Assembly: GCA_963826865.1 (NCBI GenBank)
Contig: CAWGYQ010000007.1
Span: forward strand, 8,605 to 72,604
Length of the DNA stretch: 64,000 nt
Direction: 5' to 3'
Source: an uncultured Acidobacteriota bacterium
GTDB taxonomy: Bacteria; Acidobacteriota; Vicinamibacteria; Vicinamibacterales; CAVPJW01
Shown here piece after piece: positions 1-64,000 of the stretch. Both the position numbers and the translations under genes were made by a program. Within the stretch, counting starts at the first letter, position 1, and every line of letters starts with the position of its first letter. The notes under the pieces were generated by a model. The model was not told where the DNA came from and searched no databases. It saw only the letters and a program-made list of their open reading frames with translations.

Positions 1-318
1 CGTGGCCGGCTTGCCACGCGTGGACGTGCTGTCGATCATCTTGCCGTTTGTCGTCCACCCGGTGTACCAGACGGTGACGGTGTCGGCTGCCACCGGATGA
101 ACCGTGCCCGTGCCGGGCGCGAGAACCTTCGAATAGAGGCCGGTGGGGCTCTTGGTGGCGTCAGCAGGAGGACGTGCGACATCCGGTGGCACGGGATCGG
201 GCGATCGCCGGCCGAAGGCCGGTTCCATCTGCGGAGCGGCTACGATCCGGGCGTCCTGTAAGCCGACGAGCACGAGCACGCTCAGCAGCACGGAGCCGAG
301 CCATGATGAAACAGGCAT
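1..318 (-). CDS. FKBP-type peptidyl-prolyl cis-trans isomerase with signal peptide (5' part; runs off window edge)
   Basis: Manual translation from ATG 318 gives MPVSSWLGSVLLSVLVLVG...PPADATKSPTGLYSKVLAPGTGTVHPVAADTVTVWYTGWTTNGKMIDSTSTRGKPAT, an FKBP N-terminal pattern. Absent from the ORF track. Confidence 0.85.
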   Translation of the reverse strand, partial: MPVSSWLGSVLLSVLVLVGLQDARIVAAPQMEPAFGRRSPDPVPPDVARPPADATKSPTGLYSKVLAPGTGTVHPVAADTVTVWYTGWTTNGKMIDSTSTRGKPAT

Positions 319-632
319 CGACGTATCGTCGTGGTTTTTGTAACGCGTTGCAACCGGGCCAGCTCCGAGCGCCGGGACAATCGTCGTCTGCGGACAGCTG
401 GCCGCCGCACGGGACGTTCGCTCCAACGTAATTGGCATCGCACGCGCCTCGCATTCGTGCCATCCCAACGCCGTCATCGCGCGGCGCACGTCGATTTGGG
501 CGGTCGCCATGCTATTCGTATGAGAGCGCCTGTTCGACCGGGACGATGTGACCTGGCGGCGTCGCGCCAGCGAACCGCGTACAATCGAGGCCTGGACCTT
601 GTTTCGCGACTTGGGACGTTCGAGAGGTACTT

Positions 633-1106
633 ATGCGTCACGCGGTGTGCGTCTTGATCATGGGCGTCGTGCTGGCGGCCTTGCGGCCAGCCCTTGCGCA
701 GCAAAACGCGGCCAGCGACGAGGCCGCAGTCCGTGCTGCGGTCGAAACGTTTCTGACCGACTTCGGTCGCCTCGACTACCACAAGGTGTCGGCGGCTCTC
801 ACCCCTCGGTCGCTCGTGGCCGTCAGCCGGCAGCGCGATGGCGGGTTCGTGAACACCGTGATGAGCGGCGAGGAATGGCTCGCCTCGCTCTGGGCAAACC
901 CGATGCCTGGGCCAATCGAGGAGCCGCTGTCGAACGTCCGAGTCATCGTGGAGAGCGGAACGCTCGCGCACGTCAGGGCCGACTTTCAAGTCCTGCGCGA
1001 GGGGAAGCGCCTCTCATCCGGCGTGGATCACTTTACGCTCGTGCGCGAGCCCGACGGATGGAAGATCGCCGCGATCGCGTACACGTCGATACCCGCGACT
1101 CGCTAG
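633..1106 (+). CDS. Secreted NTF2-like/SnoaL (DUF4440-type) protein
   Basis: Signal peptide ending ALA-QQ; DEAAVRAAVETF start and GVDHFTLVREPDGWKI end are typical of the NTF2-like fold. Confidence 0.7.
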   Translation: MRHAVCVLIMGVVLAALRPALAQQNAASDEAAVRAAVETFLTDFGRLDYHKVSAALTPRSLVAVSRQRDGGFVNTVMSGEEWLASLWANPMPGPIEEPLSNVRVIVESGTLAHVRADFQVLREGKRLSSGVDHFTLVREPDGWKIAAIAYTSIPATR

Positions 1107-1238
1107 GGACTTTCGCCGTCGTCAAGGACGACGAACCGGCCGCGCCAACCGGCTCGCTGGCGGGCTGGTGGTCGAATCCGCCAGCACGCCATTCGGAACG
1201 AAGAGTGGCGCGTCGGCTCCGAAACAGGATCTGACTGC

Positions 1239-2129
1239 ATGAGCCTGAGGGGCGAAACCTCGAAAAAGGTGCATGCCATTGGTGCAGCGTTCTTGACCGG
1301 CTGCCTCGGTCTGATACCCCTGAGCCACGCCCAATCGCCCGGACCGTCAGCTCGCAAGGCCGCGCCGTCAGCTCCTGCCGGCTGGCAATGGATTCGCCCC
1401 GGCCGGTTCGAAATGGGATGTGTGCCGACGGATCGGGAGTGTCATGTCAACGAAACGCCGCGCCACCCGGTTGTGCTGACGCGGGGATTCTTCATCATGC
1501 GGACCGAGGTGACGGTCGGCGTGTTCTCAGAATTTGGCCCGAAGGCTGGCGTCAAGCTGCCACGCCAGCCGTTCTGGAGTGACAGGGACGACCGTCCCGT
1601 CGTCAACGTCACGTGGGGGGAAGCCAGCCAATTCTGCACCAGGGCGTTCAACGGCAGGCTTCCCACCGAAGCTGAATGGGAATACGCCGCGCGTGGGGGC
1701 GCGGTCGACGCGACGTTCTTCTGGGGCTCTACCTTCGACAGGTCGCTCGTGAACGGTCTCGGCAGGCGAGGCAACGACCGGTGGGTTTACGCGGCCCCAG
1801 TGGGGTCTTTTGCTCCGAACGATCGCGGGCTCTTCGACGTGCTCGGGAACGTCTGGGAATGGACAGCCGATCCCTACCAGCGTGCGTATTTTGCACGGTC
1901 GCCGCTAGAGGATCCCCGCGGCCCAAGATCTAGCGATCTTCGGGTGGTGCGCGGGGGTTCCTGGGATAGTGTGCCAAGACGCTTGCGACTCTCGGTGAGA
2001 ACAGGTCTCTCGGAGTTTGGCCGTCACACGCTGTATGTTGGTTTTCGTTGCGCAGCGGACGGCGCCATGGCTCCACCCTCGCTTCCCGATATGCCCCGTC
2101 CCGCTACTCGAAACGCGCCCCGACCGTGA
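1239..2129 (+). CDS. Secreted formylglycine-generating enzyme (SUMF1/FGE-sulfatase) fold protein
   Basis: Motifs FEMG, ETPRHPV, RLPTEAEWEYAARGG, GNVWEW, RGGSW, GFRC. Confidence 0.85.
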   Translation: MSLRGETSKKVHAIGAAFLTGCLGLIPLSHAQSPGPSARKAAPSAPAGWQWIRPGRFEMGCVPTDRECHVNETPRHPVVLTRGFFIMRTEVTVGVFSEFGPKAGVKLPRQPFWSDRDDRPVVNVTWGEASQFCTRAFNGRLPTEAEWEYAARGGAVDATFFWGSTFDRSLVNGLGRRGNDRWVYAAPVGSFAPNDRGLFDVLGNVWEWTADPYQRAYFARSPLEDPRGPRSSDLRVVRGGSWDSVPRRLRLSVRTGLSEFGRHTLYVGFRCAADGAMAPPSLPDMPRPATRNAPRP

Positions 2130-3591
2130 GGTCGGAACGAATCGGAATCGACAGCTGCCACTGGGTTGCGGGCACGCTTCGTCCATCCACCAACCAGCCC
2201 GCGAAGCGGTCGCGAGATTCTTCGGGAACCTCGAGCCGCAGCTCGTTGCCAGGGAGATAGAGCCCTTCGTAATTCGTCGAGACCCTGAAGCCGTCAATCA
2301 GCAGAGGGCGTTGTTCGAGATTCTGGACGAACACGCGTCTGCTCGGATCAAGATTCAGGTGCTCCTCAGTGAGCTGGCGGAGGAAGGCCGGCCGCCGTTC
2401 GATGAACCTCTTGAGCAGCACGAGATAACGCTGGTCCCTGACGCCGTAGCCGACGGCGATGCGCTGGTAGTACTCGTAGCGTTCGCGCAGGTACTCCGGA
2501 GTCACCCGGTGGTTCGTCATCTCGTCGAAGAGCCTCGCGAAATACGCCCGGTACTCCGGATCTTCCTGGAGCAGCCGCGTCAACACGTACGGGCGAATCT
2601 CGTTAGAGCGCCGCCCGCGCCTCGGCTCGGCGACGCGTTCCAGTGATGCCTGGAAGCTGTCGTGATTCCACTCCATGAAGCTGGCGTCCATGTCCCAGTT
2701 GATCCAGAACCACTTCGCGCCAGGCTTGCGCTCGTCCCGGAACTGGTTGGGCGCCTGAAACGCATCGTGGGTGTCGCACATGAGGATCGAGAGAAACCAG
2801 CGCGTGAGATTCTCGAGGTCCATCAGCTCGCCCACCGTCGCCATCGTCATGTGCCGCAGGCGAGACACGCGGCTCCAGAGCTGGTTGCCCTCCGGAATCG
2901 TCGGAAAAAAGTCCTCGTGGCCGAAATGTGTTCGAAAGTAGTTGGGGCCGAGATGCTCGCTCAACACGTAGAGGCCCTGGCTTTCTCCATTCAAGTAGAA
3001 GCGGACGGGCTTCGTGTCGACGGTCAGGCAGCCAATCTTCCTGGCGATGTCATAGGCCAGTGGATTGGTCAGATGCCAATAGCGGCCGGTGTGCCTGCGA
3101 AGGTCGTTATGAACGACGATGCGTCGCAAGGGATGGCTTGCGGGACCAAAGATCACTCCGGGGGCGAACTCCTCGACGCCGTACTCACGCCGGAAGAACA
3201 CGCGATAACTCTGCACGGCCGTTCCGAATCGGCTGCTGCCGCCGTGAATCCTCAGGCCGGCGCCGCCGGCGTGACGGAGGACCCCGCCTTCGTAGTACGA
3301 CAGGCTCACGGCCCGCTCCCATTCCCGTCCACGCTCCGTGGTGTGGCGCAGAATGCCGGTGTCGCGATCGTAAAGATCCTTCTCGTCGACGAACAGAGAC
3401 AACACGGCATCACCCCGCCCGACCGCATCGGCGGGCGCGATGAGTGAGCTGGGGAGATCGGCCGGCGATCGCTGGAGGGCGAGGCGAAGGAGCGGAAAAG
3501 CCCCCCGGTGTTCGACCGCCAGACCAACCGCCGTCAGAACGAGCAGCCCGGCGAGAATGGGCACGAAGCTGCGAAAGCGTGAAGTGGCCAT
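2104..3591 (-). CDS. CotH-family atypical kinase-like exported protein
   Basis: N-terminal hydrophobic anchor; GLRIHGGSSR, YLNGESQGLY..E and WINWDMDASF motifs resemble CotH. Confidence 0.7.
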   Translation of the reverse strand: MATSRFRSFVPILAGLLVLTAVGLAVEHRGAFPLLRLALQRSPADLPSSLIAPADAVGRGDAVLSLFVDEKDLYDRDTGILRHTTERGREWERAVSLSYYEGGVLRHAGGAGLRIHGGSSRFGTAVQSYRVFFRREYGVEEFAPGVIFGPASHPLRRIVVHNDLRRHTGRYWHLTNPLAYDIARKIGCLTVDTKPVRFYLNGESQGLYVLSEHLGPNYFRTHFGHEDFFPTIPEGNQLWSRVSRLRHMTMATVGELMDLENLTRWFLSILMCDTHDAFQAPNQFRDERKPGAKWFWINWDMDASFMEWNHDSFQASLERVAEPRRGRRSNEIRPYVLTRLLQEDPEYRAYFARLFDEMTNHRVTPEYLRERYEYYQRIAVGYGVRDQRYLVLLKRFIERRPAFLRQLTEEHLNLDPSRRVFVQNLEQRPLLIDGFRVSTNYEGLYLPGNELRLEVPEESRDRFAGWLVDGRSVPATQWQLSIPIRSDLTVGARFE

Positions 3592-3706
3592 GACGATGAG
3601 CCGACGTGGCGAGCGCGCCGCGCGGCTGGTCTTCCCATGATAGCGAAGCCGCGGCCATTCTCCGAAGGCCTTCGATCGACGTCACCATTCGGATAGGATT
3701 CGAGTT

Positions 3707-4930
3707 ATGCCGGACCTCGAAATCGCACCGGGACCGTGTCGGATTCCGGGGCGGGATTCGCCTTGTCTGCTCTTGCTGTTCGTCTGTTTCCTCTGCGCGT
3801 TGTCGGGTCCGTCCGCCGGCCAGTCCCGACCCCGGGCGCGCGACCTGGGCGTGCCCTTTGACGGGTTGCCGGGTCCGCTCAATGCGATTACCGATGTCGC
3901 GGGCGTCGAGGTGGGGCACGCGACGATCATCTCCGGCGAGGGCGCGCTCAAGCTGGGGAGTGGACCGGTCAGAACAGGAGTGACGGCAGTCTTTCCGCGG
4001 GGCGCTCGTTCGAACGATCTCGTGTTCGCTGGATGGTTTTCGCTGAACGGCAACGGCGAGATGACTGGCACGACCTGGGTGGAGGAATCGGGCTTCCTCG
4101 AAGGGCCGGTGATGATCACGAACACCCATAGCGTGGGTGTGGTGCGCGACGCCGTCGTCCGCTGGCGCGTGCAGCATGGCCAGGCGGACTCGTCCGGTTA
4201 CTGGTGGTCTCTGCCGGTCGTCGCCGAGACCTGGGATGGGTATCTCAACGACATCAATGGATTTCACGTGAAGGAGTCTCACGTTTTCGACGCGATTTCT
4301 GCGGCCCGATCTGGTGCGGTCGTCGAGGGCTCGGTCGGCGGTGGTACGGGGATGATCTGCCACGAGTTCAAGGGCGGGATCGGAACAGCTTCACGCGTCG
4401 TCGATGCCGCCGGGGGGTCGTATACGGTGGGAGTGCTCGTGCAATGCAACTACGGCTTGCGCGATCAGCTTCGAGTGGCAGGCGTGCCTGTCGGACGGGA
4501 AATCACCGACGGTGTACCCAAAGAGGGCGACGAGCACGGTTCGATCATCATTGTTGTGGGAACCGATGCTCCGCTGCTGCCACACCAGCTCAAGCGGCTG
4601 GCGCGGCGGGCTGCGCTCGGCCTGGCGCGCAATGGAAGCGTCGCCGGCAATGGATCGGGCGACATTTTTATCGCCTTTTCGACTGCCAATGAGCGCGCAG
4701 CCGCTCCGGATCGTGCGGTCGCGTTGTCGATGCTGCCGAACGATCGGATGAACTCGCTCTTCACGGCCACCGTCGAAGCTACCGAGGAGGCCATCATCAA
4801 CGCCATGGTTGCGTCGGGGACCATGACGGGCATCGATGGCCACGTGGTGATTGGTCTCCCTCACGAAAGGCTGCGCGAGGTTCTTCGGAAGTACAACAGG
4901 CTGAGCGAGCGCGGCCGGGCCCTACGTTGA
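3707..4930 (+). CDS. DmpA/P1-family (S58) L-aminopeptidase
   Basis: RARDLGVP, NAITDVAGVEVGH, EGSVGGGTGM, GSIIIV autoprocessing site, GSGDIFIAFST. Confidence 0.9.
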   Translation: MPDLEIAPGPCRIPGRDSPCLLLLFVCFLCALSGPSAGQSRPRARDLGVPFDGLPGPLNAITDVAGVEVGHATIISGEGALKLGSGPVRTGVTAVFPRGARSNDLVFAGWFSLNGNGEMTGTTWVEESGFLEGPVMITNTHSVGVVRDAVVRWRVQHGQADSSGYWWSLPVVAETWDGYLNDINGFHVKESHVFDAISAARSGAVVEGSVGGGTGMICHEFKGGIGTASRVVDAAGGSYTVGVLVQCNYGLRDQLRVAGVPVGREITDGVPKEGDEHGSIIIVVGTDAPLLPHQLKRLARRAALGLARNGSVAGNGSGDIFIAFSTANERAAAPDRAVALSMLPNDRMNSLFTATVEATEEAIINAMVASGTMTGIDGHVVIGLPHERLREVLRKYNRLSERGRALR

Positions 4931-5895
4931 ATGGTCAGTCAATGAGACACCGTGTCGTGACTCGAGCGAGGAGTACGTCGATCCCGAAACGCGGAGCGCG
5001 CGCCGGCCGGCCCGTTGGGCCACCCCCGTCGGACGTCCCGCTGCGGAATACACGGATTGCCTTCATTGGGACGGGCGCGATGGCCGAGGCGATGATTGGC
5101 GGGCTGCTGGCTGACCACCTGGTCGAGCCTTCCGACATCGTCGCCAGTCACCACCGTGAGGCGCGGAACGCCGACCTGAAGGCGCGCCTTGGCATCGACG
5201 CCACCACCGACAATCGCGCGGCCGCCCACGATGCGCAGGTCGTCGTGCTGTCGGTGAAGCCTCAGGTGCTTCGGACGGTCTTCAAGGAACTGCGAGGCGC
5301 CATTCAGCCGTCAGCGCTGGTGCTCTCGATTGTGGCCGGGGCACGCATCGAGTCAATCGCCCGAGGTCTAGGCCACCGCGCCATCGTTCGATCCATGCCG
5401 AATACGCCAGCGCAGGTCGGCGAGGGTATGACGGTTTGGACCGCGACCTCGGACGTGGCTCCCAGCCAGCGCGCCCAGGCGGCAGCGATACTCCGAGCGC
5501 TTGGGCATGAGCTCTACACCGACGCCGAGGAGTTCCTCGACATGGCGACGGCCATCAGCGCCACCGGCCCGACCTATGTCTTCCTGCTCATGGAGGCTCT
5601 GATCGATGCGGCCGTGCACCTTGGCTTCTCTCGCACGGACGCGCGCGCGATCGTCGTGCAGACCGTGAAGGGCGCCGCGGTCTTCGCTGAGCGATCGAGC
5701 ATGCATCCCGCCCAGATGCGCAACATGGTGACGTCGCCGGGTGGAACGAGTGCGGAGGCGCTCTACCAGCTCGAGAAAGGCGCGTTTCGAACGGTGCTCT
5801 CGAAGGCCGTCTGGGCCGCTTACCAACGGAGCGTCTCGCTTGGCGCCCTCAGCAGCCAAGTGCCGCCGTTCGAGCCCGATCGGGGCTCCTCGTAG
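4927..5895 (+). CDS. proC: Pyrroline-5-carboxylate reductase (true start may be further downstream)
   Basis: IAFIGTGAMA Rossmann motif, VKPQ, RSMPNTP, VTSPGGTS. Confidence 0.92.
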   Translation: MNGQSMRHRVVTRARSTSIPKRGARAGRPVGPPPSDVPLRNTRIAFIGTGAMAEAMIGGLLADHLVEPSDIVASHHREARNADLKARLGIDATTDNRAAAHDAQVVVLSVKPQVLRTVFKELRGAIQPSALVLSIVAGARIESIARGLGHRAIVRSMPNTPAQVGEGMTVWTATSDVAPSQRAQAAAILRALGHELYTDAEEFLDMATAISATGPTYVFLLMEALIDAAVHLGFSRTDARAIVVQTVKGAAVFAERSSMHPAQMRNMVTSPGGTSAEALYQLEKGAFRTVLSKAVWAAYQRSVSLGALSSQVPPFEPDRGSS

Positions 5896-5967
5896 ATCGC
5901 CCGCGATCGCAGCGATACCCTCCGCGGCCCTGGTCACGGACGTCGCCGTCGTTTCAGGAGGCGTGGC

Positions 5968-7062
5968 ATGAACCGTCTGATGCTCATGATCGGTACCCGC
6001 AAGGGGGCTTTTCTCGCATTCTCGGACCGCGACCGACGGCAGTGGGAGCTCAGCGGTCCGCTGCTTCAGGGTTACGAGGTCAATCACGTTGCCTGGCTGA
6101 CCGGTGGTACCCCGACGCTGGCAGTGGCCTGCAAGACCGAGTGGTGGGGGCCAGACATCCGCTTGTCACAGGACCTGGGTGAGTCCTGGCTGGAACCGTC
6201 GCGCACCGTTCGCTTCCCGGAAGACCGCGGCTTGTCAGTGGCGCGCGTGTGGACCATCTCGGAGGATCGCCGAGGCGGGCCCGTGCGACTGTTGGCCGGC
6301 GTGGACCCGGGAGGGCTTTTCCAAAGCCATGACGAAGGCGTCACCTGGGAGGAGGTCCGCAGCCTGACGGATCATCCTACCCGCGAGAAGTGGCAGCCTG
6401 GCGCGGGTGGCCTCATGGTTCATTCCATCTGTCACGACTCCACGAGCGTGGATCGCAGCTATGTGGGTATTTCGGCCGCGGGTGTTTTCAGGACCGATGA
6501 CGGCGGCGAGACGTGGCAGCCGAAGAACACGGGCGTGCGAGCCGACTTCCTGCCAGATGTATTTCCGTCAGTGGGCCAGTGCGTGCATCATCTGGTGATT
6601 CACCCGACTCGCGGCGACGTGCTCTATCAGCAGAATCACTGCGGCGTCTATCGCTCGGACAACGCAGGCGACGACTGGGTGGACATTTCGGAGGGACTTC
6701 CGTCACGGTTTGGATTCCCGATGGCGGTCCATCCCCATGACGGTGACACTGTCTATGTCGTGCCGGAAGCCGCCGATACGGCGCGCGTCTCAACGGGTGG
6801 GGCTTTTCGGGTGTTTCGCAGCCGCACGGGCGGTCGTTCCTGGGAGGCCCTCACCGACGGGCTTCCACAAACCAATGCCTATGCGAATGTGTATCGCATG
6901 GCGATGACCACCGATCGGCTCAATCCTGCCGGCGTTTACGTTGGCACTCAGGGCGGTCAAATCCTCGTCAGCCGCGATTCTGGTGACCACTGGCAGTTGG
7001 TGATCGGGTGGCTTCCGCCGATCTATTCGCTCGAGGTCGCTGAGATAGACGGCGCGCTGTAG
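5968..7062 (+). CDS. BNR/Asp-box repeat beta-propeller (glycosyl hydrolase/sialidase-like)
   Basis: Repeated SxDxGxxW Asp boxes; GTRKG N-terminus; QQNHCGVYRSD; RBS aggagg upstream. Confidence 0.85.
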   Translation: MNRLMLMIGTRKGAFLAFSDRDRRQWELSGPLLQGYEVNHVAWLTGGTPTLAVACKTEWWGPDIRLSQDLGESWLEPSRTVRFPEDRGLSVARVWTISEDRRGGPVRLLAGVDPGGLFQSHDEGVTWEEVRSLTDHPTREKWQPGAGGLMVHSICHDSTSVDRSYVGISAAGVFRTDDGGETWQPKNTGVRADFLPDVFPSVGQCVHHLVIHPTRGDVLYQQNHCGVYRSDNAGDDWVDISEGLPSRFGFPMAVHPHDGDTVYVVPEAADTARVSTGGAFRVFRSRTGGRSWEALTDGLPQTNAYANVYRMAMTTDRLNPAGVYVGTQGGQILVSRDSGDHWQLVIGWLPPIYSLEVAEIDGAL

Positions 7063-7071
7063 GTGCCGAGA

Positions 7072-7455
7072 TCAGCCTTTGCGCCGCAGCACGGCGTCGA
7101 GGCTCAGCGGCCCCGATCCGCGGGCGGAGAAATACAGGAACAGGAAGCAGTAGAGCGCCGCCAGTTCACCGCCATTCAAGATCGGCCAGAAGCCGTCCGG
7201 CGCGTGCCGCAGGAAGTACGCAACCGCCATCTGACCGCTGGCGAGGAACGCCACCGGGCTGGTCGCCAGTCCGACGGCAATCAGGGTGCCTCCGAAAAAC
7301 TCGATGACTCCGGCCACCCCACGCAGCGACAACAGGGCAGGCACGTTGTCTTCTCCGAGCCAGCCAAACAACTTCTGTGCGCCATGGCACGCGAAGAGAA
7401 ACCCGGCCACGATCCGCAACAACGAATAAAACGTCCCCGCAAGCGCTCCGAGCAT
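7072..7455 (-). CDS. DoxX family membrane protein
   Basis: LRIVAGFLFACHGAQKLFG, GQMAVAYF, NGGELA, GSGPLSLD. Confidence 0.9.
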   Translation of the reverse strand: MLGALAGTFYSLLRIVAGFLFACHGAQKLFGWLGEDNVPALLSLRGVAGVIEFFGGTLIAVGLATSPVAFLASGQMAVAYFLRHAPDGFWPILNGGELAALYCFLFLYFSARGSGPLSLDAVLRRKG

Positions 7456-7571
7456 CGTTGCCTCGCTTTAGCGTGGGCCGAAGGCCCTGACGTGACGCAT
7501 CTTACACGCAGTCTGGCCCCGCCCGAGGGATTCCCGTATGCTGTGATCGCCTGCCTGGAGCCTTCCGAACG

Positions 7572-8328
7572 ATGGATCCCTCGCGTTTCGACGCCGCGGT
7601 CGAAGACTGGCTACAGTACCAAGCCAACGGGCCTGGGCAGATTCGTGGCGAGCTTCTCTGGCGGGGACTGGCGAGGCATCTCCCTCGCGAGGCGGCTTCG
7701 GTGCTCGACGTCGGTGGCGGTACCGGTGAGCTCGCGATCCGGCTCGCGCGGGCGGGACACCATGTCACGGTGGTGGATTTTTCGCCAGCGATGCTCGTGG
7801 CCGCACGCACACGGACCGACGGCCTCGACGTGCGCTGCCTGGTCGGACGAGCCGAGGAACTTTCACCGCAGGCGCTGGGAGTCTTCGAAGTCGTGACATG
7901 TCACTCTGTACTGGAATTCACCGACGACCCCTCGGCGGTATTGGCGGCCTGCGCGCGGTGTCTGGCTCCGAACGGGCTTCTGTCAGTGGCGTTCGGCAAC
8001 TCCCGGTACCTGCCTCTCAAGACGGCGGTGACGACCGGGGCCTTTCGACGGGCGCGAGACGAGGCTGAGGGCCGAGGGGAAGCTCTGGACTGCTTCGGCC
8101 TGCCGAAACGGCTCTTTCGAGCCGAGACGATCACTGCTCTGCTGGGTCACCACGGCTTCAAGACGACGGCTGAGTACCGGCATCCGCGTGGTCACGGACT
8201 TGCTCCACCCGTCAATCGAGGATGCGCCGGAACGGTTCGACGAGCTGATGTCCCTCGAAGCGGAGCTGATGCTGGACGCCGCCTACTGTGCGGTTGCCCG
8301 GTATGTGCACATTGTTGCCGAGCGCTGA
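7572..8328 (+). CDS. Class I SAM methyltransferase (SmtA/CmoM-like), apparent frameshift near 8178
   Basis: VLDVGGGTG, CHSVLEF. The alternative frame after ~8178 gives GIRVVTDLL...LEAEL...ARYVHIVAER, stop at 8328. Confidence 0.75.
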
Positions 8329-8403
8329 TGTGTGCAACACGGTGGCCGTGGGACTGACGATTGCGCGGGAGGTCAATGCGCCGCGCCCAGGTGATCTGAA
8401 GAC

Positions 8404-9318
8404 ATGATGAGCAAACACCGTGTGATCCTGATTGTCGCGCTGGTGTCCGGCATCGGGGCCGGCGAACGTGGCTCACAGCAGGTGGCTGATGCGCCGCCCG
8501 CGAGCGGCGAGCCCGTCGTCCTGGTCGGAGCCGGTGACATCGCGAAGTGCGACATGATTCGTGGCGCAGAGGCAACGTCCCGCGTGCTGGACACGATCCC
8601 GGGCACAATATTTACGGTCGGCGATCATGCCTACGAAGATGGCTCGGCCCGTTCCTTTCAAATGTGCTACGAGCCCACCTGGGGACGTCACAAGAATCGG
8701 ACGCGCCCTTCTCCCGGCAACCACGACTATCGGACCCAGAACGGTCGGCCGTACTTTGACTATTTCGGGGAGGCCGCGGGCCCAGGCGACCGGGGCTATT
8801 ACAGCTACGACCTCGGCGCCTGGCACATCATCTCGCTGAACAGCATTGTCCCGGCGGGTACGGGATCGCCCCAGGGGCGGTGGCTGCGCGAGGACCTCGC
8901 TTCCAACCCCAGGCCGTGCACGCTGGCCTACTGGCACGCGCCGCTCTTCAGCTCCGGCCCGCACGGCCCGGATCCTCATATGCGGGACGTCTGGCGAATG
9001 CTGTACGAGTCCGGCGTCGACGTCGTCGTGAATGGCCACGATCACCTCTACGAGCGATTCGCCCGCCAGAGTCCGGATGGTCGGACGGATCCCGATCGCG
9101 GCATTCGGCAGTTCACCGTCGGCACCGGAGGCGGCGGTGTCTACAAGATCCAGCGGCGGCTGCCCACCAGTGAGATCGTGGACAACTCGTCCTACGGCGT
9201 TCTCAAGTTCACGCTCGCGGCGACGAGTTATCAGTGGGAGTTCGTTCCGGCAACCGGGCAGTTCCGGGATGCTGGCGAAGACACTTGCGTCGAGACGCCG
9301 GTGCCGCCGGGGCGATAA
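8404..9318 (+). CDS. Secreted calcineurin-like metallophosphoesterase
   Basis: AGDIA, VGD, PGNHDY, GHDH metal-binding motifs; signal peptide. Confidence 0.88.
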   Translation: MMSKHRVILIVALVSGIGAGERGSQQVADAPPASGEPVVLVGAGDIAKCDMIRGAEATSRVLDTIPGTIFTVGDHAYEDGSARSFQMCYEPTWGRHKNRTRPSPGNHDYRTQNGRPYFDYFGEAAGPGDRGYYSYDLGAWHIISLNSIVPAGTGSPQGRWLREDLASNPRPCTLAYWHAPLFSSGPHGPDPHMRDVWRMLYESGVDVVVNGHDHLYERFARQSPDGRTDPDRGIRQFTVGTGGGGVYKIQRRLPTSEIVDNSSYGVLKFTLAATSYQWEFVPATGQFRDAGEDTCVETPVPPGR

Positions 9319-9339
9319 ACCGAAACCGATGGTGGATGG

Positions 9340-9987
9340 CTACAAGCGACGAGCGACGGGCCTGCCACAGTGCGGGCAGGCATCCAACGAGGTGTGCGCC
9401 TCTGACACGTGACCGCACGATGGGCACCGCGAGGCGTCGACCTTCAGGAACGTTCGAAATCGCGCGCTGACACGATCGCGGATGGTGTTGACGCGTTCAG
9501 AAGACACATCGTCGGAGGGACGCCATCCGGTGCCAGGCATCGTCCGACCCCGCGAAGTGGTCAGCTGTACCCTCAGGAGACGCAATCGAACTTCGCGTGC
9601 GGCCAGGAGGAGTCGGCGGATCTCGGCGCCCAGGGTTTCCGGCAAACACGGTGCGGTGAGCGTCGAATCGACAGCCGACTCGAAACCGGTTCGTGCCTTG
9701 TCGACGGTACCCACCAGTATGTAAGGAATGTCCCGGGTCCGCGGGTCTTGCTTCAGACGGCGGCCCAGTGCGAGCGCGTCGACTCCGTCGGGATCGTGAA
9801 TCGAGGCGATGACGTCCGGTCCGCAGACGAGGCTCTTGTTGAAGGCCTCCTGAGAGTCGCCAGCCGTTTCGAGGCGAAAGCCGAACGTCGTGAGGATTTC
9901 GGCGTAGGATCGGCGCGCAGTAGTGTCTCGGTCGACGAGCAGCACGAGCTCGGGAAAGACGGAGCCTTGGGCAGGATGAAGCGCCAT
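9340..9987 (-). CDS. Atypical receiver-domain protein with C-terminal zinc ribbon
   Basis: VLLVD...PDVI...GVDALALGRRLKQDPRTRDIP receiver pattern; CPSC-x11-CPHC at the C-terminus. Confidence 0.65.
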   Translation of the reverse strand: MALHPAQGSVFPELVLLVDRDTTARRSYAEILTTFGFRLETAGDSQEAFNKSLVCGPDVIASIHDPDGVDALALGRRLKQDPRTRDIPYILVGTVDKARTGFESAVDSTLTAPCLPETLGAEIRRLLLAAREVRLRLLRVQLTTSRGRTMPGTGWRPSDDVSSERVNTIRDRVSARFRTFLKVDASRCPSCGHVSEAHTSLDACPHCGRPVARRL

Positions 9988-10406
9988 GATCGGCTTTCCG
10001 GCTTCGGACCCGAACGTTCAGCGGGCACCGTAGGCGGTGCCGCGAGAAGCTCACTATACGTCCGGCGCCGACTCTCAACAATAAAATAGATGGAGGGGCT
10101 TCGCGGCGGCGAACCTCGCTGTGCGGCCGTGCGGCCTCGAGAGCGAATGGACGATCGCGGGTAGCGGTCCCGCATTCGGCTCGGGTCGACCGAGTGGGAA
10201 CTCAGCGGGGACGCTGCGTGCAATGACGGCGCGCACGAATCTGCGATCCGATCTCACTTTTCCCGCGTGAGACGTACGGCCACGACCCCTTGGGAAAGTT
10301 GTCGCGTTCGCGTTAAAATCCCTGCGCCCCGGGCGGGAACGGGTTTCGGTGCCAGTTCCGGCCGTCCGGCAGTGGTTGTCCCCTTCATCCCGATTGGAGC
10401 CGCGAG

Positions 10407-10772
10407 ATGCCGTTTGTGATCACCGACCCTTGTATTGGAACCAAAGATACCGCGTGCGTGGATGTCTGCCCGGTCGACTGCATCCATCCGCGTAAGGATG
10501 AGCCGGAGTTCGAGCCGGCCACGATGCTCTACATTCATCCCGAAGAATGTATCGACTGCGGCGCCTGCGTGCCGGCTTGCCCCGTGACCGCCATCTACGA
10601 CAGCGTGGACTCGACACCCGGCAGTCAGAAGGGCTTGATTGAAGCCAATGCAATTTATCGCAATGGCGATGCAGAGACCATGGCGGCCGCCGAGGCCATC
10701 GTCCAAGCCCACGTCGATTCGCATCCTGAGCTGATGGCCATCGATCCCAAGGAGCGTCAGGCCGCCCACTGA
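10407..10772 (+). CDS. 7Fe-type (FdxA-like) ferredoxin
   Basis: CIGTKDTACVDVCPVDC and CIDCGACVPACP cluster motifs. Confidence 0.92.
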   Translation: MPFVITDPCIGTKDTACVDVCPVDCIHPRKDEPEFEPATMLYIHPEECIDCGACVPACPVTAIYDSVDSTPGSQKGLIEANAIYRNGDAETMAAAEAIVQAHVDSHPELMAIDPKERQAAH

Positions 10773-10983
10773 TTCGCTCCACCTGCGCTCCAGTCGGCGG
10801 GCCCGCGGGCCCGCCGCTCCCTTGTCGCGCTCCGCGACGATCACGGTTCTGCTCAGGCGGTTGTCCGGCGTCGAAGGCGGCACGGCGTGTCGAAGAGTTC
10901 GAGAGCTGACGCCGCACCTGTCGGGTCGTGGCAGGATGGTTGCAGGGTCGTCTGTGCGGGCCGGGCCCCGACAGGAGGGTGCG

Positions 10984-11829
10984 ATGCGCTGGACGCCAGG
11001 TGAACGCAGCAGAAACCTCGAGGATCGCCGATCCAGTAGCGTCGTGCGCGGTGGCGTAGGGGTGGGCCTCGGTGGCATCGTGCTGCTCCTCGTCATCAGT
11101 TGGATGACCGGCCAGGACTTCCTGTCCCCGGTTATTTCCAATCCCGAGGTGGTCGTGGGGTCCCCCAGTGCGGGTTCCGCCCCCTACACACCCACACCCG
11201 AAGAAGAGCGGCTGACCGACTTCGTGTCGTTTGTGCTGGACGACACACAGCAGACCTGGGCGCGGCTGCTGCCTGGCCGTTACCAGGACGCGCAGCTGGT
11301 CCTCTTTCGCGACGCCATCCAGTCGGCGTGCGGCTTTGCGGACTCGGCGTCCGGGCCGTTCTACTGCCCGGCCGATCGCAAGGTCTACATCGACCTGGGT
11401 TTTTATGAGGAACTGAAACGCCGATTCGGGGCGCCGGGTGACTTCGCTCAGGCGTACGTGCTGGCGCACGAGATCGGCCACCACGTTCAGACTCTGCTTG
11501 GCATCGAGCCGCAGGTGCGGCAGTTGCAGGAGCGCGCGCCATCGCGCGGGAACGAGCTCTCAGTCCGGCTCGAACTGCAGGCCGATTGCTTTGCCGGCGT
11601 GTGGGGGCACTCGACGGGGCAGCGTCAGATCCTCGAGCAGGGGGATGTCGAGGAGGGTCTGAACGCAGCCGCCGCCATTGGTGACGATCGGATTCAGAAG
11701 GAGACCACCGGGCGGGTTCATCCCGATGGTTTCACGCACGGGACATCCCAACAGCGCGTCGAATGGTTCCGTCGAGGCCTCTCGACTGGCAGCATCGAGG
11801 CGTGCAACACGTTCCAGAGCCAGTCATAG
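10984..11829 (+). CDS. YpfJ-like neutral zinc metallopeptidase
   Basis: MRW...SRNLEDRR start after a ggagg RBS; GPFYCPAD, AHEIGHHVQ, ELQADC, FTHGTS. Confidence 0.9.
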   Translation: MRWTPGERSRNLEDRRSSSVVRGGVGVGLGGIVLLLVISWMTGQDFLSPVISNPEVVVGSPSAGSAPYTPTPEEERLTDFVSFVLDDTQQTWARLLPGRYQDAQLVLFRDAIQSACGFADSASGPFYCPADRKVYIDLGFYEELKRRFGAPGDFAQAYVLAHEIGHHVQTLLGIEPQVRQLQERAPSRGNELSVRLELQADCFAGVWGHSTGQRQILEQGDVEEGLNAAAAIGDDRIQKETTGRVHPDGFTHGTSQQRVEWFRRGLSTGSIEACNTFQSQS

Positions 11830-12170
11830 CACCGAATACGCACCACGATTGCCGAGGAGAGACAGCCGCTCAGGGGCGGTTGCTTCGGTCCGCACCACCG
11901 CGGGTGATTCTGCGTTCGTGAGGAAGAGGTGAGGCGCCGTCGAGCCGTCTGTGGAAATTGACCAGACGTTCATGCGGCCCGCCTTCGTCTCGTCCGAGCA
12001 CGTTGCCGTAGTCGCGTGAGCCCTGTTCGTTCGCTGTCAGGCACAGGCCGCAGCCATCCGCGTAGTCGATGCGCTCGCAGATCAGAGACGTCAGGAGAAA
12101 TGAAACTCCGCTGACGAATCGGTCAGACGACCCGCGGGCTCACGTCGCGCGGCGTGGGCGGTGGCGGAGC

Positions 12171-12983
12171 TCAGCTCGCCGAGGAATACTTCGAGTTCTT
12201 GATGCTCGCGAGGCCCAGGGCGCAGAGCAGGCGCGTCACCAGATACCCCATGTCGATCTCCCATTTCTTCTGGGCGAACGTAGGGGAGTTCTGGTCGTCG
12301 TGATGGTTGGCGTGCAGCTCCTCGCCGCCAAGGAGTACGCCCCAGGGCAGAATGTTGCGCGAGTCGTCCTCGGATGCACGGTTTCGGTATCCCCAGGCCG
12401 ACCCCGCGTGGCCGATGCCATTGATCACACCAGCCGCGAAGAGTGGCATCGACCCGACCTGAATGGAGGCCATGATCAATCCCGGCAGTCCAAACACGAT
12501 CAGATCAACGAAGAACATCACCACCACACCGGCTGTGTTGAAGCGGCTGTAGACATAGCGCTCGAGCCAGTCATCGGGTGTTCCCCGTCCGTACTTCTCA
12601 AGGGTTTCAGCGACGCCCGCCTCGCGGTGGTACAACTTGACGCCCAGCGTCGAGACATACGCCAGCCCGAACCAGCGTGGACTGTGGGGATCGTGCTCGG
12701 TTTCGACGTGCTGGTGATGCTTGCGGTGGACGGCGACCCAGGCCTTGGTCAGCATGCTGGTCGTGAACCAGAGCCAGAACCGCATGAAATGGCTGACGAT
12801 CGGATGGAGCGCGATTGATTGATGGGTTTGATTGCGATGCAGGAAGAGCGTGACCGACAGAATGGTGACTTCAATGCGTGCCACGACGAGCAGGGCATAC
12901 ACCCACAACGGAAACTGCGGCAGTAACGCGTACGAATTGACGTACCGTCCGGCGTCTGCGAGAGATTCAAACGCTGTCCACAC
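12171..12983 (-). CDS. Membrane fatty-acid (acyl-CoA delta-9-type) desaturase
   Basis: Three His boxes HRNQTH, HRKHH, HANHH; GTG start at 12983 after an agaggag RBS. Confidence 0.88.
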   Translation of the reverse strand: MWTAFESLADAGRYVNSYALLPQFPLWVYALLVVARIEVTILSVTLFLHRNQTHQSIALHPIVSHFMRFWLWFTTSMLTKAWVAVHRKHHQHVETEHDPHSPRWFGLAYVSTLGVKLYHREAGVAETLEKYGRGTPDDWLERYVYSRFNTAGVVVMFFVDLIVFGLPGLIMASIQVGSMPLFAAGVINGIGHAGSAWGYRNRASEDDSRNILPWGVLLGGEELHANHHDDQNSPTFAQKKWEIDMGYLVTRLLCALGLASIKNSKYSSAS

Positions 12984-13271
12984 GAGTCTCGGCGCTCCTC
13001 TGGTTGGCCGTCCAGGCTCGACCGTCTGACCTGGCAGGGGGTGACGAATCGTTGAGCGGCGCGGCGGCCCTGGACTCAGCCGGCCGCATCCAAGCAGGTG
13101 TATCGACGAGTCGAGGGTCAAATACTAGCGTACGAGGGCGCCTCCTGGGCATGTTTTGAATCAAGACGCTAGTCGACTGGTGGCGCCGTGCTCGAAGGTC
13201 CCACGGGGATTCGACGAGGAACGTGGCCGCGTGACATCAGTCCATGTCGGTCGCTTCGGCCCGGCGGCACG

Positions 13272-13301
13272 CTGACCGGAGACGCGCGTATTGTCTATAA
13301 T
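13272..13301 (+). promoter_or_regulatory. Sigma-70-like promoter for the candidate ncRNA
   Basis: CTGACC-18 nt-TATAAT. Confidence 0.55.
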
Positions 13302-13306
13302 CGGCG

Positions 13307-13416
13307 GTGTCGAACGCGGCTGCCGCCTCGCGGCACCGTCATCGAGGCTTGGATCCTTGGTCCGGGCTCGACCGTTCGACCGCCTGCCGGGTGTCTCCGC
13401 ACCCGGCAGGTTCTTT
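13307..13416 (+). ncRNA. Candidate structured small RNA (three-way junction plus terminator)
   Basis: P1 gtcgaacg/cgttcgac (13309-16/13373-80); P2 13317-13338; P3 13342-13371 with G-U pairs that favour the + strand; flanked by a promoter and a terminator. Confidence 0.5.
13383..13416 (+). terminator. Intrinsic terminator
   Basis: 11-bp perfect stem cctgccgggtg/cacccggcagg followed by ttcttt. Confidence 0.7.
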
Positions 13417-13436
13417 CGGCTCAGGGCACGTGACAT

Positions 13437-13463
13437 AAATGAGATTGAGACTAAATCTCATTT
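13437..13463. promoter_or_regulatory. Fur-box-like operator
   Basis: AT-rich perfect inverted repeat aaatgagatt-7-aatctcattt containing a 7-1-7 TGAGACT-A-AATCTCA unit and an overlapping unit offset by 6 bp. Confidence 0.6.
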
Positions 13464-13473
13464 CGTGTCGTGT

Positions 13474-13502
13474 AGTGTAGCCCTGACCGATTGCTCGGTC
13501 AA
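13474..13502 (-). promoter_or_regulatory. Sigma-70-like leftward promoter with internal palindrome
   Basis: TTGACC-17 nt-TACACT on the minus strand; palindrome tgaccga-ttgc-tcggtca at 13484-13501. Confidence 0.6.
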
Positions 13503-13756
13503 GTCCCTTTCCATCCGCGATGCCCGTGGCCCGTCGCTCGTGGCCGCCGAGCCCAGGATCGAGACCTCTGGAATGTTCGCCCTCTTGCAGTCCCGCGCGG
13601 GCGCGAGGCGAATATAACTGTCGCGAGAGATGTTCACGTTCTCGGCTGGTTCCCATCGCCGGGCGAGACGTCGATCCCGGTGACGCCGCGCATGCCCGAT
13701 GCTTCGGGCGCGTGCTCGTCTGATGCCCTGCGGTATAATCGATGTCCCACCTCGTC

Positions 13757-13843
13757 GCGGAAGTGGCGGAACTGGCAGACGCGCAAGCCTCAGGAGCTTG
13801 TGGGGGAAACCTCGTGGGGGTTCAAATCCCCCCTTCCGCACCA
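13757..13843 (+). tRNA. tRNA-Leu (anticodon CAG)
   Basis: Acceptor stem gcggaag/cttccgc, anticodon arm caagc-ctCAGga-gcttg, long variable arm, ggttcaaatcc T-arm, encoded CCA; TATAAT at 13734-39. Confidence 0.97.
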
Positions 13844-14143
13844 GCCATCAAACAGAGCTCGTCGCGTCGCCCGAAAATGCCGGGCTGCCCAAGGTGCCCT
13901 TGCCGAGAAACGCCATCTAATCATCGAGCTTGATCGACCGCCGCGCGCTTCGTTTTCGACTGGACCGCCAATCTCTTTCAACTTCCCCAGTAGCTCTCGC
14001 CCCACCAATCTCGCGCCAGTGCGCCACATCCGCCCCCGGATCGAACTCCGCGGTGCAGGCCGTCGTCGAAGCCAATAGACGCGCCGCCCGAGCCCTCAGG
14101 TGAATTCCCGGTTCACTCCGGGGTCTATACTGACTGAGTCGGC

Positions 14144-15940
14144 GTGTTTCCTGTCTCAAGGAGGTCATCCGTGGCGTTTCGACGCGGTGTCGCGCTCGCG
14201 CTGGTCGTGATCGGTGCGCCGCTGGTCCTCGCCGCCATGGTGGTGGCCGGCGTCTTCGTGTTCTGGTCCCGCGAACCGGTCGTACCAGAGCAGACGACGC
14301 TCGTGTTGAGGTTGGGCGGCGAGCTCCCCGAGGTGGCTCCGGACGATGTCCTCGGGCAGGTTATACGCACGACACGCCCCGTGACCTTGCAGTCGCAGAT
14401 TGAAACGATTCGCAAGGCCAAGGTGGATCGCCGGATTGTGGCCTTGGTCGTGCGTCCCGCTGCGCTCGACGTGTCGCTCTGGGCAAAGCTGCAGGAGCTG
14501 CACCAGGCGCTCGTGGACTTCCGCCGGTCCGGCAAGCAAGCCGTGGCCTTTCTCGAGTATGCAGGTGAACGCGGGTACTACCTGGCGACGGCGTGCGATC
14601 GCGTCTTCATGACGCCGAGTGCGGTATTGAACGTCAACGGTCTTGCCAGCTATGAGCTGTTCTTGCGCGGCACCCTCGACAAGGTCGGCGCCTATCCCGA
14701 TCTCTATCAAATCGGCGCCCACAAGACGGCCCCGAACGCCCTGACGCAGAAATCGTTCACGCCAGCGCACCGCGAGATGACGGAGTGGCTGAATCGCGAC
14801 CTGTACGAACAGCTCGTGCGAGCCATGGCCGATGGGCGTCAGCGCACGGATGCCGAGATCCGGTCGATTATTGACGAGGGTCCTTTTCTCGCCGAGCAGG
14901 CCAAGCGCGCCGGACTCATCGACGATCTGGCGTACGAGGATCAGATCGATGACAAGGTTCGGCTGAACGGAGGCGAGCCGAAGATGCTCGAGCTCCCTGA
15001 CTATGCGCGCGTCAGTCCGTCGTCGCTCGGTCTTCAGAACGGTCCGCGGATTGCGCTGGTCTATGCGGCGGGACCCATCACCTCGGGGCGAAGCGAGTCG
15101 GGGCCCCTCACCGGATCAACAGTCGGCTCGGACACGTTCAACCAGCATCTCCGGACGGTTCGTGCCGACTCCTCGGTTCGCGCGATCATCGTCCGCATCG
15201 ATAGTCCGGGTGGGTCATCGGTGGCGTCGGATGTGATCTGGCGCGAGCTGATGCTGACGCGCGACGAGCGGCCAGAACGTCCGCTCGTCGTGTCGATGTC
15301 AGATGTAGCCGCCTCGGGCGGGTACTACATCGCCATGCCGGCACAGGTGATCGTCGCCCAGCCGGCGACGTTGACAGGGTCCATCGGAATCTTCGGAGGC
15401 AAGTTCGTCACCGCGGGCCTCTACGAGAAAGTTGGCGCCTCGGTCGAAACCGTCGCAAACGGCAAGCACGCGATGATGGATTCGAGCTTTCAACCCTATA
15501 CGGCGAGCGAGCGGGCCAAGCTCGAGGAGCAGCTGCGCGCGTTCTATTGGCAGTTCGTCGACAAGGTCGCGCGCGCCCGTAACCTGACGCCTGAGCGTGT
15601 GCACGCCCTCGCGGAAGGGCGGGTCTGGACCGGCCGCCAGGCGAAGCAGCACGGGCTCGTCGACGAGCTCGGTGGCCTCGATCGAGCAATTTCCGTCGCG
15701 AAACAGCGCGCCAAGATTCCGCAGGATCAGGAAGTGGATCTCGTGGTCTATCCGCCCAGACGGAGCCTCTACGAGATTCTGCTCAGCGAGTGGCGCGGAG
15801 ACACCGAGGCGCGCGCGGCGGCCGCCTGGTCGCGCACAGCGGGTCTCGCCGACACGTTCAGGGCCGCCTCCATGCTGCGGTTGTTTCGGCGCGGCGAACC
15901 GCTGGCGCTGATGCCGTTCGGGCTCGTGTCCGTGGAGTAG
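14144..15940 (+). CDS. sppA: Signal peptide peptidase SppA, 67K type
   Basis: Tandem S49 domains; RIDSPGGS, AASGGYY, TGSIG, GRVWTG. Confidence 0.93.
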   Translation: MFPVSRRSSVAFRRGVALALVVIGAPLVLAAMVVAGVFVFWSREPVVPEQTTLVLRLGGELPEVAPDDVLGQVIRTTRPVTLQSQIETIRKAKVDRRIVALVVRPAALDVSLWAKLQELHQALVDFRRSGKQAVAFLEYAGERGYYLATACDRVFMTPSAVLNVNGLASYELFLRGTLDKVGAYPDLYQIGAHKTAPNALTQKSFTPAHREMTEWLNRDLYEQLVRAMADGRQRTDAEIRSIIDEGPFLAEQAKRAGLIDDLAYEDQIDDKVRLNGGEPKMLELPDYARVSPSSLGLQNGPRIALVYAAGPITSGRSESGPLTGSTVGSDTFNQHLRTVRADSSVRAIIVRIDSPGGSSVASDVIWRELMLTRDERPERPLVVSMSDVAASGGYYIAMPAQVIVAQPATLTGSIGIFGGKFVTAGLYEKVGASVETVANGKHAMMDSSFQPYTASERAKLEEQLRAFYWQFVDKVARARNLTPERVHALAEGRVWTGRQAKQHGLVDELGGLDRAISVAKQRAKIPQDQEVDLVVYPPRRSLYEILLSEWRGDTEARAAAAWSRTAGLADTFRAASMLRLFRRGEPLALMPFGLVSVE

Positions 15941-15949
15941 TGGGCGGGC

Positions 15950-17893
15950 TCAGGCCGCGCCGATCATCCGCTGCAGGGTATTCCGGTCAACCTCGATCTT
16001 CATGCGCTCCTTCGCCTTCAACATGTAGGCGCTGAAAAAGCGCGTGCGGCGATCGTTGAGCAGCTCGTTCTGGAACGGCTCGCGGCCGGCGGCGAACTCG
16101 GCCGGCGTCACATCCTTGCGTTCGACCACCTTCACAATGGCTACCCCGTTGTCGGTCACAATCGGGTCGCTGACCGAGCCGGGTTTGAGCGAGAAGGCGA
16201 CTCGGTCGATGGCGGGGCTCGGTCCCACCCCAGGAATCGCCGATCCCCGAGCGATGAGCTCCGTCGACCGCGATTCGACTCCAGCGGCCTGGGCGGCCTT
16301 CTGAAAATCGCCCGCAGTCCTGAGGGCTGTCGCAATCGTGCCGGCCTTCTCGCGCGCGAGAGCCGTCGCCTTCTCGCGCGTGACGTCCTCGCGAACACGG
16401 TCGCGCACCTCGTCCAGGTTCGGCAGGCGCGTCTCCTGGCGTCCGGCCAGTGTCATGAACACCTCGCCTCGGGCAGCGCGGACGGCACCGCTCATTTCGC
16501 CTTCCTTCATCTCGAAGGCCCGAGCGTTCACCTCGGGTGCGGGGCCAAGCCCCATCACGGGCTCGTCGCGTGCGAAGAATCCCGTTTCCTGCACCGTGAG
16601 ACCACGGGCCTTGGCTACCCGCTCGAGGTCTGCTGGGCTGGTCAGCTCCTGTTCGACGGCAGCACTGAGTGCCGACAGCTGTGCCTGTGCGCGCTCGGAT
16701 GTGAGCTGATCGGTGATCTGCTGGCGCAGGTCGTCCAGGGAGCGGGTGGTCGCCGGCTTCTTGTCCACGACCTTGATGATGTGGTACCCGAACGGCGTCT
16801 TCACCGGACCGATGATGGCGCCTGCAGTCGCTTCGAAGGCGGCCTGTTCGAACTCGGGCACCATGCGTCCGCGACCGAAGTAGTCGAGATCCCCGCCCTG
16901 TGGCGCCGATCCTTCATCTTCGGACTGGCGGCGCGCCAATTCGGCAAAGTCGGCGCCTGCACGCGCCTGTTTCAGAAGCTCTTCCGCCCTGGTCCGCACA
17001 CTGGCTTCATCCTTGCCTTCGGTTTTGAGAAGGATGTGGCTGGCGCGAATCTGCTCGGGGGTCGAGTACTGCGCGATGTTGTCGTTGTAGGCGCGCTCCA
17101 CGTCAGAGGGCGACACGCCGGCTTTTGCGCGCATCGACTCGAGGTCCAGCAGGAGATACCGGATCTTGCGCTTCTCGCCGACTCGATACTGCTCCTTGTT
17201 CGACTCGAACTGCCGGCTCACGTCGGCGTCGGTGACCGCGACCTGCGAGCGAAATGCGTCTGGTGTGACGGTCACGACGTCGAGCTTCACCTTCTCGTTT
17301 CGCACACGGTACTCGGCTTCGGCTTCGCCCTCACCCAGAGTCATCCAGTCGGTCAGCGCCGATCGGAGCCTCTCGACCAGCAGACTGCGCCGCAGACCCT
17401 CCTCGAACTCCGCGGGTGTCATCGGCGGCGACTGCATCCGCAAGAGCTGCCGATACCGCTGCTCGCCGATGAACCGCCCGTTTTCCTGCAGGCCCGGGAG
17501 CGACATGATCCGCTCACGGACTTCCTCGTCGCTCACTGAGAGGCCCAGACGCTCGGCTTCGGCAAGTGCCGCGCGCTCGTCAATCATCTGCTGCAGAATC
17601 TGCTGCTCGATGCCGAGCTGCCGGAGCATCTGCTCGTTGATGTTCGCGCCGTAGGCGCCGCGATACATCTGGAGCTGCGCGGCATAGGTTCGGCGAAAGT
17701 CGCCGGCGCTGATTTCTCGCCCGTCAACGCTCGCGATGGTCTCGTTCTGTCCGACGAGACCCGTTCCGGCACCGATGCTCGAGTCCGGCTGGAGAAAGTC
17801 GGGGATGTAGAACACGACAAACGTCAGACACACGAGAGCCAGGCTCCACTTGAGCCAGTTCTTGTGCCGACGCATCCGATCGAGCATGGTCAT
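15950..17893 (-). CDS. PpiD/SurA-N domain parvulin PPIase chaperone
   Basis: N-terminal TM, SurA-N region, IRASHIL, GGDLDYF, TPFGYHIIKV. Confidence 0.9.
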   Translation of the reverse strand: MTMLDRMRRHKNWLKWSLALVCLTFVVFYIPDFLQPDSSIGAGTGLVGQNETIASVDGREISAGDFRRTYAAQLQMYRGAYGANINEQMLRQLGIEQQILQQMIDERAALAEAERLGLSVSDEEVRERIMSLPGLQENGRFIGEQRYRQLLRMQSPPMTPAEFEEGLRRSLLVERLRSALTDWMTLGEGEAEAEYRVRNEKVKLDVVTVTPDAFRSQVAVTDADVSRQFESNKEQYRVGEKRKIRYLLLDLESMRAKAGVSPSDVERAYNDNIAQYSTPEQIRASHILLKTEGKDEASVRTRAEELLKQARAGADFAELARRQSEDEGSAPQGGDLDYFGRGRMVPEFEQAAFEATAGAIIGPVKTPFGYHIIKVVDKKPATTRSLDDLRQQITDQLTSERAQAQLSALSAAVEQELTSPADLERVAKARGLTVQETGFFARDEPVMGLGPAPEVNARAFEMKEGEMSGAVRAARGEVFMTLAGRQETRLPNLDEVRDRVREDVTREKATALAREKAGTIATALRTAGDFQKAAQAAGVESRSTELIARGSAIPGVGPSPAIDRVAFSLKPGSVSDPIVTDNGVAIVKVVERKDVTPAEFAAGREPFQNELLNDRRTRFFSAYMLKAKERMKIEVDRNTLQRMIGAA

Positions 17894-18439
17894 TAAGTGT
17901 CCACCGATCGTACGTTATGAGGACCGGTGCCGCAAGCCGGCGCCCACCGTCAGTCCCCGGGATCCGAGCGATGAGCAGCGGTGCGCCGGCAGGTCGGGGG
18001 GTCCCGGACGAACAGCAGTCATGTGATATATTCGCAGTGTAAACAGGGAGTTATAGCCCGCCGATGGAGGTGCGGTTCCCGTCGCGACCTCCACGTTCGA
18101 ACCCGACGCCCATCCAATCGCGCCGATAGAGCGAGGACGTCCCAAAGGGGGCCCAGGTCGCGTCCGACGGACATGGACCGTGGGAGCCCTGCCGCGGGTG
18201 TGCCTTGCCGCCGAAACAGGAAGTAGCGTGCCTCAGCTTTCACGCCGTCCCACCACGGCCAGACCTCGTCTCGACCCCGCCGAGCGGCGGCGACCGGACG
18301 CGGGTCCGGTCGAAGTCCCGGAGCCGGACGTCGCACGTCGGTTGAGCCAGGTGCAGGTGGTGCTCGTGGACCGCGGTGCCGGTCAGGTGCTCGGAACGTC
18401 GGCGCCTCATGTGGGCTCCTGGATCCTGCGCCAGGGCCA

Positions 18440-18840
18440 GGATTTTGTGTCGGCCAGCCTGCGACGTGACCGCCGGGTCCGTGGGATGGTCGAGGTGCCA
18501 GCCGTCTCGCTCGACAGTGCCTGGCGGCTGCAGAAGGCGGAGGCGTTGTCGGTGACCGGCGACCCGAGGGGCCTGTCCAACTCGTGCTACCTGAACCAGG
18601 CGCTGCGTCGAGAAACTAAGCGCACGTCGCGCAACGGCCGGCCGCTGTCAGTGCTGTTTCTGGATCTGGATGGGTTCACGGCGATCAATGATTCACACGG
18701 CATTTGTGTGGTGGCCGCGCATTGGTCGACCCTGCCGGATGTCGCCGAATCGGCCGAAGAATTGTGGCGCGCCCGCCGATCAGGCCATGTACGCGGTGAA
18801 GGACGCCGGCAGGCACGCCGTGCGCGTCGCGCGCTGCCCG
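18440..18840 (+). pseudogene. Decayed GGDEF diguanylate cyclase remnant (boundaries approximate)
   Basis: AEALSVT..GLSN..YL...RPLSVLFLDLDGFTAINDSHG/HLCGGRALVD joined to LPDVAESAEELWRA/ADQAMYAVKDAGR; the GG(D/E)EF core is missing; frameshifts present. Confidence 0.75.
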
Positions 18841-18889
18841 AGACGCGTGTGCCCCTGTACGGGGCAGGAGCGGGCCGGCCGACCGTTGA

Positions 18890-19948
<1,059 letters not shown>

Positions 19949-19982
19949 GAGTCGGCCGCTGAAAGCACCTGGGCTGCGCGCA

Positions 19983-20833
19983 ATGAACGGCGTCGACATG
20001 CGGCGGCGGGGTGGCCTCTTGTTCGTGGTCGTCCTCGTCGCGCACATCATCATGATCTCGGCGCAGGTCCCCAGCGGGGCGCGCTCGAGCGTCCCACTGC
20101 TCGAGAGCGTGGCCTTCGGGGTGTTCTCCGAAGTACAGCGCTGGGTCTCTGGCGGGCTGGCGCGCTGGCAGGGGGTCTGGCGGGGATATGTCGACTTGCG
20201 CAACGTGCGCGTCGAGAACGACCAGCTCCGCCGGGAGGTGGCGGACTTGCAGATTCAGCTTCAGGAGCAGCGGGCGCAGGCGGATCGCACCAGCCAGCTC
20301 GAGCGGCTGCTCGGTATGCGCGACCGATCTCCCCTCAAAACGACGGCTGCGGCGGTGATTGGCGCCGGTTCAACCCCGGACTTCCGCGCCATGACGATCG
20401 ACAAGGGGACCGCAGACGGTCTCCGACCTGATATGGCCGTGATCGCGCCGCGAGGCATCGTGGGTCGCATCGTGGTCCCCAGCGCCCGCGCGTCCAAGGT
20501 GCAGCTGCTCATCGATCGCAATGCGGCCGCGGGGGCGCTCGTCGACCGATCGCGCGCGCAGGGAGTAGCGGTCGGAGGCGGCGACGCCCAGCGATTGCGC
20601 TTCGACTATGTGTCGGCCGCGGCCGATGTGCAGGTCGGTGATCTCGTAGTGACGTCGGGCATCGACGGGATCTTTCCCAAGGGATTCGTGATTGGCAACG
20701 TCCAGCGCATCGAGCGGGGGAGTTCGGGTACTCGGAGATCGAGATCCGTCCCGCCGTGGACTTTTCCTCCCTCGAGGAAGTGCTGGTGGTGCTCACCCCA
20801 CCTGTGGCGACCGAGGACGGGGAGAAGGAGTGA
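19983..20833 (+). CDS. mreC: MreC, apparent frameshift near 20727
   Basis: Coiled coil, IDKGTADG, VTSGIDGIFPKG; the shifted frame ends PAVDFSSLEEVLVV...EKE, stop at 20833. Confidence 0.92.
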
Positions 20834-21357
20834 AGGCGGGCAAGGTCCTGCTGGCGATATCGCTGGCGCTGGCGTTACAGACTACCTTTGCTCGCTTCGC
20901 CATCAGCGGTTGGGCTGCCATCGACTTGGTACTCGTCGCCGTCATTTACATCGCGCTCACGTCTGGCCCCGTCACCGGCCTGCTGGCCGGGGCGGCGGCC
21001 GGGCTGGCGCAGGATGCGCTATCGAGCGGGATCATCGGCATCGGTGGATTAGCCAAGACAGTGGTCGGGTTCGTGGGGGGCACCCTCGGCACACACTTGG
21101 TGGTGTCGCCAGCCTTGGCGCGCGTGCTGGTGTTTGCCTTGGCCACGCTCCTACACGCCGTGATTTTCATCGGACTTTATGTACTCCTGGACCTGCGTCA
21201 GTTCGGCTCGCCCTACACCGCCGTCTTCAGCCAGGCAGCCGGCAACGGCGTAGCGGGTGCCCTTCTGTTCCAGCTCGTCGAGCTTCTCCCGGGCACCGCG
21301 GAGCGACGGCGGGCGGCCCGGAGCGTTCGGATGCAGCGCCGGCTGGGAGGGTCGTGA
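20830..21357 (+). CDS. mreD: MreD
   Basis: GTG overlaps the mreC stop; hydrophobic; GLAQDALS motif; synteny. Confidence 0.9.
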   Translation: MKAGKVLLAISLALALQTTFARFAISGWAAIDLVLVAVIYIALTSGPVTGLLAGAAAGLAQDALSSGIIGIGGLAKTVVGFVGGTLGTHLVVSPALARVLVFALATLLHAVIFIGLYVLLDLRQFGSPYTAVFSQAAGNGVAGALLFQLVELLPGTAERRRAARSVRMQRRLGGS

Positions 21358-21448
21358 CGCCCGTTCTGGGAGCGCACTACCCGCTCGCTCCCGATCGAGC
21401 TGTGCAGATCCGGCGGTCTGCGCTAGAGTGGACTGAAGTCCACAGCTG

Positions 21449-23341
21449 ATGCAAGACGAACAGCGAATAATCAGCCTCCGCCTCGCGGTTCTTCAATACG
21501 CCGTCACGGGGATATTTGTCGTCCTTGGGTTGAGCTTTTGGTACCTCCAGATCGTCCAGCACGCGCGCTTCCAGGAGCTGGCCGAGAACAATCATCAGCG
21601 GACCCTCGCGCTTCGGGCGCCTCGCGGCGTTCTGCTCGACCGCGAGGGTCGTATCCTCGTGGAAAATCGCGACTCGTTCAACATTTCCATCGTTCGCGAG
21701 CACACCAAGGACCTCGATCGCACCGTACGCCTGCTCGCCGGAGTGGTGGCCGTCGAAGAGGCGCACATTCGCGAAGTGGTGGCCAGACATCGGCGCGAGC
21801 CCGTGTATCGCCCGATCGTCGTGGTGGAGGATGCCTCGTTGGCGCAGGTGGCCGCCGTGACGGCCCGGCGTCTCGACTTCGAGCTCCCGGACGTCATCGT
21901 GGAGAGAGTCCCCACGCGGCGCTATCCGACGGACGCGCTTGCGGCGCATCTATTCGGGTATGTCGGTGAAGTCAGCGATGCCCAGCTTGCCGAGCAGCAG
22001 GTCGAAAGCGGGACGATCGTCGGGCAGTCGGGCGTCGAGAAGACTTATAACCGGGTCCTGATGGGTGAGGACGGCGCCCGGCGCGTGGTCGTCAACAGCA
22101 TGGGGCGCGAGATCAGCACGTTCGAGGAAATTCCGCCCGTCGAAGGCCACCGGGTGCAGCTGACGATCGATTACGACCTGCAGCACGCTGCAGAAGAGGC
22201 ATTCAAGCACTACGGGTATTGGGGCGCCGCGGCTTTCCTCGATCCGCGCTCCGGAGACGTGCTGAGCCTGGTCAGCCTGCCCGGCTACGATCCCAACGAC
22301 TTCGCGGCCGGTATCGACCGCGCGACGTGGACGTCGCTCAACGCCGACCGACTGAAACCTCTTCAGAACCGTGCGACCCAGGGCCGTTACTCGCCGGGCT
22401 CCACCTTCAAGCTCGTCGTGGCGACGGCGGCCCTCGAGGAGCGCGTGGTCACGCCCGACTTCAAGGTGTTCTGCGGTGGGGGCGCGAGTTTTTACGGGCG
22501 CTATTTTCGATGCCACCTGGCGGGTGGTCATGGGACGGTCGACATGCGCCAGGCGATCGAGCGTTCCTGCAACGTGTACTTCTACACACTCGGCAACATG
22601 GTGGGCGTCGATCGGATGCACAAGTGGGCCACGGCGCTTGGTCTTGGCCGCAAGAGCGGCATCGATCTTCCGAACGAAGTCGAAGGCATCATGCCGTCGA
22701 CGGAATGGAAGCGCGAAAAGACCGGTGAGCGGTGGTACGCCGGTGAAACCATCTCGGTGGCCATTGGACAGGGTCAGGTGTCGGTTACGCCGATCTCGAT
22801 GGCCGTGATGATGGCGACCATCGCGAATGGGGGCACGCGCGTGGTCCCTCGCCTGGTGAAAGCCGTGGACAACGGTGAGGGTTGGGTTCCTCTTCCTCAC
22901 GACGCGCCAACCGTGCACCGGATGCGCCCTGAAACTGTCGCGGCGCTGCACGACGGCTTGTGGATGGTCGTCAACGCCGCGGGAACTGGAGGCCGTGGCC
23001 GCATACCCGGTCGCGACGTCGCCGGAAAGACGGGCACGGCGCAGGTCATCTCGCTCCAGGGTGGACGTCAGGCGGCGGGACGAACCGACAAGGACCTGCG
23101 CGATCACGGCTGGTTCGTGTTCTTCGCGCCGCGCGACAACCCGCAAATTGCAGGCGTCGTGATGGCCGAGCACTCGGAGCACGGCTACCTGGCTGCACCG
23201 ATCGCCAGGCACGTCATGGAAACCTTCTTCGCAAAGAACGATCGCCGGCCGCTGCCGGAGCTGCCGCCGCTACCCGGGCCCTCCGATGTGCCCGTTGCGG
23301 CCGTGGCCGCCGCTGCTCCAGCACCGGCGGACCATCCGTAA
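21449..23341 (+). CDS. mrdA: Penicillin-binding protein 2
   Basis: APRG..LDR, STFK (SxxK), SCN, KTGT; synteny. Confidence 0.96.
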   Translation: MQDEQRIISLRLAVLQYAVTGIFVVLGLSFWYLQIVQHARFQELAENNHQRTLALRAPRGVLLDREGRILVENRDSFNISIVREHTKDLDRTVRLLAGVVAVEEAHIREVVARHRREPVYRPIVVVEDASLAQVAAVTARRLDFELPDVIVERVPTRRYPTDALAAHLFGYVGEVSDAQLAEQQVESGTIVGQSGVEKTYNRVLMGEDGARRVVVNSMGREISTFEEIPPVEGHRVQLTIDYDLQHAAEEAFKHYGYWGAAAFLDPRSGDVLSLVSLPGYDPNDFAAGIDRATWTSLNADRLKPLQNRATQGRYSPGSTFKLVVATAALEERVVTPDFKVFCGGGASFYGRYFRCHLAGGHGTVDMRQAIERSCNVYFYTLGNMVGVDRMHKWATALGLGRKSGIDLPNEVEGIMPSTEWKREKTGERWYAGETISVAIGQGQVSVTPISMAVMMATIANGGTRVVPRLVKAVDNGEGWVPLPHDAPTVHRMRPETVAALHDGLWMVVNAAGTGGRGRIPGRDVAGKTGTAQVISLQGGRQAAGRTDKDLRDHGWFVFFAPRDNPQIAGVVMAEHSEHGYLAAPIARHVMETFFAKNDRRPLPELPPLPGPSDVPVAAVAAAAPAPADHP

Positions 23342-23345
23342 TCGC

Positions 23346-24446
23346 ATGCTCGAACGGCGCCTCTACTATCACATCGACTGGTTGCTGATCGCCGCCATCG
23401 TCGCGCTGTGCGGCATGGGCGTAGCCATGATCTACAGCACGTCGGGCGCGGCGATACGCGACGCGGGCTCTTCTCTCCATCTCACGCAGCTTTACGCCAT
23501 CGTCATTGGCCTGCTAGTCCTGTTTGCCTGTCTGATGGTCGATTACCGGACGCTGGCCGACAAGTCGCATTTGATCTACGTCGCCCTGATTGCGGCACTC
23601 ATCTATGTGCTGTTCTTTGGAACGGCGATGATGGGCGCGCGGCGCTGGGTGTCGTTCGGCAGCTTCAATGTCCAGCCATCCGAGTTCGTGAAAGTCGGGC
23701 TGGCGCTGGTGCTGGCGGAGCTCTTCGGCGAGAGCCGGCGCGGCGCGCTGACCACGACCGATCTGGTCATCGCCGGCGGTCTCATGCTGCTGCCGTTCGC
23801 CCTGATCGCCCGTGAGCCGGATCTCGGGACGGCCGCGACGCTGGTGCCCGTGGCGCTCGCCATGGCCTGGGTGGCCGGGATGCGGGTGCGGGTGCTGGGA
23901 GTCCTGCTCATCGTGGCGGCGCTGGCTGCCCCGGTGGCCTGGCACTACGCGCTCAAGGACTACCAGAAATCGCGGATCGCGACCTTCATCGACCCGTCGC
24001 AGGATGCGCGAGGCGCAGGCTACCAGCAGATTCAGGCTCGCATCACGGTGGGATCGGGTGGGCTCTGGGGCAAAGGGTTCATGGAGGGGACGCAGGGGCA
24101 GCTGCGTTTCCTGCCGGTCGCGCACAACGACTTCATTTTCTCGGTGCTGGCCGAGGAACAGGGATTTGCGGGCGTGCTGGTGGCGCTCGGGCTGTATCTG
24201 TTCGTCATTGTCAGATCCATCGAGGCGGCGCGCCTTGCCAGGGATCGGCTCGGGGCATTTCTCGTGATGGGGGTGCTCGCGGGCTTTTCGTTTCAGGTGA
24301 TTTATAACATCACGATGTCGGCAGGACTGGCCCCCGTCAAGGGGCTGACCCTGCCACTGATGAGTTACGGAGGGTCGTCGATGGTCGCCACTCTGGCGGG
24401 TTTCGGCTTGATCCTCAACGTGCGCATGCGCCGGTTCACGAACTGA
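23346..24446 (+). CDS. rodA: Rod shape-determining SEDS protein RodA
   Basis: GARRW, QPSEF, EPDLGT, HNDFIF, PLMSYGGSS. Confidence 0.96.
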   Translation: MLERRLYYHIDWLLIAAIVALCGMGVAMIYSTSGAAIRDAGSSLHLTQLYAIVIGLLVLFACLMVDYRTLADKSHLIYVALIAALIYVLFFGTAMMGARRWVSFGSFNVQPSEFVKVGLALVLAELFGESRRGALTTTDLVIAGGLMLLPFALIAREPDLGTAATLVPVALAMAWVAGMRVRVLGVLLIVAALAAPVAWHYALKDYQKSRIATFIDPSQDARGAGYQQIQARITVGSGGLWGKGFMEGTQGQLRFLPVAHNDFIFSVLAEEQGFAGVLVALGLYLFVIVRSIEAARLARDRLGAFLVMGVLAGFSFQVIYNITMSAGLAPVKGLTLPLMSYGGSSMVATLAGFGLILNVRMRRFTN

Positions 24447-24621
24447 CCGGCCGTCGCCCTGGTATTCCCGGATCGGCAGCGGAGAGGAAGCCTGATGGAC
24501 AGCCTGGCCTACGACGCGCTCATCGCGATCGGTGTGACCTGCGCTGGTCTCGTCGGGTGGGCGGGTGTTTCATTGGCACCCATCCCCCATCCGCCGCGCG
24601 TGTCCGCCTGGAGTTGCGCGA

Positions 24622-26184
24622 ATGAGCAAGGAAATGATCATCTCCTCGACCGGCCACGAAACGATGGTGGCCATTCTCGAGGACGACCTGGTTGCCGAGA
24701 TTTTCGTCGAACGCGAGCGTCAGCGTGGCGTGGTCGGCAACATCTACAGAGGGCGGGTCTCCAAGGTCCTGCCCGGCATGCAATCGGCCTTCGTTGACGT
24801 CGGCCTCGAGCGCGACGGTTTTCTCTACGTCTCCGAAGTCATCAATACCATCGAGGAGTTCGAGCGCCTCGGGGCAGGCGACGACGACGACGAGGAGCCG
24901 TCGGCCGCTGGCGAGAACGGTGGCAGCGGCAACGGCCGTTCCCGCCGGGATCGCGACCGCGGCCAGGACGCGAAGATCGAGACGCTCCTCAAAGAGGGAC
25001 AGGAGATCATCGTCCAGATCGTCAAAGAGCCGCTCGGCACGAAGGGCGCGCGGCTGACGTCGCACGCAACGCTCGCAGGCCGCTTCCTCGTCTTCATGCC
25101 CACCGTCGATCACGTGGGCGTCTCACGCAAAATCGAGTCACGCGAAGAGCGCGGGAGGCTTCGCGCCATCGTCCGCGAGTACCGCGAGGAACAGCACTTT
25201 GCGGGTGGCGTCATCATCCGGACGGCTGCCGGTGGCCGCTCCAAAGAGGACATCGTCAGCGACCTCGACTACTTCAACCGTGTGTGGAGCGGTGTCAGAC
25301 AAAAGGCCGAGACCATGCGGGCGCCGGCGACGATGTATCGGGAACCCAGTCTGGTGGCCAAGCTGCTGCGCGACCTGCTCACCGAGGACTTCGTCGCCAT
25401 TCGAATCGACAACGAGACGGAGTACCGCCGCATTCTCGAGCTGGTCGAGCGAATCATGCCGGCTCTGGCGCCGCGGGTGAAGCTCTATACGAAGAGCTTT
25501 CCCATCTTCGAGGAGTACGGCGTACAAGCCGAGATCGACAAGGCCCTTCGCAGCAAGGTCTGGCTCAAGTCAGGCGGTTCAATCGTGGTCAATCAGACCG
25601 AAGCGCTCGTGGCGATTGACGTCAACACGGGGCGCTACGTCGGCAAACGCACCGGCCGTCTCGAAGACACGATCGTCAAGACCAATCTCGAGGCTGTGAA
25701 AGAGATCGTCCGTCAGATCAGGCTGCGCGATCTCGGCGGCATCATCGTGCTCGACTTCATCGACATGGAGGAGCGAAAGAACCGTCAGAAAGTGTTCCAG
25801 GCGGTCGAGCAGGAACTGAAGAAGGATCGCGCGCCGTCGAAGGCCGTTCAGGTGTCGGATTTCGGGCTCATCATCGTCACGCGCAAGCGCGTGAAGCAGA
25901 GTCTGGAGCGCCTCCTGACCGAACCGTGCCCCTACTGCTCGGGCACCGGGGTCATCAAATCGAGCGCCACGATCTGCTACGAGATCTTGTCAGAGGTGAA
26001 GAAGATCGGTGCCGACATCGACGGGCACGGTGTCGTGCTCCGGGTCAACCCTGACATCGCGCGCGCGCTCAAGGAAGAGGAGAGCGCCGTGCTCACGGAT
26101 CTGAAGGAGTCGATCCGGAAGGAGGTGACCGTCAAGTCTGACGTTCACCTCCACCACGAACAGTTCGACCTGATGGCGATTTAG
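24622..26184 (+). CDS. Rne/Rng family ribonuclease (RNase G-like)
   Basis: GNIYRGRV..VLPGMQSAFVD, IDVNTG, RLRDLGGII.LDFIDM, CPYC. Confidence 0.93.
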   Translation: MSKEMIISSTGHETMVAILEDDLVAEIFVERERQRGVVGNIYRGRVSKVLPGMQSAFVDVGLERDGFLYVSEVINTIEEFERLGAGDDDDEEPSAAGENGGSGNGRSRRDRDRGQDAKIETLLKEGQEIIVQIVKEPLGTKGARLTSHATLAGRFLVFMPTVDHVGVSRKIESREERGRLRAIVREYREEQHFAGGVIIRTAAGGRSKEDIVSDLDYFNRVWSGVRQKAETMRAPATMYREPSLVAKLLRDLLTEDFVAIRIDNETEYRRILELVERIMPALAPRVKLYTKSFPIFEEYGVQAEIDKALRSKVWLKSGGSIVVNQTEALVAIDVNTGRYVGKRTGRLEDTIVKTNLEAVKEIVRQIRLRDLGGIIVLDFIDMEERKNRQKVFQAVEQELKKDRAPSKAVQVSDFGLIIVTRKRVKQSLERLLTEPCPYCSGTGVIKSSATICYEILSEVKKIGADIDGHGVVLRVNPDIARALKEEESAVLTDLKESIRKEVTVKSDVHLHHEQFDLMAI

Positions 26185-26196
26185 ACGCCCGAAACC

Positions 26197-26649
26197 CTAC
26201 GCCGCCGGCGCCGCCGGCAGGTGAATCAGATAGTGATTCCCGCCGCGGTTGATCCACACGCGGAAATAGTCCCCGCCCTTCAGAAGCTCGACCCGGGACG
26301 CTCCCACGCGCGGACGCGTGCCGTCCGCGACCTGAGCGATATCGCTGTCGGGCACGATGCTCGCGACCTCTCGCCCCTTGACCTGGCCGGCCTGCACGAA
26401 CTCGACCCAGCGCTCGAGGTTCTGCGTCTGGCCGGCGGCGGCCGGTGTTGCATCGTTTGCGGTCACTCGTACCTGGTAGGTGCCTGCAGGTAGAGCTTGG
26501 CCGTTCGCCGTGACTTGACGGGGCAATCGGACCGATCCAAGCATGGAGTCGCTCTGGGATGCGGCAGTCTGGCCTCCCGGCGCCTTCGCCAGCGTCAGGT
26601 CCGCCCCGAGTGCCGCGACAAAGATTCCGATGAGCCAAAGCCTGTTCAT
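26197..26649 (-). CDS. Secreted hypothetical beta-rich protein
   Basis: gggagg RBS and TATAAT upstream; signal peptide; LPAGTY motif. Confidence 0.65.
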   Translation of the reverse strand: MNRLWLIGIFVAALGADLTLAKAPGGQTAASQSDSMLGSVRLPRQVTANGQALPAGTYQVRVTANDATPAAAGQTQNLERWVEFVQAGQVKGREVASIVPDSDIAQVADGTRPRVGASRVELLKGGDYFRVWINRGGNHYLIHLPAAPAA

Positions 26650-26750
26650 CGTCGCCTCCCTCTTAAGACTTGTTGAGTCGCCTGCCTCCATTATACGAAA
26701 GTGGAAGCCGCCTCGTCCGTTCTTAACAGACGGCCACATCAGGAACGGTA

Positions 26751-27683
26751 TCAATTGGAATGCCATCGCTCGGAGCCCTGCTCGAAACCGTCCGCCGTCC
26801 GCCGGACGATGACAATAATGCTGCGCTTGGTGAGCTCTTCTTGTGTGTAGTCGCGCAGCTCTGCAAGAACTTGTTCATCGATGAGTTCCGCACCCTCGGT
26901 GAATTCCGTGGTCCAGGCGAGGATCTCGAGCCCTGCCGTTGACTCGAACGATCGGCGGTAATCCGCTTCCCGCAGCCGGTTGAGGACGACCGGAGCCGTC
27001 CAGGACTTGTCGCGAAGATGGCCCCATGCAAGATTGCCATCGAGATCGATGCGACCCGGCACAATCCAGGGCAGATCGTGACCGCCTGACAGCGACGGAA
27101 ACAGGTGAATCTCGATGAAGCCGATGCCGCCGGGTCTGAGGACTCTGGCGAGTTCGCGATTTGCCGTGTCGACGTCGATCACGTGTTCCCATGTGGCGTT
27201 CGAATGGACGATGTCGAACGTTCCGTTCGCGAACTCGAGCTGTTCGACGGGCATGGTCCGGAGATCCAGGCCCTCCTCGAAGACACGACGCCCCAAGCCC
27301 CGTTCGAGATGCTTGTAATAGTGGCGGTCGTAGACCAGCTCTCCCAGAGCCTTCCTCGCGGTCTTCATGAGTCCCACTTCCTTCCGGTACTCAAGATATC
27401 TGCGGGGCTTGAAGCCGAGACCCCAGCGGTATGCAGGTTTCTGGTCGATGCCCGTGACGGATATGCCCGACGAATGAAGCATCAAGCTCATCGGGGCATT
27501 TTCGCCGCACCCGATGTCGAGAATGCGCTTGCCCTCGAGAGTCTGGCCCGCCGCGGCCACGGCGCCAACGAATTGCCTGTACAGCGACACGTCGTGATCG
27601 GCCCATGCCTTCAGCATGTCGAGACGCTGACGATATTGGCGGGTCAAACTCCAGGGGAACTTGTCGCCTGCGGTTGTGCCCAT
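26751..27683 (-). CDS. Class I SAM-dependent methyltransferase
   Basis: ILDIGCG, FDIVHSNATWEHV, RVLRPGG. Confidence 0.85.
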   Translation of the reverse strand: MGTTAGDKFPWSLTRQYRQRLDMLKAWADHDVSLYRQFVGAVAAAGQTLEGKRILDIGCGENAPMSLMLHSSGISVTGIDQKPAYRWGLGFKPRRYLEYRKEVGLMKTARKALGELVYDRHYYKHLERGLGRRVFEEGLDLRTMPVEQLEFANGTFDIVHSNATWEHVIDVDTANRELARVLRPGGIGFIEIHLFPSLSGGHDLPWIVPGRIDLDGNLAWGHLRDKSWTAPVVLNRLREADYRRSFESTAGLEILAWTTEFTEGAELIDEQVLAELRDYTQEELTKRSIIVIVRRTADGFEQGSERWHSN

Positions 27684-27710
27684 TGAGCTCGTTGGATACA
27701 GGCACAACCC

Positions 27711-27727
27711 TGCACACAGGATGCCAA
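27711..27727 (-). promoter_or_regulatory. Sigma-54 -24/-12 promoter candidate for the methyltransferase
   Basis: TTGGCATCCTGTGTGCA (GG-N10-GC), about 28 nt before the ATG. Confidence 0.55.
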
Positions 27728-27784
27728 CTGCTTGGTATGAGACGAGGATCGCGGCGGACGTTGGCAGGTGAATGCTTGAGATTG

Positions 27785-28846
27785 CTATTGACGCGCGATG
27801 CTGACGTCCCCACTGAACGTGCGCACGATCACGAACGCGCCGCCCTCACCGATGGTGCCGCGAATCGAGCGTTCTGAAGGACCGCGCCGCTCACGGTCGT
27901 TGGCGCCGATGAGTTGCGTGGGAAGCGCGGTGTTGACAGAGCCTGAAAAGGTGCTCGCTTCGAATTCGAACGCACTCTCCGTGGGGAAGCTCAGCCGCAC
28001 GTCACCCGAGTGCGCGTTGAACTCGTAACGACCTCGCTTCGAGAGAGCGCCTGAATATTGGACATCTCCGCTGACCGAGCGCACCTGAGCGCGCTCGCAC
28101 CGCACACGATCGAGAATCAGATCGCCGCTCACGGTGTTGACGTCGATCGCGCGCACGTCGACGCCGCGGGCGACAAAATCACCGCTCACGCTACCGGCCA
28201 TCAGATCACCGTTCGAACTCACGTCGGTCAGCCGCACGTCGCCTGAAACCGATTTGATCGACGCCAGATGGCTCACACCATTGGCCGACACATCACCGCT
28301 CACGCTTTCGAGCCGAAGCTCACCCTTGACAGCCGTCACCCGAATGTTCCCGGAGATCGATTTCAGGTTGACGCTCGTGTCCGCCGGCACACGCACCGTG
28401 TAGTCCACCCAGGCCGAGCCACGGCGCTCGCCGCGCGGGTAGACCGTTCGCACTTCCACCCGGCCGGGGCGTTCGACGATGTCTACCGAGAGCGCCGACA
28501 TCAGCTCCTGGGCCCCCGCATCGCGCGCCCGGACGCGCTTCACCATGTCGATGACGATGTCGGTACCTGAGACGGCCGCGACGTCGATCTCGCCGGAGAT
28601 GTTGGCGAGATCGAGCCACGCGTTCGCAGCAGCCTTGATCGTCCGGGACGAACGCTCGACTTGCTCAGGACCCTGACGCTGGTCCTGATACCGTCCCCAC
28701 TCGACGTCAATCGACCGCGATGTTGGCGCGTCCGGCATGGCGCCTTGCGCACGGGCAGCCGTCGCAGCCGTCAGGAACGCGAGTGCCATGATTGCCGAGC
28801 GCCGCACCACCGTCGAGTATCCACAATCGTGATTCGTCATGATCAT
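27785..28846 (-). CDS. DUF4097 family beta-strand repeat protein
   Basis: Signal peptide; repeated (S/T)VSGD motifs. Confidence 0.88.
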   Translation of the reverse strand: MIMTNHDCGYSTVVRRSAIMALAFLTAATAARAQGAMPDAPTSRSIDVEWGRYQDQRQGPEQVERSSRTIKAAANAWLDLANISGEIDVAAVSGTDIVIDMVKRVRARDAGAQELMSALSVDIVERPGRVEVRTVYPRGERRGSAWVDYTVRVPADTSVNLKSISGNIRVTAVKGELRLESVSGDVSANGVSHLASIKSVSGDVRLTDVSSNGDLMAGSVSGDFVARGVDVRAIDVNTVSGDLILDRVRCERAQVRSVSGDVQYSGALSKRGRYEFNAHSGDVRLSFPTESAFEFEASTFSGSVNTALPTQLIGANDRERRGPSERSIRGTIGEGGAFVIVRTFSGDVSIARQ

Positions 28847-28868
28847 CTGCTCACGAGCCGCCGGCGAC

Positions 28869-29618
28869 TCACTTCGCCAACTGACTCATCACGCGGGCCG
28901 TGCCCGCATCGTCGCCCTTCCGCATCTCGTTGATGAGGGCAATCGTGTCCTGCAGCAAGCTCACCTTGCTCTTGAACGCCTCAAACAGACTGTCGCGGGC
29001 GGGGTGGCTTGCGGGTTGTGCGCGTACCGCCGCCCGGCTCTCTTCGATCGCTTGGTCGATGACACCTAGGGTCTTCTGGAGAGTTGCCGCCAGTTGCGGA
29101 TCGAGCGCCTTCTGATCGACCTGCGCCGCCTGTTCGAGTCCAGCGATCGCGCGCTCGTAATGCTGCTCGGCCAACCGTAGCTCCTCTTCAATCGATTGGA
29201 CGAGGCTGGCACCGTCAATCGTTCCAGTCGCGTCAGGGGAAGCCACAGTCGTTGCGGCTGGCGCCTCGTTCACCGTTCGCTCGGACTGGGTTCGATACAG
29301 AGCGCCTGCGCCGACCACCAGCAGCACGGTTGCCGCGACCGCAAGAAGTCGCCGCCTCTCGGTGCGGCGATTCTGGTCGCCACGAGCCGCATCGAGGGCG
29401 CCCGCGACACGAGTCCAGACGGAGGGCGAAGGTTCGGGAGCCGAGAGCATGCCGGCGGCTCGCTTGATCTGCTGGAGATCGCGCACGACCGCCGAGCATT
29501 CAGGGCAGGTCTCCAGGTGATGAACGAGCGATGCCTGGCCCTCGCGATCGAGCGAACCGTCGAGGAGGTCGGCGATCGCTGTCTGATAAGCTCCGCACCC
29601 CATGACGTCATTCCGCAT
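28869..29618 (-). CDS. Zinc-finger (zf-HC2) transmembrane anti-sigma factor
   Basis: HLETCPEC motif, single TM, helical C-terminal domain; directly follows the ECF gene. Confidence 0.85.
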   Translation of the reverse strand: MRNDVMGCGAYQTAIADLLDGSLDREGQASLVHHLETCPECSAVVRDLQQIKRAAGMLSAPEPSPSVWTRVAGALDAARGDQNRRTERRRLLAVAATVLLVVGAGALYRTQSERTVNEAPAATTVASPDATGTIDGASLVQSIEEELRLAEQHYERAIAGLEQAAQVDQKALDPQLAATLQKTLGVIDQAIEESRAAVRAQPASHPARDSLFEAFKSKVSLLQDTIALINEMRKGDDAGTARVMSQLAK

Positions 29619-30169
29619 CGGAGGGATCCGATACGCGACCGGTCAGGAAGTCGCGAATTCTCAGCCGCGCTTTGTGGACCTGCGACTTCGACGTGCCCTC
29701 GGCGATACCCAGAATCTTCCCCACTTCGTGGTGATCGAACCCCTGAACATCGTGCAGCACGAATGCGGCCCGGCAGGCCGCCGGCAGCCGCTCGATCGCA
29801 CGCTCGAGATCGACCTGGGTTGGCGTAACTGCCCCCGGGGCATACCGGCCCGCCGGTGCGAGCGAGTATTCGTCGAGCGAGCCGGTCACTCCGTCGTTTC
29901 GGGCCGCTCGGCTTCGCACATGGTCCAGACAGCGATTCATAGCCAACCGGTAGAGCCAGGTGCCGAGCGAGGCCTCGCCGCGAAAAGTACCTGAGGCGGC
30001 GAAACGCGAGTAAAAAGATCTCTTGCAGCAGGTCTTCGGCGTCGGCCCGTGATCCAGTCATTCGATACGCCACGGCGTAGAGCCGGGCCGCGTGCCGCTG
30101 ATAGAGCATCTCGAAGGCCGCCCGGTCGCCGGCCTGGCAGCGAGCCACGAGATCCCGGTCGCTCGCCAC
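29608..30169 (-). CDS. ECF RNA polymerase sigma factor, apparent frameshift near 29992
   Basis: DRDLVARCQAGDRAAFEMLY...DAEDLLQEIF, then (shifted) FRGEASLGTWLYRLAMNRCLD...GTSKSQVHKAR. Confidence 0.9.
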
Positions 30170-30197
30170 GTCGGCTACCGTCCTCTCCCTCAACTCC

Positions 30198-30227
30198 TTA
30201 GACGGGGAGGCGGATGGATATCGTTGC
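30198..30227 (-). promoter_or_regulatory. Possible ECF autoregulatory promoter
   Basis: GCAAC-18 nt-CGTCTAA upstream of the ECF gene; spacing is slightly long. Confidence 0.3.
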
Positions 30228-30312
30228 CGGGCGGGGGGTGCGTCGGCGGGGAACCGAGACATCTCTCCAGTGGATACGAAGGCCAGGGCAAATGGTTCGA
30301 CCGCGAAGTCCC

Positions 30313-30648
30313 TCAGGCTCGGGACCTGCCGGCTCCGAGGACGCGCACCCTGTTGAACAGGCGGATCCGCTCTCCTTCGACCACTACGCCCTCGGCGCGG
30401 AGCAGCGCCCTCTTGAGCGCCAGGTTCCCCCCGTAGCCACCCAGGGACCCGCCGGCGCCGACGACCCTGTGACAGGGCACGCCAGGCTCCTGGCAGCCCC
30501 GCATGATGTTTCCCACGGCGCGCCAGGCGCGCGGCTGCCCGGCCCGTGCCGCGACATCCCCGTAGGTTGCGACCTGGCCGGGAGGAATGCGTCTGACGAC
30601 TGAAAGGACCCGCCGTGTGAACGACGAGGATCGGGATGGCGCCATCAT
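30313..30648 (-). CDS. MGMT/Ogt-family single-domain alkylguanine repair protein
   Basis: IPPGQVATYGDVA, RAVG, PCHRVV, LLRAEG. Confidence 0.88.
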   Translation of the reverse strand: MMAPSRSSSFTRRVLSVVRRIPPGQVATYGDVAARAGQPRAWRAVGNIMRGCQEPGVPCHRVVGAGGSLGGYGGNLALKRALLRAEGVVVEGERIRLFNRVRVLGAGRSRA

Positions 30649-30720
30649 ACCGGTCCCGGGATCGGCCGAACGCCGTCGCACCTGGCGTGGGCGACGACCC
30701 GACCCGGGCGCTGGTGTGCC

Positions 30721-31461
30721 TTAGAACCGCACGCGCAGTCCGCCGCCGGTGAACAACCCTCCGGCATCGCTCGACACCGAGTTTCGATCCGATGCGCGAA
30801 GATCGACTGACGCATGTGAATAGCGGATGAGAGCGCCGAGAGCGAAGCGCCGCGACAAGCTCCACGAAAGATCCATTCCCACATTGAAGCCAATGGCGTT
30901 CTCTTTCACGCGAGGAGCGACGGCGCTCTGGAACGTGGCTTCATTGAACGGGAACGAGTGCTCGTACGCAATCTCGTCCACGACTGCCTGTTCGACGTGG
31001 ATGAAGCTGGGACCCGCCTCGAGCAGCATCTCGAAGGACGGACTCAGTGCGAAGGGCCACGCAAGCAGCCCGTGCGTGGCCGTTTCCCTGCGGGCCAAAT
31101 CATCGCTCCCGCTGACGGATCGCGGCTGGTCGAAGAAGAACGGATGTGGCACGCTCGCAGTGACAGCGGTTGACGTTTCGCCGAAAAGGTGCGACACGGC
31201 CACGCCCGCGCGCATATTTCTCCACACTCGTATCAGGAGCGCTCCATCCACCTGCGGCGGAATCGTCAGGTCGTAGCGGGCGTCGAAGGTGCCCTCTTCG
31301 AGAAACTCCTCGAAGGTGCCGCTCTGTGAAAAATCGTTCGGAATGGCCTGCACGCCGCCATTTACGCTGAGGAAAAACCGCTCGGTGCCGGCGCGTGTTT
31401 GCGCGAAAGAGAAAGACGGCAGGAGCGTCAGAATCACAAAGGTTGCTGCCAGCGTTCGCAT
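30721..31461 (-). CDS. Outer-membrane beta-barrel protein
   Basis: Signal peptide, amphipathic strands, C-terminal GGGLRVRF (terminal Phe). Confidence 0.75.
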   Translation of the reverse strand: MRTLAATFVILTLLPSFSFAQTRAGTERFFLSVNGGVQAIPNDFSQSGTFEEFLEEGTFDARYDLTIPPQVDGALLIRVWRNMRAGVAVSHLFGETSTAVTASVPHPFFFDQPRSVSGSDDLARRETATHGLLAWPFALSPSFEMLLEAGPSFIHVEQAVVDEIAYEHSFPFNEATFQSAVAPRVKENAIGFNVGMDLSWSLSRRFALGALIRYSHASVDLRASDRNSVSSDAGGLFTGGGLRVRF

Positions 31462-33135
31462 CTAGTTGATTCCTGCGGCCGCCCAGGCTCGGGCCACCTG
31501 GGTGCGCTCGTTACTGGTGGCACCGTACAGTTCGGCCGCGGCCTGGAGCGTGGCGGCGCGGGCGTCTCTGAACTGGGCGGTTGGGGCGAGAAAGAAGACG
31601 AAGGCGCGATAGAAGATTTGTTCCATCCGGTCGATGTTCTCGAGGCCCACGCCGTCGACGACCTGGCCAGACACGCGGTTCCGGCCGCCGTTCACCGCCA
31701 AATAATATACCTGATTGACGATGTTGGCATTGACGTGCACGCCACCGTTGTCGGTCGCTTCCCCCACGAACTGGCGGAGGCTGTAATGGTCCGGATCGCC
31801 GACGACATTCGGATCGGCGAGCGACCGAAGGAACCCTGGTTCGAACAGGCTCACATCCTCGGCGATCAACCAGTCGCTCTGCTGCGGCCCGTTCCCGACG
31901 GGCTCATACGCGAATTCCACAGACGCGGCCATGATGTCCGAGAAGGCCTCATTCAGGGCGCCGGACTCGTCTCGATACTCGAGCTGGGACGAGTAATCGG
32001 TGACGCCGTGCGTCAACTCGTGCGCGACCACGTCGAGCGCTCCCGCCAGATAGTCGAACACCACTCCGTCGCCGTCGCCGTAGAGCATGTAGCCGTCGCC
32101 AAGATAGAGCGCGTTGTTGATGAAGCTGGCTCGCGTCTCCGGGCTGAAGGCCTCGGCTCCTTCGCGGAGCAGTGGATGGACGATGCCCTGAATCGGCAGC
32201 CCGCCGTCATCCAGGCTCAGCCGGTTGAAGCGCGTGTAGTAGTAGTCGTGCACCCAGCCCTGAAATACCTGCGCGTCCACCACGGCTCCGTCCACCCAGA
32301 CGTTGTCGCGATCGCGACTGATATCCGAGGGGAACGTCTCGCCCGTGACCAGAAAATCTCCGAGCCGGAAGATGCTCCCTTCGAAGTTGAGCGTGGAGAT
32401 TGGCGTCGGTCTGAGCGCATCGAACGTTTCGTATTGACCTGCCGATCGTCTGGTGCTCACTTTCCTGTGATCGCCGAACACCCCCGTGCCGCTTCCAATC
32501 ACGCCAGCCTGCGCGATCAGCCGGCAGTCGCGCCGCTCGACCGTTGCCGTCCGTGCGTTGACATACACGATCAGCCGGTCGGCCTTCGTGCGCACGCCGA
32601 TGCGGTAGACGAGTGCGTACCCGCCGTCGCGTCGCGGCAGAATGCCAAGCTGAGCCTCTCCGTAGGTGATCGCCTCCGCGCCCTCGCCCCGCGCGGCCGC
32701 GAGTCTGGCGGTTTCCTCGTCGACGGCGGGCACGACGTCGAGGGCGACGTCCGTGAAGATTCGTCCAAAAACCGAGAGGACCGAGCGACCGTCGACCTGC
32801 CGGATCACCTGGCCGCCGAATACCGGAAGTCCGTGGTGATATTGATCCAGTCGTTCGTGCATCCGCCCTGACATCCAGGAATCCCTCTGAACGCGCGCCC
32901 TTGCCAGTCGGCCCTCGCCGACCAGGAGAGCCACCCGGTCCGACCAGTCCGCGGCCGCAGTTCCAGAGGCGCTCAGCGAAAGCGTTTGTGGTGGAACCAC
33001 GACGGGCGTTTGCGCGCGCGAGGCCGTCACGGCCATGCTCAACCCCGACATGACGAGGAGCAGCGTGCGTGTTGGAAGACGTTTGAAGAAACGGCCGAAC
33101 GTGCGACGAACAATCGGGGCAGTTGTGGTGGCCAT
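31462..33135 (-). CDS. M4 (thermolysin-family) metallopeptidase with propeptide
   Basis: AHELTHGV, GALNEAFSD, DNGGVH; FTP-like propeptide (QYHHGLPVFG). Confidence 0.92.
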   Translation of the reverse strand: MATTTAPIVRRTFGRFFKRLPTRTLLLVMSGLSMAVTASRAQTPVVVPPQTLSLSASGTAAADWSDRVALLVGEGRLARARVQRDSWMSGRMHERLDQYHHGLPVFGGQVIRQVDGRSVLSVFGRIFTDVALDVVPAVDEETARLAAARGEGAEAITYGEAQLGILPRRDGGYALVYRIGVRTKADRLIVYVNARTATVERRDCRLIAQAGVIGSGTGVFGDHRKVSTRRSAGQYETFDALRPTPISTLNFEGSIFRLGDFLVTGETFPSDISRDRDNVWVDGAVVDAQVFQGWVHDYYYTRFNRLSLDDGGLPIQGIVHPLLREGAEAFSPETRASFINNALYLGDGYMLYGDGDGVVFDYLAGALDVVAHELTHGVTDYSSQLEYRDESGALNEAFSDIMAASVEFAYEPVGNGPQQSDWLIAEDVSLFEPGFLRSLADPNVVGDPDHYSLRQFVGEATDNGGVHVNANIVNQVYYLAVNGGRNRVSGQVVDGVGLENIDRMEQIFYRAFVFFLAPTAQFRDARAATLQAAAELYGATSNERTQVARAWAAAGIN

Positions 33136-33271
33136 GGCTGAAGGGTGACGTGAACGGAATGGTTCAGGTACTGTATCGTGTCACCTGGATCGGCCGGTAG
33201 GTTGGTGACACCAGATCGACGTTGTCACAATACTCCCGCATCGTTCGTCGAGAGCGCGATGGCCATCTCGT

Positions 33272-34630
33272 GTGGCACCCTACTCTCCGATCGGTCGCGC
33301 GTCAGCCGATGCTGGTGACTGGATGAGATGGAGCGCAGTCGGAATCCAAGCCGCAATTGTCTTCGCGGCCGTCGTGCTCGTCGAGGGGTGCGCCCTGTGG
33401 CGGGTCGAACGGTACTACGGCCACCTCCTGAGAGGCAACGACGCGCAATTCTACTACGCGGCCACGCGGAGCCTTGTCGTTGGTCGAGACCTGAACATAT
33501 CGGACGACATTGTCCTGACGCCACATACCGACCCTTTCGATTTCGACCACGATGGCTATTTCGAAGAACTGCCGCGCGACAAGAGAGGCCAGATTCTTCA
33601 CAAGCGTCCGATCGGGCTCTCGATCATCGAGGCGCCGTGGCTTTGGGCTGCAGTCACTTGGGTTCCGGATCCGCGCGGCGACACGCGCGCGGTCGGGTAC
33701 AGCGTCACTGATATCCGGGTGGTCGCCTTCGGTCTCGCTCTCGCGGTCGCGGCCGGGCTCGCTCTGTTGTACGCACTGATTCGCCGATTGTCATCAGCCC
33801 CGTGGGCCATCTTTTCGGTGTGGTGTGCCTGGTTGGGCACCAGCCTGTTTGGTTATTCGACGGCCGTCATCTTCATGGCCCACGCAACGGCGTTCACCCT
33901 GGTGATTGCGACCGTGTTCGTGGCTGACAGTCTTCGGGGCGACGGTCGGACGAATCTCAAGTTGAGCGTCCTCGGCGCCCTGGTCGGGCTGCTCTATCTC
34001 GTCAGACCCCAGCAGGTTCTCCTCCTTTTGTTGCTTCTGCCATATTTCCTTCGCGTGTGGCAACGTGACCGACAAGTGTGGACGCAGGGCGCTGTCACAG
34101 GGGTGGCCTTCCTGATCATCGCGATTGGCTTTCAGGCGGCGGTGTACGCGGTGAGTTTTGGCGAGGGAATCATCAGCGGGTATTACGCGGTCGGTGAGAC
34201 GTTCGACTGGTTCCAGCCCAACTTCTTGAAAGTTCTCGCGGATCCCGCTCGCGGGCTGCTCGTCTTCTCGCCCATCGTCGTCGTGGCCTGCGCGGGCTAC
34301 ATTCTGAACTGGCGGCGCGTCCCGATGTTTGGCTGGGTGCTGCTCGCCCACGCCATTGTCCAGCTGTATGTGATTGCCGCGTGGTCGGGTCGTCTGCAGG
34401 GCGATTCATTCGGCGCCCGCATGTGGAGCGAGTGTGCAGGGATGGTCGCCGTCGGCGTCTCGCTGCTCGAAACCTCGGCCCCAGCCATTCGCCTCGCATG
34501 GGCCGTCGTCGCCACCGCGTGCGTTGGCTGGGCGAGCGCGCTCCTCATCGTCTACATGCAGCGCGGATTTTCCTTCTCCACCACGTACGGAGATCTTGTT
34601 CGCGCGGTCTTGGGCCTCGTAACCGGTTGA
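33272..34630 (+). CDS. Polytopic GT-C-like membrane glycosyltransferase (putative)
   Basis: Many TM segments; early periplasmic loop ND..YY..RSL..D; LVRPQ; FGAR. Confidence 0.55.
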   Translation: MAPYSPIGRASADAGDWMRWSAVGIQAAIVFAAVVLVEGCALWRVERYYGHLLRGNDAQFYYAATRSLVVGRDLNISDDIVLTPHTDPFDFDHDGYFEELPRDKRGQILHKRPIGLSIIEAPWLWAAVTWVPDPRGDTRAVGYSVTDIRVVAFGLALAVAAGLALLYALIRRLSSAPWAIFSVWCAWLGTSLFGYSTAVIFMAHATAFTLVIATVFVADSLRGDGRTNLKLSVLGALVGLLYLVRPQQVLLLLLLLPYFLRVWQRDRQVWTQGAVTGVAFLIIAIGFQAAVYAVSFGEGIISGYYAVGETFDWFQPNFLKVLADPARGLLVFSPIVVVACAGYILNWRRVPMFGWVLLAHAIVQLYVIAAWSGRLQGDSFGARMWSECAGMVAVGVSLLETSAPAIRLAWAVVATACVGWASALLIVYMQRGFSFSTTYGDLVRAVLGLVTG

Positions 34631-34740
34631 CAGATCCAGACCTTCACGCTGCCGACGTACAAATACCATCGATAGGGAGACCTGTTCACATCACAACAGT
34701 GCCGTCTTAGGCCTCCCCAAGCGAACGCCTCCTGCTGGTC

Positions 34741-35047
34741 GGAAGGCTCGATCACCTCGCCACTGTCTACGAGAAGTACACTGGTAAGATTGCGGTTGAG
34801 AATCTACGGCCGAGCTGGCTGATCTTCGTTCGGATTCCGGAAGACGACCTTCCAGGTTGCGGCAACGCGCACGGTCGATGTGATGGCAGGCTGGGCACAA
34901 GTTCGGTACAGTTACGGCGCAAGCGTCGAGGACGCCCTGCAGAAGCTTCAGTACGACCTGTCCTACATCAAGAACATGTCCCTGGCGCTCGATCTCTTCA
35001 TCATCTATTCGACGATCAAGACTGTTCTGGCGCGAAAGGGCGCCTGA
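34741..35047 (+). pseudogene. Remnant of a priming sugar-transferase paralogous to 45839..47221
   Basis: [33 protein letters not shown]...DV joined to [46 protein letters not shown], stop at 35047. Confidence 0.85.
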
Positions 35048-35050
35048 GCC

Positions 35051-35944
35051 ATGGCCGCCGTCGTGAACGCGATGACGGTAGACGTCGAGGACTATTTCCA
35101 GGTCAGCGCCTTCGACGACATCGTGCCGCGGGACGGGTGGGCAAGCCGTGAAAGCCGCGTGTGTGCGAACACCGAGCGTCTCATCCGCATCTTCGACGAC
35201 GCTGGTATCAAGGCGACCTTCTTTGTGCTGGGCTGGGTGGCCGATCGTTTTCCGGCGCTCGTGCGGACCATCGCCCGCGAACAGCATGAGGTGGCGTCGC
35301 ACGGTTATGGTCACCGGCTGATTTACGATCAATCGCCGTCAGAATTCCGCGAAGACATTCGACGCGCCAAGGACCTGCTCGAGTCGCTCGCAGAGAAGCG
35401 TGTGCTCGGCTTTCGGGCGCCAAGTTACTCGATCACGAGCCGCACGCTCTGGGCGCTGGATATTCTGGCCGAGGAGGGCTACGCCTACGATGCGAGCATC
35501 TTTCCGATCCGTCACGATCGCTACGGCATTCCCAGCGCCCCCCGACATGCTTTCCTCATCGAGCGGGGTGGACGGCCGCTGGTCGAAGTGCCGGCCTCGA
35601 CTGTGCGACTGGGCCGGCTGAACGTGCCGGTTGCAGGGGGCGGCTACTTCCGCATCTTCCCGTATTGGTGGACGTTCCGAGGCATCGCCCGGGTCAACCG
35701 CGTCGAGGGAAAGCCGGCCGTGTTCTATATCCATCCGTGGGAGATCGACCCCGACCAACCGCGCCTGCCGGCGGATGCGATCGGGCGGTTCCGCCACTAC
35801 AGGAATCTCGACAAGACCGAAGCGCGCCTGCGGCAGCTCGTGAGAGACTTTGCGTTTGCGCCCATCGATAGGATGGTCGCCAACGCCCGTCCGATCGACG
35901 CCAGCGGTCTCGCATCGCTTGCCGGCGCCAGCCAGGCTTCCTGA
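35051..35944 (+). CDS. Polysaccharide deacetylase, XrtA/PEP-CTERM-locus type
   Basis: NAMTVDVEDYFQV, HEVASHGYGH, FRAPS, GGGYFR, YIHPWEIDPDQP. Confidence 0.9.
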   Translation: MAAVVNAMTVDVEDYFQVSAFDDIVPRDGWASRESRVCANTERLIRIFDDAGIKATFFVLGWVADRFPALVRTIAREQHEVASHGYGHRLIYDQSPSEFREDIRRAKDLLESLAEKRVLGFRAPSYSITSRTLWALDILAEEGYAYDASIFPIRHDRYGIPSAPRHAFLIERGGRPLVEVPASTVRLGRLNVPVAGGGYFRIFPYWWTFRGIARVNRVEGKPAVFYIHPWEIDPDQPRLPADAIGRFRHYRNLDKTEARLRQLVRDFAFAPIDRMVANARPIDASGLASLAGASQAS

Positions 35945-35980
35945 GAAAATACACGCCGCGGCCGGCCGAGTCATGAACCG

Positions 35981-36868
35981 ATGATTGATCTGCACATGCA
36001 TACGACTGCCTCGGATGGGTGCTGCAGCCCGACCGAGCTGGTTGGTCGCCTGCCCCGGGCGGGCATTACGGTCTTCAGCGTGACCGATCACGATACAACG
36101 GCAGGCCTCGTCGAATCGGCTGCCGCGGCGGTCCATGCCGGTCTCGAGTTCCTCCCCGGCACTGAGATCACTGCGGTCTATCAGGGACGCGACGTGCACG
36201 TTCTAGGGTATTTCATCGATCCAACGACGCCGGAACTGTGCCGCTTGCTCGCCGCGGGCCGTCAGAGTCGCGTGATTCGAGCCCGAGACATTGCCGCTCG
36301 GCTTGCGGCTCTCAACGTGCCCATAGACGTCGAGCGTGTGCTGGCTGCGGGCGGTGGCGCGGCAAGCGGCATTGCGACTGCTCGACCTGTTCTTGCACGA
36401 GCGCTGGTCGAGGCGGGGTACGTGAGCAGCATCCGTGAGGCCTTCGACCGATACCTGGGGGAGGGCAAGCCAGCGTACGTGCCCCGGCAGGGACGCTCGC
36501 CGTCCGATGTGGTCCAGGTGATCCGGTGCGCCGGCGGGGTCGCGTCTCTGGCCCATCCCGGAGTGCTCGGCCGCGACGAGCTGATCCCGCCGCTGGTCGA
36601 TGCCGGGCTGGGGGCTCTCGAGGCCTACCATGGCGACCACACCGCAGCGGACACCGGCCGGTACCTCGAACTCGCCCGGCAATACGGACTGGCGGTAACG
36701 GGCGGCTCCGATTATCACGGCGACGGCGTGCGCCGCGCTGAATGGCTGGGCGTCGTGGGCCTTCCGCCCGACGAGTACAAACGGTTCTGCGGTCGGGCTC
36801 GTCCGAAGCGATCCGAAGACAGGCCACCGCTTCCCGAGCGGGTGCCAAATCTTACCGAACTCGGCTGA
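35981..36868 (+). CDS. PHP-domain phosphoesterase (TrpH-like; candidate PAP phosphatase)
   Basis: DLHMHTTASDG, TDHD, AHPG, GGSDYHG. Confidence 0.88.
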   Translation: MIDLHMHTTASDGCCSPTELVGRLPRAGITVFSVTDHDTTAGLVESAAAAVHAGLEFLPGTEITAVYQGRDVHVLGYFIDPTTPELCRLLAAGRQSRVIRARDIAARLAALNVPIDVERVLAAGGGAASGIATARPVLARALVEAGYVSSIREAFDRYLGEGKPAYVPRQGRSPSDVVQVIRCAGGVASLAHPGVLGRDELIPPLVDAGLGALEAYHGDHTAADTGRYLELARQYGLAVTGGSDYHGDGVRRAEWLGVVGLPPDEYKRFCGRARPKRSEDRPPLPERVPNLTELG

Positions 36869-36916
36869 GACCGGACACTCCCTCCGCGCCAGCCGGTATG
36901 TGAGGACGAGACAGGC

Positions 36917-38666
36917 GTGACTTCTGGGACCGGCATGCTCGACACGAACGCACTCATTGCGCCGCACGGCGGAACTCTTGTGAATCTGCTGGGCGACGAG
37001 CCCCGCAGACTGCAGCTCCGGGAGGCGTCTCGGTCCTGGCCGTCATGGGACCTCACCGCCCGGCAGATGTGCGACCTGGAGCTGCTCATGGACGGCGGCT
37101 TCTCGCCGCTCACCGGATTCATGGGCCGCGAAGATTACGAATCGGTCTGTCGGACCATGCGGCTACAGAACGGCCTCCTGTGGCCCATGCCCATCACACT
37201 GGACGTGTCACCAGAATTTGGCCAGACGTTGACGCCTGGGGACACAATCGCGCTGCGTGATCCTGAAGGCGTCATGATCGCCGCGCTGGCCGTCGAGGAC
37301 GTCTGGACGCCCGACCGCGAGGCCGAGGCGGTCGCGGTCTTCGGAACCGCCAGCTCCGAACACCCTGGCGTGGCAGCGCTGCTCGGACACAATCGCACCG
37401 TCTATGTTGGCGGACGGGTGGAGGGACTTCAGCTTCCGCTCCATTACGACTATCCGTCGCTCAGAGCCACGCCAGCCGAGCTACGTGACGAGTTTGCGCG
37501 CCGCGGGTGGACCAGAATCGTCGCGTTCCAGACCAGAAATCCTATGCACAGGGCCCATCAGGAGCTCACGCGTCGGGCAGCCGACGAGGTCGACGCTCGT
37601 CTCCTGATTCACCCGGTCGTCGGGATGACGAAGCCGGGGGATGTCGATCACTACACCCGCGTCCGATGTTACCGCGCCGTCCTGTCAACCTATCCCCCCG
37701 ATCAGGCGCACCTCGCGCTCTTGCCGCTGGCCATGCGGATGGCCGGTCCGCGCGAAGCGGTGTGGCACGCGATCATCCGGAAGAATCACGGATGTACGCA
37801 TCTGATCGTCGGTCGCGACCATGCAGGTCCGGGACGCGATAGCGCCGGCACGCCGTTCTATGGTCCCTACGATGCCCAGGAGCTGCTGCGTCAACACGAA
37901 AAGGAGCTCGGTGTCGGCATGGTACCGTTCCGTCAGATGGTGTACGCCGTGGACTACGCCCGGTACTTTCCCGAGGATGCCGTACCCGAAGGCGCCAAGG
38001 TCCTGGACATTTCGGGCACCGAGCTCAGGCGACGACTCGCCAGCGGGGGAGAGATTCCGTCCTGGTTCACCTTTCCCGCAGTCGTGACCGAGCTGCGGTC
38101 GACGCACCCTCCGCGCAGCGCCCAGGGCATCACGGTGTTCTTCACCGGTCTTTCCGGCTCGGGCAAGTCCACCATTGCCAACGCACTGCTCGTGAAGCTC
38201 CTGGAACGGGGAAGCCGTCCCGTGACGCTGCTGGACGGCGACCTGGTGCGCAAGCACCTCTCGTCGGAACTGGGGTTCTCGAAGGAGCACCGCGACATCA
38301 ACATCCGGCGCATCGGCTATGTCGCCTCCGAGGTCACCAGGAATGGCGGCATCGCCCTGTGCGCACCCATCGCGCCCTATGACCAGGTGCGGAAGGAAGT
38401 GCGGCGCATGATCGAGCCGCTCGGCGCCTTCATCCTGGTCTTTGTGGCGACCCCTCTGGAGGTGTGCGAGGCTCGCGACCGAAAGGGGCTGTACGCGAAG
38501 GCGCGCGCAGGCATCCTGCAGCAGTTCACGGGAATCTCCAATCCGTACCGAAGAACCCGTCGATGCCACCCTGACGATTCAGACCACCCAGCTGTCGCCC
38601 GGGCAGGCCGCTGATCGAATCATCGGGCTGCTCGAGCAGGAGGGATACGTGGCGCCTGTGGCGTGA
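36917..38666 (+). CDS. Bifunctional sulfate adenylyltransferase/adenylylsulfate kinase (Sat-CysC), apparent frameshift near 38548
   Basis: FQTRNPMHRAH, GRDHAG, GLSGSGKS, LDGD, RKGLY; the C-terminus continues in another frame to a stop at 38666. Confidence 0.93.
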
Positions 38667-38795
38667 TCCGCCCGTCAGGGCTCTGGACGTGCCAGGCCCC
38701 CTGGAAGTCCCCTGTTCGGCCACCGCATCTCTCCAACCACCCCTCGGCGCCTGCAGGTAGTACACTGGGCGGCAGACTGAAGCATCCATACGCGC

Positions 38796-38826
38796 GCCAG
38801 GAAGACTTTTGTCAGCGATTCCTGGC
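38796..38826. promoter_or_regulatory. Candidate upstream activator sequence (inverted repeat)
   Basis: gccaggaa-15-ttcctggc, about 120-150 bp upstream of the sigma-54 site. Confidence 0.4.
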
Positions 38827-38944
38827 TTTTCAGGGCGCCCACGCCGGAGAACGCCGAGAGCCGCACACCCAGAGCCGGTTCTCAACGATGAGCTAAGGCA
38901 CTTATCTTCAATCAGTAACGGGTTTTTGGCCCCCTGGCACCTAA

Positions 38945-38960
38945 TGGCTGGCTCTTTGCA
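38945..38960 (+). promoter_or_regulatory. Sigma-54 -24/-12 promoter candidate for the EPS operon
   Basis: TGGCTGGCTCTTTGCA (GG-N10-GC, TTGCA). Confidence 0.6.
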
Positions 38961-39149
38961 AACCGATCCCCCGCGTCTTCGAAAGGGCTGAACGAGCTCC
39001 CCCGAACGTGGACATCCCTTCCTCAAGCGCGGATACGACTCCCTGGGTTTGCAGGTCGGTTACCGGGCTGGTTCTGGCAGGTGGGCGGTGCTCGCGGTTG
39101 GCGAGCGCTGGGGTGCCGGCGGCCGTGGTGGACGGCTCAAGGAACGGTC

Positions 39150-40217
39150 ATGAGAAACAACGGTCAGAGTGAGTTGGTTGGCGCGAGCGCCTCGATGATC
39201 GAATTGAAGCAGGAGATCGCGCGGGTTGCGCGCTCCGAGGCGAAGGTGCTGATCACAGGCGAGAGCGGCGTGGGCAAGGAGCTGGTTGCTCAAGCCATCC
39301 ACGTGCAGAGTCCCCGAAGCAGTCGGCCATTCATCGCGGTGAGTTGCGCCGGCTTGCCGGAGACCCTCCTGGAGTCGGAGCTGTTCGGGCACGTCAAGGG
39401 CAGCTTTACCGGCGCGTACCGTGACAAGCCTGGGAAGCTCGAGGTGGCGGATCAAGGCACGATGTTCCTGGACGAAATCGGCGAGATGAGTCTTCGGATG
39501 CAGGGTCTTCTGCTGCGATTCCTTGAAACAGGCGAACTCCAGAAAGTGGGCGCCGATCGGGTGGGAGGTCGCGTCGACGTGCGCGTGGTGGCGGCGACCA
39601 ACCGTAACCTCCGCGAGATGATCACGCAGGGTCTCTTCCGGGAAGACTTGTTCTATCGCCTGAACGTCATTCATCTCGTCGTCCCGCCGCTCAGAACCCG
39701 CAAGGAAGACGTGCTGGAGCTGACCGTGCACTTCCTCGCGCAGTTCACGCGGAACAACGGCTATGTCGTGCGGGGGATTTCGCCCGAGGCGCTTTCGGCG
39801 CTGAGCGACTACTTCTGGCCCGGCAACGTCCGCGAGCTGGAGAATGTCGTCGAACGTCTCGTGGTCACCGGTCGGAACGAGGTCGTCACGATTGATGACC
39901 TGCCGACGGAGGTTCGTTCGGCTGATGGCATGAGCGTTCGGCCGAAGCGCGAGCGCCGGCGGACGGTGGCTGACGACCTGTACAAGCGCCTGCTCGACGA
40001 GCGCGAGTCGTTCTGGACAACGGTGTACCCTCTGTATATGCGGCGTGAGATCACGCGATCCAATGTCCGCGACCTCATCCGGAAGGGCCTCGAGGAGGCG
40101 CGCGGCAACTACAAGATCGTCGTCAAGCTCTTCAACATGGAGCAACGCGACTACAAGCGGTTCCTGAACTTTCTGCGCAAGCACGACTGCCAGCTTCCGT
40201 TCAAGGAATACAGGTAG
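39150..40217 (+). CDS. Sigma-54-dependent transcriptional activator (bEBP) lacking an N-terminal sensory domain
   Basis: GESGVGKE, ESELFGHVKGSFTGA, FLDEIGEM, DLFYRL, WPGNVRELEN; the AAA+ domain starts about 8 aa after the ATG. Confidence 0.9.
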   Translation: MRNNGQSELVGASASMIELKQEIARVARSEAKVLITGESGVGKELVAQAIHVQSPRSSRPFIAVSCAGLPETLLESELFGHVKGSFTGAYRDKPGKLEVADQGTMFLDEIGEMSLRMQGLLLRFLETGELQKVGADRVGGRVDVRVVAATNRNLREMITQGLFREDLFYRLNVIHLVVPPLRTRKEDVLELTVHFLAQFTRNNGYVVRGISPEALSALSDYFWPGNVRELENVVERLVVTGRNEVVTIDDLPTEVRSADGMSVRPKRERRRTVADDLYKRLLDERESFWTTVYPLYMRREITRSNVRDLIRKGLEEARGNYKIVVKLFNMEQRDYKRFLNFLRKHDCQLPFKEYR

Positions 40218-40222
40218 CTCCC

Positions 40223-40864
40223 ATGACAAGCCGAATCCTCGTGATTCTCGCGATTGCCGGCGTTATCAGCGTGCCCGGCGCCTTTGCGCAGTCGAGCGCG
40301 CCTTCATCACCGGCCAGCCCGCCTGCACCGGCAGTGACCCCACCGCCGGCGGCCGCGCCTTCAGGGGCGTCGGCGCTGCCCGACGACTATGTGATCGGCG
40401 CCGAGGACGTCCTGGGCATTGTGTTCTGGCGGAATCAGGACCTGACGGTGGATGTGACGGTCCGTCCCGACGGGAGGATTTCTCTACCGTTGCTCAACGA
40501 CATCCAGGCCGCAGGTCTCACGCCCGAACAACTGAGGCTGAAGTTGGTGGAGGCATCCGCTCGCTACCTGGAGGATCCAACCGCGACGGTCGTTGTCAAA
40601 CAAATCAACAGTCGCAGGGTGTACATTACGGGCCAGGTCGCGCGTCCCGGTCCCTACCCGTTGATGACCCCCACCACGGTGCTGCAGCTGTTGGCAATCG
40701 CCGGCGGTTTGAGCGAGTACGCCGACTCCAAGCACATCGTCGTCATGCGCACGGAGGACGGCAAGCAGTTGTCGTTCCCGTTCGACTACAAGGCCATCAT
40801 CAAGCGTAAGAATTTGCAGCAGAACATCGTGCTCAAGCCCGGTGACACGGTCGTTGTTCCCTGA
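40223..40864 (+). CDS. Polysaccharide biosynthesis/export protein (Wza/OPX-like, short)
   Basis: YVIGAEDVL, VRPDGRISLPL, SLBB domain, LKPGDTVVVP. Confidence 0.9.
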   Translation: MTSRILVILAIAGVISVPGAFAQSSAPSSPASPPAPAVTPPPAAAPSGASALPDDYVIGAEDVLGIVFWRNQDLTVDVTVRPDGRISLPLLNDIQAAGLTPEQLRLKLVEASARYLEDPTATVVVKQINSRRVYITGQVARPGPYPLMTPTTVLQLLAIAGGLSEYADSKHIVVMRTEDGKQLSFPFDYKAIIKRKNLQQNIVLKPGDTVVVP

Positions 40865-40881
40865 GGACGACGAGGCATTCA

Positions 40882-42234
40882 GTGACGACCCGAATTCTCG
40901 TCTGCCGTGTCTTGGCGGGTGCCGCCGTTGTCGTGGGCGTCAGTCAGAACGCGTCCGCGCAGCAGCAGGCGCCGCCTCCGCCGCAGTCTCCGGAGCGCGC
41001 ACCGCAACGCCCGTACGACGGCGTGTTCGGGCCTCGCCCCGGGGCTGGTCCACATGCGCCGGGTGAGCGTCATACGCTCGATCTCATGATGAACGTGACC
41101 GAAGGGTACGACGACAACGTGCTGGCCGACCAACAGGGAGTCGGCGGGGGCTCACCGTCGCCACTGCATCAGGTCGGCGGGTTCTTTACGTCGGCCAGCG
41201 CTTCGCTCAACTATGCGCGGCCAGGCGAGCGGGTGGGGTTCGGCGCGAGCGGGGGGGCGACGTATCGCTACTACCGGGGGTTCGAACGTCTTACGGGGCC
41301 GAGTTACTACGGAGGTGCCGGGATCTCGACGACGTTCCGCAACACGGCCTTCACGCTGAACCAGAGCGCTACCTATTCGCCCTTGTACTATTTCGGGGTG
41401 GTCCCCGTTCTCGGCACGCCGCCCCCGGGTCAGGTCCCACTTCCCAGCCCCGATTCGGCGGTCGGGCAGCTCGAGGCCGTGACGCTGAACACCGGCGTGG
41501 GTGCAAATACGGAGCTCTCGCGTCGCTCGTCGCTCTATTTTGAATACGATTTTCAGAGCGAGGTGTTTTCGGGCGACGTCTCGACGGTGCGGTCACAACA
41601 TGCCAGCGCCGGGTACCGGCGCGCGCTGACGCGGAACACCGGATTGCGAATAGGCTACGGATACCGGGAAGGCCGGTATAGCCTCGTCGAGTCGGGTGTG
41701 GAGCCAATCCGGCAGCACGACCTGGACGTCGGCGTGGACTATGGGCGCTCGCTGTCGCTGACGCGCCAAGTCACGTTTAGATTCAGCACGGGTTCGGCCA
41801 TCGTCCAGACCCAGTCGGACACGCAGTATCGGGTCGTGGGGAACGCGTCGCTGAACGCCGCGTTCAAGCGCACCTGGAATGCGAACTTGACCTACGACCG
41901 CGGAATTCAGTTCGTAGGCGGTTTCGAAGAGCCGTTCTTTTCGGACTCCTTGATTGCGTCCGTTGGAGGGTTGTTGTCGCCACGCCTGTCTTACCGCGGA
42001 GCCGTCAGCGGTTCACTCGGATCGGTGGGCCTGGACGGAAGCTCGGCGTACGATACCGCCGTCGTGTCGAACCGCCTCCAGTACACGTTGACCCGCTACG
42101 CGGCCTTGGACGCAGAGCACGTCTACTATCAGTATGACTTCGATGACACGATAGCGCTGCCTACGAGCATGCCCCAGAACCTGGGCCGCCAGGGCGCTCG
42201 CGTGGGACTGTCGGTCTGGCTTCCGGTCTTTTAG
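40882..42234 (+). CDS. EPS-locus outer-membrane beta-barrel protein
   Basis: Signal peptide, GYDDNV, Tyr/Gly-rich amphipathic strands, C-terminal Phe; sits between the export and chain-length genes. Confidence 0.75.
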   Translation: MTTRILVCRVLAGAAVVVGVSQNASAQQQAPPPPQSPERAPQRPYDGVFGPRPGAGPHAPGERHTLDLMMNVTEGYDDNVLADQQGVGGGSPSPLHQVGGFFTSASASLNYARPGERVGFGASGGATYRYYRGFERLTGPSYYGGAGISTTFRNTAFTLNQSATYSPLYYFGVVPVLGTPPPGQVPLPSPDSAVGQLEAVTLNTGVGANTELSRRSSLYFEYDFQSEVFSGDVSTVRSQHASAGYRRALTRNTGLRIGYGYREGRYSLVESGVEPIRQHDLDVGVDYGRSLSLTRQVTFRFSTGSAIVQTQSDTQYRVVGNASLNAAFKRTWNANLTYDRGIQFVGGFEEPFFSDSLIASVGGLLSPRLSYRGAVSGSLGSVGLDGSSAYDTAVVSNRLQYTLTRYAALDAEHVYYQYDFDDTIALPTSMPQNLGRQGARVGLSVWLPVF

Positions 42235-42245
42235 TGAGGTGAGTC

Positions 42246-43832
42246 GTGTTACCAGGCAAGAATTACACCGCGGCTGATATCACGCGGGTTCTCCGGCGCA
42301 GATGGAAGTTTCTGGCCCTGGTGTGGGCGCTGGCCGCGGCGGCGACGCTGTTGATCACAGACAGACTGCCGGACTGGTATCGCTCGGAAACGCTGATCCT
42401 GGTCGTTCCCCAGCGGGTTCCCGAATCCTATGTGCGATCCACCGTGACCACACGGATCGAGGATCGCTTGCAGTCGATCAGCCAGCAGATCTTGAGCCGG
42501 ACCAGACTGGAGCGTGTGATTCAGGACTTCGACCTCTATCAGCGCGAGCGCACGCTCAAGCCCATGGAGGATGTCGTCGAGCAGATGCGCAAGGACATTG
42601 ACGTGCAGATCGTGAAGGGCGATGCCTTCCAGATCAGCTATGTGTCCAAGGAACCGAGGACCGCGATGCGCGTCGCGGAGCGGCTCGCGTCCCTGTTCAT
42701 CGAAGAGAACCTCCGCGATCGGGAGGTGCTCGCACAGGGCACCAGCGAGTTTCTCGATTCCCAGCTGGCCGACGCGCGCCGCCGGTTGATCGAGCACGAG
42801 AAGAAGCTCGAGGCTTACCGTCGCCAATTCAGCGGGGAGCTCCCCACGCAGGTGACGGCGAATCTGGCGGCGCAGCAGAATGTCCAGGTGCAGCTTCAGA
42901 CACTCACCGAAGCGCTCGACCACGATCGCGAGCGGCGGCTGGTACTCGAGCGGGCGCTCGCCGAAGCGAGCCTGGCGGTGCCTCCCAGAACCGTTCCAAC
43001 TCCGACGGATGACGGCCGCACGGCCGGTGGGGTAGCGCCACTTGCAGGCGGGACGGCGGCCCAGCAGCTCGCCGAGGCGAACCGGTTCTTGCGGGCGTTG
43101 GAGCTCCGCCTCAAGCCGGAGCACCCCGACATCATCCAGACGAAACGGACGATTCGTGAGCTGCAGAAAAAAGCCGATGCCGAGGCGCTCGAACGTCCAA
43201 TCTCCCCCGAGCTGGCTTCCGATTCGGCCACGGTCGATCCCGAAGAAGCGCAGCGCCGCCGCCGCATCAGCGAGCTTCGCAGCGAGCTGCGTAGCGTCGA
43301 AGCCCAGATGGCGGACCGTCAGGCCGAGGAGAAGCGACTGCGTGCCCAGAATACGGTGTATCAGGCCCGGCTCGAGGCGACGCCCACACGGGAGTCCGAA
43401 TTGATCGAGCTCACGCGCGACTACGAAACGCTGCAGGGGGCTTACACGAGCCTGTTGGCGAAGAAGGAAGATGCGCAGGTGTCGGCCAATCTCGAACGCC
43501 GCCAGATCGGCGAGCAGTTCAAGGTTCTCGATCCGGCACGCCTGCCGGAACGGCCTTTCAGTCCGAAGCGCTTGCAGTTGAACCTTTTCGGTCTGCTGTT
43601 CGGCCTCGGTCTCGGAGTCGGGCTCGTCGCCCTGATGGAGGTGCGAGATTCGACGCTCAAGACTGACGAGGACGTCGTGACCACGCTGAATCTGCCCGTC
43701 CTGGCCACGATTCCCACGATGCTGACGACAATCGAGCGGAAGCGCCAGCGCCGTCGGCGGATGTTGATTTCGGCAACGACCACAGCCACGATCATCGTGG
43801 CGGCGATTGTATTCTGGTCGCTGAAGTCCTGA
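42246..43832 (+). CDS. Polysaccharide chain-length determinant / co-polymerase (Wzc N-terminal-like)
   Basis: Two TMs flanking coiled coils; HPD; DPARLPERP.SP. Confidence 0.88.
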   Translation: MLPGKNYTAADITRVLRRRWKFLALVWALAAAATLLITDRLPDWYRSETLILVVPQRVPESYVRSTVTTRIEDRLQSISQQILSRTRLERVIQDFDLYQRERTLKPMEDVVEQMRKDIDVQIVKGDAFQISYVSKEPRTAMRVAERLASLFIEENLRDREVLAQGTSEFLDSQLADARRRLIEHEKKLEAYRRQFSGELPTQVTANLAAQQNVQVQLQTLTEALDHDRERRLVLERALAEASLAVPPRTVPTPTDDGRTAGGVAPLAGGTAAQQLAEANRFLRALELRLKPEHPDIIQTKRTIRELQKKADAEALERPISPELASDSATVDPEEAQRRRRISELRSELRSVEAQMADRQAEEKRLRAQNTVYQARLEATPTRESELIELTRDYETLQGAYTSLLAKKEDAQVSANLERRQIGEQFKVLDPARLPERPFSPKRLQLNLFGLLFGLGLGVGLVALMEVRDSTLKTDEDVVTTLNLPVLATIPTMLTTIERKRQRRRRMLISATTTATIIVAAIVFWSLKS

Positions 43833-43846
43833 TTGCTGGTGGAGTG

Positions 43847-44827
43847 ATGTACGCACGGTTCTTTGGTCTCAACGAGTCGCCGTTCGAGCTCACCTCGAAC
43901 CTTCGCTACCTGTTCCTGACGCCCAAGCATCGGGCGGTGTTGAGCACCCTTCAGTACGGGATCAGCTCACGGAAAGGCACGACGCTGCTCGTCGGCGAGG
44001 CCGGCACGGGAAAGACGACGCTGATCCGGGCGGCTCTGGCCGCGCAGCGCGACGAATCAGCCAGTTGCATCTATGTCAGCAATCCGACGTTGACCCGCGA
44101 GGAGTTCTTCGAGTTTCTCGCGCGTGGGTTCTCGCTGGGACCGTTGGCGGCGCAATCTAAAACCGTCTTTCTGGCCGAGCTCGAGCGTGCCCTGCGACGG
44201 CAGGTCGACGAGGGCCGTGTGACCGCTCTCGTGATCGACGAGGCGCAGAGCCTCTCGTACGAGCTGCTCGAAGAGGTTCGCCTTCTGGCGAACATGGAGA
44301 CCGATTCGGGAAAGCTGCTGCCGGTCGTGCTGGCGGGACAGCCCGAACTGGCCGATCGGTTGAACGAGCCGTCACTCCGGCAGCTGAAACAGCGCATTGC
44401 CCTTCGATGCGACCTGCGGCCCCTGGACCTGCGCGAAACGGCCGCGTATATCGCGGCGCGACTGCGATCGGCGGGTGGTGACGGACGCGACGTGTTTACC
44501 CGCGAGGCTGTCGTCGCGATTCACGAGCAGTCACGGGGCATTCCGCGAACCATCAGCGTGATCGGCGACAACGCGCTCATCAACGGATTCGCCGTCGGCC
44601 GCCGGCCTGTGGGTCACGATCTGGTCATGGAAGCGTGCCGCGATCTTGATTTCAACCAGGACCCGGCTCCCGCGCTCGCCGACCCGATCACCGACGCGCC
44701 GGAGCGAGTGGCCGTGCCGACCGCGATCCCGGCGAGACCCCGGGACGAGGCGAGTGTTCGGAAGACACCGGAGCTGCCCTCGCTCTTCAGTCAAGTCAAC
44801 AAGCGCCGGCGTTTCTCATTTTTCTGA
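43847..44827 (+). CDS. ExeA-like AAA ATPase (PEP-CTERM-locus type)
   Basis: YARFFGLNESPF, GEAGTGKT, IDEAQ, LAGQPEL, SRGIPR. Confidence 0.9.
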   Translation: MYARFFGLNESPFELTSNLRYLFLTPKHRAVLSTLQYGISSRKGTTLLVGEAGTGKTTLIRAALAAQRDESASCIYVSNPTLTREEFFEFLARGFSLGPLAAQSKTVFLAELERALRRQVDEGRVTALVIDEAQSLSYELLEEVRLLANMETDSGKLLPVVLAGQPELADRLNEPSLRQLKQRIALRCDLRPLDLRETAAYIAARLRSAGGDGRDVFTREAVVAIHEQSRGIPRTISVIGDNALINGFAVGRRPVGHDLVMEACRDLDFNQDPAPALADPITDAPERVAVPTAIPARPRDEASVRKTPELPSLFSQVNKRRRFSFF

Positions 44828-44864
44828 TCATGAGCACGACTCTCGTGAGGCCGTTGAGGAGTAG

Positions 44865-45809
44865 ATGTCTCGCATAGAAGAAGCACTGAAGAAGTCTGGC
44901 GCAACGCTGAAGCTGCCCAGTGAAGCGCCGCGGCAGGCCCCCATCGATCTGGAACAGTTCCCGGCCGGACGTTCGGAGCCCGTCCCCGCGCCCCCGCTGG
45001 TCGATGGTCTGGGAATCTACGCGCCCGAGCGCGAAGCGCCTGAGGAACCGGTTCACTCCGTGCCGCCTCTGACGACGCCGATGTTTCCTGAGGTCGCGAC
45101 GACCATGGCGACCTTCAGCGACGCATACGGTGAGCGGCTCGTCATCTCGACGGCGACGCCTGCCGCACCGGTCGAACAGTACCGCCGGCTGGCGGCGACC
45201 CTCCATCAAGCGCAGATCGATCACGGTATCAAGACGGTCATGGTGGCCAGTGCGCTCGCAGGCGAAGGCAAGACCTTGACGGCGACGAATCTGGCGCTGA
45301 CGCTGAGCGAATCCTATCGACGCCGGGTGCTGTTGATCGATGCCGATCTGCGCCGCCCGATGATCCACGAGGTCTTCAAGGTCCCAAACGTCTCTGGCTT
45401 GTCGGAGGGAATCAACGCGTCACGGGATCAGAAGCTGTCACTGGTCGAGCTCTCTCCCCATCTCTCGGTGCTCACCGCAGGGCGACCCGAGGTGGATCCG
45501 ATGAGCAGCCTGACGTCCGAACGCATGCGGCGGCTGCTCCAGGAGGCCTCGGAACGATTCGAGTGGGTCGTCCTCGACACCCCGCCGGTGGGGTTGTTGT
45601 CGGATGCCACGCTTCTTGCGGACATGGTGGATGTATCCATTCTCGTGATTGCCGCCGGCGTGGCTCCGTTTGAAGCGGTCAGCAAAGCCGTGGCTGCCCT
45701 CGGACGAGACAAGATCATCGGCGTGGTGCTCAACAGGGTGGAGCAGCGCCGGCTCTCGAACGGAGAGTACTACCACCGTTATTACTCGAACGACGCCGCG
45801 CGCCGGTAG
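44865..45809 (+). CDS. CpsD/CapB family tyrosine autokinase
   Basis: GEGKT, LIDADLRRP, LDTPP, C-terminal Tyr cluster EYYHRYY. Confidence 0.92.
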   Translation: MSRIEEALKKSGATLKLPSEAPRQAPIDLEQFPAGRSEPVPAPPLVDGLGIYAPEREAPEEPVHSVPPLTTPMFPEVATTMATFSDAYGERLVISTATPAAPVEQYRRLAATLHQAQIDHGIKTVMVASALAGEGKTLTATNLALTLSESYRRRVLLIDADLRRPMIHEVFKVPNVSGLSEGINASRDQKLSLVELSPHLSVLTAGRPEVDPMSSLTSERMRRLLQEASERFEWVVLDTPPVGLLSDATLLADMVDVSILVIAAGVAPFEAVSKAVAALGRDKIIGVVLNRVEQRRLSNGEYYHRYYSNDAARR

Positions 45810-45838
45810 ACCGCCACGCGGCAAGGGAGACATGTGGG

Positions 45839-47221
45839 ATGGGTTCAGGCGTCACGATCCGCTCGGTCGCGCTGATCGCATTCGAGACCCTGCTCATCGT
45901 GGCCGCCGTCTTTGTCAGCGCCTGGATTCGGCTCGGGCGTGGCGCCTGGAGTCTGTTCACGTTCGAAGGCTCTCTCAAAGTCTTCCTGATTGCGGTCGTC
46001 TGCCAGCTCTGTCTCTACCTGGGCGATCTGTACGACCTGCGAAGCATCAAGGATCGCCGCGATCTGTTCGTTCGCGCGGTCCGCGCCCTCGCGCTGACAT
46101 CGTTCGTGCTGGCAGGCGTCTACTACTGGCTGCCGAGCCTCATGATCGGGCGCGGCGTGTTCGTGCTTGCCTCGTTCCTCGTCATCACGGCGGTCACCGG
46201 ATGGCGTCTCGCGTTCGAATGGCTGAGCCGCAGCCTGGGTCCGAGAGAACGGCTCCTTCTCGTGGGCGTCAACGCCGCCGCCATCGGCCTGGTTCGTGAG
46301 CTGTTCGATCGCAGACACGACCTGGGCGTGGAAATCGTCGGGTTCGTGGACGCGGATCCGGCCCGAGTCGGATCGCCGGTGCTGAATCCGGGAGTGATTG
46401 GCACGATCGACGAGATTCCCGCGATCGTTCGTGCCCGTTCGGTGGATCGCGTCGTGGTGAGTCTGGCGGATGCCAGGGGCAAGCTGCCCATGGACAAGCT
46501 GCTGGAGATGAGGCTCGATGGCGTGAGGTTCGATCATCTGGCCTCGGTCTACGAGGAGTACACGGGCAAGATCGCCGTCGAAAACCTTCGTCCGAGCTGG
46601 CTGATCTTCTCGACCGGGTTTCGAAAGACCGCGGCCCTTCGTGGCCTGAAGCGCGCATTCGATCTGACGGTGGCGAGCGTGGGAGTGGTGCTGGCCCTGC
46701 CCGTGATGGGCCTGATAGCCGTCGCATTGAAGCTCTCGTCGCGCGGACCCGTGTTCTACCACCAAGAGCGGGTCGGGCTCCAAGGCCGCAAGTTCACGGT
46801 CCACAAGTTTCGATCGATGAGACCGGACGCCGAAGCGGTCACCGGCGCGGTCTGGGCGAGCAAGGCCGGCGACGATCGGGTGACACCGATTGGAGGATTC
46901 CTCAGACGGGCCCGCCTCGACGAGCTCCCGCAACTCTGGAACGTTCTGAAAGGCGATATGAGCATGGTGGGCCCGCGACCCGAACGCCCGGAGTTCATCC
47001 AGCGGCTGAGCAGCGTCATTCCGTTCTACGGCCAGCGACATGTCGTGCGCCCGGGGCTCACGGGCTGGGCGCAAGTCCAGTACACCTACGGCGCCAGCGT
47101 CGAAGACGCCTTCGAGAAGCTTCAGTATGACCTCTACTACGTCAAGAACATGTCGATCGCGCTGGATTTGTTCATCCTGTTCTCGACGATCAAGACCGTT
47201 CTTCTGAGCCGCGGGGCCTAG
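45839..47221 (+). CDS. Priming polyprenyl glycosylphosphotransferase (sugar transferase)
   Basis: [46 protein letters not shown]. Confidence 0.95.
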
Positions 47222-47222
47222 C

Positions 47223-48260
47223 GTGACGCGACCTCACGAGCTCGAGGTGTCGAGTCGCTGGACCGAAGAGGAGTGGGACGAGTTCGTGAACCAGAGCCCC
47301 GACGCCTCCGGCTATCACGATCACCGGTGGAGGCGCGTATTCGAAAATGCATTCGGCCACGAGACCGACTACCTCGTGGCCCGCGCTGAAGCACAGATTG
47401 TGGGCGTCTTGCCGCTCGTCATCATGCGGAGCTGGCTGTTTGGCCGCTTTATGGTGTCGTTGCCCTTCGTCAACTACGGCGGCGCGCTGGGCGACGCCCC
47501 TGCCGTGCGCGCGCTCGTCGAGACGGCGGTGGAGCGATGTCGCGCGCGGCGGTTGACGTACCTCGAACTCAGACACGTGTCGCGGCGATTTCCGGAATAC
47601 CCGGTGAGGCAGCACAAGGTCGCGATGCTGCTGGCCCTCGAGTCGAATGAGACGTCCATGTGGAAGCGGCTCGATCACAAGGTGCGAAACCAGGTTCGCA
47701 AGGCGGAGAAGAGCGGCCTGCGCGCGGAGGCGGGCGGTGCGGAGCTCGTCTCAGATTTCTATGAGGTCTTCGCCGAAAACATGCGCGACCTGGGCACGCC
47801 AGTCTATTCGCGGCGTTTCTTCGAGCAGATGCACGCGCAGTTTCCGGGCAGCGTCGAGACGGTGCTGGTGCGACTGGGAGACAAGGCCGTGGCAGGAGCC
47901 ATCAGCTATTCACATCATGAGCGGCTCGAGGTTCCCTGGGCCTGCTCGCTGAGGTCCCATCGCGCGATGTGCCCCAACATGCTGCTGTACTGGACGCTGA
48001 TGACACGCGCCATCGCCGCGGGCAAGACGACTCTTGATTTTGGCCGCTCAACACCTGAAGAAGGCACCTACCACTTCAAGCGGCAGTGGGGCGCCGTGCC
48101 GCAGAGTCTGTCCTGGGAGTACCCGTATCTGGCCGGCCGCCAGCTTCCCGATCAAAGCCCGAAGAACCCGAAGTTCAGGACCGGCATCGAGCTCTGGAGG
48201 CGGCTGCCCGTGCCGGTCGCGACGCTTCTTGGCCCTTCCATCGTCCGAGGCATTCCCTAA
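47223..48260 (+). CDS. FemAB-related GNAT protein (XrtA/PEP-CTERM-locus type)
   Basis: SLPFVNYGG, RNQVRKA, MRDLGTP, DFGRS, FKRQWG. Confidence 0.88.
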   Translation: MTRPHELEVSSRWTEEEWDEFVNQSPDASGYHDHRWRRVFENAFGHETDYLVARAEAQIVGVLPLVIMRSWLFGRFMVSLPFVNYGGALGDAPAVRALVETAVERCRARRLTYLELRHVSRRFPEYPVRQHKVAMLLALESNETSMWKRLDHKVRNQVRKAEKSGLRAEAGGAELVSDFYEVFAENMRDLGTPVYSRRFFEQMHAQFPGSVETVLVRLGDKAVAGAISYSHHERLEVPWACSLRSHRAMCPNMLLYWTLMTRAIAAGKTTLDFGRSTPEEGTYHFKRQWGAVPQSLSWEYPYLAGRQLPDQSPKNPKFRTGIELWRRLPVPVATLLGPSIVRGIP

Positions 48261-48271
48261 GCGAGCCCGAT

Positions 48272-50620
48272 CTACTTCGTCAGGATGACGTTGCTCGGCG
48301 GCGACGGAGGTCTCGGTGGAGCCGAGCCGGAAATCCCGCAGGTAAAGCCATCGATGCCCGCCCTCGCCGTGGAGCAGGGCGCCACGCCGCCGGCAATCGC
48401 AATCCCATACGTGAGCCAGTTCTGTTGATTGGTCAGGCCGGCGACCGGTGAGCCAAGCAGCTTGGGGGTGTTGTCGGAGTTCAGGATTGTCCGTGGAACG
48501 ATGAAGCCTGGCGCCTGCGCGGCGTAGTACACCCGGAAGTTATCGCCAGCTTGACGATTGTAGTTGTAAACCCGCAGCTCGTCGAGCGTGATGAGATCGC
48601 GCGTGGGGGTGGTACTGCACAACCGGACAATCGCATGCGCCCCGCTGACGGCAGCGGGGGTGACAAACGTGGTGTCGGTGACGATGACCTGGCGGGGCTG
48701 GATGCCGTTGGTGGTGTGAGAGCTCGTGAACATGGTTCCCATGGCCAGATTCGTTCGGTTTCGCAGGTAGCTGTTTTCGATGCGTTGTGGCACCTTGGAA
48801 AGGCCGCTGGCGGTCGAGATACTGATGCCGGTACTCATCCCCTGAATGTTGGCGTTCCTGATGACGAACCGATCCGCATCGTAGTCACCCCCGTCGTAGC
48901 CCGTTGCGCAACAGGTCGTGTCGTGCAGCACGCCCCGCACCACCAAGCCGTCGAGGACGACCTGCGAACTCGGATACTGGACCACTGCCTTGTTGTGGAC
49001 ATGCCATACGCGAAGATCTTTGAAGATCGAAGGATCGGTCGCCGCCGGCGTCCGCCAGACGCTCCCTACCCACCAGTACACTAGCCCTCGAGGCGTCGCG
49101 CCGTAGACTTCGTTGCGCGCGAACTCGCGGACTGGGATCTCATGGCCGCTCCGCACGGTGTACTGCCCCGACACGGTCGTATCCGCCCCTGGAAAGTTCG
49201 GGATGCGGATGTTGCCCAGATACTCGAGGAAGTACTTGTAGCCGTACGATTCCTGGTGTGTGAGCGTTGTGGCGACGTTGTCACGGACATAGTTGTTCGG
49301 CCCGCGGAAGTAAAAGCCGATGCCTTCGCGCCCGCCCGCGTTGCGACCTCCGCTGCCAAACGCCCGCACACCGAAATTGCGCTCGATGACGTTGTAGCTC
49401 TCGGAACCGTCCTCGGCCATGAGCAACGCGCCGCCGATGTTGTACAGGACATTGTCACTCACGAGCCCGTAATGGGTGTTGTGGATGGCGATGCCCCACT
49501 TCGTGCCACCGTCGATCGCGTTCCCCCTGAGCACGTACTGATATCCGCTCGACGGCGCAGCCGAGGGTCCCATCAGGTGGTGGAGGTGCAACGAATACCG
49601 TCCAGTCTGATTGGTCCCGATGTGCGTCGGGTGCCCGCCCGAATCGAACGTCGTGTCGTCGAGCGGCGCCACGGTGGTCCGGCCGAGGTCCTTGAACAAG
49701 GCGTAACGGACATCGACGTCTGCCCGTCCACTGAAGATGACGTGCCCGCGCGTCCCGGTCGGGCTTTGGGAGCGGATGATGACGTTGCGCGTCAGGTTGC
49801 CGATGTGAGGCAGGAATTCGAGAACGCCGTCGCCGTTTCTGGCACCGGGATGGTTGAATCGCAAGGCGCTCGTCAGGTTGAGTTGGGCGCCGCTGGCGGA
49901 ACCGAGCGTGAGCTCCTCGCCCTGGAGGGAGAACCTCGAATCGACCTCGTTGAACTTCAGATGTCGGCTATCGGGTATGACCAGGCGGTCTCCGGCCGCC
50001 CACCCCGCCAGCGTCTGCGTGGCCGTCAGCGCCGCGGTGCCGGCCATCGGCTCGCGGGTCAGGCGATCGAAGGTCGGCGACTTGACGGCGCCGTGAATTC
50101 TGACACGACCGAACGCAATGAACCCGGTGCCGTACTGCTCCGGGTCGGTGCTGGTGTTCAGGGGTCGGTCGGCAATCACGAGTTCCGCCGTCACTCCCGC
50201 GGCCACCGGTGATGCCTGTGTACCCATTTCGATCGAGCCGCTTGGCAAAACTTCCAGCGTGCCAACCGTCAAACGCGTGTTGATGTCGGTCCGGAATCGC
50301 AAGGCTCCATGGACGTCGACACACGCCAGCGCCGCATTGCTCACGACGTCGTAGGTGACCGTCGTGCCATTGCCGATCGACACACCCTCGCCGGCGACGG
50401 GTACCCGGCCGGCGGACCAGGTTGCCGGACTGGACCAGGCGCCGCTGCCGACGCTTCTGACGGTGGCGGCCTCGCAGAAGTCTGGTATGTTATGAGGTAA
50501 CCCGCTCGCACCAGCATGATGACCCTGCGCGCCTGCGAGGCCGGGAGATGCGAGCAACGCCACCCACGCCGAGGCGAGGTACGGGAGGGCGGCCCGCTTC
50601 GGACAATATGCAATGGTCAT
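48272..50620 (-). CDS. Secreted G8-domain protein with parallel beta-helix region
   Basis: Signal peptide; SGAWSSPATWSAGRVP G8-like start; GNLTRNVII, RGH, GRYSLHLH, EDGSE..N motifs of fibrocystin/CEMIP-like proteins. Confidence 0.75.
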   Translation of the reverse strand: MTIAYCPKRAALPYLASAWVALLASPGLAGAQGHHAGASGLPHNIPDFCEAATVRSVGSGAWSSPATWSAGRVPVAGEGVSIGNGTTVTYDVVSNAALACVDVHGALRFRTDINTRLTVGTLEVLPSGSIEMGTQASPVAAGVTAELVIADRPLNTSTDPEQYGTGFIAFGRVRIHGAVKSPTFDRLTREPMAGTAALTATQTLAGWAAGDRLVIPDSRHLKFNEVDSRFSLQGEELTLGSASGAQLNLTSALRFNHPGARNGDGVLEFLPHIGNLTRNVIIRSQSPTGTRGHVIFSGRADVDVRYALFKDLGRTTVAPLDDTTFDSGGHPTHIGTNQTGRYSLHLHHLMGPSAAPSSGYQYVLRGNAIDGGTKWGIAIHNTHYGLVSDNVLYNIGGALLMAEDGSESYNVIERNFGVRAFGSGGRNAGGREGIGFYFRGPNNYVRDNVATTLTHQESYGYKYFLEYLGNIRIPNFPGADTTVSGQYTVRSGHEIPVREFARNEVYGATPRGLVYWWVGSVWRTPAATDPSIFKDLRVWHVHNKAVVQYPSSQVVLDGLVVRGVLHDTTCCATGYDGGDYDADRFVIRNANIQGMSTGISISTASGLSKVPQRIENSYLRNRTNLAMGTMFTSSHTTNGIQPRQVIVTDTTFVTPAAVSGAHAIVRLCSTTPTRDLITLDELRVYNYNRQAGDNFRVYYAAQAPGFIVPRTILNSDNTPKLLGSPVAGLTNQQNWLTYGIAIAGGVAPCSTARAGIDGFTCGISGSAPPRPPSPPSNVILTK

Positions 50621-50666
50621 GGTCAGTCTCGGGACGCGAAGCAGAGAGCGCTGCGCGACGGTCCGC

Positions 50667-50682
50667 TGCAACAGCTGTGCCT
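50667..50682 (-). promoter_or_regulatory. Sigma-54 -24/-12 promoter for the G8 gene
   Basis: AGGCACAGCTGTTGCA, close to the consensus TGGCAC-N5-TTGCA, about 47 nt before the ATG. Confidence 0.7.
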
Positions 50683-50779
50683 CTCGAGCGCCGATAGATT
50701 CGTGTGAACAGGGCGCGATCGGTCGCGTGCGACCGTCCAAATCGTAATTAGGATTACAGTATTCCGGGAACGTTACACG

Positions 50780-52597
50780 GTGGCTATCCAGGCTGTTACC
50801 GGACACGGGCGTTTCACACTCGGTCGTGGGATCCTGGCTCTTGTAGCCATTCTCGTTTTCGGATGGTTCGCGTCAGCGGCCCCGCGTCAAGCTGGCCAAG
50901 TCACCGGGCTGGCGGCGTTCCACCGCGCCGGGCAAACCTTCCTCACATGGCGCGAGGTCAATGCCCCGGACTTCCCTGCCTCGATTTCTGTCGAAGAGCT
51001 GCAGAAGATACGAGCCGATCTGCAGAAGCGTGGGGTTCGGTACCGGATCTACCAGTCGCTTCAACCGATTCAATCCGTGAGTGGCTTGAAGCCGGTTGCT
51101 GAAGTGCCCTCGCTGACGGCCTGGAACACTGAGTTCTATGGCAACGCGAAGCCCAAAGCGCCGGCTCTCCGCTATGTCATCGAAGACGACGCGGCGCCAC
51201 TTCCCGAGGAGGCGGGGTTGGCGGTACTGAATCCCGGGACACCCGGGCGCTCGTACTATGCGGTAACGGTGACAGTTGGAGGGCAGGAAACCCGATCGAT
51301 CAGCTCATCGAACGCGTTGGCGACACCAGTCAGCGAGACCGTTGGGCAGGGGATCCCGGTGCTTCAGCGGGTGGAAAAACCCGCGATTCACGTCTATGTC
51401 GAGCGGCCCGAACTTCGTTTCTACGTGCGCTGGGAGTCGCCACCGAACGCGAGCGTCGAGGGTAAGCCCTATGACTACCTGATTGGCGTTCCTCCGACGC
51501 GCCGCTCTCCGGCGCCGGTTGGCCTACACCTGCACGCCTGGGGCGGCAGCCTGACGGGAGGACACGGCTGGTGGTTCAATGCCGCTCAAGGCGCGCTGCT
51601 CGTTGCGACGAATCAGATTCCATACGACTGGTGGACCGGCTACCACGAGTCCTACTTCGATGGCTCGCCGCGCCGCAGTCAGGATTGGCAGCGGGGCGTC
51701 GTGCGACCGTATACGCAACGGCGCTTGCTGTCGTTTCTCGACTGGACTGCTTCGAACTTCAAGGTCGACACCTCCAGGACGTTCGCCGGCGGTATCTCGA
51801 TGGGTGGCAGTGGGTCCACCATGCTCGCCATCAGGTACCCCGATAGAATCGCGTGGAGCATCGGATGGGTTGGCGTGCACAGGCCCAGCCAATCGCCGGG
51901 GTTCAAGGGTTCGTATGCCGGCGCTTACGGCGACCCCGAGTGGGGCGTTCGGTTCGAGGACGGCACGCCCGTCTGGGACTACTACGACGACGTCTGGTAC
52001 CTTCGTCAATACCCTGAGCGCGAGACGGCGTTCATTACCTTTTCGAACGGCAAGAACGACAGCGCCATCGGATGGTCTCAGGCGGTCGATTTCGCCCGTG
52101 CCCTACAGGAAACGAAGCGACCGCACCTCTTCGTCTGGGGCCAGGAGAGCCACGGCCAGCGCGCGATCATGCCAGATGGCGATCAGCGTGAGATGCCGAT
52201 CGACATTCGCGTCAACCAGTCGCTGCCCGCCTTTACCAACTGCAGCCTCGACGGCAATCCCGGCAACGGGTCACCGGACAACGGCGATCCGGTCGGACAA
52301 ATCAATCGTCATCTGTCTTGGGCGACCGACGATATCGTCGATCAAGCGGATCGCTGGGAGATGACGCTGCAGTTGCGGGAATCGGCCCCGGCGGCGCGGT
52401 GCACGGTGGACGTCACGCCCCGGCGCTGCCAGCAGTTCAAGGTGAAGCCTGGCGACGGTTTCGCGTGGTCGACGGATTCTAACCAGTCGGGTCGAGTTGT
52501 GGCCGATCGATGGGGATTGGTTACGGTTCCCGCCGTGGCCATGGCGAAAGGAAGCACCCGGCTGCGAATCGTGAGGGATCGGACCGCCGGTCAGTGA
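50780..52597 (+). CDS. Secreted alpha/beta-hydrolase-fold protein (esterase-like) with beta-sandwich accessory domains
   Basis: Signal peptide; LHAWGGS; nucleophile elbow GISMGG; GKND; candidate catalytic His in SHG. Confidence 0.65.
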   Translation: MAIQAVTGHGRFTLGRGILALVAILVFGWFASAAPRQAGQVTGLAAFHRAGQTFLTWREVNAPDFPASISVEELQKIRADLQKRGVRYRIYQSLQPIQSVSGLKPVAEVPSLTAWNTEFYGNAKPKAPALRYVIEDDAAPLPEEAGLAVLNPGTPGRSYYAVTVTVGGQETRSISSSNALATPVSETVGQGIPVLQRVEKPAIHVYVERPELRFYVRWESPPNASVEGKPYDYLIGVPPTRRSPAPVGLHLHAWGGSLTGGHGWWFNAAQGALLVATNQIPYDWWTGYHESYFDGSPRRSQDWQRGVVRPYTQRRLLSFLDWTASNFKVDTSRTFAGGISMGGSGSTMLAIRYPDRIAWSIGWVGVHRPSQSPGFKGSYAGAYGDPEWGVRFEDGTPVWDYYDDVWYLRQYPERETAFITFSNGKNDSAIGWSQAVDFARALQETKRPHLFVWGQESHGQRAIMPDGDQREMPIDIRVNQSLPAFTNCSLDGNPGNGSPDNGDPVGQINRHLSWATDDIVDQADRWEMTLQLRESAPAARCTVDVTPRRCQQFKVKPGDGFAWSTDSNQSGRVVADRWGLVTVPAVAMAKGSTRLRIVRDRTAGQ

Positions 52598-55211
52598 TAG
52601 AAGCGCCGGCCAACTCTTCCTCAGCGCCCGCTCCCGCGATCGACATTCCCCTCATCGTTTCCCAAAACGATCTCAGCACCAGCCGTCGTGGTGAACCGGT
52701 GACGCTTGGCGTGCCATTTCCGCGGGGTGCGTGCCCCGACCCGAGCCGCCTGTGGCTGTTCGATCCCGACAACAACCCCATCGAGATTCAAACCCGCACG
52801 CTCGATTGGTGGGCCGACGGTTCGGCGCGCTGGGTGCTCCTGGATTTTCGCGCCGACCCCCGCCAGGGTGGCGATGTCGTCTATCGGCTGCGTGGAGGAG
52901 CCACGGAGAGGCCCTCCGCAGAAGATGCGCTTTCCATCGACGAGAGCGATCGGGGCGTGATCGTCGATGTCGGGTGCGGCCGATTGGTCTTCCCACGCTC
53001 TGGCGGATTCCGGATTCGAGTACGAACGATCGGGGATGACGGGATTCGCCAGGCGATCGTTCGTCGAACTGGGGCTGCGTGACGACAGGGGAGTCGCAGC
53101 CGTGGTGAAACTCAGCGCCCTCCGGCTTGAAGAAGCGGGGCCCATCAGATCCGTGATATGCGCGCGGGCCGGCGTGCGACGGCCGGATGGTGAACCACTC
53201 GTCGATCTGACCGTGCGCGTTCAGGTATTCCGTCACCTGCCTGCGGTTCGCTGTCACGTGACCATCCGCAACCCCCGCCGGGCACGTCACGCCGGCGGCT
53301 ACTGGGAGCTCGGGGACGAGGGGTCGATCTTCATCACCGAGATGTGGATGGCCATCGAGTCGGTCGGGACGACTGGGGCGGATGTTCTCGGTTCAGTCGA
53401 AGAGCACGCTCCGCTGAGGGTCCTGGGGACGCCGCTGACGGTGTATCAGGACTCGAGCGGCGGAGAGAACTGGCGCAGCGCGGCGCACCTCAATCGATTT
53501 GGCCAGGTCCGGAATCGCTTCCGCGGCTATCACCTGCGCGGCGGCCTGTGCGACGAACACGGACTGCGCGCTTCACCCACCCTGGTTCTTCGGGACCCCG
53601 ACGGCGAGGTGTCGGCAACAGTCAGACATTTCTGGCAGAATTGTCCGATTGCGTCCGAGGCGGACGAGCGGCGTATTACCCTGCGCCTGCCGGCGCCACA
53701 GTACGACGATCTGCACGAGCTTCAGGCCGGCGAACAGAAAACGTATGAGATCGGGCTCGGATTCGAGCCAGATTCGATCGCCGATGTCCCACTCGACTGG
53801 TGTCGCACGCCGCTCCTCGGTACGCGCCGCGCCTGACTGGTATGCAGAGGCGCGAGCGGCGTCATACCTCGTTCCCGCTTCCGAGGATCCGCATGCCGAC
53901 TACGTGCGACTCGTGAATGCTGCGATTGAGGGGCCAGACACATTCGAGCTGAAGCGCGAGCGCGTGGACGAGTACGGCTGGCGTCACTTCGGCGATCTGT
54001 ACGCCGATCACGAGGCGGTGCGCGATCCAGGTCCCCAGCCCCTGGTCTCGCACTACAACAACCAATACGATGCGCTCGCCGGGTTCGATCTACCAGTTCT
54101 TCCGTAGCGGTGACCACCGCTGGTGGGCGCCTCCTGGGCCCGCTGGCCGCGCACGTCGCCGACATCGACGTGTACCACACAGAGCGCGATCGTTCGGCGT
54201 ACAACCACGGTCTGTTCTGGCACACCGTCCACTACATCGGCGCCGGGCTTTCCACGCACCGGTGTTATCCGACGCGCCCCGGGCGTCGGCGGGGGCGGCC
54301 CATCCGCGGAGCACAACTACACCACCGGTCTGATGCTCCATTACTTCCTGACCGGCGATCCGCGAAGCCGCGAGGCCGCTCTGGATTTGGCGCGGTGGGT
54401 CCTCGACATGGACGATGGCGTGCGGACGCCGTTCAGATGGCTCACGCGCCAAGACACGGGGCTGGCGAGCTCCACGGTGGAGCCGCGCTATCACGGTGCA
54501 GGCCGCGGCGCGGGAAACTCCATCGTCACGCTGCTCAACGCGTGGCGGCTCACGGGCGAGCGCCGCTACCTCGAGAAAGCCGAGCGGCTGATTCGCCGAT
54601 GCATCAACCCCTCCGATGACATCGAAGCGCTCACTCTGCTCGATGTCGAGGCTCGTTGGTCGTACACGGTGTTTCTCCAGGCGCTCGGGCGGTATCTCGA
54701 CCAAAAAGCAGACGCTGGTGAGTTCGACGCGACCTATCGCTACGTGCGCGCCAGTCTCCTCCACTATGCCACGTGGATGGCGACCCGAGAGTCTCCCTAC
54801 CTCGAGACGCCAGAGAAGCTCGAGTACCCCAATGAAACGTGGGCGGCCCAGGACATGCGCAAGAGCGAGGTGTTCAAGATCGCGGCCCGACACACCACAG
54901 GAACGCTGCGCGCGCGGTTTCTCGAGCGCTCGGCATTCTTCTTCGAGAACTGCACGCGCACATTGGCCTCGATGCCGACACGCACCTTGGCGCGCCCGCT
55001 GGCGATTCTCCTGACGAACGGCTTCTCGCACGCCTATTTCACACGGCACCCGGACACACAGGCTCCGGCCGTGGAAGAGCGCCGAGAGGATTTCGGCGCC
55101 CCCGAGCGCTTCATCCCTCAGCAAATCCGCGCCCGCCGCCGGGCGATGGTGGTGATGGGCGGTCTGCTCCTGACGGCCGCCCTCGGTTGCGTATACCTGC
55201 TCCTGCAGTAA
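52594..55211 (+). CDS. YetA/PcRGLX (PL26)-like lyase-fold protein with C-terminal TM; about 5 frameshifts (error or pseudogene)
   Basis: EPVTLGVPFPRG..QTRTLDWWADGSARW; EEAGPIR; YGWRHFGD..NNQYD; H..DID..H; HYFLTGD. Pieces lie in successive frames. Confidence 0.55.
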
Positions 55212-55330
55212 CGCCCTCATCGACCAAATCGCGCCAGGGCGCTCCCGCCGTCGTCAGGCCGCCGCAGGCTTTACCAGAGACGCGACGAGGGACGTGGGGA
55301 TTTCGTGATCGAGGAGGCAGAATCCGAGGT

Positions 55331-56518
55331 TCAGCGGCGCGCTGCCGACTCGAGAATGCCGGGTAGCGCGGCAAGTTGGTCTGGCCACCCGAGGCGGGTG
55401 AGGTCGGCGCACGCCGCCCGCTTGCGGCGCTCGGCGGAAGGACGGGCAAGCAGGTCGAGCAGGGCGCGTGCAAAGGCATCCGCCGTGTCCGCGACAACGC
55501 ATGCACATTCGACCTCGCGCGGCAAACCTTCGGCCACGACCGGCGTGACGACGACCGGAAGTCCGGCCGCGACGGCTTCGAGGACCTTGTTCTGGATGCC
55601 GCGTGCGGAGCTCAGCGGCGCGACGGAGACGGCGGCGCGCCAGAGATACGGCCGGACGTCGCTCACCGCGCCGGTGACCTCAATGGTCGGGTCCGTTCGC
55701 GCGAGGGACATGACGGCTCGGGTGGGATCGGAGCCAACCAGCGCAAGACGCGCGTCTGGGCGCTCGCGTCGCACGAGCGGCCAAACCGTGCTCGCCAGCC
55801 ACCGCGCGGCCTCCACGTTGGGGGCATAATTCATGACTCCGCAAAAGACGACGCGCGGATCGCTGGCAGGCGGATCGGATGGGCGAAAGGTCGACACATC
55901 GACTCCGTTCGGCACGACATGGATGGCCGCGGTGGTCCGGCCCGCCAGAACCGCACGTTCCCGTTCGTTGACGACCAGTGTGCTCTCCGCGCGTTCAGCC
56001 GCAGTGACTTCGAAATCGGCCAGGCAGCGGCCCTCGCGCGCGTAAATCCACCTTCGCGGTCCGTGAACGGTCGTCGCCAGCGTCTGCCACTTTTCCGAGT
56101 CGACGTCCACCATGTCCAAGACGAACGGCACCTCGCTCAACGGCGCTTCCAAGGCGAAGCGTGCCATGCCTGAGCAGTAGGACAGGACCACATCCGGGCG
56201 GTGTTCCTTCATGAGTCTGGCAGCCGCCGGCAGGAGATCCGGCGAGTCGAGCAGTGCATGCGTGACCGGTCGGCTCGTCGGAAGGCTCAGGAGACCTTGC
56301 ACGACGTTCGCAAGGCGCGGTACCGGCGCGGTCGCCACGCGTGCGACCAGGTTTCGAAGCTCGCGCGCATGCGATTGTTCTTCTCGGTCGTGGACCAGCG
56401 AGAGCAGGTCCACGTCGATGCGGGCGGCCGCCAGAGTCTTCAGGACGTGAAACGCCCGGATTCGATCGCCTCGATTGGGGGCGTACGGCAGGCGGTGTGT
56501 GAGAAACAGAACCCTCAT
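55331..56518 (-). CDS. GT4 glycosyltransferase (PEP-CTERM/XrtA-associated type)
   Basis: LTHRLPYAPNRGDRIRAF, DMVDVDSEKW, ARGIQNKVLEA. Confidence 0.92.
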   Translation of the reverse strand: MRVLFLTHRLPYAPNRGDRIRAFHVLKTLAAARIDVDLLSLVHDREEQSHARELRNLVARVATAPVPRLANVVQGLLSLPTSRPVTHALLDSPDLLPAAARLMKEHRPDVVLSYCSGMARFALEAPLSEVPFVLDMVDVDSEKWQTLATTVHGPRRWIYAREGRCLADFEVTAAERAESTLVVNERERAVLAGRTTAAIHVVPNGVDVSTFRPSDPPASDPRVVFCGVMNYAPNVEAARWLASTVWPLVRRERPDARLALVGSDPTRAVMSLARTDPTIEVTGAVSDVRPYLWRAAVSVAPLSSARGIQNKVLEAVAAGLPVVVTPVVAEGLPREVECACVVADTADAFARALLDLLARPSAERRKRAACADLTRLGWPDQLAALPGILESAARR

Positions 56519-56519
56519 A

Positions 56520-57116
56520 TCACGTGGCGGCGGCCTCGTCGCGGCTGCTCACCACGCGGGCGGGAACGCCGGCGACGACGACGCGATCCGGCACGGGCTT
56601 GGTCACGACGGCGCCGGCGCCGACCACGCTGTCACGGCCGACGTCGGCCATGACGACCGCGGCGCTTCCGATCCACGAGCCCGCCCCGATCCGCACCAAT
56701 GTTCGGACGCCAGGCTGATCGCGGATTGGAAGTGTCACATCGGATGTGCCATGGAGGCGTCCTCCACTCGGCACGTGGACGCCTGCAGCCAGAAGGGCAT
56801 CGCGCTCGATGTGCACGAGGCCTAGGTGGCAGCCCGGACCCACATACGCGCGTTTGTCAATGCGGGCACCGGCTTTCGAGAACACCGTGCCGAACTCGAT
56901 CGTGGCGGTCCGGTCGCGGTACTCAAGGCTCCGAGCGAGAAACGCCCGTCTCAGATACTGCCCCACGATGCCGGGAATGAGCGACAGCGCCTGTGTGGAA
57001 CCTTCGAGCGCCCGATCGCGGCCGACAATCGTGGCTCGAATGACAAACGACAACACGACAGGCGCGGCCACAACCGACGCTGCGGCGTATGCGAGCCACT
57101 TCAATGCCTCTCTCAC
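56520..57116 (-). CDS. Hexapeptide-repeat O-acyltransferase
   Basis: IGAGSWIG, VGAGAVV, AGVPAR. Confidence 0.88.
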   Translation of the reverse strand: MREALKWLAYAAASVVAAPVVLSFVIRATIVGRDRALEGSTQALSLIPGIVGQYLRRAFLARSLEYRDRTATIEFGTVFSKAGARIDKRAYVGPGCHLGLVHIERDALLAAGVHVPSGGRLHGTSDVTLPIRDQPGVRTLVRIGAGSWIGSAAVVMADVGRDSVVGAGAVVTKPVPDRVVVAGVPARVVSSRDEAAAT

Positions 57117-58297
57117 GCCGACACCCTGGATGCATCCTCTGTGCGGGGGGCGCCGGGCCGCGTCGGCGAGATGAGCTCTTCATAAAGAGATTCGAGCATG
57201 CGCATGCGTCCTGCGAACGAGAGCTCATTGTCGACGCGGGAACGGGCTGTCCGAACGCGGCGCGCCGTGGCGGCGGAATCGTCGAGCGTCCGTTCGATTG
57301 CGGCGGTGAGGGCCTGCGCATCGTTCGGCCGGACGAGCAGTGCATGCTGGCCGTCAGCGACGAGTTCGCCGGTTCCGCCAACATCGGTCGCCACGATCGG
57401 CGTTTCGAGGGCCATCGCCTCGAGGACCGCATTTGGGGTTCCTTCGTAGTCGGACGACTGCACAAACACGTCGAACGCGTTGTGAAGATCGGCGACATCC
57501 GCTCGATGGCCGAGGAACGAACAGATGCCGTCAGGCAACTCCCGGCGCGCTCGTGCCTCGAGCTCGGCGGACATGCTCCCGGCTCCAGCGATGACGAGCC
57601 GCAGCGACGGTCTGACACGGACGAGATCGGCGACGGACGCGATCAGCACGTCGAACCGCTTCTGCGGTTCCAGGCGTCCAACCGTTCCGATCACGACGTC
57701 CTGATCCGCAAGTCCCAGCATGTGTCGCACGACGTGTCGACGCCGGGAGTCACGGCGAAAGAGGGTGTTGTCGATCGCGTTCAGCACCGTTCTAATCCGC
57801 TCGTGCCGGGCGCCGGCGCGAATGAGCGTGGCGCGAATCTCGCTGGAGACTGCGACAAGCATGGGGAACGACGCCAACAACCATTTGTCGGCGGGATAGT
57901 AGCAGTAACGCTCCCGCCGCGAGTGTCCCGTCCATCCATGGACCGTCGCCATCGGTTTCACGCCCGTCGTCCGCGCGAGAAGCCACGCCAGCAGATCGGT
58001 CTTGTATTCGTGCGCATGCACGATCTGGATGCTTCGATCCCGGATGAGGCTCGTCAGCGCAGGCCACACGCGCGGATCGAACGAACCGCGCTCAGGAATC
58101 TCGACATAGTCCACGCCCAGCTCGCGTGCGCGCACGTCGATCGAGAATATGTCATCGCGCCCGTCGCGCAGATAACAGACGGTCACGGCGAATCGGCGAG
58201 GGTCCGCCTGCGCCGCGCCGAGAAGGATCGTCTTTTCAGGGCCGCCGCCCGTGCCGCGGACAGAGCGCAGCTCGAGAATGCGAATGGGCCCTGTCAT
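57113..58297 (-). CDS. GT4 glycosyltransferase
   Basis: GGGPEK, VGRLEPQKRF, EGTPNAVLEAMA, TDVGG. Confidence 0.92.
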   Translation of the reverse strand: MTGPIRILELRSVRGTGGGPEKTILLGAAQADPRRFAVTVCYLRDGRDDIFSIDVRARELGVDYVEIPERGSFDPRVWPALTSLIRDRSIQIVHAHEYKTDLLAWLLARTTGVKPMATVHGWTGHSRRERYCYYPADKWLLASFPMLVAVSSEIRATLIRAGARHERIRTVLNAIDNTLFRRDSRRRHVVRHMLGLADQDVVIGTVGRLEPQKRFDVLIASVADLVRVRPSLRLVIAGAGSMSAELEARARRELPDGICSFLGHRADVADLHNAFDVFVQSSDYEGTPNAVLEAMALETPIVATDVGGTGELVADGQHALLVRPNDAQALTAAIERTLDDSAATARRVRTARSRVDNELSFAGRMRMLESLYEELISPTRPGAPRTEDASRVSA

Positions 58298-59304
58298 CTC
58301 GCGGCCGTCCGCGGGACGGCGGTCGTCGCGTGGCGGCGGTGCGGCATCCGGACGACGAGCGCCGCCGCGCGAGCCAGGTCGTAGGTGCCGGCCACGGCGA
58401 GAGCCTGCAGCAGACCCGCGGCGGCAAATGATCGGCGGTGGGCCAGGATCCTGAGCGCGCGCAGCGCGGCGAGCAGAACGAACGCCGATGCGGCCAGGAC
58501 AGCGGGCCGCCAGCCGATCACTTGCGCCGCAGCCACGCCCACGATGGTGGCAGCGACAAGCCCCAGATTGACGATGGGAATGAGGATGCTCGGCAGATCC
58601 CGAGCGGATACTGGACCGCGAGCGCTCACACGCAGGTTGTCACGGCCGCGCCACAGCTCGGCGACCCACAAGGCTCTGAGCGTTTCCGGATCGCCGAAGT
58701 GCGTGCTCTCCATGCGATCGTCGGCGACGATGCGTCCGCCAGAGGCGCGCAGGCGCCGACAGAAGTCGACGTCCTCGCAGGTCTCGAGTCGCACGTCGAA
58801 GCCACCGAGCTCGTGGAACGTCTTTGCGGGCACCGCCAGGTTTCCGCTGCCCAGCCAGTCAACATCGCGTCTGCCCGGTTGATGCAGGCGCAATCCGTCG
58901 TACATGCGCTGAACCCAGGTGCCATCCGGTGGGGCATGATAGGGCGCACCGGCCGCTTGAACCCGTTCGCCACCGAGCGTGTCGACGGCTGCGTCGATCC
59001 ACGTCGGTTCGATCTCGTGGTCGGCATCCACGAATGCCAGGATCTGACCTCGAGCGACCTTGGCGCCGGCGTTCCGCAGTTCGGCCACACGCGCAGCCGG
59101 GGCAGCCAGTGTCACGGCACCTCCGGCGCGCGCGACGGAGACGGAGTCGTCTGTTGAGCCGTTATCGACGACGACCGTTTCGACCAGCTCGGTCGGGTAG
59201 GTGTTACGCCGGATCGATGCGAGACACCGCTCCAGTCTGCGGGCATCATTTCTGACCGGAATCACGAACGAGACGGTCGGGTGCGCGCTCTGACCTGCAG
59301 TCAC
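58294..59304 (-). CDS. GT2 glycosyltransferase
   Basis: SFVIPVRN, VVDNGSTD, AFVDAD, GGFD, EDVDF; GTG start at 59304 overlaps the upstream stop. Confidence 0.88.
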   Translation of the reverse strand: MTAGQSAHPTVSFVIPVRNDARRLERCLASIRRNTYPTELVETVVVDNGSTDDSVSVARAGGAVTLAAPAARVAELRNAGAKVARGQILAFVDADHEIEPTWIDAAVDTLGGERVQAAGAPYHAPPDGTWVQRMYDGLRLHQPGRRDVDWLGSGNLAVPAKTFHELGGFDVRLETCEDVDFCRRLRASGGRIVADDRMESTHFGDPETLRALWVAELWRGRDNLRVSARGPVSARDLPSILIPIVNLGLVAATIVGVAAAQVIGWRPAVLAASAFVLLAALRALRILAHRRSFAAAGLLQALAVAGTYDLARAAALVVRMPHRRHATTAVPRTAAR

Positions 59305-60564
59305 GGGTTGCCGCTCGGCTGAAGCTCGAATGCGCCCGCGTCGGGCGTGTTTGGATCGCGCGGGCTCTTGTCGAAGTCGTCGTCGACGTCGGCCAGCGGC
59401 ACGCCGGCTCCAACGGCCGGAACGGTCGGTCCGGCGAGATGCAGATCGGCCGCTGCCGCATCGACGAACCACGGGTGAGCGGCTGTGGTGAGATTGCCCT
59501 GCTGGTCGGCCTGGCCGCCGTCGCGGAGGGTGATAGCCCGATTGGTCAGGTTGTTCCGGACTCTGACGCTCGTGCAGCGGGAACCGGATACTGATGGACC
59601 AGGGAAGCTGGCCTTCGACCAGGACGGTGTTGTGATCGATCGCGAGGTCGCGTGCGGCGTTCGCCTCAATCCCTTCGTCGCCCCACGAGTTGAGGTTCCA
59701 GACGACGTTGTTGCGGATTCGACCGCCCTGATGATCGAAGTATCGTTCGCCGTCGCGTACAGTTTTGTTCACCGGACCCAAACCGAATGCGATTCCCCGG
59801 GAGGAATCGACAATCAGATTGCGCTCGACGATGGTGTTCTGCGAGTTGGCCCAGAAGAGTACCGCGGGGCCGGCGGCGCGGCGATTCTCGGGTCCGCGAA
59901 TCCTCGAAAACGTGTTATCGCGTACGATCCATCCTCGGCCAGAGAGGACGTCGATGCCATCCGTGTAGTCCCCCGGGGCGTGATCCGTGTACTCGATTCG
60001 CGAACACGCCAGCAACCCATCGTCTGGTCCTTGCCCATCGGAGCCGACGCTGCCCTTGATGAGCTGCTGTCCGGTGTTGACCACCCGGATGTTCTGCATC
60101 ACGAGATTCGAGGCTCCGCGCTCGCCACGAACCTGCACGCCGTGAAAGCGCACGTACCCGACTGTCAGGTGTGCCAGCGTGACGTGGCTCGCACTGATCG
60201 ACAGGGCGACGCCCACGTTCGGTTCCTGCATTCCGTCGCCGCGCACGATGACCTTGTCACGATCACCGCTTCGGCCCCGAATCACGACGCGGTCCGTCGT
60301 GATGTCCAGCATGCGGTCGAGGCGATACTCTCCGTCTTCCAGCAGAATCGTGGTTCCTGGTTTCGCTTCCGCCACCCGCCGGCGAAGTTCGCCCATGTTC
60401 CTGACCGTGCGAGTGATCGACGTCTGCGGCGGGGTCCACACGCAACGCGGATCTGTCACCGGATCCTGCGGGGCACCGGACGGCGAGGTACCGTGCGCAG
60501 CTACGACGGTTGCAAGCGCGGCAACGATCGACAAGCCTAGGCCGGATCCGCGGCGACGGTACAT
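59301..60564 (-). CDS. Secreted right-handed parallel beta-helix protein, apparent frameshift near 59580
   Basis: Signal peptide, PGTTILLEDGEY, repeated xxRNNxx strands; the shifted frame ends FVD...DLHL...PDAGAFE, stop at 59301. Confidence 0.75.
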
Positions 60565-62394
60565 TACAGGTTCTCCCTTTGCCACAGCTCGATCACGAGG
60601 AGCACTTCGAGCAGGTAGGCGCGATCGGCTCGGCCCTCGCGAGTTTCCGAAACGAGTCGTTTCACGGCATCCTCACGGAAGACTCCCCGTGACAGCGTGC
60701 GTTCATCGAGCAGCACCGCCTCGACCGATTCGAGCAAGCTGCGACGCATCCACTGGTCGAAGCTATGGTAGTGCCGATAGCCGTAGACATTCAGCCGCTT
60801 CAGCACCGTGTTGAGCTTGTCATAGATCGCCTCAGCGGTAGGACCCGCTCCGGCAGGTGCGCCGGTGTTTGAATTGCGCACACGCAGAAGCCGCGGGTTC
60901 CCGTCCCGGATGATCGCTTGATGGATGTCGCTGTTGTCCCGCCAGCGGGCCGGTGCGCGAAAAAGAGCCGCGAGGAAGTCAGTGTCCGTGAACGGCACCC
61001 GGACCTCGACGGCGTGCCGGAAGAGCTCCAGCGAGGGCACGGTAAAGCGCCGGTGCTGCTCCACCAAATAGAGATAGGTGCATAAATCCGGCGGCGACAG
61101 ATCGACCTGATCGAGGCTCTCTTCCAGTGACCGACGAGGTTGGGCGGCGACGGGCTCGTACCAATGCGGCATGAGCAGATCACTCAACGTGACGTCGCGG
61201 CTGACGTAACTGGCCCGTTGGAGCAAGTAGGCGATCAGCTGGGACTTGTCGCGCATCGCGTAGATCTGCGCATCGGTCTGGAACGGCCACGCCAGGCTGG
61301 CCTTGGCGAGCTCGCCCCCGTGGCCCCGGAGCAGCACATTGCACCCGGCCGCTCGTACCGCATCGAGGGCAAGCATCTCGGTGAGCCCGTGACTCAGGTA
61401 CATGCCGTCAGTGAGCGACACCATGCGCTCAAAGTTCGACTGAAAGTTGGTCAGGTACGTGCCGTTCAACTCGCTGAACGTATTGCGGACACCCGAGATG
61501 CGCGCGATCTCGACGGCGATCACCTCATCCGCACAGCCCTTTGCGCCCAACGTGAATGTGGAGAGATCACCGTCATTCGCCATGGCGAGCACGGCACGGC
61601 TGTCGAGGCCGCCCGACAATGACAGGCCGAATCGATGGTCGCCGGACAAGGCCCGCGTCACTGCGCTTTGGAAGGCGTCGGTGAGCTCTCCGAGATACGC
61701 CTGGTGACTGCCGGTCCAAGTCGTGAACAGATCGGCCACGTGAAAATACCGGTCGACCACGCAGCGGCCGTCGTTCCACGAATAGGTGAGTGTCGATCCG
61801 GGTGGCAGCAGCTGAACGCCCGCAGCGAGCGTCTTGTTGCCAAACATGAAACCGAACGTCAGAAAATCTGCAATCGCGCGGGGATCGAGCGCCCGCGGCA
61901 CCAGTGGATCCCGTAGCGCCGACTTCAGCGCGGAGGAGAATGTGAAACGCTCGGCCCCCTGGTACCAGGTACAGTGGATACGACCCGATTGGATCGCTCA
62001 CCAGTATGAGACGACGGCGACGCTCATCGAGGATGGCCAGGCAGTAAGCACCCTTCAGCTGTGAGAGACCTTGGACGTCGTGCCGTTCATACAGGCGGCG
62101 GATGATGGTCGCGGGAGCGGGCGACCCGGCGCGTGAGCCCTCGCCCAGGGAGGACTGTAACTCGGACGCGTTGGACAGGTCGCCGTGGAAAAGGACCCGA
62201 ATAGAATGCTCATCCAGCTGAGCGCCCTGCTCGAGCACGCCGAGGTGCGCACGGGCGAGACCCCAGCGTCCTTCGGGGTCGATAGCAGACTCGCGCGCCA
62301 GCCCGCCGTCGCCTTGAAGCGGCTCCAACAGCGTTCGGATGAGCGCGGCGGCGCCTGTCGTTGCGTGCTGAACGAAGCCAGTCAGTCCCGGCAT
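60564..62394 (-). CDS. Asparagine-synthetase-like amidotransferase/ligase, apparent frameshift near 61968
   Basis: DPIGSYPLY, SLSGGLDSR, LRGHGGE, RVPFTD, IELW. Confidence 0.85.
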
Positions 62395-62395
62395 G

Positions 62396-63772
62396 TCACT
62401 TCTCCGCAGGATGCCAGGCTGGTGGAACCGTCGCGCGCTGCGTGGGCCTGGGTGCCCACGCCGGGACCCCCTTGAAGGCCGGGACGGGTTTCGGAGTGTC
62501 GGCCGCGGGGGTCTTGACCGTCGCCGCTTCCGTGGCGTTCACGGCAATCGCATGGAGCGCGATCGTCAGTGCCATGACATGCCAGGTGATTTCGGTGTAC
62601 TGGAAAATCACGAAGGTTCCGCCGACGATGCAGACGATCAAGCTTGCTTCGAGGGCGGACGCGTAGTAACTCAATTCGCTAATCGCCGGCGTCTTCTTCG
62701 CCAGCTTCCGAACCTTACGGCACGTGAACAGAGCTGCGCCGACGTTCGCTGCGAGTAAGATCAATCCTGGATATCCGAGCTCAGCCAGCACTCCAAACAC
62801 CGAGCTGTGGACCGATCGTCGCGGGCCGTATTCACCGCCAGAAAAATCGTACTGGTCGTAGGCGGAGTTGAAGGCGAGGTGGCCCACACCCGTAAACGGC
62901 CGGTCATTTGCCATGTCGACCGCGACGGCCCAGAAATGCAAGCGACCTTGCGCCGACGCATCCCGCTCTTCAGAGCTCGCGCCAATGGTGGCCATGCGAT
63001 CCCAAAACGCGTCCGGGAGCACGGGCACGATGAGGGCGCCCACGACGATCATCGCCAGCAGGGAGCGAAGCTTATAGCTTGACCGGAACCAGTGCACGGA
63101 GCCGAACGCCATGAGCGCGAGGAAGCCCCCACGCGAATACGTGACAACCGCTCGATAGAGCACGCCGACCGCGACGAACCGGTGCAGGTAGCGCTCCCAT
63201 CGCTTCTGGGCTGTGTTAGCGAGCGCCAGGGCGATGGGCACGATCATCAGTGTGCCAATAGCGGCGCCGTTGTTGTCTCCGATCGCCGGCAGCGAGTTGA
63301 TGTTCTGGCCACCGGGATTGAGAAAAAGCTGTGCCCACCCTTGCTTGGTGGCCTCAAAGCCGAGAGAGAGCGTGATGACGAGCAGAACCGTCCGCAAGCG
63401 CCAGACGTCGGTGACCAGCGTGGCGATGGCGTAGCTGATGAGCGTGGACTTGAGGAAAGGCACCCACCCTTGATAGGCCTCCTCCGGATACGGCGAAACG
63501 GCGACCGACAGCGTGCTCTGTGCCAGGAAGAGACCCATCAGGAGGATGCGCCAGTCAAACCGGAACCGCTCGCGGCTGAACACCAGCAATGCGACGAGTG
63601 CGAATCCAGCCAACGTCGAGAGACGTAGGTCTGCAATGAGGTCGCTCCACACCCACGCTTCCGGGCGGAAATAGGCGATCCAGAGGTACCAGAGCAACGC
63701 ATAGAACGGCCCTCGGAATGCGGCGAGCCCTCCTGCAGTGGCGACGATCAGAACGAACAACATTCGGAGCAC
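62396..63772 (-). CDS. O-antigen ligase-like / putative O-glycosylation ligase (exosortase-A-locus type)
   Basis: YLWIAYFRPE, GDNN, TYSRGGFL, SAQGRLHFW, HS..FGVLAELGYPG. Confidence 0.85.
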   Translation of the reverse strand: MLRMLFVLIVATAGGLAAFRGPFYALLWYLWIAYFRPEAWVWSDLIADLRLSTLAGFALVALLVFSRERFRFDWRILLMGLFLAQSTLSVAVSPYPEEAYQGWVPFLKSTLISYAIATLVTDVWRLRTVLLVITLSLGFEATKQGWAQLFLNPGGQNINSLPAIGDNNGAAIGTLMIVPIALALANTAQKRWERYLHRFVAVGVLYRAVVTYSRGGFLALMAFGSVHWFRSSYKLRSLLAMIVVGALIVPVLPDAFWDRMATIGASSEERDASAQGRLHFWAVAVDMANDRPFTGVGHLAFNSAYDQYDFSGGEYGPRRSVHSSVFGVLAELGYPGLILLAANVGAALFTCRKVRKLAKKTPAISELSYYASALEASLIVCIVGGTFVIFQYTEITWHVMALTIALHAIAVNATEAATVKTPAADTPKPVPAFKGVPAWAPRPTQRATVPPAWHPAEK

Positions 63773-63804
63773 GTGCTTCTCCTAGATCCCGTGTCCCGGC
63801 GCTC

Positions 63805-64000
63805 TCAGCCCAGCGAACGGAGCAGCGCCGCAGCCCGCGAGAAGTCCGTGAACGCCAGTTGCCTGATCCAGATGGCGGCCAAGACTAGAACTCCGGCGAC
63901 GGGCACGCGAATCATTCGAAGGTCGCCACCGAGCCGTCGCCAGCTTCGGTTGAGCCAGGCTGATGCCGCGTAGAGCAGTAGAATCGGCACGAGCGGCAAG
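63805..64000 (-). CDS. 3' end of an upstream membrane protein (partial)
   Basis: Open hydrophobic frame from the window edge to a stop at 63805, co-oriented with the operon. Confidence 0.55.
   Translation of the reverse strand, partial: LPLVPILLLYAASAWLNRSWRRLGGDLRMIRVPVAGVLVLAAIWIRQLAFTDFSRAAALLRSLG

Follow-up and report, generated by a model that had tools for sequence, protein, structure and literature searches.

A PHP phosphoesterase and a fused ATP sulfurylase/APS kinase at an acidobacterial XrtA exopolysaccharide locus: a candidate cassette for PAPS supply and pAp removal

The rhizobial nodPQ-nodH and Xanthomonas raxPQ-raxST modules place dedicated PAPS-supply genes, which encode enzymes of the CysD/CysN-CysC type, beside a known sulfotransferase and together with genes for surface or signal molecules. 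To our knowledge, neither module includes a PHP phosphatase. The XrtA/PEP-CTERM exopolysaccharide (EPS) systems that are compared with the present locus were reportedly described by Haft et al. in 2006, and Cv1693, the PHP protein most relevant here, is said to be the subject of a study by Cummings et al. in 2014.

Sulfated EPS are well documented in cyanobacteria. According to the paper on synechan, the sulfated EPS of Synechocystis PCC 6803, such polymers were unreported from other bacteria (PMC8205485). The xss cluster for synechan is described as containing two sulfotransferases, and the text of that paper nowhere mentions PAPS, CysC or APS kinase (PMC8205485). Our literature search found no paper on sulfation in acidobacterial or PEP-CTERM/exosortase EPS loci, and none connecting PEP-CTERM/exosortase loci with PAPS or sulfotransferases. 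The by-product pAp is reported to inhibit both PAPS reductase and sulfotransferases, and the pAp phosphatase families that the same source names include CysQ, of the inositol-monophosphatase family, and NrnA, of the DHH family (PMC8268124). Cv1693 of Chromobacterium violaceum (PDB 2YB1/2YB4) is described as a 3',5'-nucleotide bisphosphate phosphatase of the PHP family (PMC9410882, PMC8268124). The Cv1693/RNase AM family is also said to include RNase AM (YciV/TrpH) of Escherichia coli (PDB 7UG9), a 5'-3' exoribonuclease and deFADding enzyme that has its active site in common with Cv1693 (PMC9410882).

Organization and condition of the locus

The window, by which we mean the whole stretch of 64,000 nucleotides that was analysed, carries three co-directional open reading frames (ORFs) in tandem, which border an XrtA/PEP-CTERM EPS locus on its left side. 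A preliminary description of this DNA had placed a PHP gene and a fused Sat/CysC gene directly 3' of a polysaccharide deacetylase gene, and the three ORFs and their Pfam and NCBIfam domains agree with that arrangement. The features discussed below are listed here in window coordinates, where G001 denotes a genome of the same genus and, in later passages, G002 denotes the third genome of the family.

33272..34630, + strand: polytopic membrane protein of 452 aa, function unassigned (hydrophobic sequence; position kept in G001, 86% identity)
34717..35047, + strand: fragments of a second Bac_transf/EpsB-like priming glycosyltransferase gene (blastn against G001)
35051..35944, + strand: XrtA-system polysaccharide deacetylase, DUF3473 type (TIGR03006, 395.3 bits, cut-off 276.2)
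35981..36868, + strand: PHP phosphoesterase of the Cv1693/RNase AM (TrpH/YciV) family, candidate pAp phosphatase (PF02811; matches to PDB 2YB1 and 7UG9)
36917..38666, + strand: fused ATP sulfurylase (Sat)/APS kinase (CysC) (NF004040, 864.6 bits, cut-off 669; the ORF as assembled stops at 38614)
38945..38960, + strand: sigma-54-type promoter-like site TGGC-N7-TTGCA (consensus match alone; 121 nt 5' of a sigma-54 activator gene)
39081..48260, + strand: core XrtA/PEP-CTERM EPS genes (Pfam and NCBIfam)

The intergenic gaps between the deacetylase, PHP and sat/cysC genes are 36 and 48 nt, and no terminator-like site was found between them; the three genes probably form an operon. The sigma-54-type pattern occurs twice in the window against an expectation of 0.88, a count that 23 of 100 shuffles reach, and the match at 38945..38960 is the top-scoring site within the 38600-39090 spacer. 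Its placement suggests that the export operon may be transcribed apart from the three-gene cassette, from this sigma-54-like site.

The core genes encode the sigma-54 activator, a Poly_export/SLBB exporter, a 450-aa outer-membrane-type protein, a chain-length determinant, an ATPase, a tyrosine autokinase (44865-45809), the TIGR03013 priming transferase (459.8 bits, cut-off 393.35) and a FemAB-family protein (TIGR03019, 376.7 bits, cut-off 260.35). The locus marker TIGR03087 is matched as well (348.2 bits, cut-off 316.65), and 3' of the window the locus goes on with an amidotransferase, PrsT (334.6 bits, cut-off 312.2) and exosortase A (G000:C7:84014-84931, G000 being the source genome; TIGR03109, 231.7 bits, cut-off 208). 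Exosortase A and the associated marker genes are thus all present, as in an XrtA/PEP-CTERM system, and none of the NCBIfam XrtA-associated models matches the PHP or Sat/CysC protein. On the other side of the cassette, the ORF at 33272..34630 has no Pfam or NCBIfam match; its ESM Atlas matches are acidobacterial hypothetical clusters, in one of which 11% of members carry PMT_2, and the membrane protein may be GT-C-like.

The cassette shows wear, in the form of a fragmented priming-transferase gene upstream and a 1-nt indel in sat/cysC. The EpsB-like gene is intact in G001 (453 aa), and EpsB lies immediately 5' of the deacetylase gene in both G001 and G002; relative to G001, the source copy has suffered deletions of 811 bp and 385 bp according to blastn, and its residual frame encodes the conserved C-terminus up to a stop at 35045-35047. 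The deacetylase gene (DUF3473, 6.6e-49; Polysacc_deac_1, 1.2e-20) has a dN/dS of 0.10 against G001.

The Sat/CysC protein has PUA_2, ATP-sulfurylase and APS_kinase Pfam domains and passes the cut-off of NF004040, the model for bifunctional sulfate adenylyltransferase/adenylylsulfate kinase. Its translation contains QTRNPMHRAH, GRDHAG and GLSGSGKST, the last of which we take to be the kinase P-loop. The source genome has no Sat or APS kinase other than this fusion. As assembled, the gene carries one C more than its G001 counterpart at 38548/38549, and the frame is likewise disturbed relative to G002 and G018. The extra base puts the final 38 codons, out of about 583, into another frame, and the ORF consequently stops at 38614; the undisturbed frame runs to 38666, which is the end coordinate given in the preliminary description. 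Frameshifts also split the GGT, AsnB-like, PcRGLX-like and Sir genes of this assembly, and G001 has splits of its own. Given that several genes are affected, single-base indels may be assembly errors, and the one in sat/cysC may be among them. Public reads from nine runs contained 5-9% of the sampled words; reads from four runs gave short pieces alone and no cover at 38548/38549, and no public contig extends over the site. One metatranscriptome contains two 151-base pieces identical to the deacetylase gene, which do not show transcription.

These lesions invite the reading that sulfate activation and sulfation are being lost, with sat/cysC an early pseudogene and the PHP gene kept as the sole copy of its family. 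In addition to the insertion near the 3' end of sat/cysC and the broken EpsB-like gene, this view would account for deletions in the cys cluster (see below), for the absence here of the segments that bear the three sulfotransferase genes of G001, and for a cassette that lacks the DASS permease found in those of G002, G165, G009 and G042. However, the dN/dS against G001 is 0.075 over sat/cysC codons 1-544, a ratio that, like the 0.21 of the PHP core, indicates purifying selection. The frameshift also touches a short terminal part of the gene alone, and the other split genes here and in G001 leave room for assembly error. We therefore think a decaying relic rather unlikely.

The PHP protein and its gene neighbourhoods

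Pfam recognizes only the general PHP domain in the protein encoded at 35981-36868 (PF02811, 33.3 bits, cut-off 26.4). Its best NCBIfam model is NF041577 (3',5'-nucleoside bisphosphate phosphatase), at 192.6 bits under a cut-off of 400, and the RNase RNM model gives 166.2 bits under a cut-off of 375. On these scores the protein is a family-level relative of NF041577 and, by the NCBI threshold, not an equivalog. Among solved structures the best match is Cv1693 (PDB 2YB1, E 3.6e-39, residues 2-252), and E. coli RNase AM (PDB 7UG9) is matched at E 1.6e-38. The metal-ligand motifs (HxH, D, H, E, H, H, DxH), read against the ligand list given for the trinuclear site of the PHP family (PMC9410882), are kept and are invariant across 35 aligned PHPs. 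After the AHPG motif, where Cv1693 and RNase AM have Arg, the source protein has Val, and a residue other than Arg stands there in 35/35 aligned PHPs. In the same alignment, sulfate-linked and Fur-linked PHPs did not differ visibly at catalytic residues.

PHP genes are present in 166 of the 201 genomes of the order, and a copy linked to Fur is near-universal. In a maximum-likelihood tree of 45 PHP sequences, all ten proteins encoded outside the ErpA-Fur/rubrerythrin site form one clade (UFBoot 96, SH-aLRT 94), and the other 35 genes occupy the conserved ErpA-Fur site. This tree supersedes a preliminary one of 35 sequences, in which four sulfate-linked PHPs grouped weakly (SH-aLRT 53). The source PHP belongs to the clade and is the sole copy in its genome (the only tblastn match); at the ancestral site there, the order of genes is ErpA, Fur/Rbr, a 158-aa ORF without family assignment and ABC, with PHP absent. 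G002 has a second, Fur-linked copy beside its clade member.

Seven of the ten clade members examined lie in sulfate-activation or sulfotransferase neighbourhoods. Six of these (G000, G001, G002a, G165, G009 and G042a) adjoin Sat/CysC, a DASS permease with Sat/CysC, or a DASS permease with CysD-CysNC, and the seventh (G122) adjoins a small sulfotransferase. Because Sat/CysC and CysD-CysNC neighbourhoods are both seen, the same PHP-DASS pair is common to two non-homologous ATP-sulfurylase systems. Two further cassettes of this kind were found among 80 metagenome PHP loci. Outside the order, 0 of 80 Sat/CysC loci have PHP as a neighbour at 10 kb or less. Since the closest PHP in metagenome contigs is 58% identical, no further family members were gained. 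On the pAp-phosphatase model, three sulfate-linked PHPs reach 185-193 bits and the single Fur-linked copy that was scored reaches 159.

Independently of any EPS, the comparative result is that a distinct Cv1693/RNase AM paralog clade travels with two unrelated sulfate-activation systems, and the distinction between Fur-linked and sulfate-linked copies provides a simple annotation rule for PHP genes of this family. We know of no earlier argument from genomic context that this PHP family provides sulfation pathways with their pAp phosphatase in organisms without CysQ. The source genome has no recognizable CysQ, its sole Inositol_P protein reaching 83.9 bits on the CysQ model (cut-off 228.8) and scoring as SuhB/HisN (201.6 and 162 bits). 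Against the proposed role of PHP stands a possible NrnA-like DHH/DHHA1 protein encoded on contig C3.

The near equality of the two structural matches must be weighed here, given that Cv1693 and RNase AM are described as sharing both fold and active site (PMC9410882). The PHP protein could mainly be an RNase AM-type 5'-3' exoribonuclease or a nanoRNase for general RNA processing, its adjacency to sat/cysC having nothing to do with pAp. Since RNase AM belongs to the same family and has the same active site, sequence cannot settle the substrate. Moreover, as the only family member in a genome from which the Fur-linked copy is missing, the source PHP probably covers an RNase role too. The repeated linkage of its clade to two sulfate-activation systems and to sulfotransferases argues against RNA processing as the main function, as does its higher score on the pAp-phosphatase model than on the RNase RNM model, and the roles are not mutually exclusive. 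We regard a mainly RNA-directed enzyme as unlikely, but as an alternative to be taken seriously.

A different partner is suggested by reports that PHP-superfamily tyrosine phosphatases are encoded in EPS or capsule loci (PMC10816263, PMC2364625). The present protein might thus be a CpsB/Wzb-like phosphotyrosine phosphatase that acts with the XrtA-associated tyrosine autokinase, and one clade member (G173a) does adjoin GT4 and AsnB genes in a genome that has no Sat/CysC match at E <= 1e-40. Yet the top family and structure matches are all of the Cv1693/RNase AM type, Pfam gives nothing beyond the general domain, and some clade members reside in sulfate cassettes outside EPS loci, all of which make a tyrosine phosphatase highly improbable.

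Sulfation or sulfur assimilation

The preliminary description had noted no cysH or cysIJ genes nearby, and indeed the source genome carries its PAPS_reduct, sulfite-reductase and sirohaem genes on contig C8 alone. There, a 473-bp deletion relative to G001 removes codons 1-158 of cysH, cysP breaks off after codon 77 and Sir is split; no cysTWA orthologue was found in the source genome. No PAPS_reduct match was found in the 98% complete G002. Since Sat/CysC has no second copy in the source genome and the cysH gene of G001 is intact (PAPS-reductase model NF002537, 242.5 bits, cut-off 154), the cassette has to supply assimilation in G001 as well. Among 80 related Sat/CysC loci, a cysH gene lies within 10 kb of just one. 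Linkage to reductive genes and integrity of those genes, by which an assimilatory operon would be recognized, are both lacking for the source cassette.

By contrast with its distance from reductive genes, the cassette lies beside the XrtA deacetylase gene in 3/3 genomes of the family and adjoins no cys genes in any of them. Co-occurrence of the PHP and sat-cysC genes with EPS loci, which the preliminary description proposed as a check, is retained in all three. That description had also counted against itself the prospect that this might be the sole Sat/CysC of the genome and unlinked to EPS genes in relatives; the first half proved true and the second did not.

Housekeeping assimilation would explain a sole sulfate activator and the presence of sulfite reductase and sirohaem genes, and G001, which has both an intact cysH and the same cassette, speaks for it. 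PHP would then clear pAp from PAPS reductase, of which pAp is reported to be a product as well (PMC8268124), and the position at the EPS locus would be a historical accident. The damaged cysH and cysP, the missing cysTWA orthologue, the lack of a PAPS_reduct match in G002, the separation from cys genes in all three genomes and the association of the PHP clade with sulfotransferases in other families weigh against this interpretation, which we consider improbable while granting it appreciable weight.

Sulfation requires attention to the sulfotransferase itself. The preliminary description had proposed looking for Sulfotransfer-family genes beyond the 64 kb. No Sulfotransfer_1/2/3/4 or Stf0 match was found among the window ORFs, in the 20 kb beyond the window's end, or among GC3-selected ORFs of the 8.7 kb before its start. 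Across the source assembly (91% complete), there is one recognizable Sulfotransfer_3 gene, which is on contig C10 beside an ASST arylsulfotransferase gene and not among EPS genes. PF00685, PF03567, PF17784 and PF09037 had no match genome-wide, controls for the last three matching in no genome, and an HMM built from seven sulfotransferases of relatives matched the C10 gene alone among 33,249 six-frame ORFs.

Several ORFs were considered as hidden sulfotransferases and rejected. The 33272-34630 product is a polytopic membrane protein with no sulfotransferase likeness, the 40882-42234 product is an outer-membrane-type protein, and the ORFs within 52510-55211 are pieces of a frameshifted PcRGLX/GH127-like gene. 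A membrane 'Sulfatase'-domain protein that G002 and metagenome locus L226 encode next to the cassette has no close homolog in the source genome, where the closest sequences are 25-30% matches to ordinary sulfatase domains. The 209-aa ORFs immediately 5' of Sat/CysC in loci L089 and L112 have a signal-peptide-like start and no match to sulfotransferase HMMs or sequences.

If a sulfated-polysaccharide locus is recognized by at least one sulfotransferase gene within it, G002 has such a locus and the source genome does not. In G002, at a distance of 15-27 kb from the cassette, five Sulfotransfer_3 genes are grouped with genes for Wzx, GT2, GT4 and UGDH, in a region that shares the mreB-rodA-rng neighbourhood. 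A Sulfotransfer-family gene is absent from 7 of 8 other EPS-linked Sat/CysC loci scanned. In a Terriglobales MAG, locus L090 combines Sat/CysC with a Sulfotransfer_1 gene, a DUF3473 deacetylase gene and a glucuronyl C5-epimerase-like gene. This locus is the only parallel for deacetylation followed by N-sulfation, a sequence of steps raised in the preliminary description that found no direct support here and remains speculation. It is quite doubtful that the family as a whole makes an XrtA-dependent sulfated EPS, possibly N-deacetylated and N-sulfated in the manner of glycosaminoglycans, by means of a portable donor cassette with a dedicated PHP pAp-phosphatase paralog and, where no Sulfotransfer gene is present, an unrecognized sulfotransferase family.

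With these caveats in mind, our preferred reading, to which we give an even chance, is that the three genes form an operon at the edge of the XrtA EPS locus, in which Sat/CysC and PHP supply PAPS and remove pAp for sulfation. Judging from its family membership, Sat/CysC would convert sulfate to APS and then to PAPS. The PHP enzyme would hydrolyse the pAp left by a PAPS-using sulfotransferase and so relieve product inhibition, a step that we infer from its family, the gene neighbourhoods of its clade and the lack of CysQ. In the bacterial family of the source genome, the cassette would then serve sulfation and not sulfur assimilation, and the likeliest acceptor would be a glycan made by the neighbouring polysaccharide genes, as G002 suggests with its five sulfotransferases, flippase and glycosyltransferases adjoining the cassette. 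The donor-supply and by-product-removal module for glycan sulfation that was originally proposed thus holds up as a PHP-Sat/CysC unit, on the strength of clade neighbourhoods, absent CysQ and EPS linkage, and falls short in that its locus has no sulfotransferase. Because the locus lacks that gene and the cassette is worn, EPS sulfation in the source organism stands as a plausible proposal.

Comparison with known systems

A donor cassette tied to an XrtA locus would make EPS sulfation in soil acidobacteria a testable prediction and, if true, sulfation would affect how the polymer binds metals and retains water as well as the sulfatase-based turnover of soil organic matter. Cv1693 is both the best structure match and, through NF041577, the counterpart of the best NCBIfam match of the source PHP, and the metal-ligand motifs are common to both. 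The source protein differs in falling well under the model cut-off, in its Val after AHPG and in sharing an operon with sat/cysC, and its activity is that of a candidate. With RNase AM it has the fold and trinuclear metal site in common, whereas its context is sulfate activation instead of a housekeeping site, and an RNA substrate is without evidence here. CysQ and NrnA have unrelated folds and the same pAp-clearing job that we propose for the PHP enzyme. An analogous layout occurs in a Longimicrobiales MAG (L134), where a CysQ-like Inositol_P gene accompanies Sat/CysC inside an EPS cluster.

Unlike nodPQ-nodH and raxPQ-raxST, the source cassette pairs a Sat-type fusion with a PHP gene and has no local sulfotransferase. 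It likewise differs from xss in offering donor genes in place of sulfotransferases. The resemblance to xss is that of a bacterial EPS locus tied to sulfation, and it is closer in G002, where sulfotransferase genes stand among GT, Wzx and PCP genes. As in other XrtA/PEP-CTERM systems, the source locus has a deacetylase, exporter, chain-length determinant, ATPase, kinase, priming transferase, FemAB protein, amidotransferase, PrsT and XrtA; to this set it adds PHP and Sat/CysC, which lie outside the XrtA-associated models of NCBIfam.

The deacetylase-PHP-sat/cysC cassette and its neighbourhood

Three genes lie in the same direction between 35 and 39 kb of the window, which is rich in G+C (0.62-0.67). 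They are spaced 36 nt and 48 nt apart, with no terminator-like site found in either gap.

Genes of the cassette
35051-35944, + strand: polysaccharide deacetylase with DUF3473; NCBIfam equivalog 'XrtA system polysaccharide deacetylase', 395.3 bits (cut-off 276.2)
35981-36868, + strand: PHP-domain protein of 295 aa; NCBIfam and solved-structure matches
36917-38614 as assembled, + strand: sat/cysC, fused PUA_2/ATP-sulfurylase/APS-kinase; passes NF004040, 864.6 bits (cut-off 669)

The ORFs and their Pfam and NCBIfam matches confirm what had been read from the DNA in the preliminary description, namely that a PHP phosphoesterase gene and a fused sat/cysC gene directly follow the deacetylase gene, and the same scans recovered no reductive sulfur genes in the 64-kb window. 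We infer that the three genes form a single transcription unit, distinct from the export operon. A sigma-54-type consensus at 38945-38960, 121 nt ahead of the next gene (a sigma-54 activator), is a weak hint, because the pattern matches twice across the window when 0.88 matches are expected.

Pfam places mreBC, pbp2, rodA and rng upstream of the cassette. Downstream, Pfam and NCBIfam identify marker genes of an XrtA/PEP-CTERM exopolysaccharide (EPS) locus, encoding an exporter, a chain-length determinant, an ATPase, a tyrosine autokinase, a TIGR03013 priming transferase, a FemAB protein, glycosyltransferases and an O-antigen-ligase-like protein. Past the window end, further genes of the locus encode a GT4, the XrtA amidotransferase, a Wzm/Wzt ABC transporter, PrsT, an exosortase A that scores 231.7 bits (cut-off 208) and another sigma-54 activator. 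Also inside this locus is a gene (48272-50806, - strand) for an 844-aa G8 and CEMIP-type beta-helix protein, which may be a secreted enzyme that binds or degrades glycans. At 1239-3591, an FGE-sulfatase (formylglycine-generating enzyme-like) gene adjoins a CotH-kinase-family gene and implies that the organism matures sulfatases.

Fate of PAPS and assignment of the PHP protein

Apart from the fused protein, the source genome (4.28-Mb assembly, 91% complete) yielded no ATP sulfurylase and no APS kinase, a circumstance relevant to whether the PAPS from this enzyme serves sulfate assimilation. CysD was not found, and the sole PAPS_reduct match is a cysH fragment on contig C8, alongside sirohaem-synthesis genes and sulfite reductase. 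Alignment to G001, a genome of the same genus with approximately 94% nucleotide identity, reveals a decayed assimilatory sulfate-reduction cluster at C8:161600-165540, outside the window (loci L004 and L020). Relative to G001, a clean 473-bp deletion takes out codons 1-158 of cysH, and cysP breaks off after codon 77. The source genome yielded no orthologue of cysTWA, and its sulfite reductase gene (Sir) is split over two frames, with the sirohaem genes intact. The cysH gene of G001 is intact and passes PAPS-reductase models; G002 (98% complete), from the family's one other genus, has no PAPS_reduct match at all. Thus, one of the three family genomes has an intact reductive outlet for PAPS or APS, and the assimilation reading is weakened because cysH is broken in the source genome and PAPS_reduct has no match in G002.

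Sat/CysC and the PHP protein are retained in all three. Between the source genome and G001, dN/dS is 0.075 for Sat/CysC codons 1-544, 0.21 for the PHP core, 0.10 for the deacetylase and 0.10 for Sir; the first two of these are under purifying selection.

Relatives of the PHP protein occur in 35 of 41 sampled relatives and in 166 of the 201 genomes of the order, mostly as one copy. We examined 45 loci: 35 comprising the window and the hits of the 41-genome sample (minus a partial second match in G019, and G031), and 10 picked afterwards as top-scoring or second copies, which are therefore not a random set. At 35 of the 45, genes for an ErpA-like Fe-S protein, a Fur/rubrerythrin fusion, PHP and (ABC ATPase) recur in a strongly conserved arrangement across the order (e.g. 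L027:6406-8744), perhaps an iron or oxidative-stress regulon. The other ten loci are arranged differently.

Gene arrangements at the ten PHP loci lacking the Fur linkage
Window and G001: deacetylase - PHP - Sat/CysC
G002 copy a: PHP - DASS permease - Sat/CysC
G165: small sulfotransferase - PHP - DASS - Sat/CysC
G009: PHP - DASS - Sat-like/CysC - CysD - CysNC
G042 copy a: PHP - DASS - CysD - CysNC
G122: small sulfotransferase - PHP
G056: PHP near a DASS-type transporter
G173 copy a: PHP beside GT4 and AsnB genes
G019: PHP on a 2.7-kb contig

These ten proteins form one clade in a maximum-likelihood tree of the 45 sequences (ultrafast bootstrap 96, SH-aLRT 94), with no Fur-linked sequence inside it; an earlier 35-sequence tree gave the sulfate-linked grouping an SH-aLRT support of 53. 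The strongest argument that this clade works in PAPS metabolism is that the same PHP-DASS pairing occurs with two ATP-sulfurylase systems that are not homologous to each other. Of 80 PHP loci from metagenomes, 61 show the Fur linkage, 2 are sulfate cassettes and 17 have no informative neighbour (15 of these on contigs below 2 kb). G002 retains both PHP copies. The source genome has the ErpA-Fur site (C1:297686-300395) but without a PHP gene, and the slot is occupied by a 158-aa ORF matching no known family. The G173 copy (L066:8349-13696) is a second copy and falls within the sulfate-linked clade. Its neighbours are GT4 and asparagine-synthase-type genes, its genome has no Sat/CysC match at E <= 1e-40, and it does not fit a simple pAp story.

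According to PMC8268124, the by-product pAp is an inhibitor of both PAPS reductase and sulfotransferases, and the known pApases fall into three families, CysQ, NrnA and Cv1693-type. No protein in the source genome passes as CysQ (the sole Inositol_P protein scores 83.9 bits against a cut-off of 228.8), and a DHH/DHHA1 ORF on contig C3 is possibly NrnA-like. The top NCBIfam models for the window's PHP protein, both below cut-off, are 3',5'-nucleoside bisphosphate phosphatase (192.6 bits, cut-off 400) and RNase RNM (166.2, cut-off 375), and its nearest solved structures are Cv1693 (2YB1, E 3.6e-39) and E. coli RNase AM (7UG9, 1.6e-38). Three sulfate-linked proteins score 185-193 bits with the pAp-phosphatase model, versus 159 for the one Fur-linked copy scored, a modest difference. 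All metal-ligand motifs are kept in both groups, and the alignments revealed no residues separating them. RNase AM, a member of the family, shares this active site (PMC9410882), and the substrate therefore cannot be read from the sequence alone. Comparative context nevertheless supports well the proposal that the cassette is a donor-supply and by-product-removal unit, in which the PHP protein would act on pAp. Outside Cummings 2014, whose text might discuss context, we found no paper on a PHP-type pApase inside PAPS cassettes, nor on sulfation genes in PEP-CTERM/exosortase loci.

Signs of possible erosion and the search for a sulfotransferase

Relative to G001, G002 and the further genome G018, sat/cysC carries one extra C at 38548/38549, which shifts the reading frame over its final 38 codons; read without this base, the gene runs to a stop at 38666, the end given in the preliminary description. 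This base may be an assembly error, since other genes of the assembly (GGT, AsnB-like, PcRGLX-like and Sir) are also frameshift-split; coverage by public contigs does not extend to this position. A PcRGLX/GH127-like glycanase gene is in three pieces (52510-55211, + strand), and the asparagine-synthase-like and gamma-glutamyltranspeptidase genes are each in two, with split-gene sites at 60564-62394 (- strand) and C7:6355-8060 of the source genome; this suggests either single-base indel errors or real decay. In the 420 nt ahead of the deacetylase gene there are only fragments of a second Bac_transf priming-transferase gene, which is intact in G001 and also lies directly before the deacetylase gene in G002. 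Erosion of the cassette is possible.

Pfam scans detected no sulfotransferase among the window ORFs, in the next 20 kb or in the preceding 8.7 kb. The single PF13469 gene of the genome (C10:316556-317641, 362 aa), also the only match to our own sulfotransferase HMM, lies away from EPS genes. There is no PF00685 match genome-wide; PF03567, PF17784 and PF09037 gave none either, blanks that are weak because their positive controls matched in no genome. This gene, the one PAPS-type sulfotransferase that could be recognised in the genome, is lined up on the minus strand at C10:316553-319838 (L019:9554-12839) with a 155-aa ORF and a PAPS-independent arylsulfotransferase of ASST type; that the pairing relays cytoplasmic sulfate to an acceptor outside the cytoplasm is pure speculation. 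Three further sulfotransferase genes are present in G001, on segments that the source genome lacks, and one of them adjoins a sugar-nucleotide epimerase/dehydratase gene.

Several Acidobacteriota lineages share a recurrent set, absent from the source genome, of fused Sat/CysC, a ~209-aa Sulfotransfer_3-like protein, two tandem ~700-aa Phosphodiest proteins (alkaline-phosphatase superfamily) and often DUF4202 (L014:8445-16034, L015, L016, L063, L072, L079, L081, L122 and L136).

Cassettes and polysaccharide genes in relatives

Fused Sat/CysC orthologues with at least 67% identity are patchy in the order, and 59 of 201 genomes have any match at E <= 1e-40. Among the matches listed, Sat/CysC and PHP lie within 10 kb of each other in at least five of the 201 genomes (the source genome, G001, G002, G165 and G009). 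The cassette adjoins an XrtA deacetylase gene in all three family genomes and in no other cassette locus. Its linkage to EPS genes holds across this small family. In G002, the same mreB-rodA-rng neighbourhood holds a sigma-54 activator, ATPase, kinase, EpsB and the deacetylase, next a membrane Sulfatase-domain protein, PHP, DASS and Sat/CysC, and then a radical-SAM/methyltransferase group as well as a Wzx/GT2/GT4/UGDH cluster, whose five Sulfotransfer_3 genes are 15-27 kb away from Sat/CysC. The Sulfatase-domain protein (687 aa, L011:13454-15517) has a counterpart, 44% identical, beside such a cassette in an unrelated record (L226:8986-10926).

We also compared 80 related loci with Sat/CysC, many of them on short contigs, from other lineages that include Acidobacteriota, Verrucomicrobiota, Actinomycetota and Gemmatimonadota. 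By tblastn with our own query set, within 10 kb of Sat/CysC, none has a PHP gene, nine have a sulfotransferase hit, one has cysH, and 11 have EPS export, kinase, priming-transferase or deacetylase genes. Eight of the 11 EPS-linked loci (all except L108, L125 and L126) were scanned with Pfam at E <= 1e-8, and seven yielded no recognisable sulfotransferase. In one of the eight, L134, a CysQ-like gene adjoins Sat/CysC.

Of the glycan-sulfation proposal, the donor and by-product module and its EPS link within the family are supported; the decisive element for this organism, a sulfotransferase that would act on its EPS, is missing, while the cassette is possibly eroding. N-sulfation after deacetylation is a guess, for which the eighth scanned locus, L090, offers a single distant parallel. 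This Terriglobales MAG contig (DATBYM010000057.1, 4080-20965) carries Sat/CysC, Sulfotransfer_1, GT2 genes and a TauE-like exporter, together with a DUF3473 deacetylase and a gene with a D-glucuronyl C5-epimerase C-terminal domain, a set that resembles heparosan modification, in an acidobacterium.
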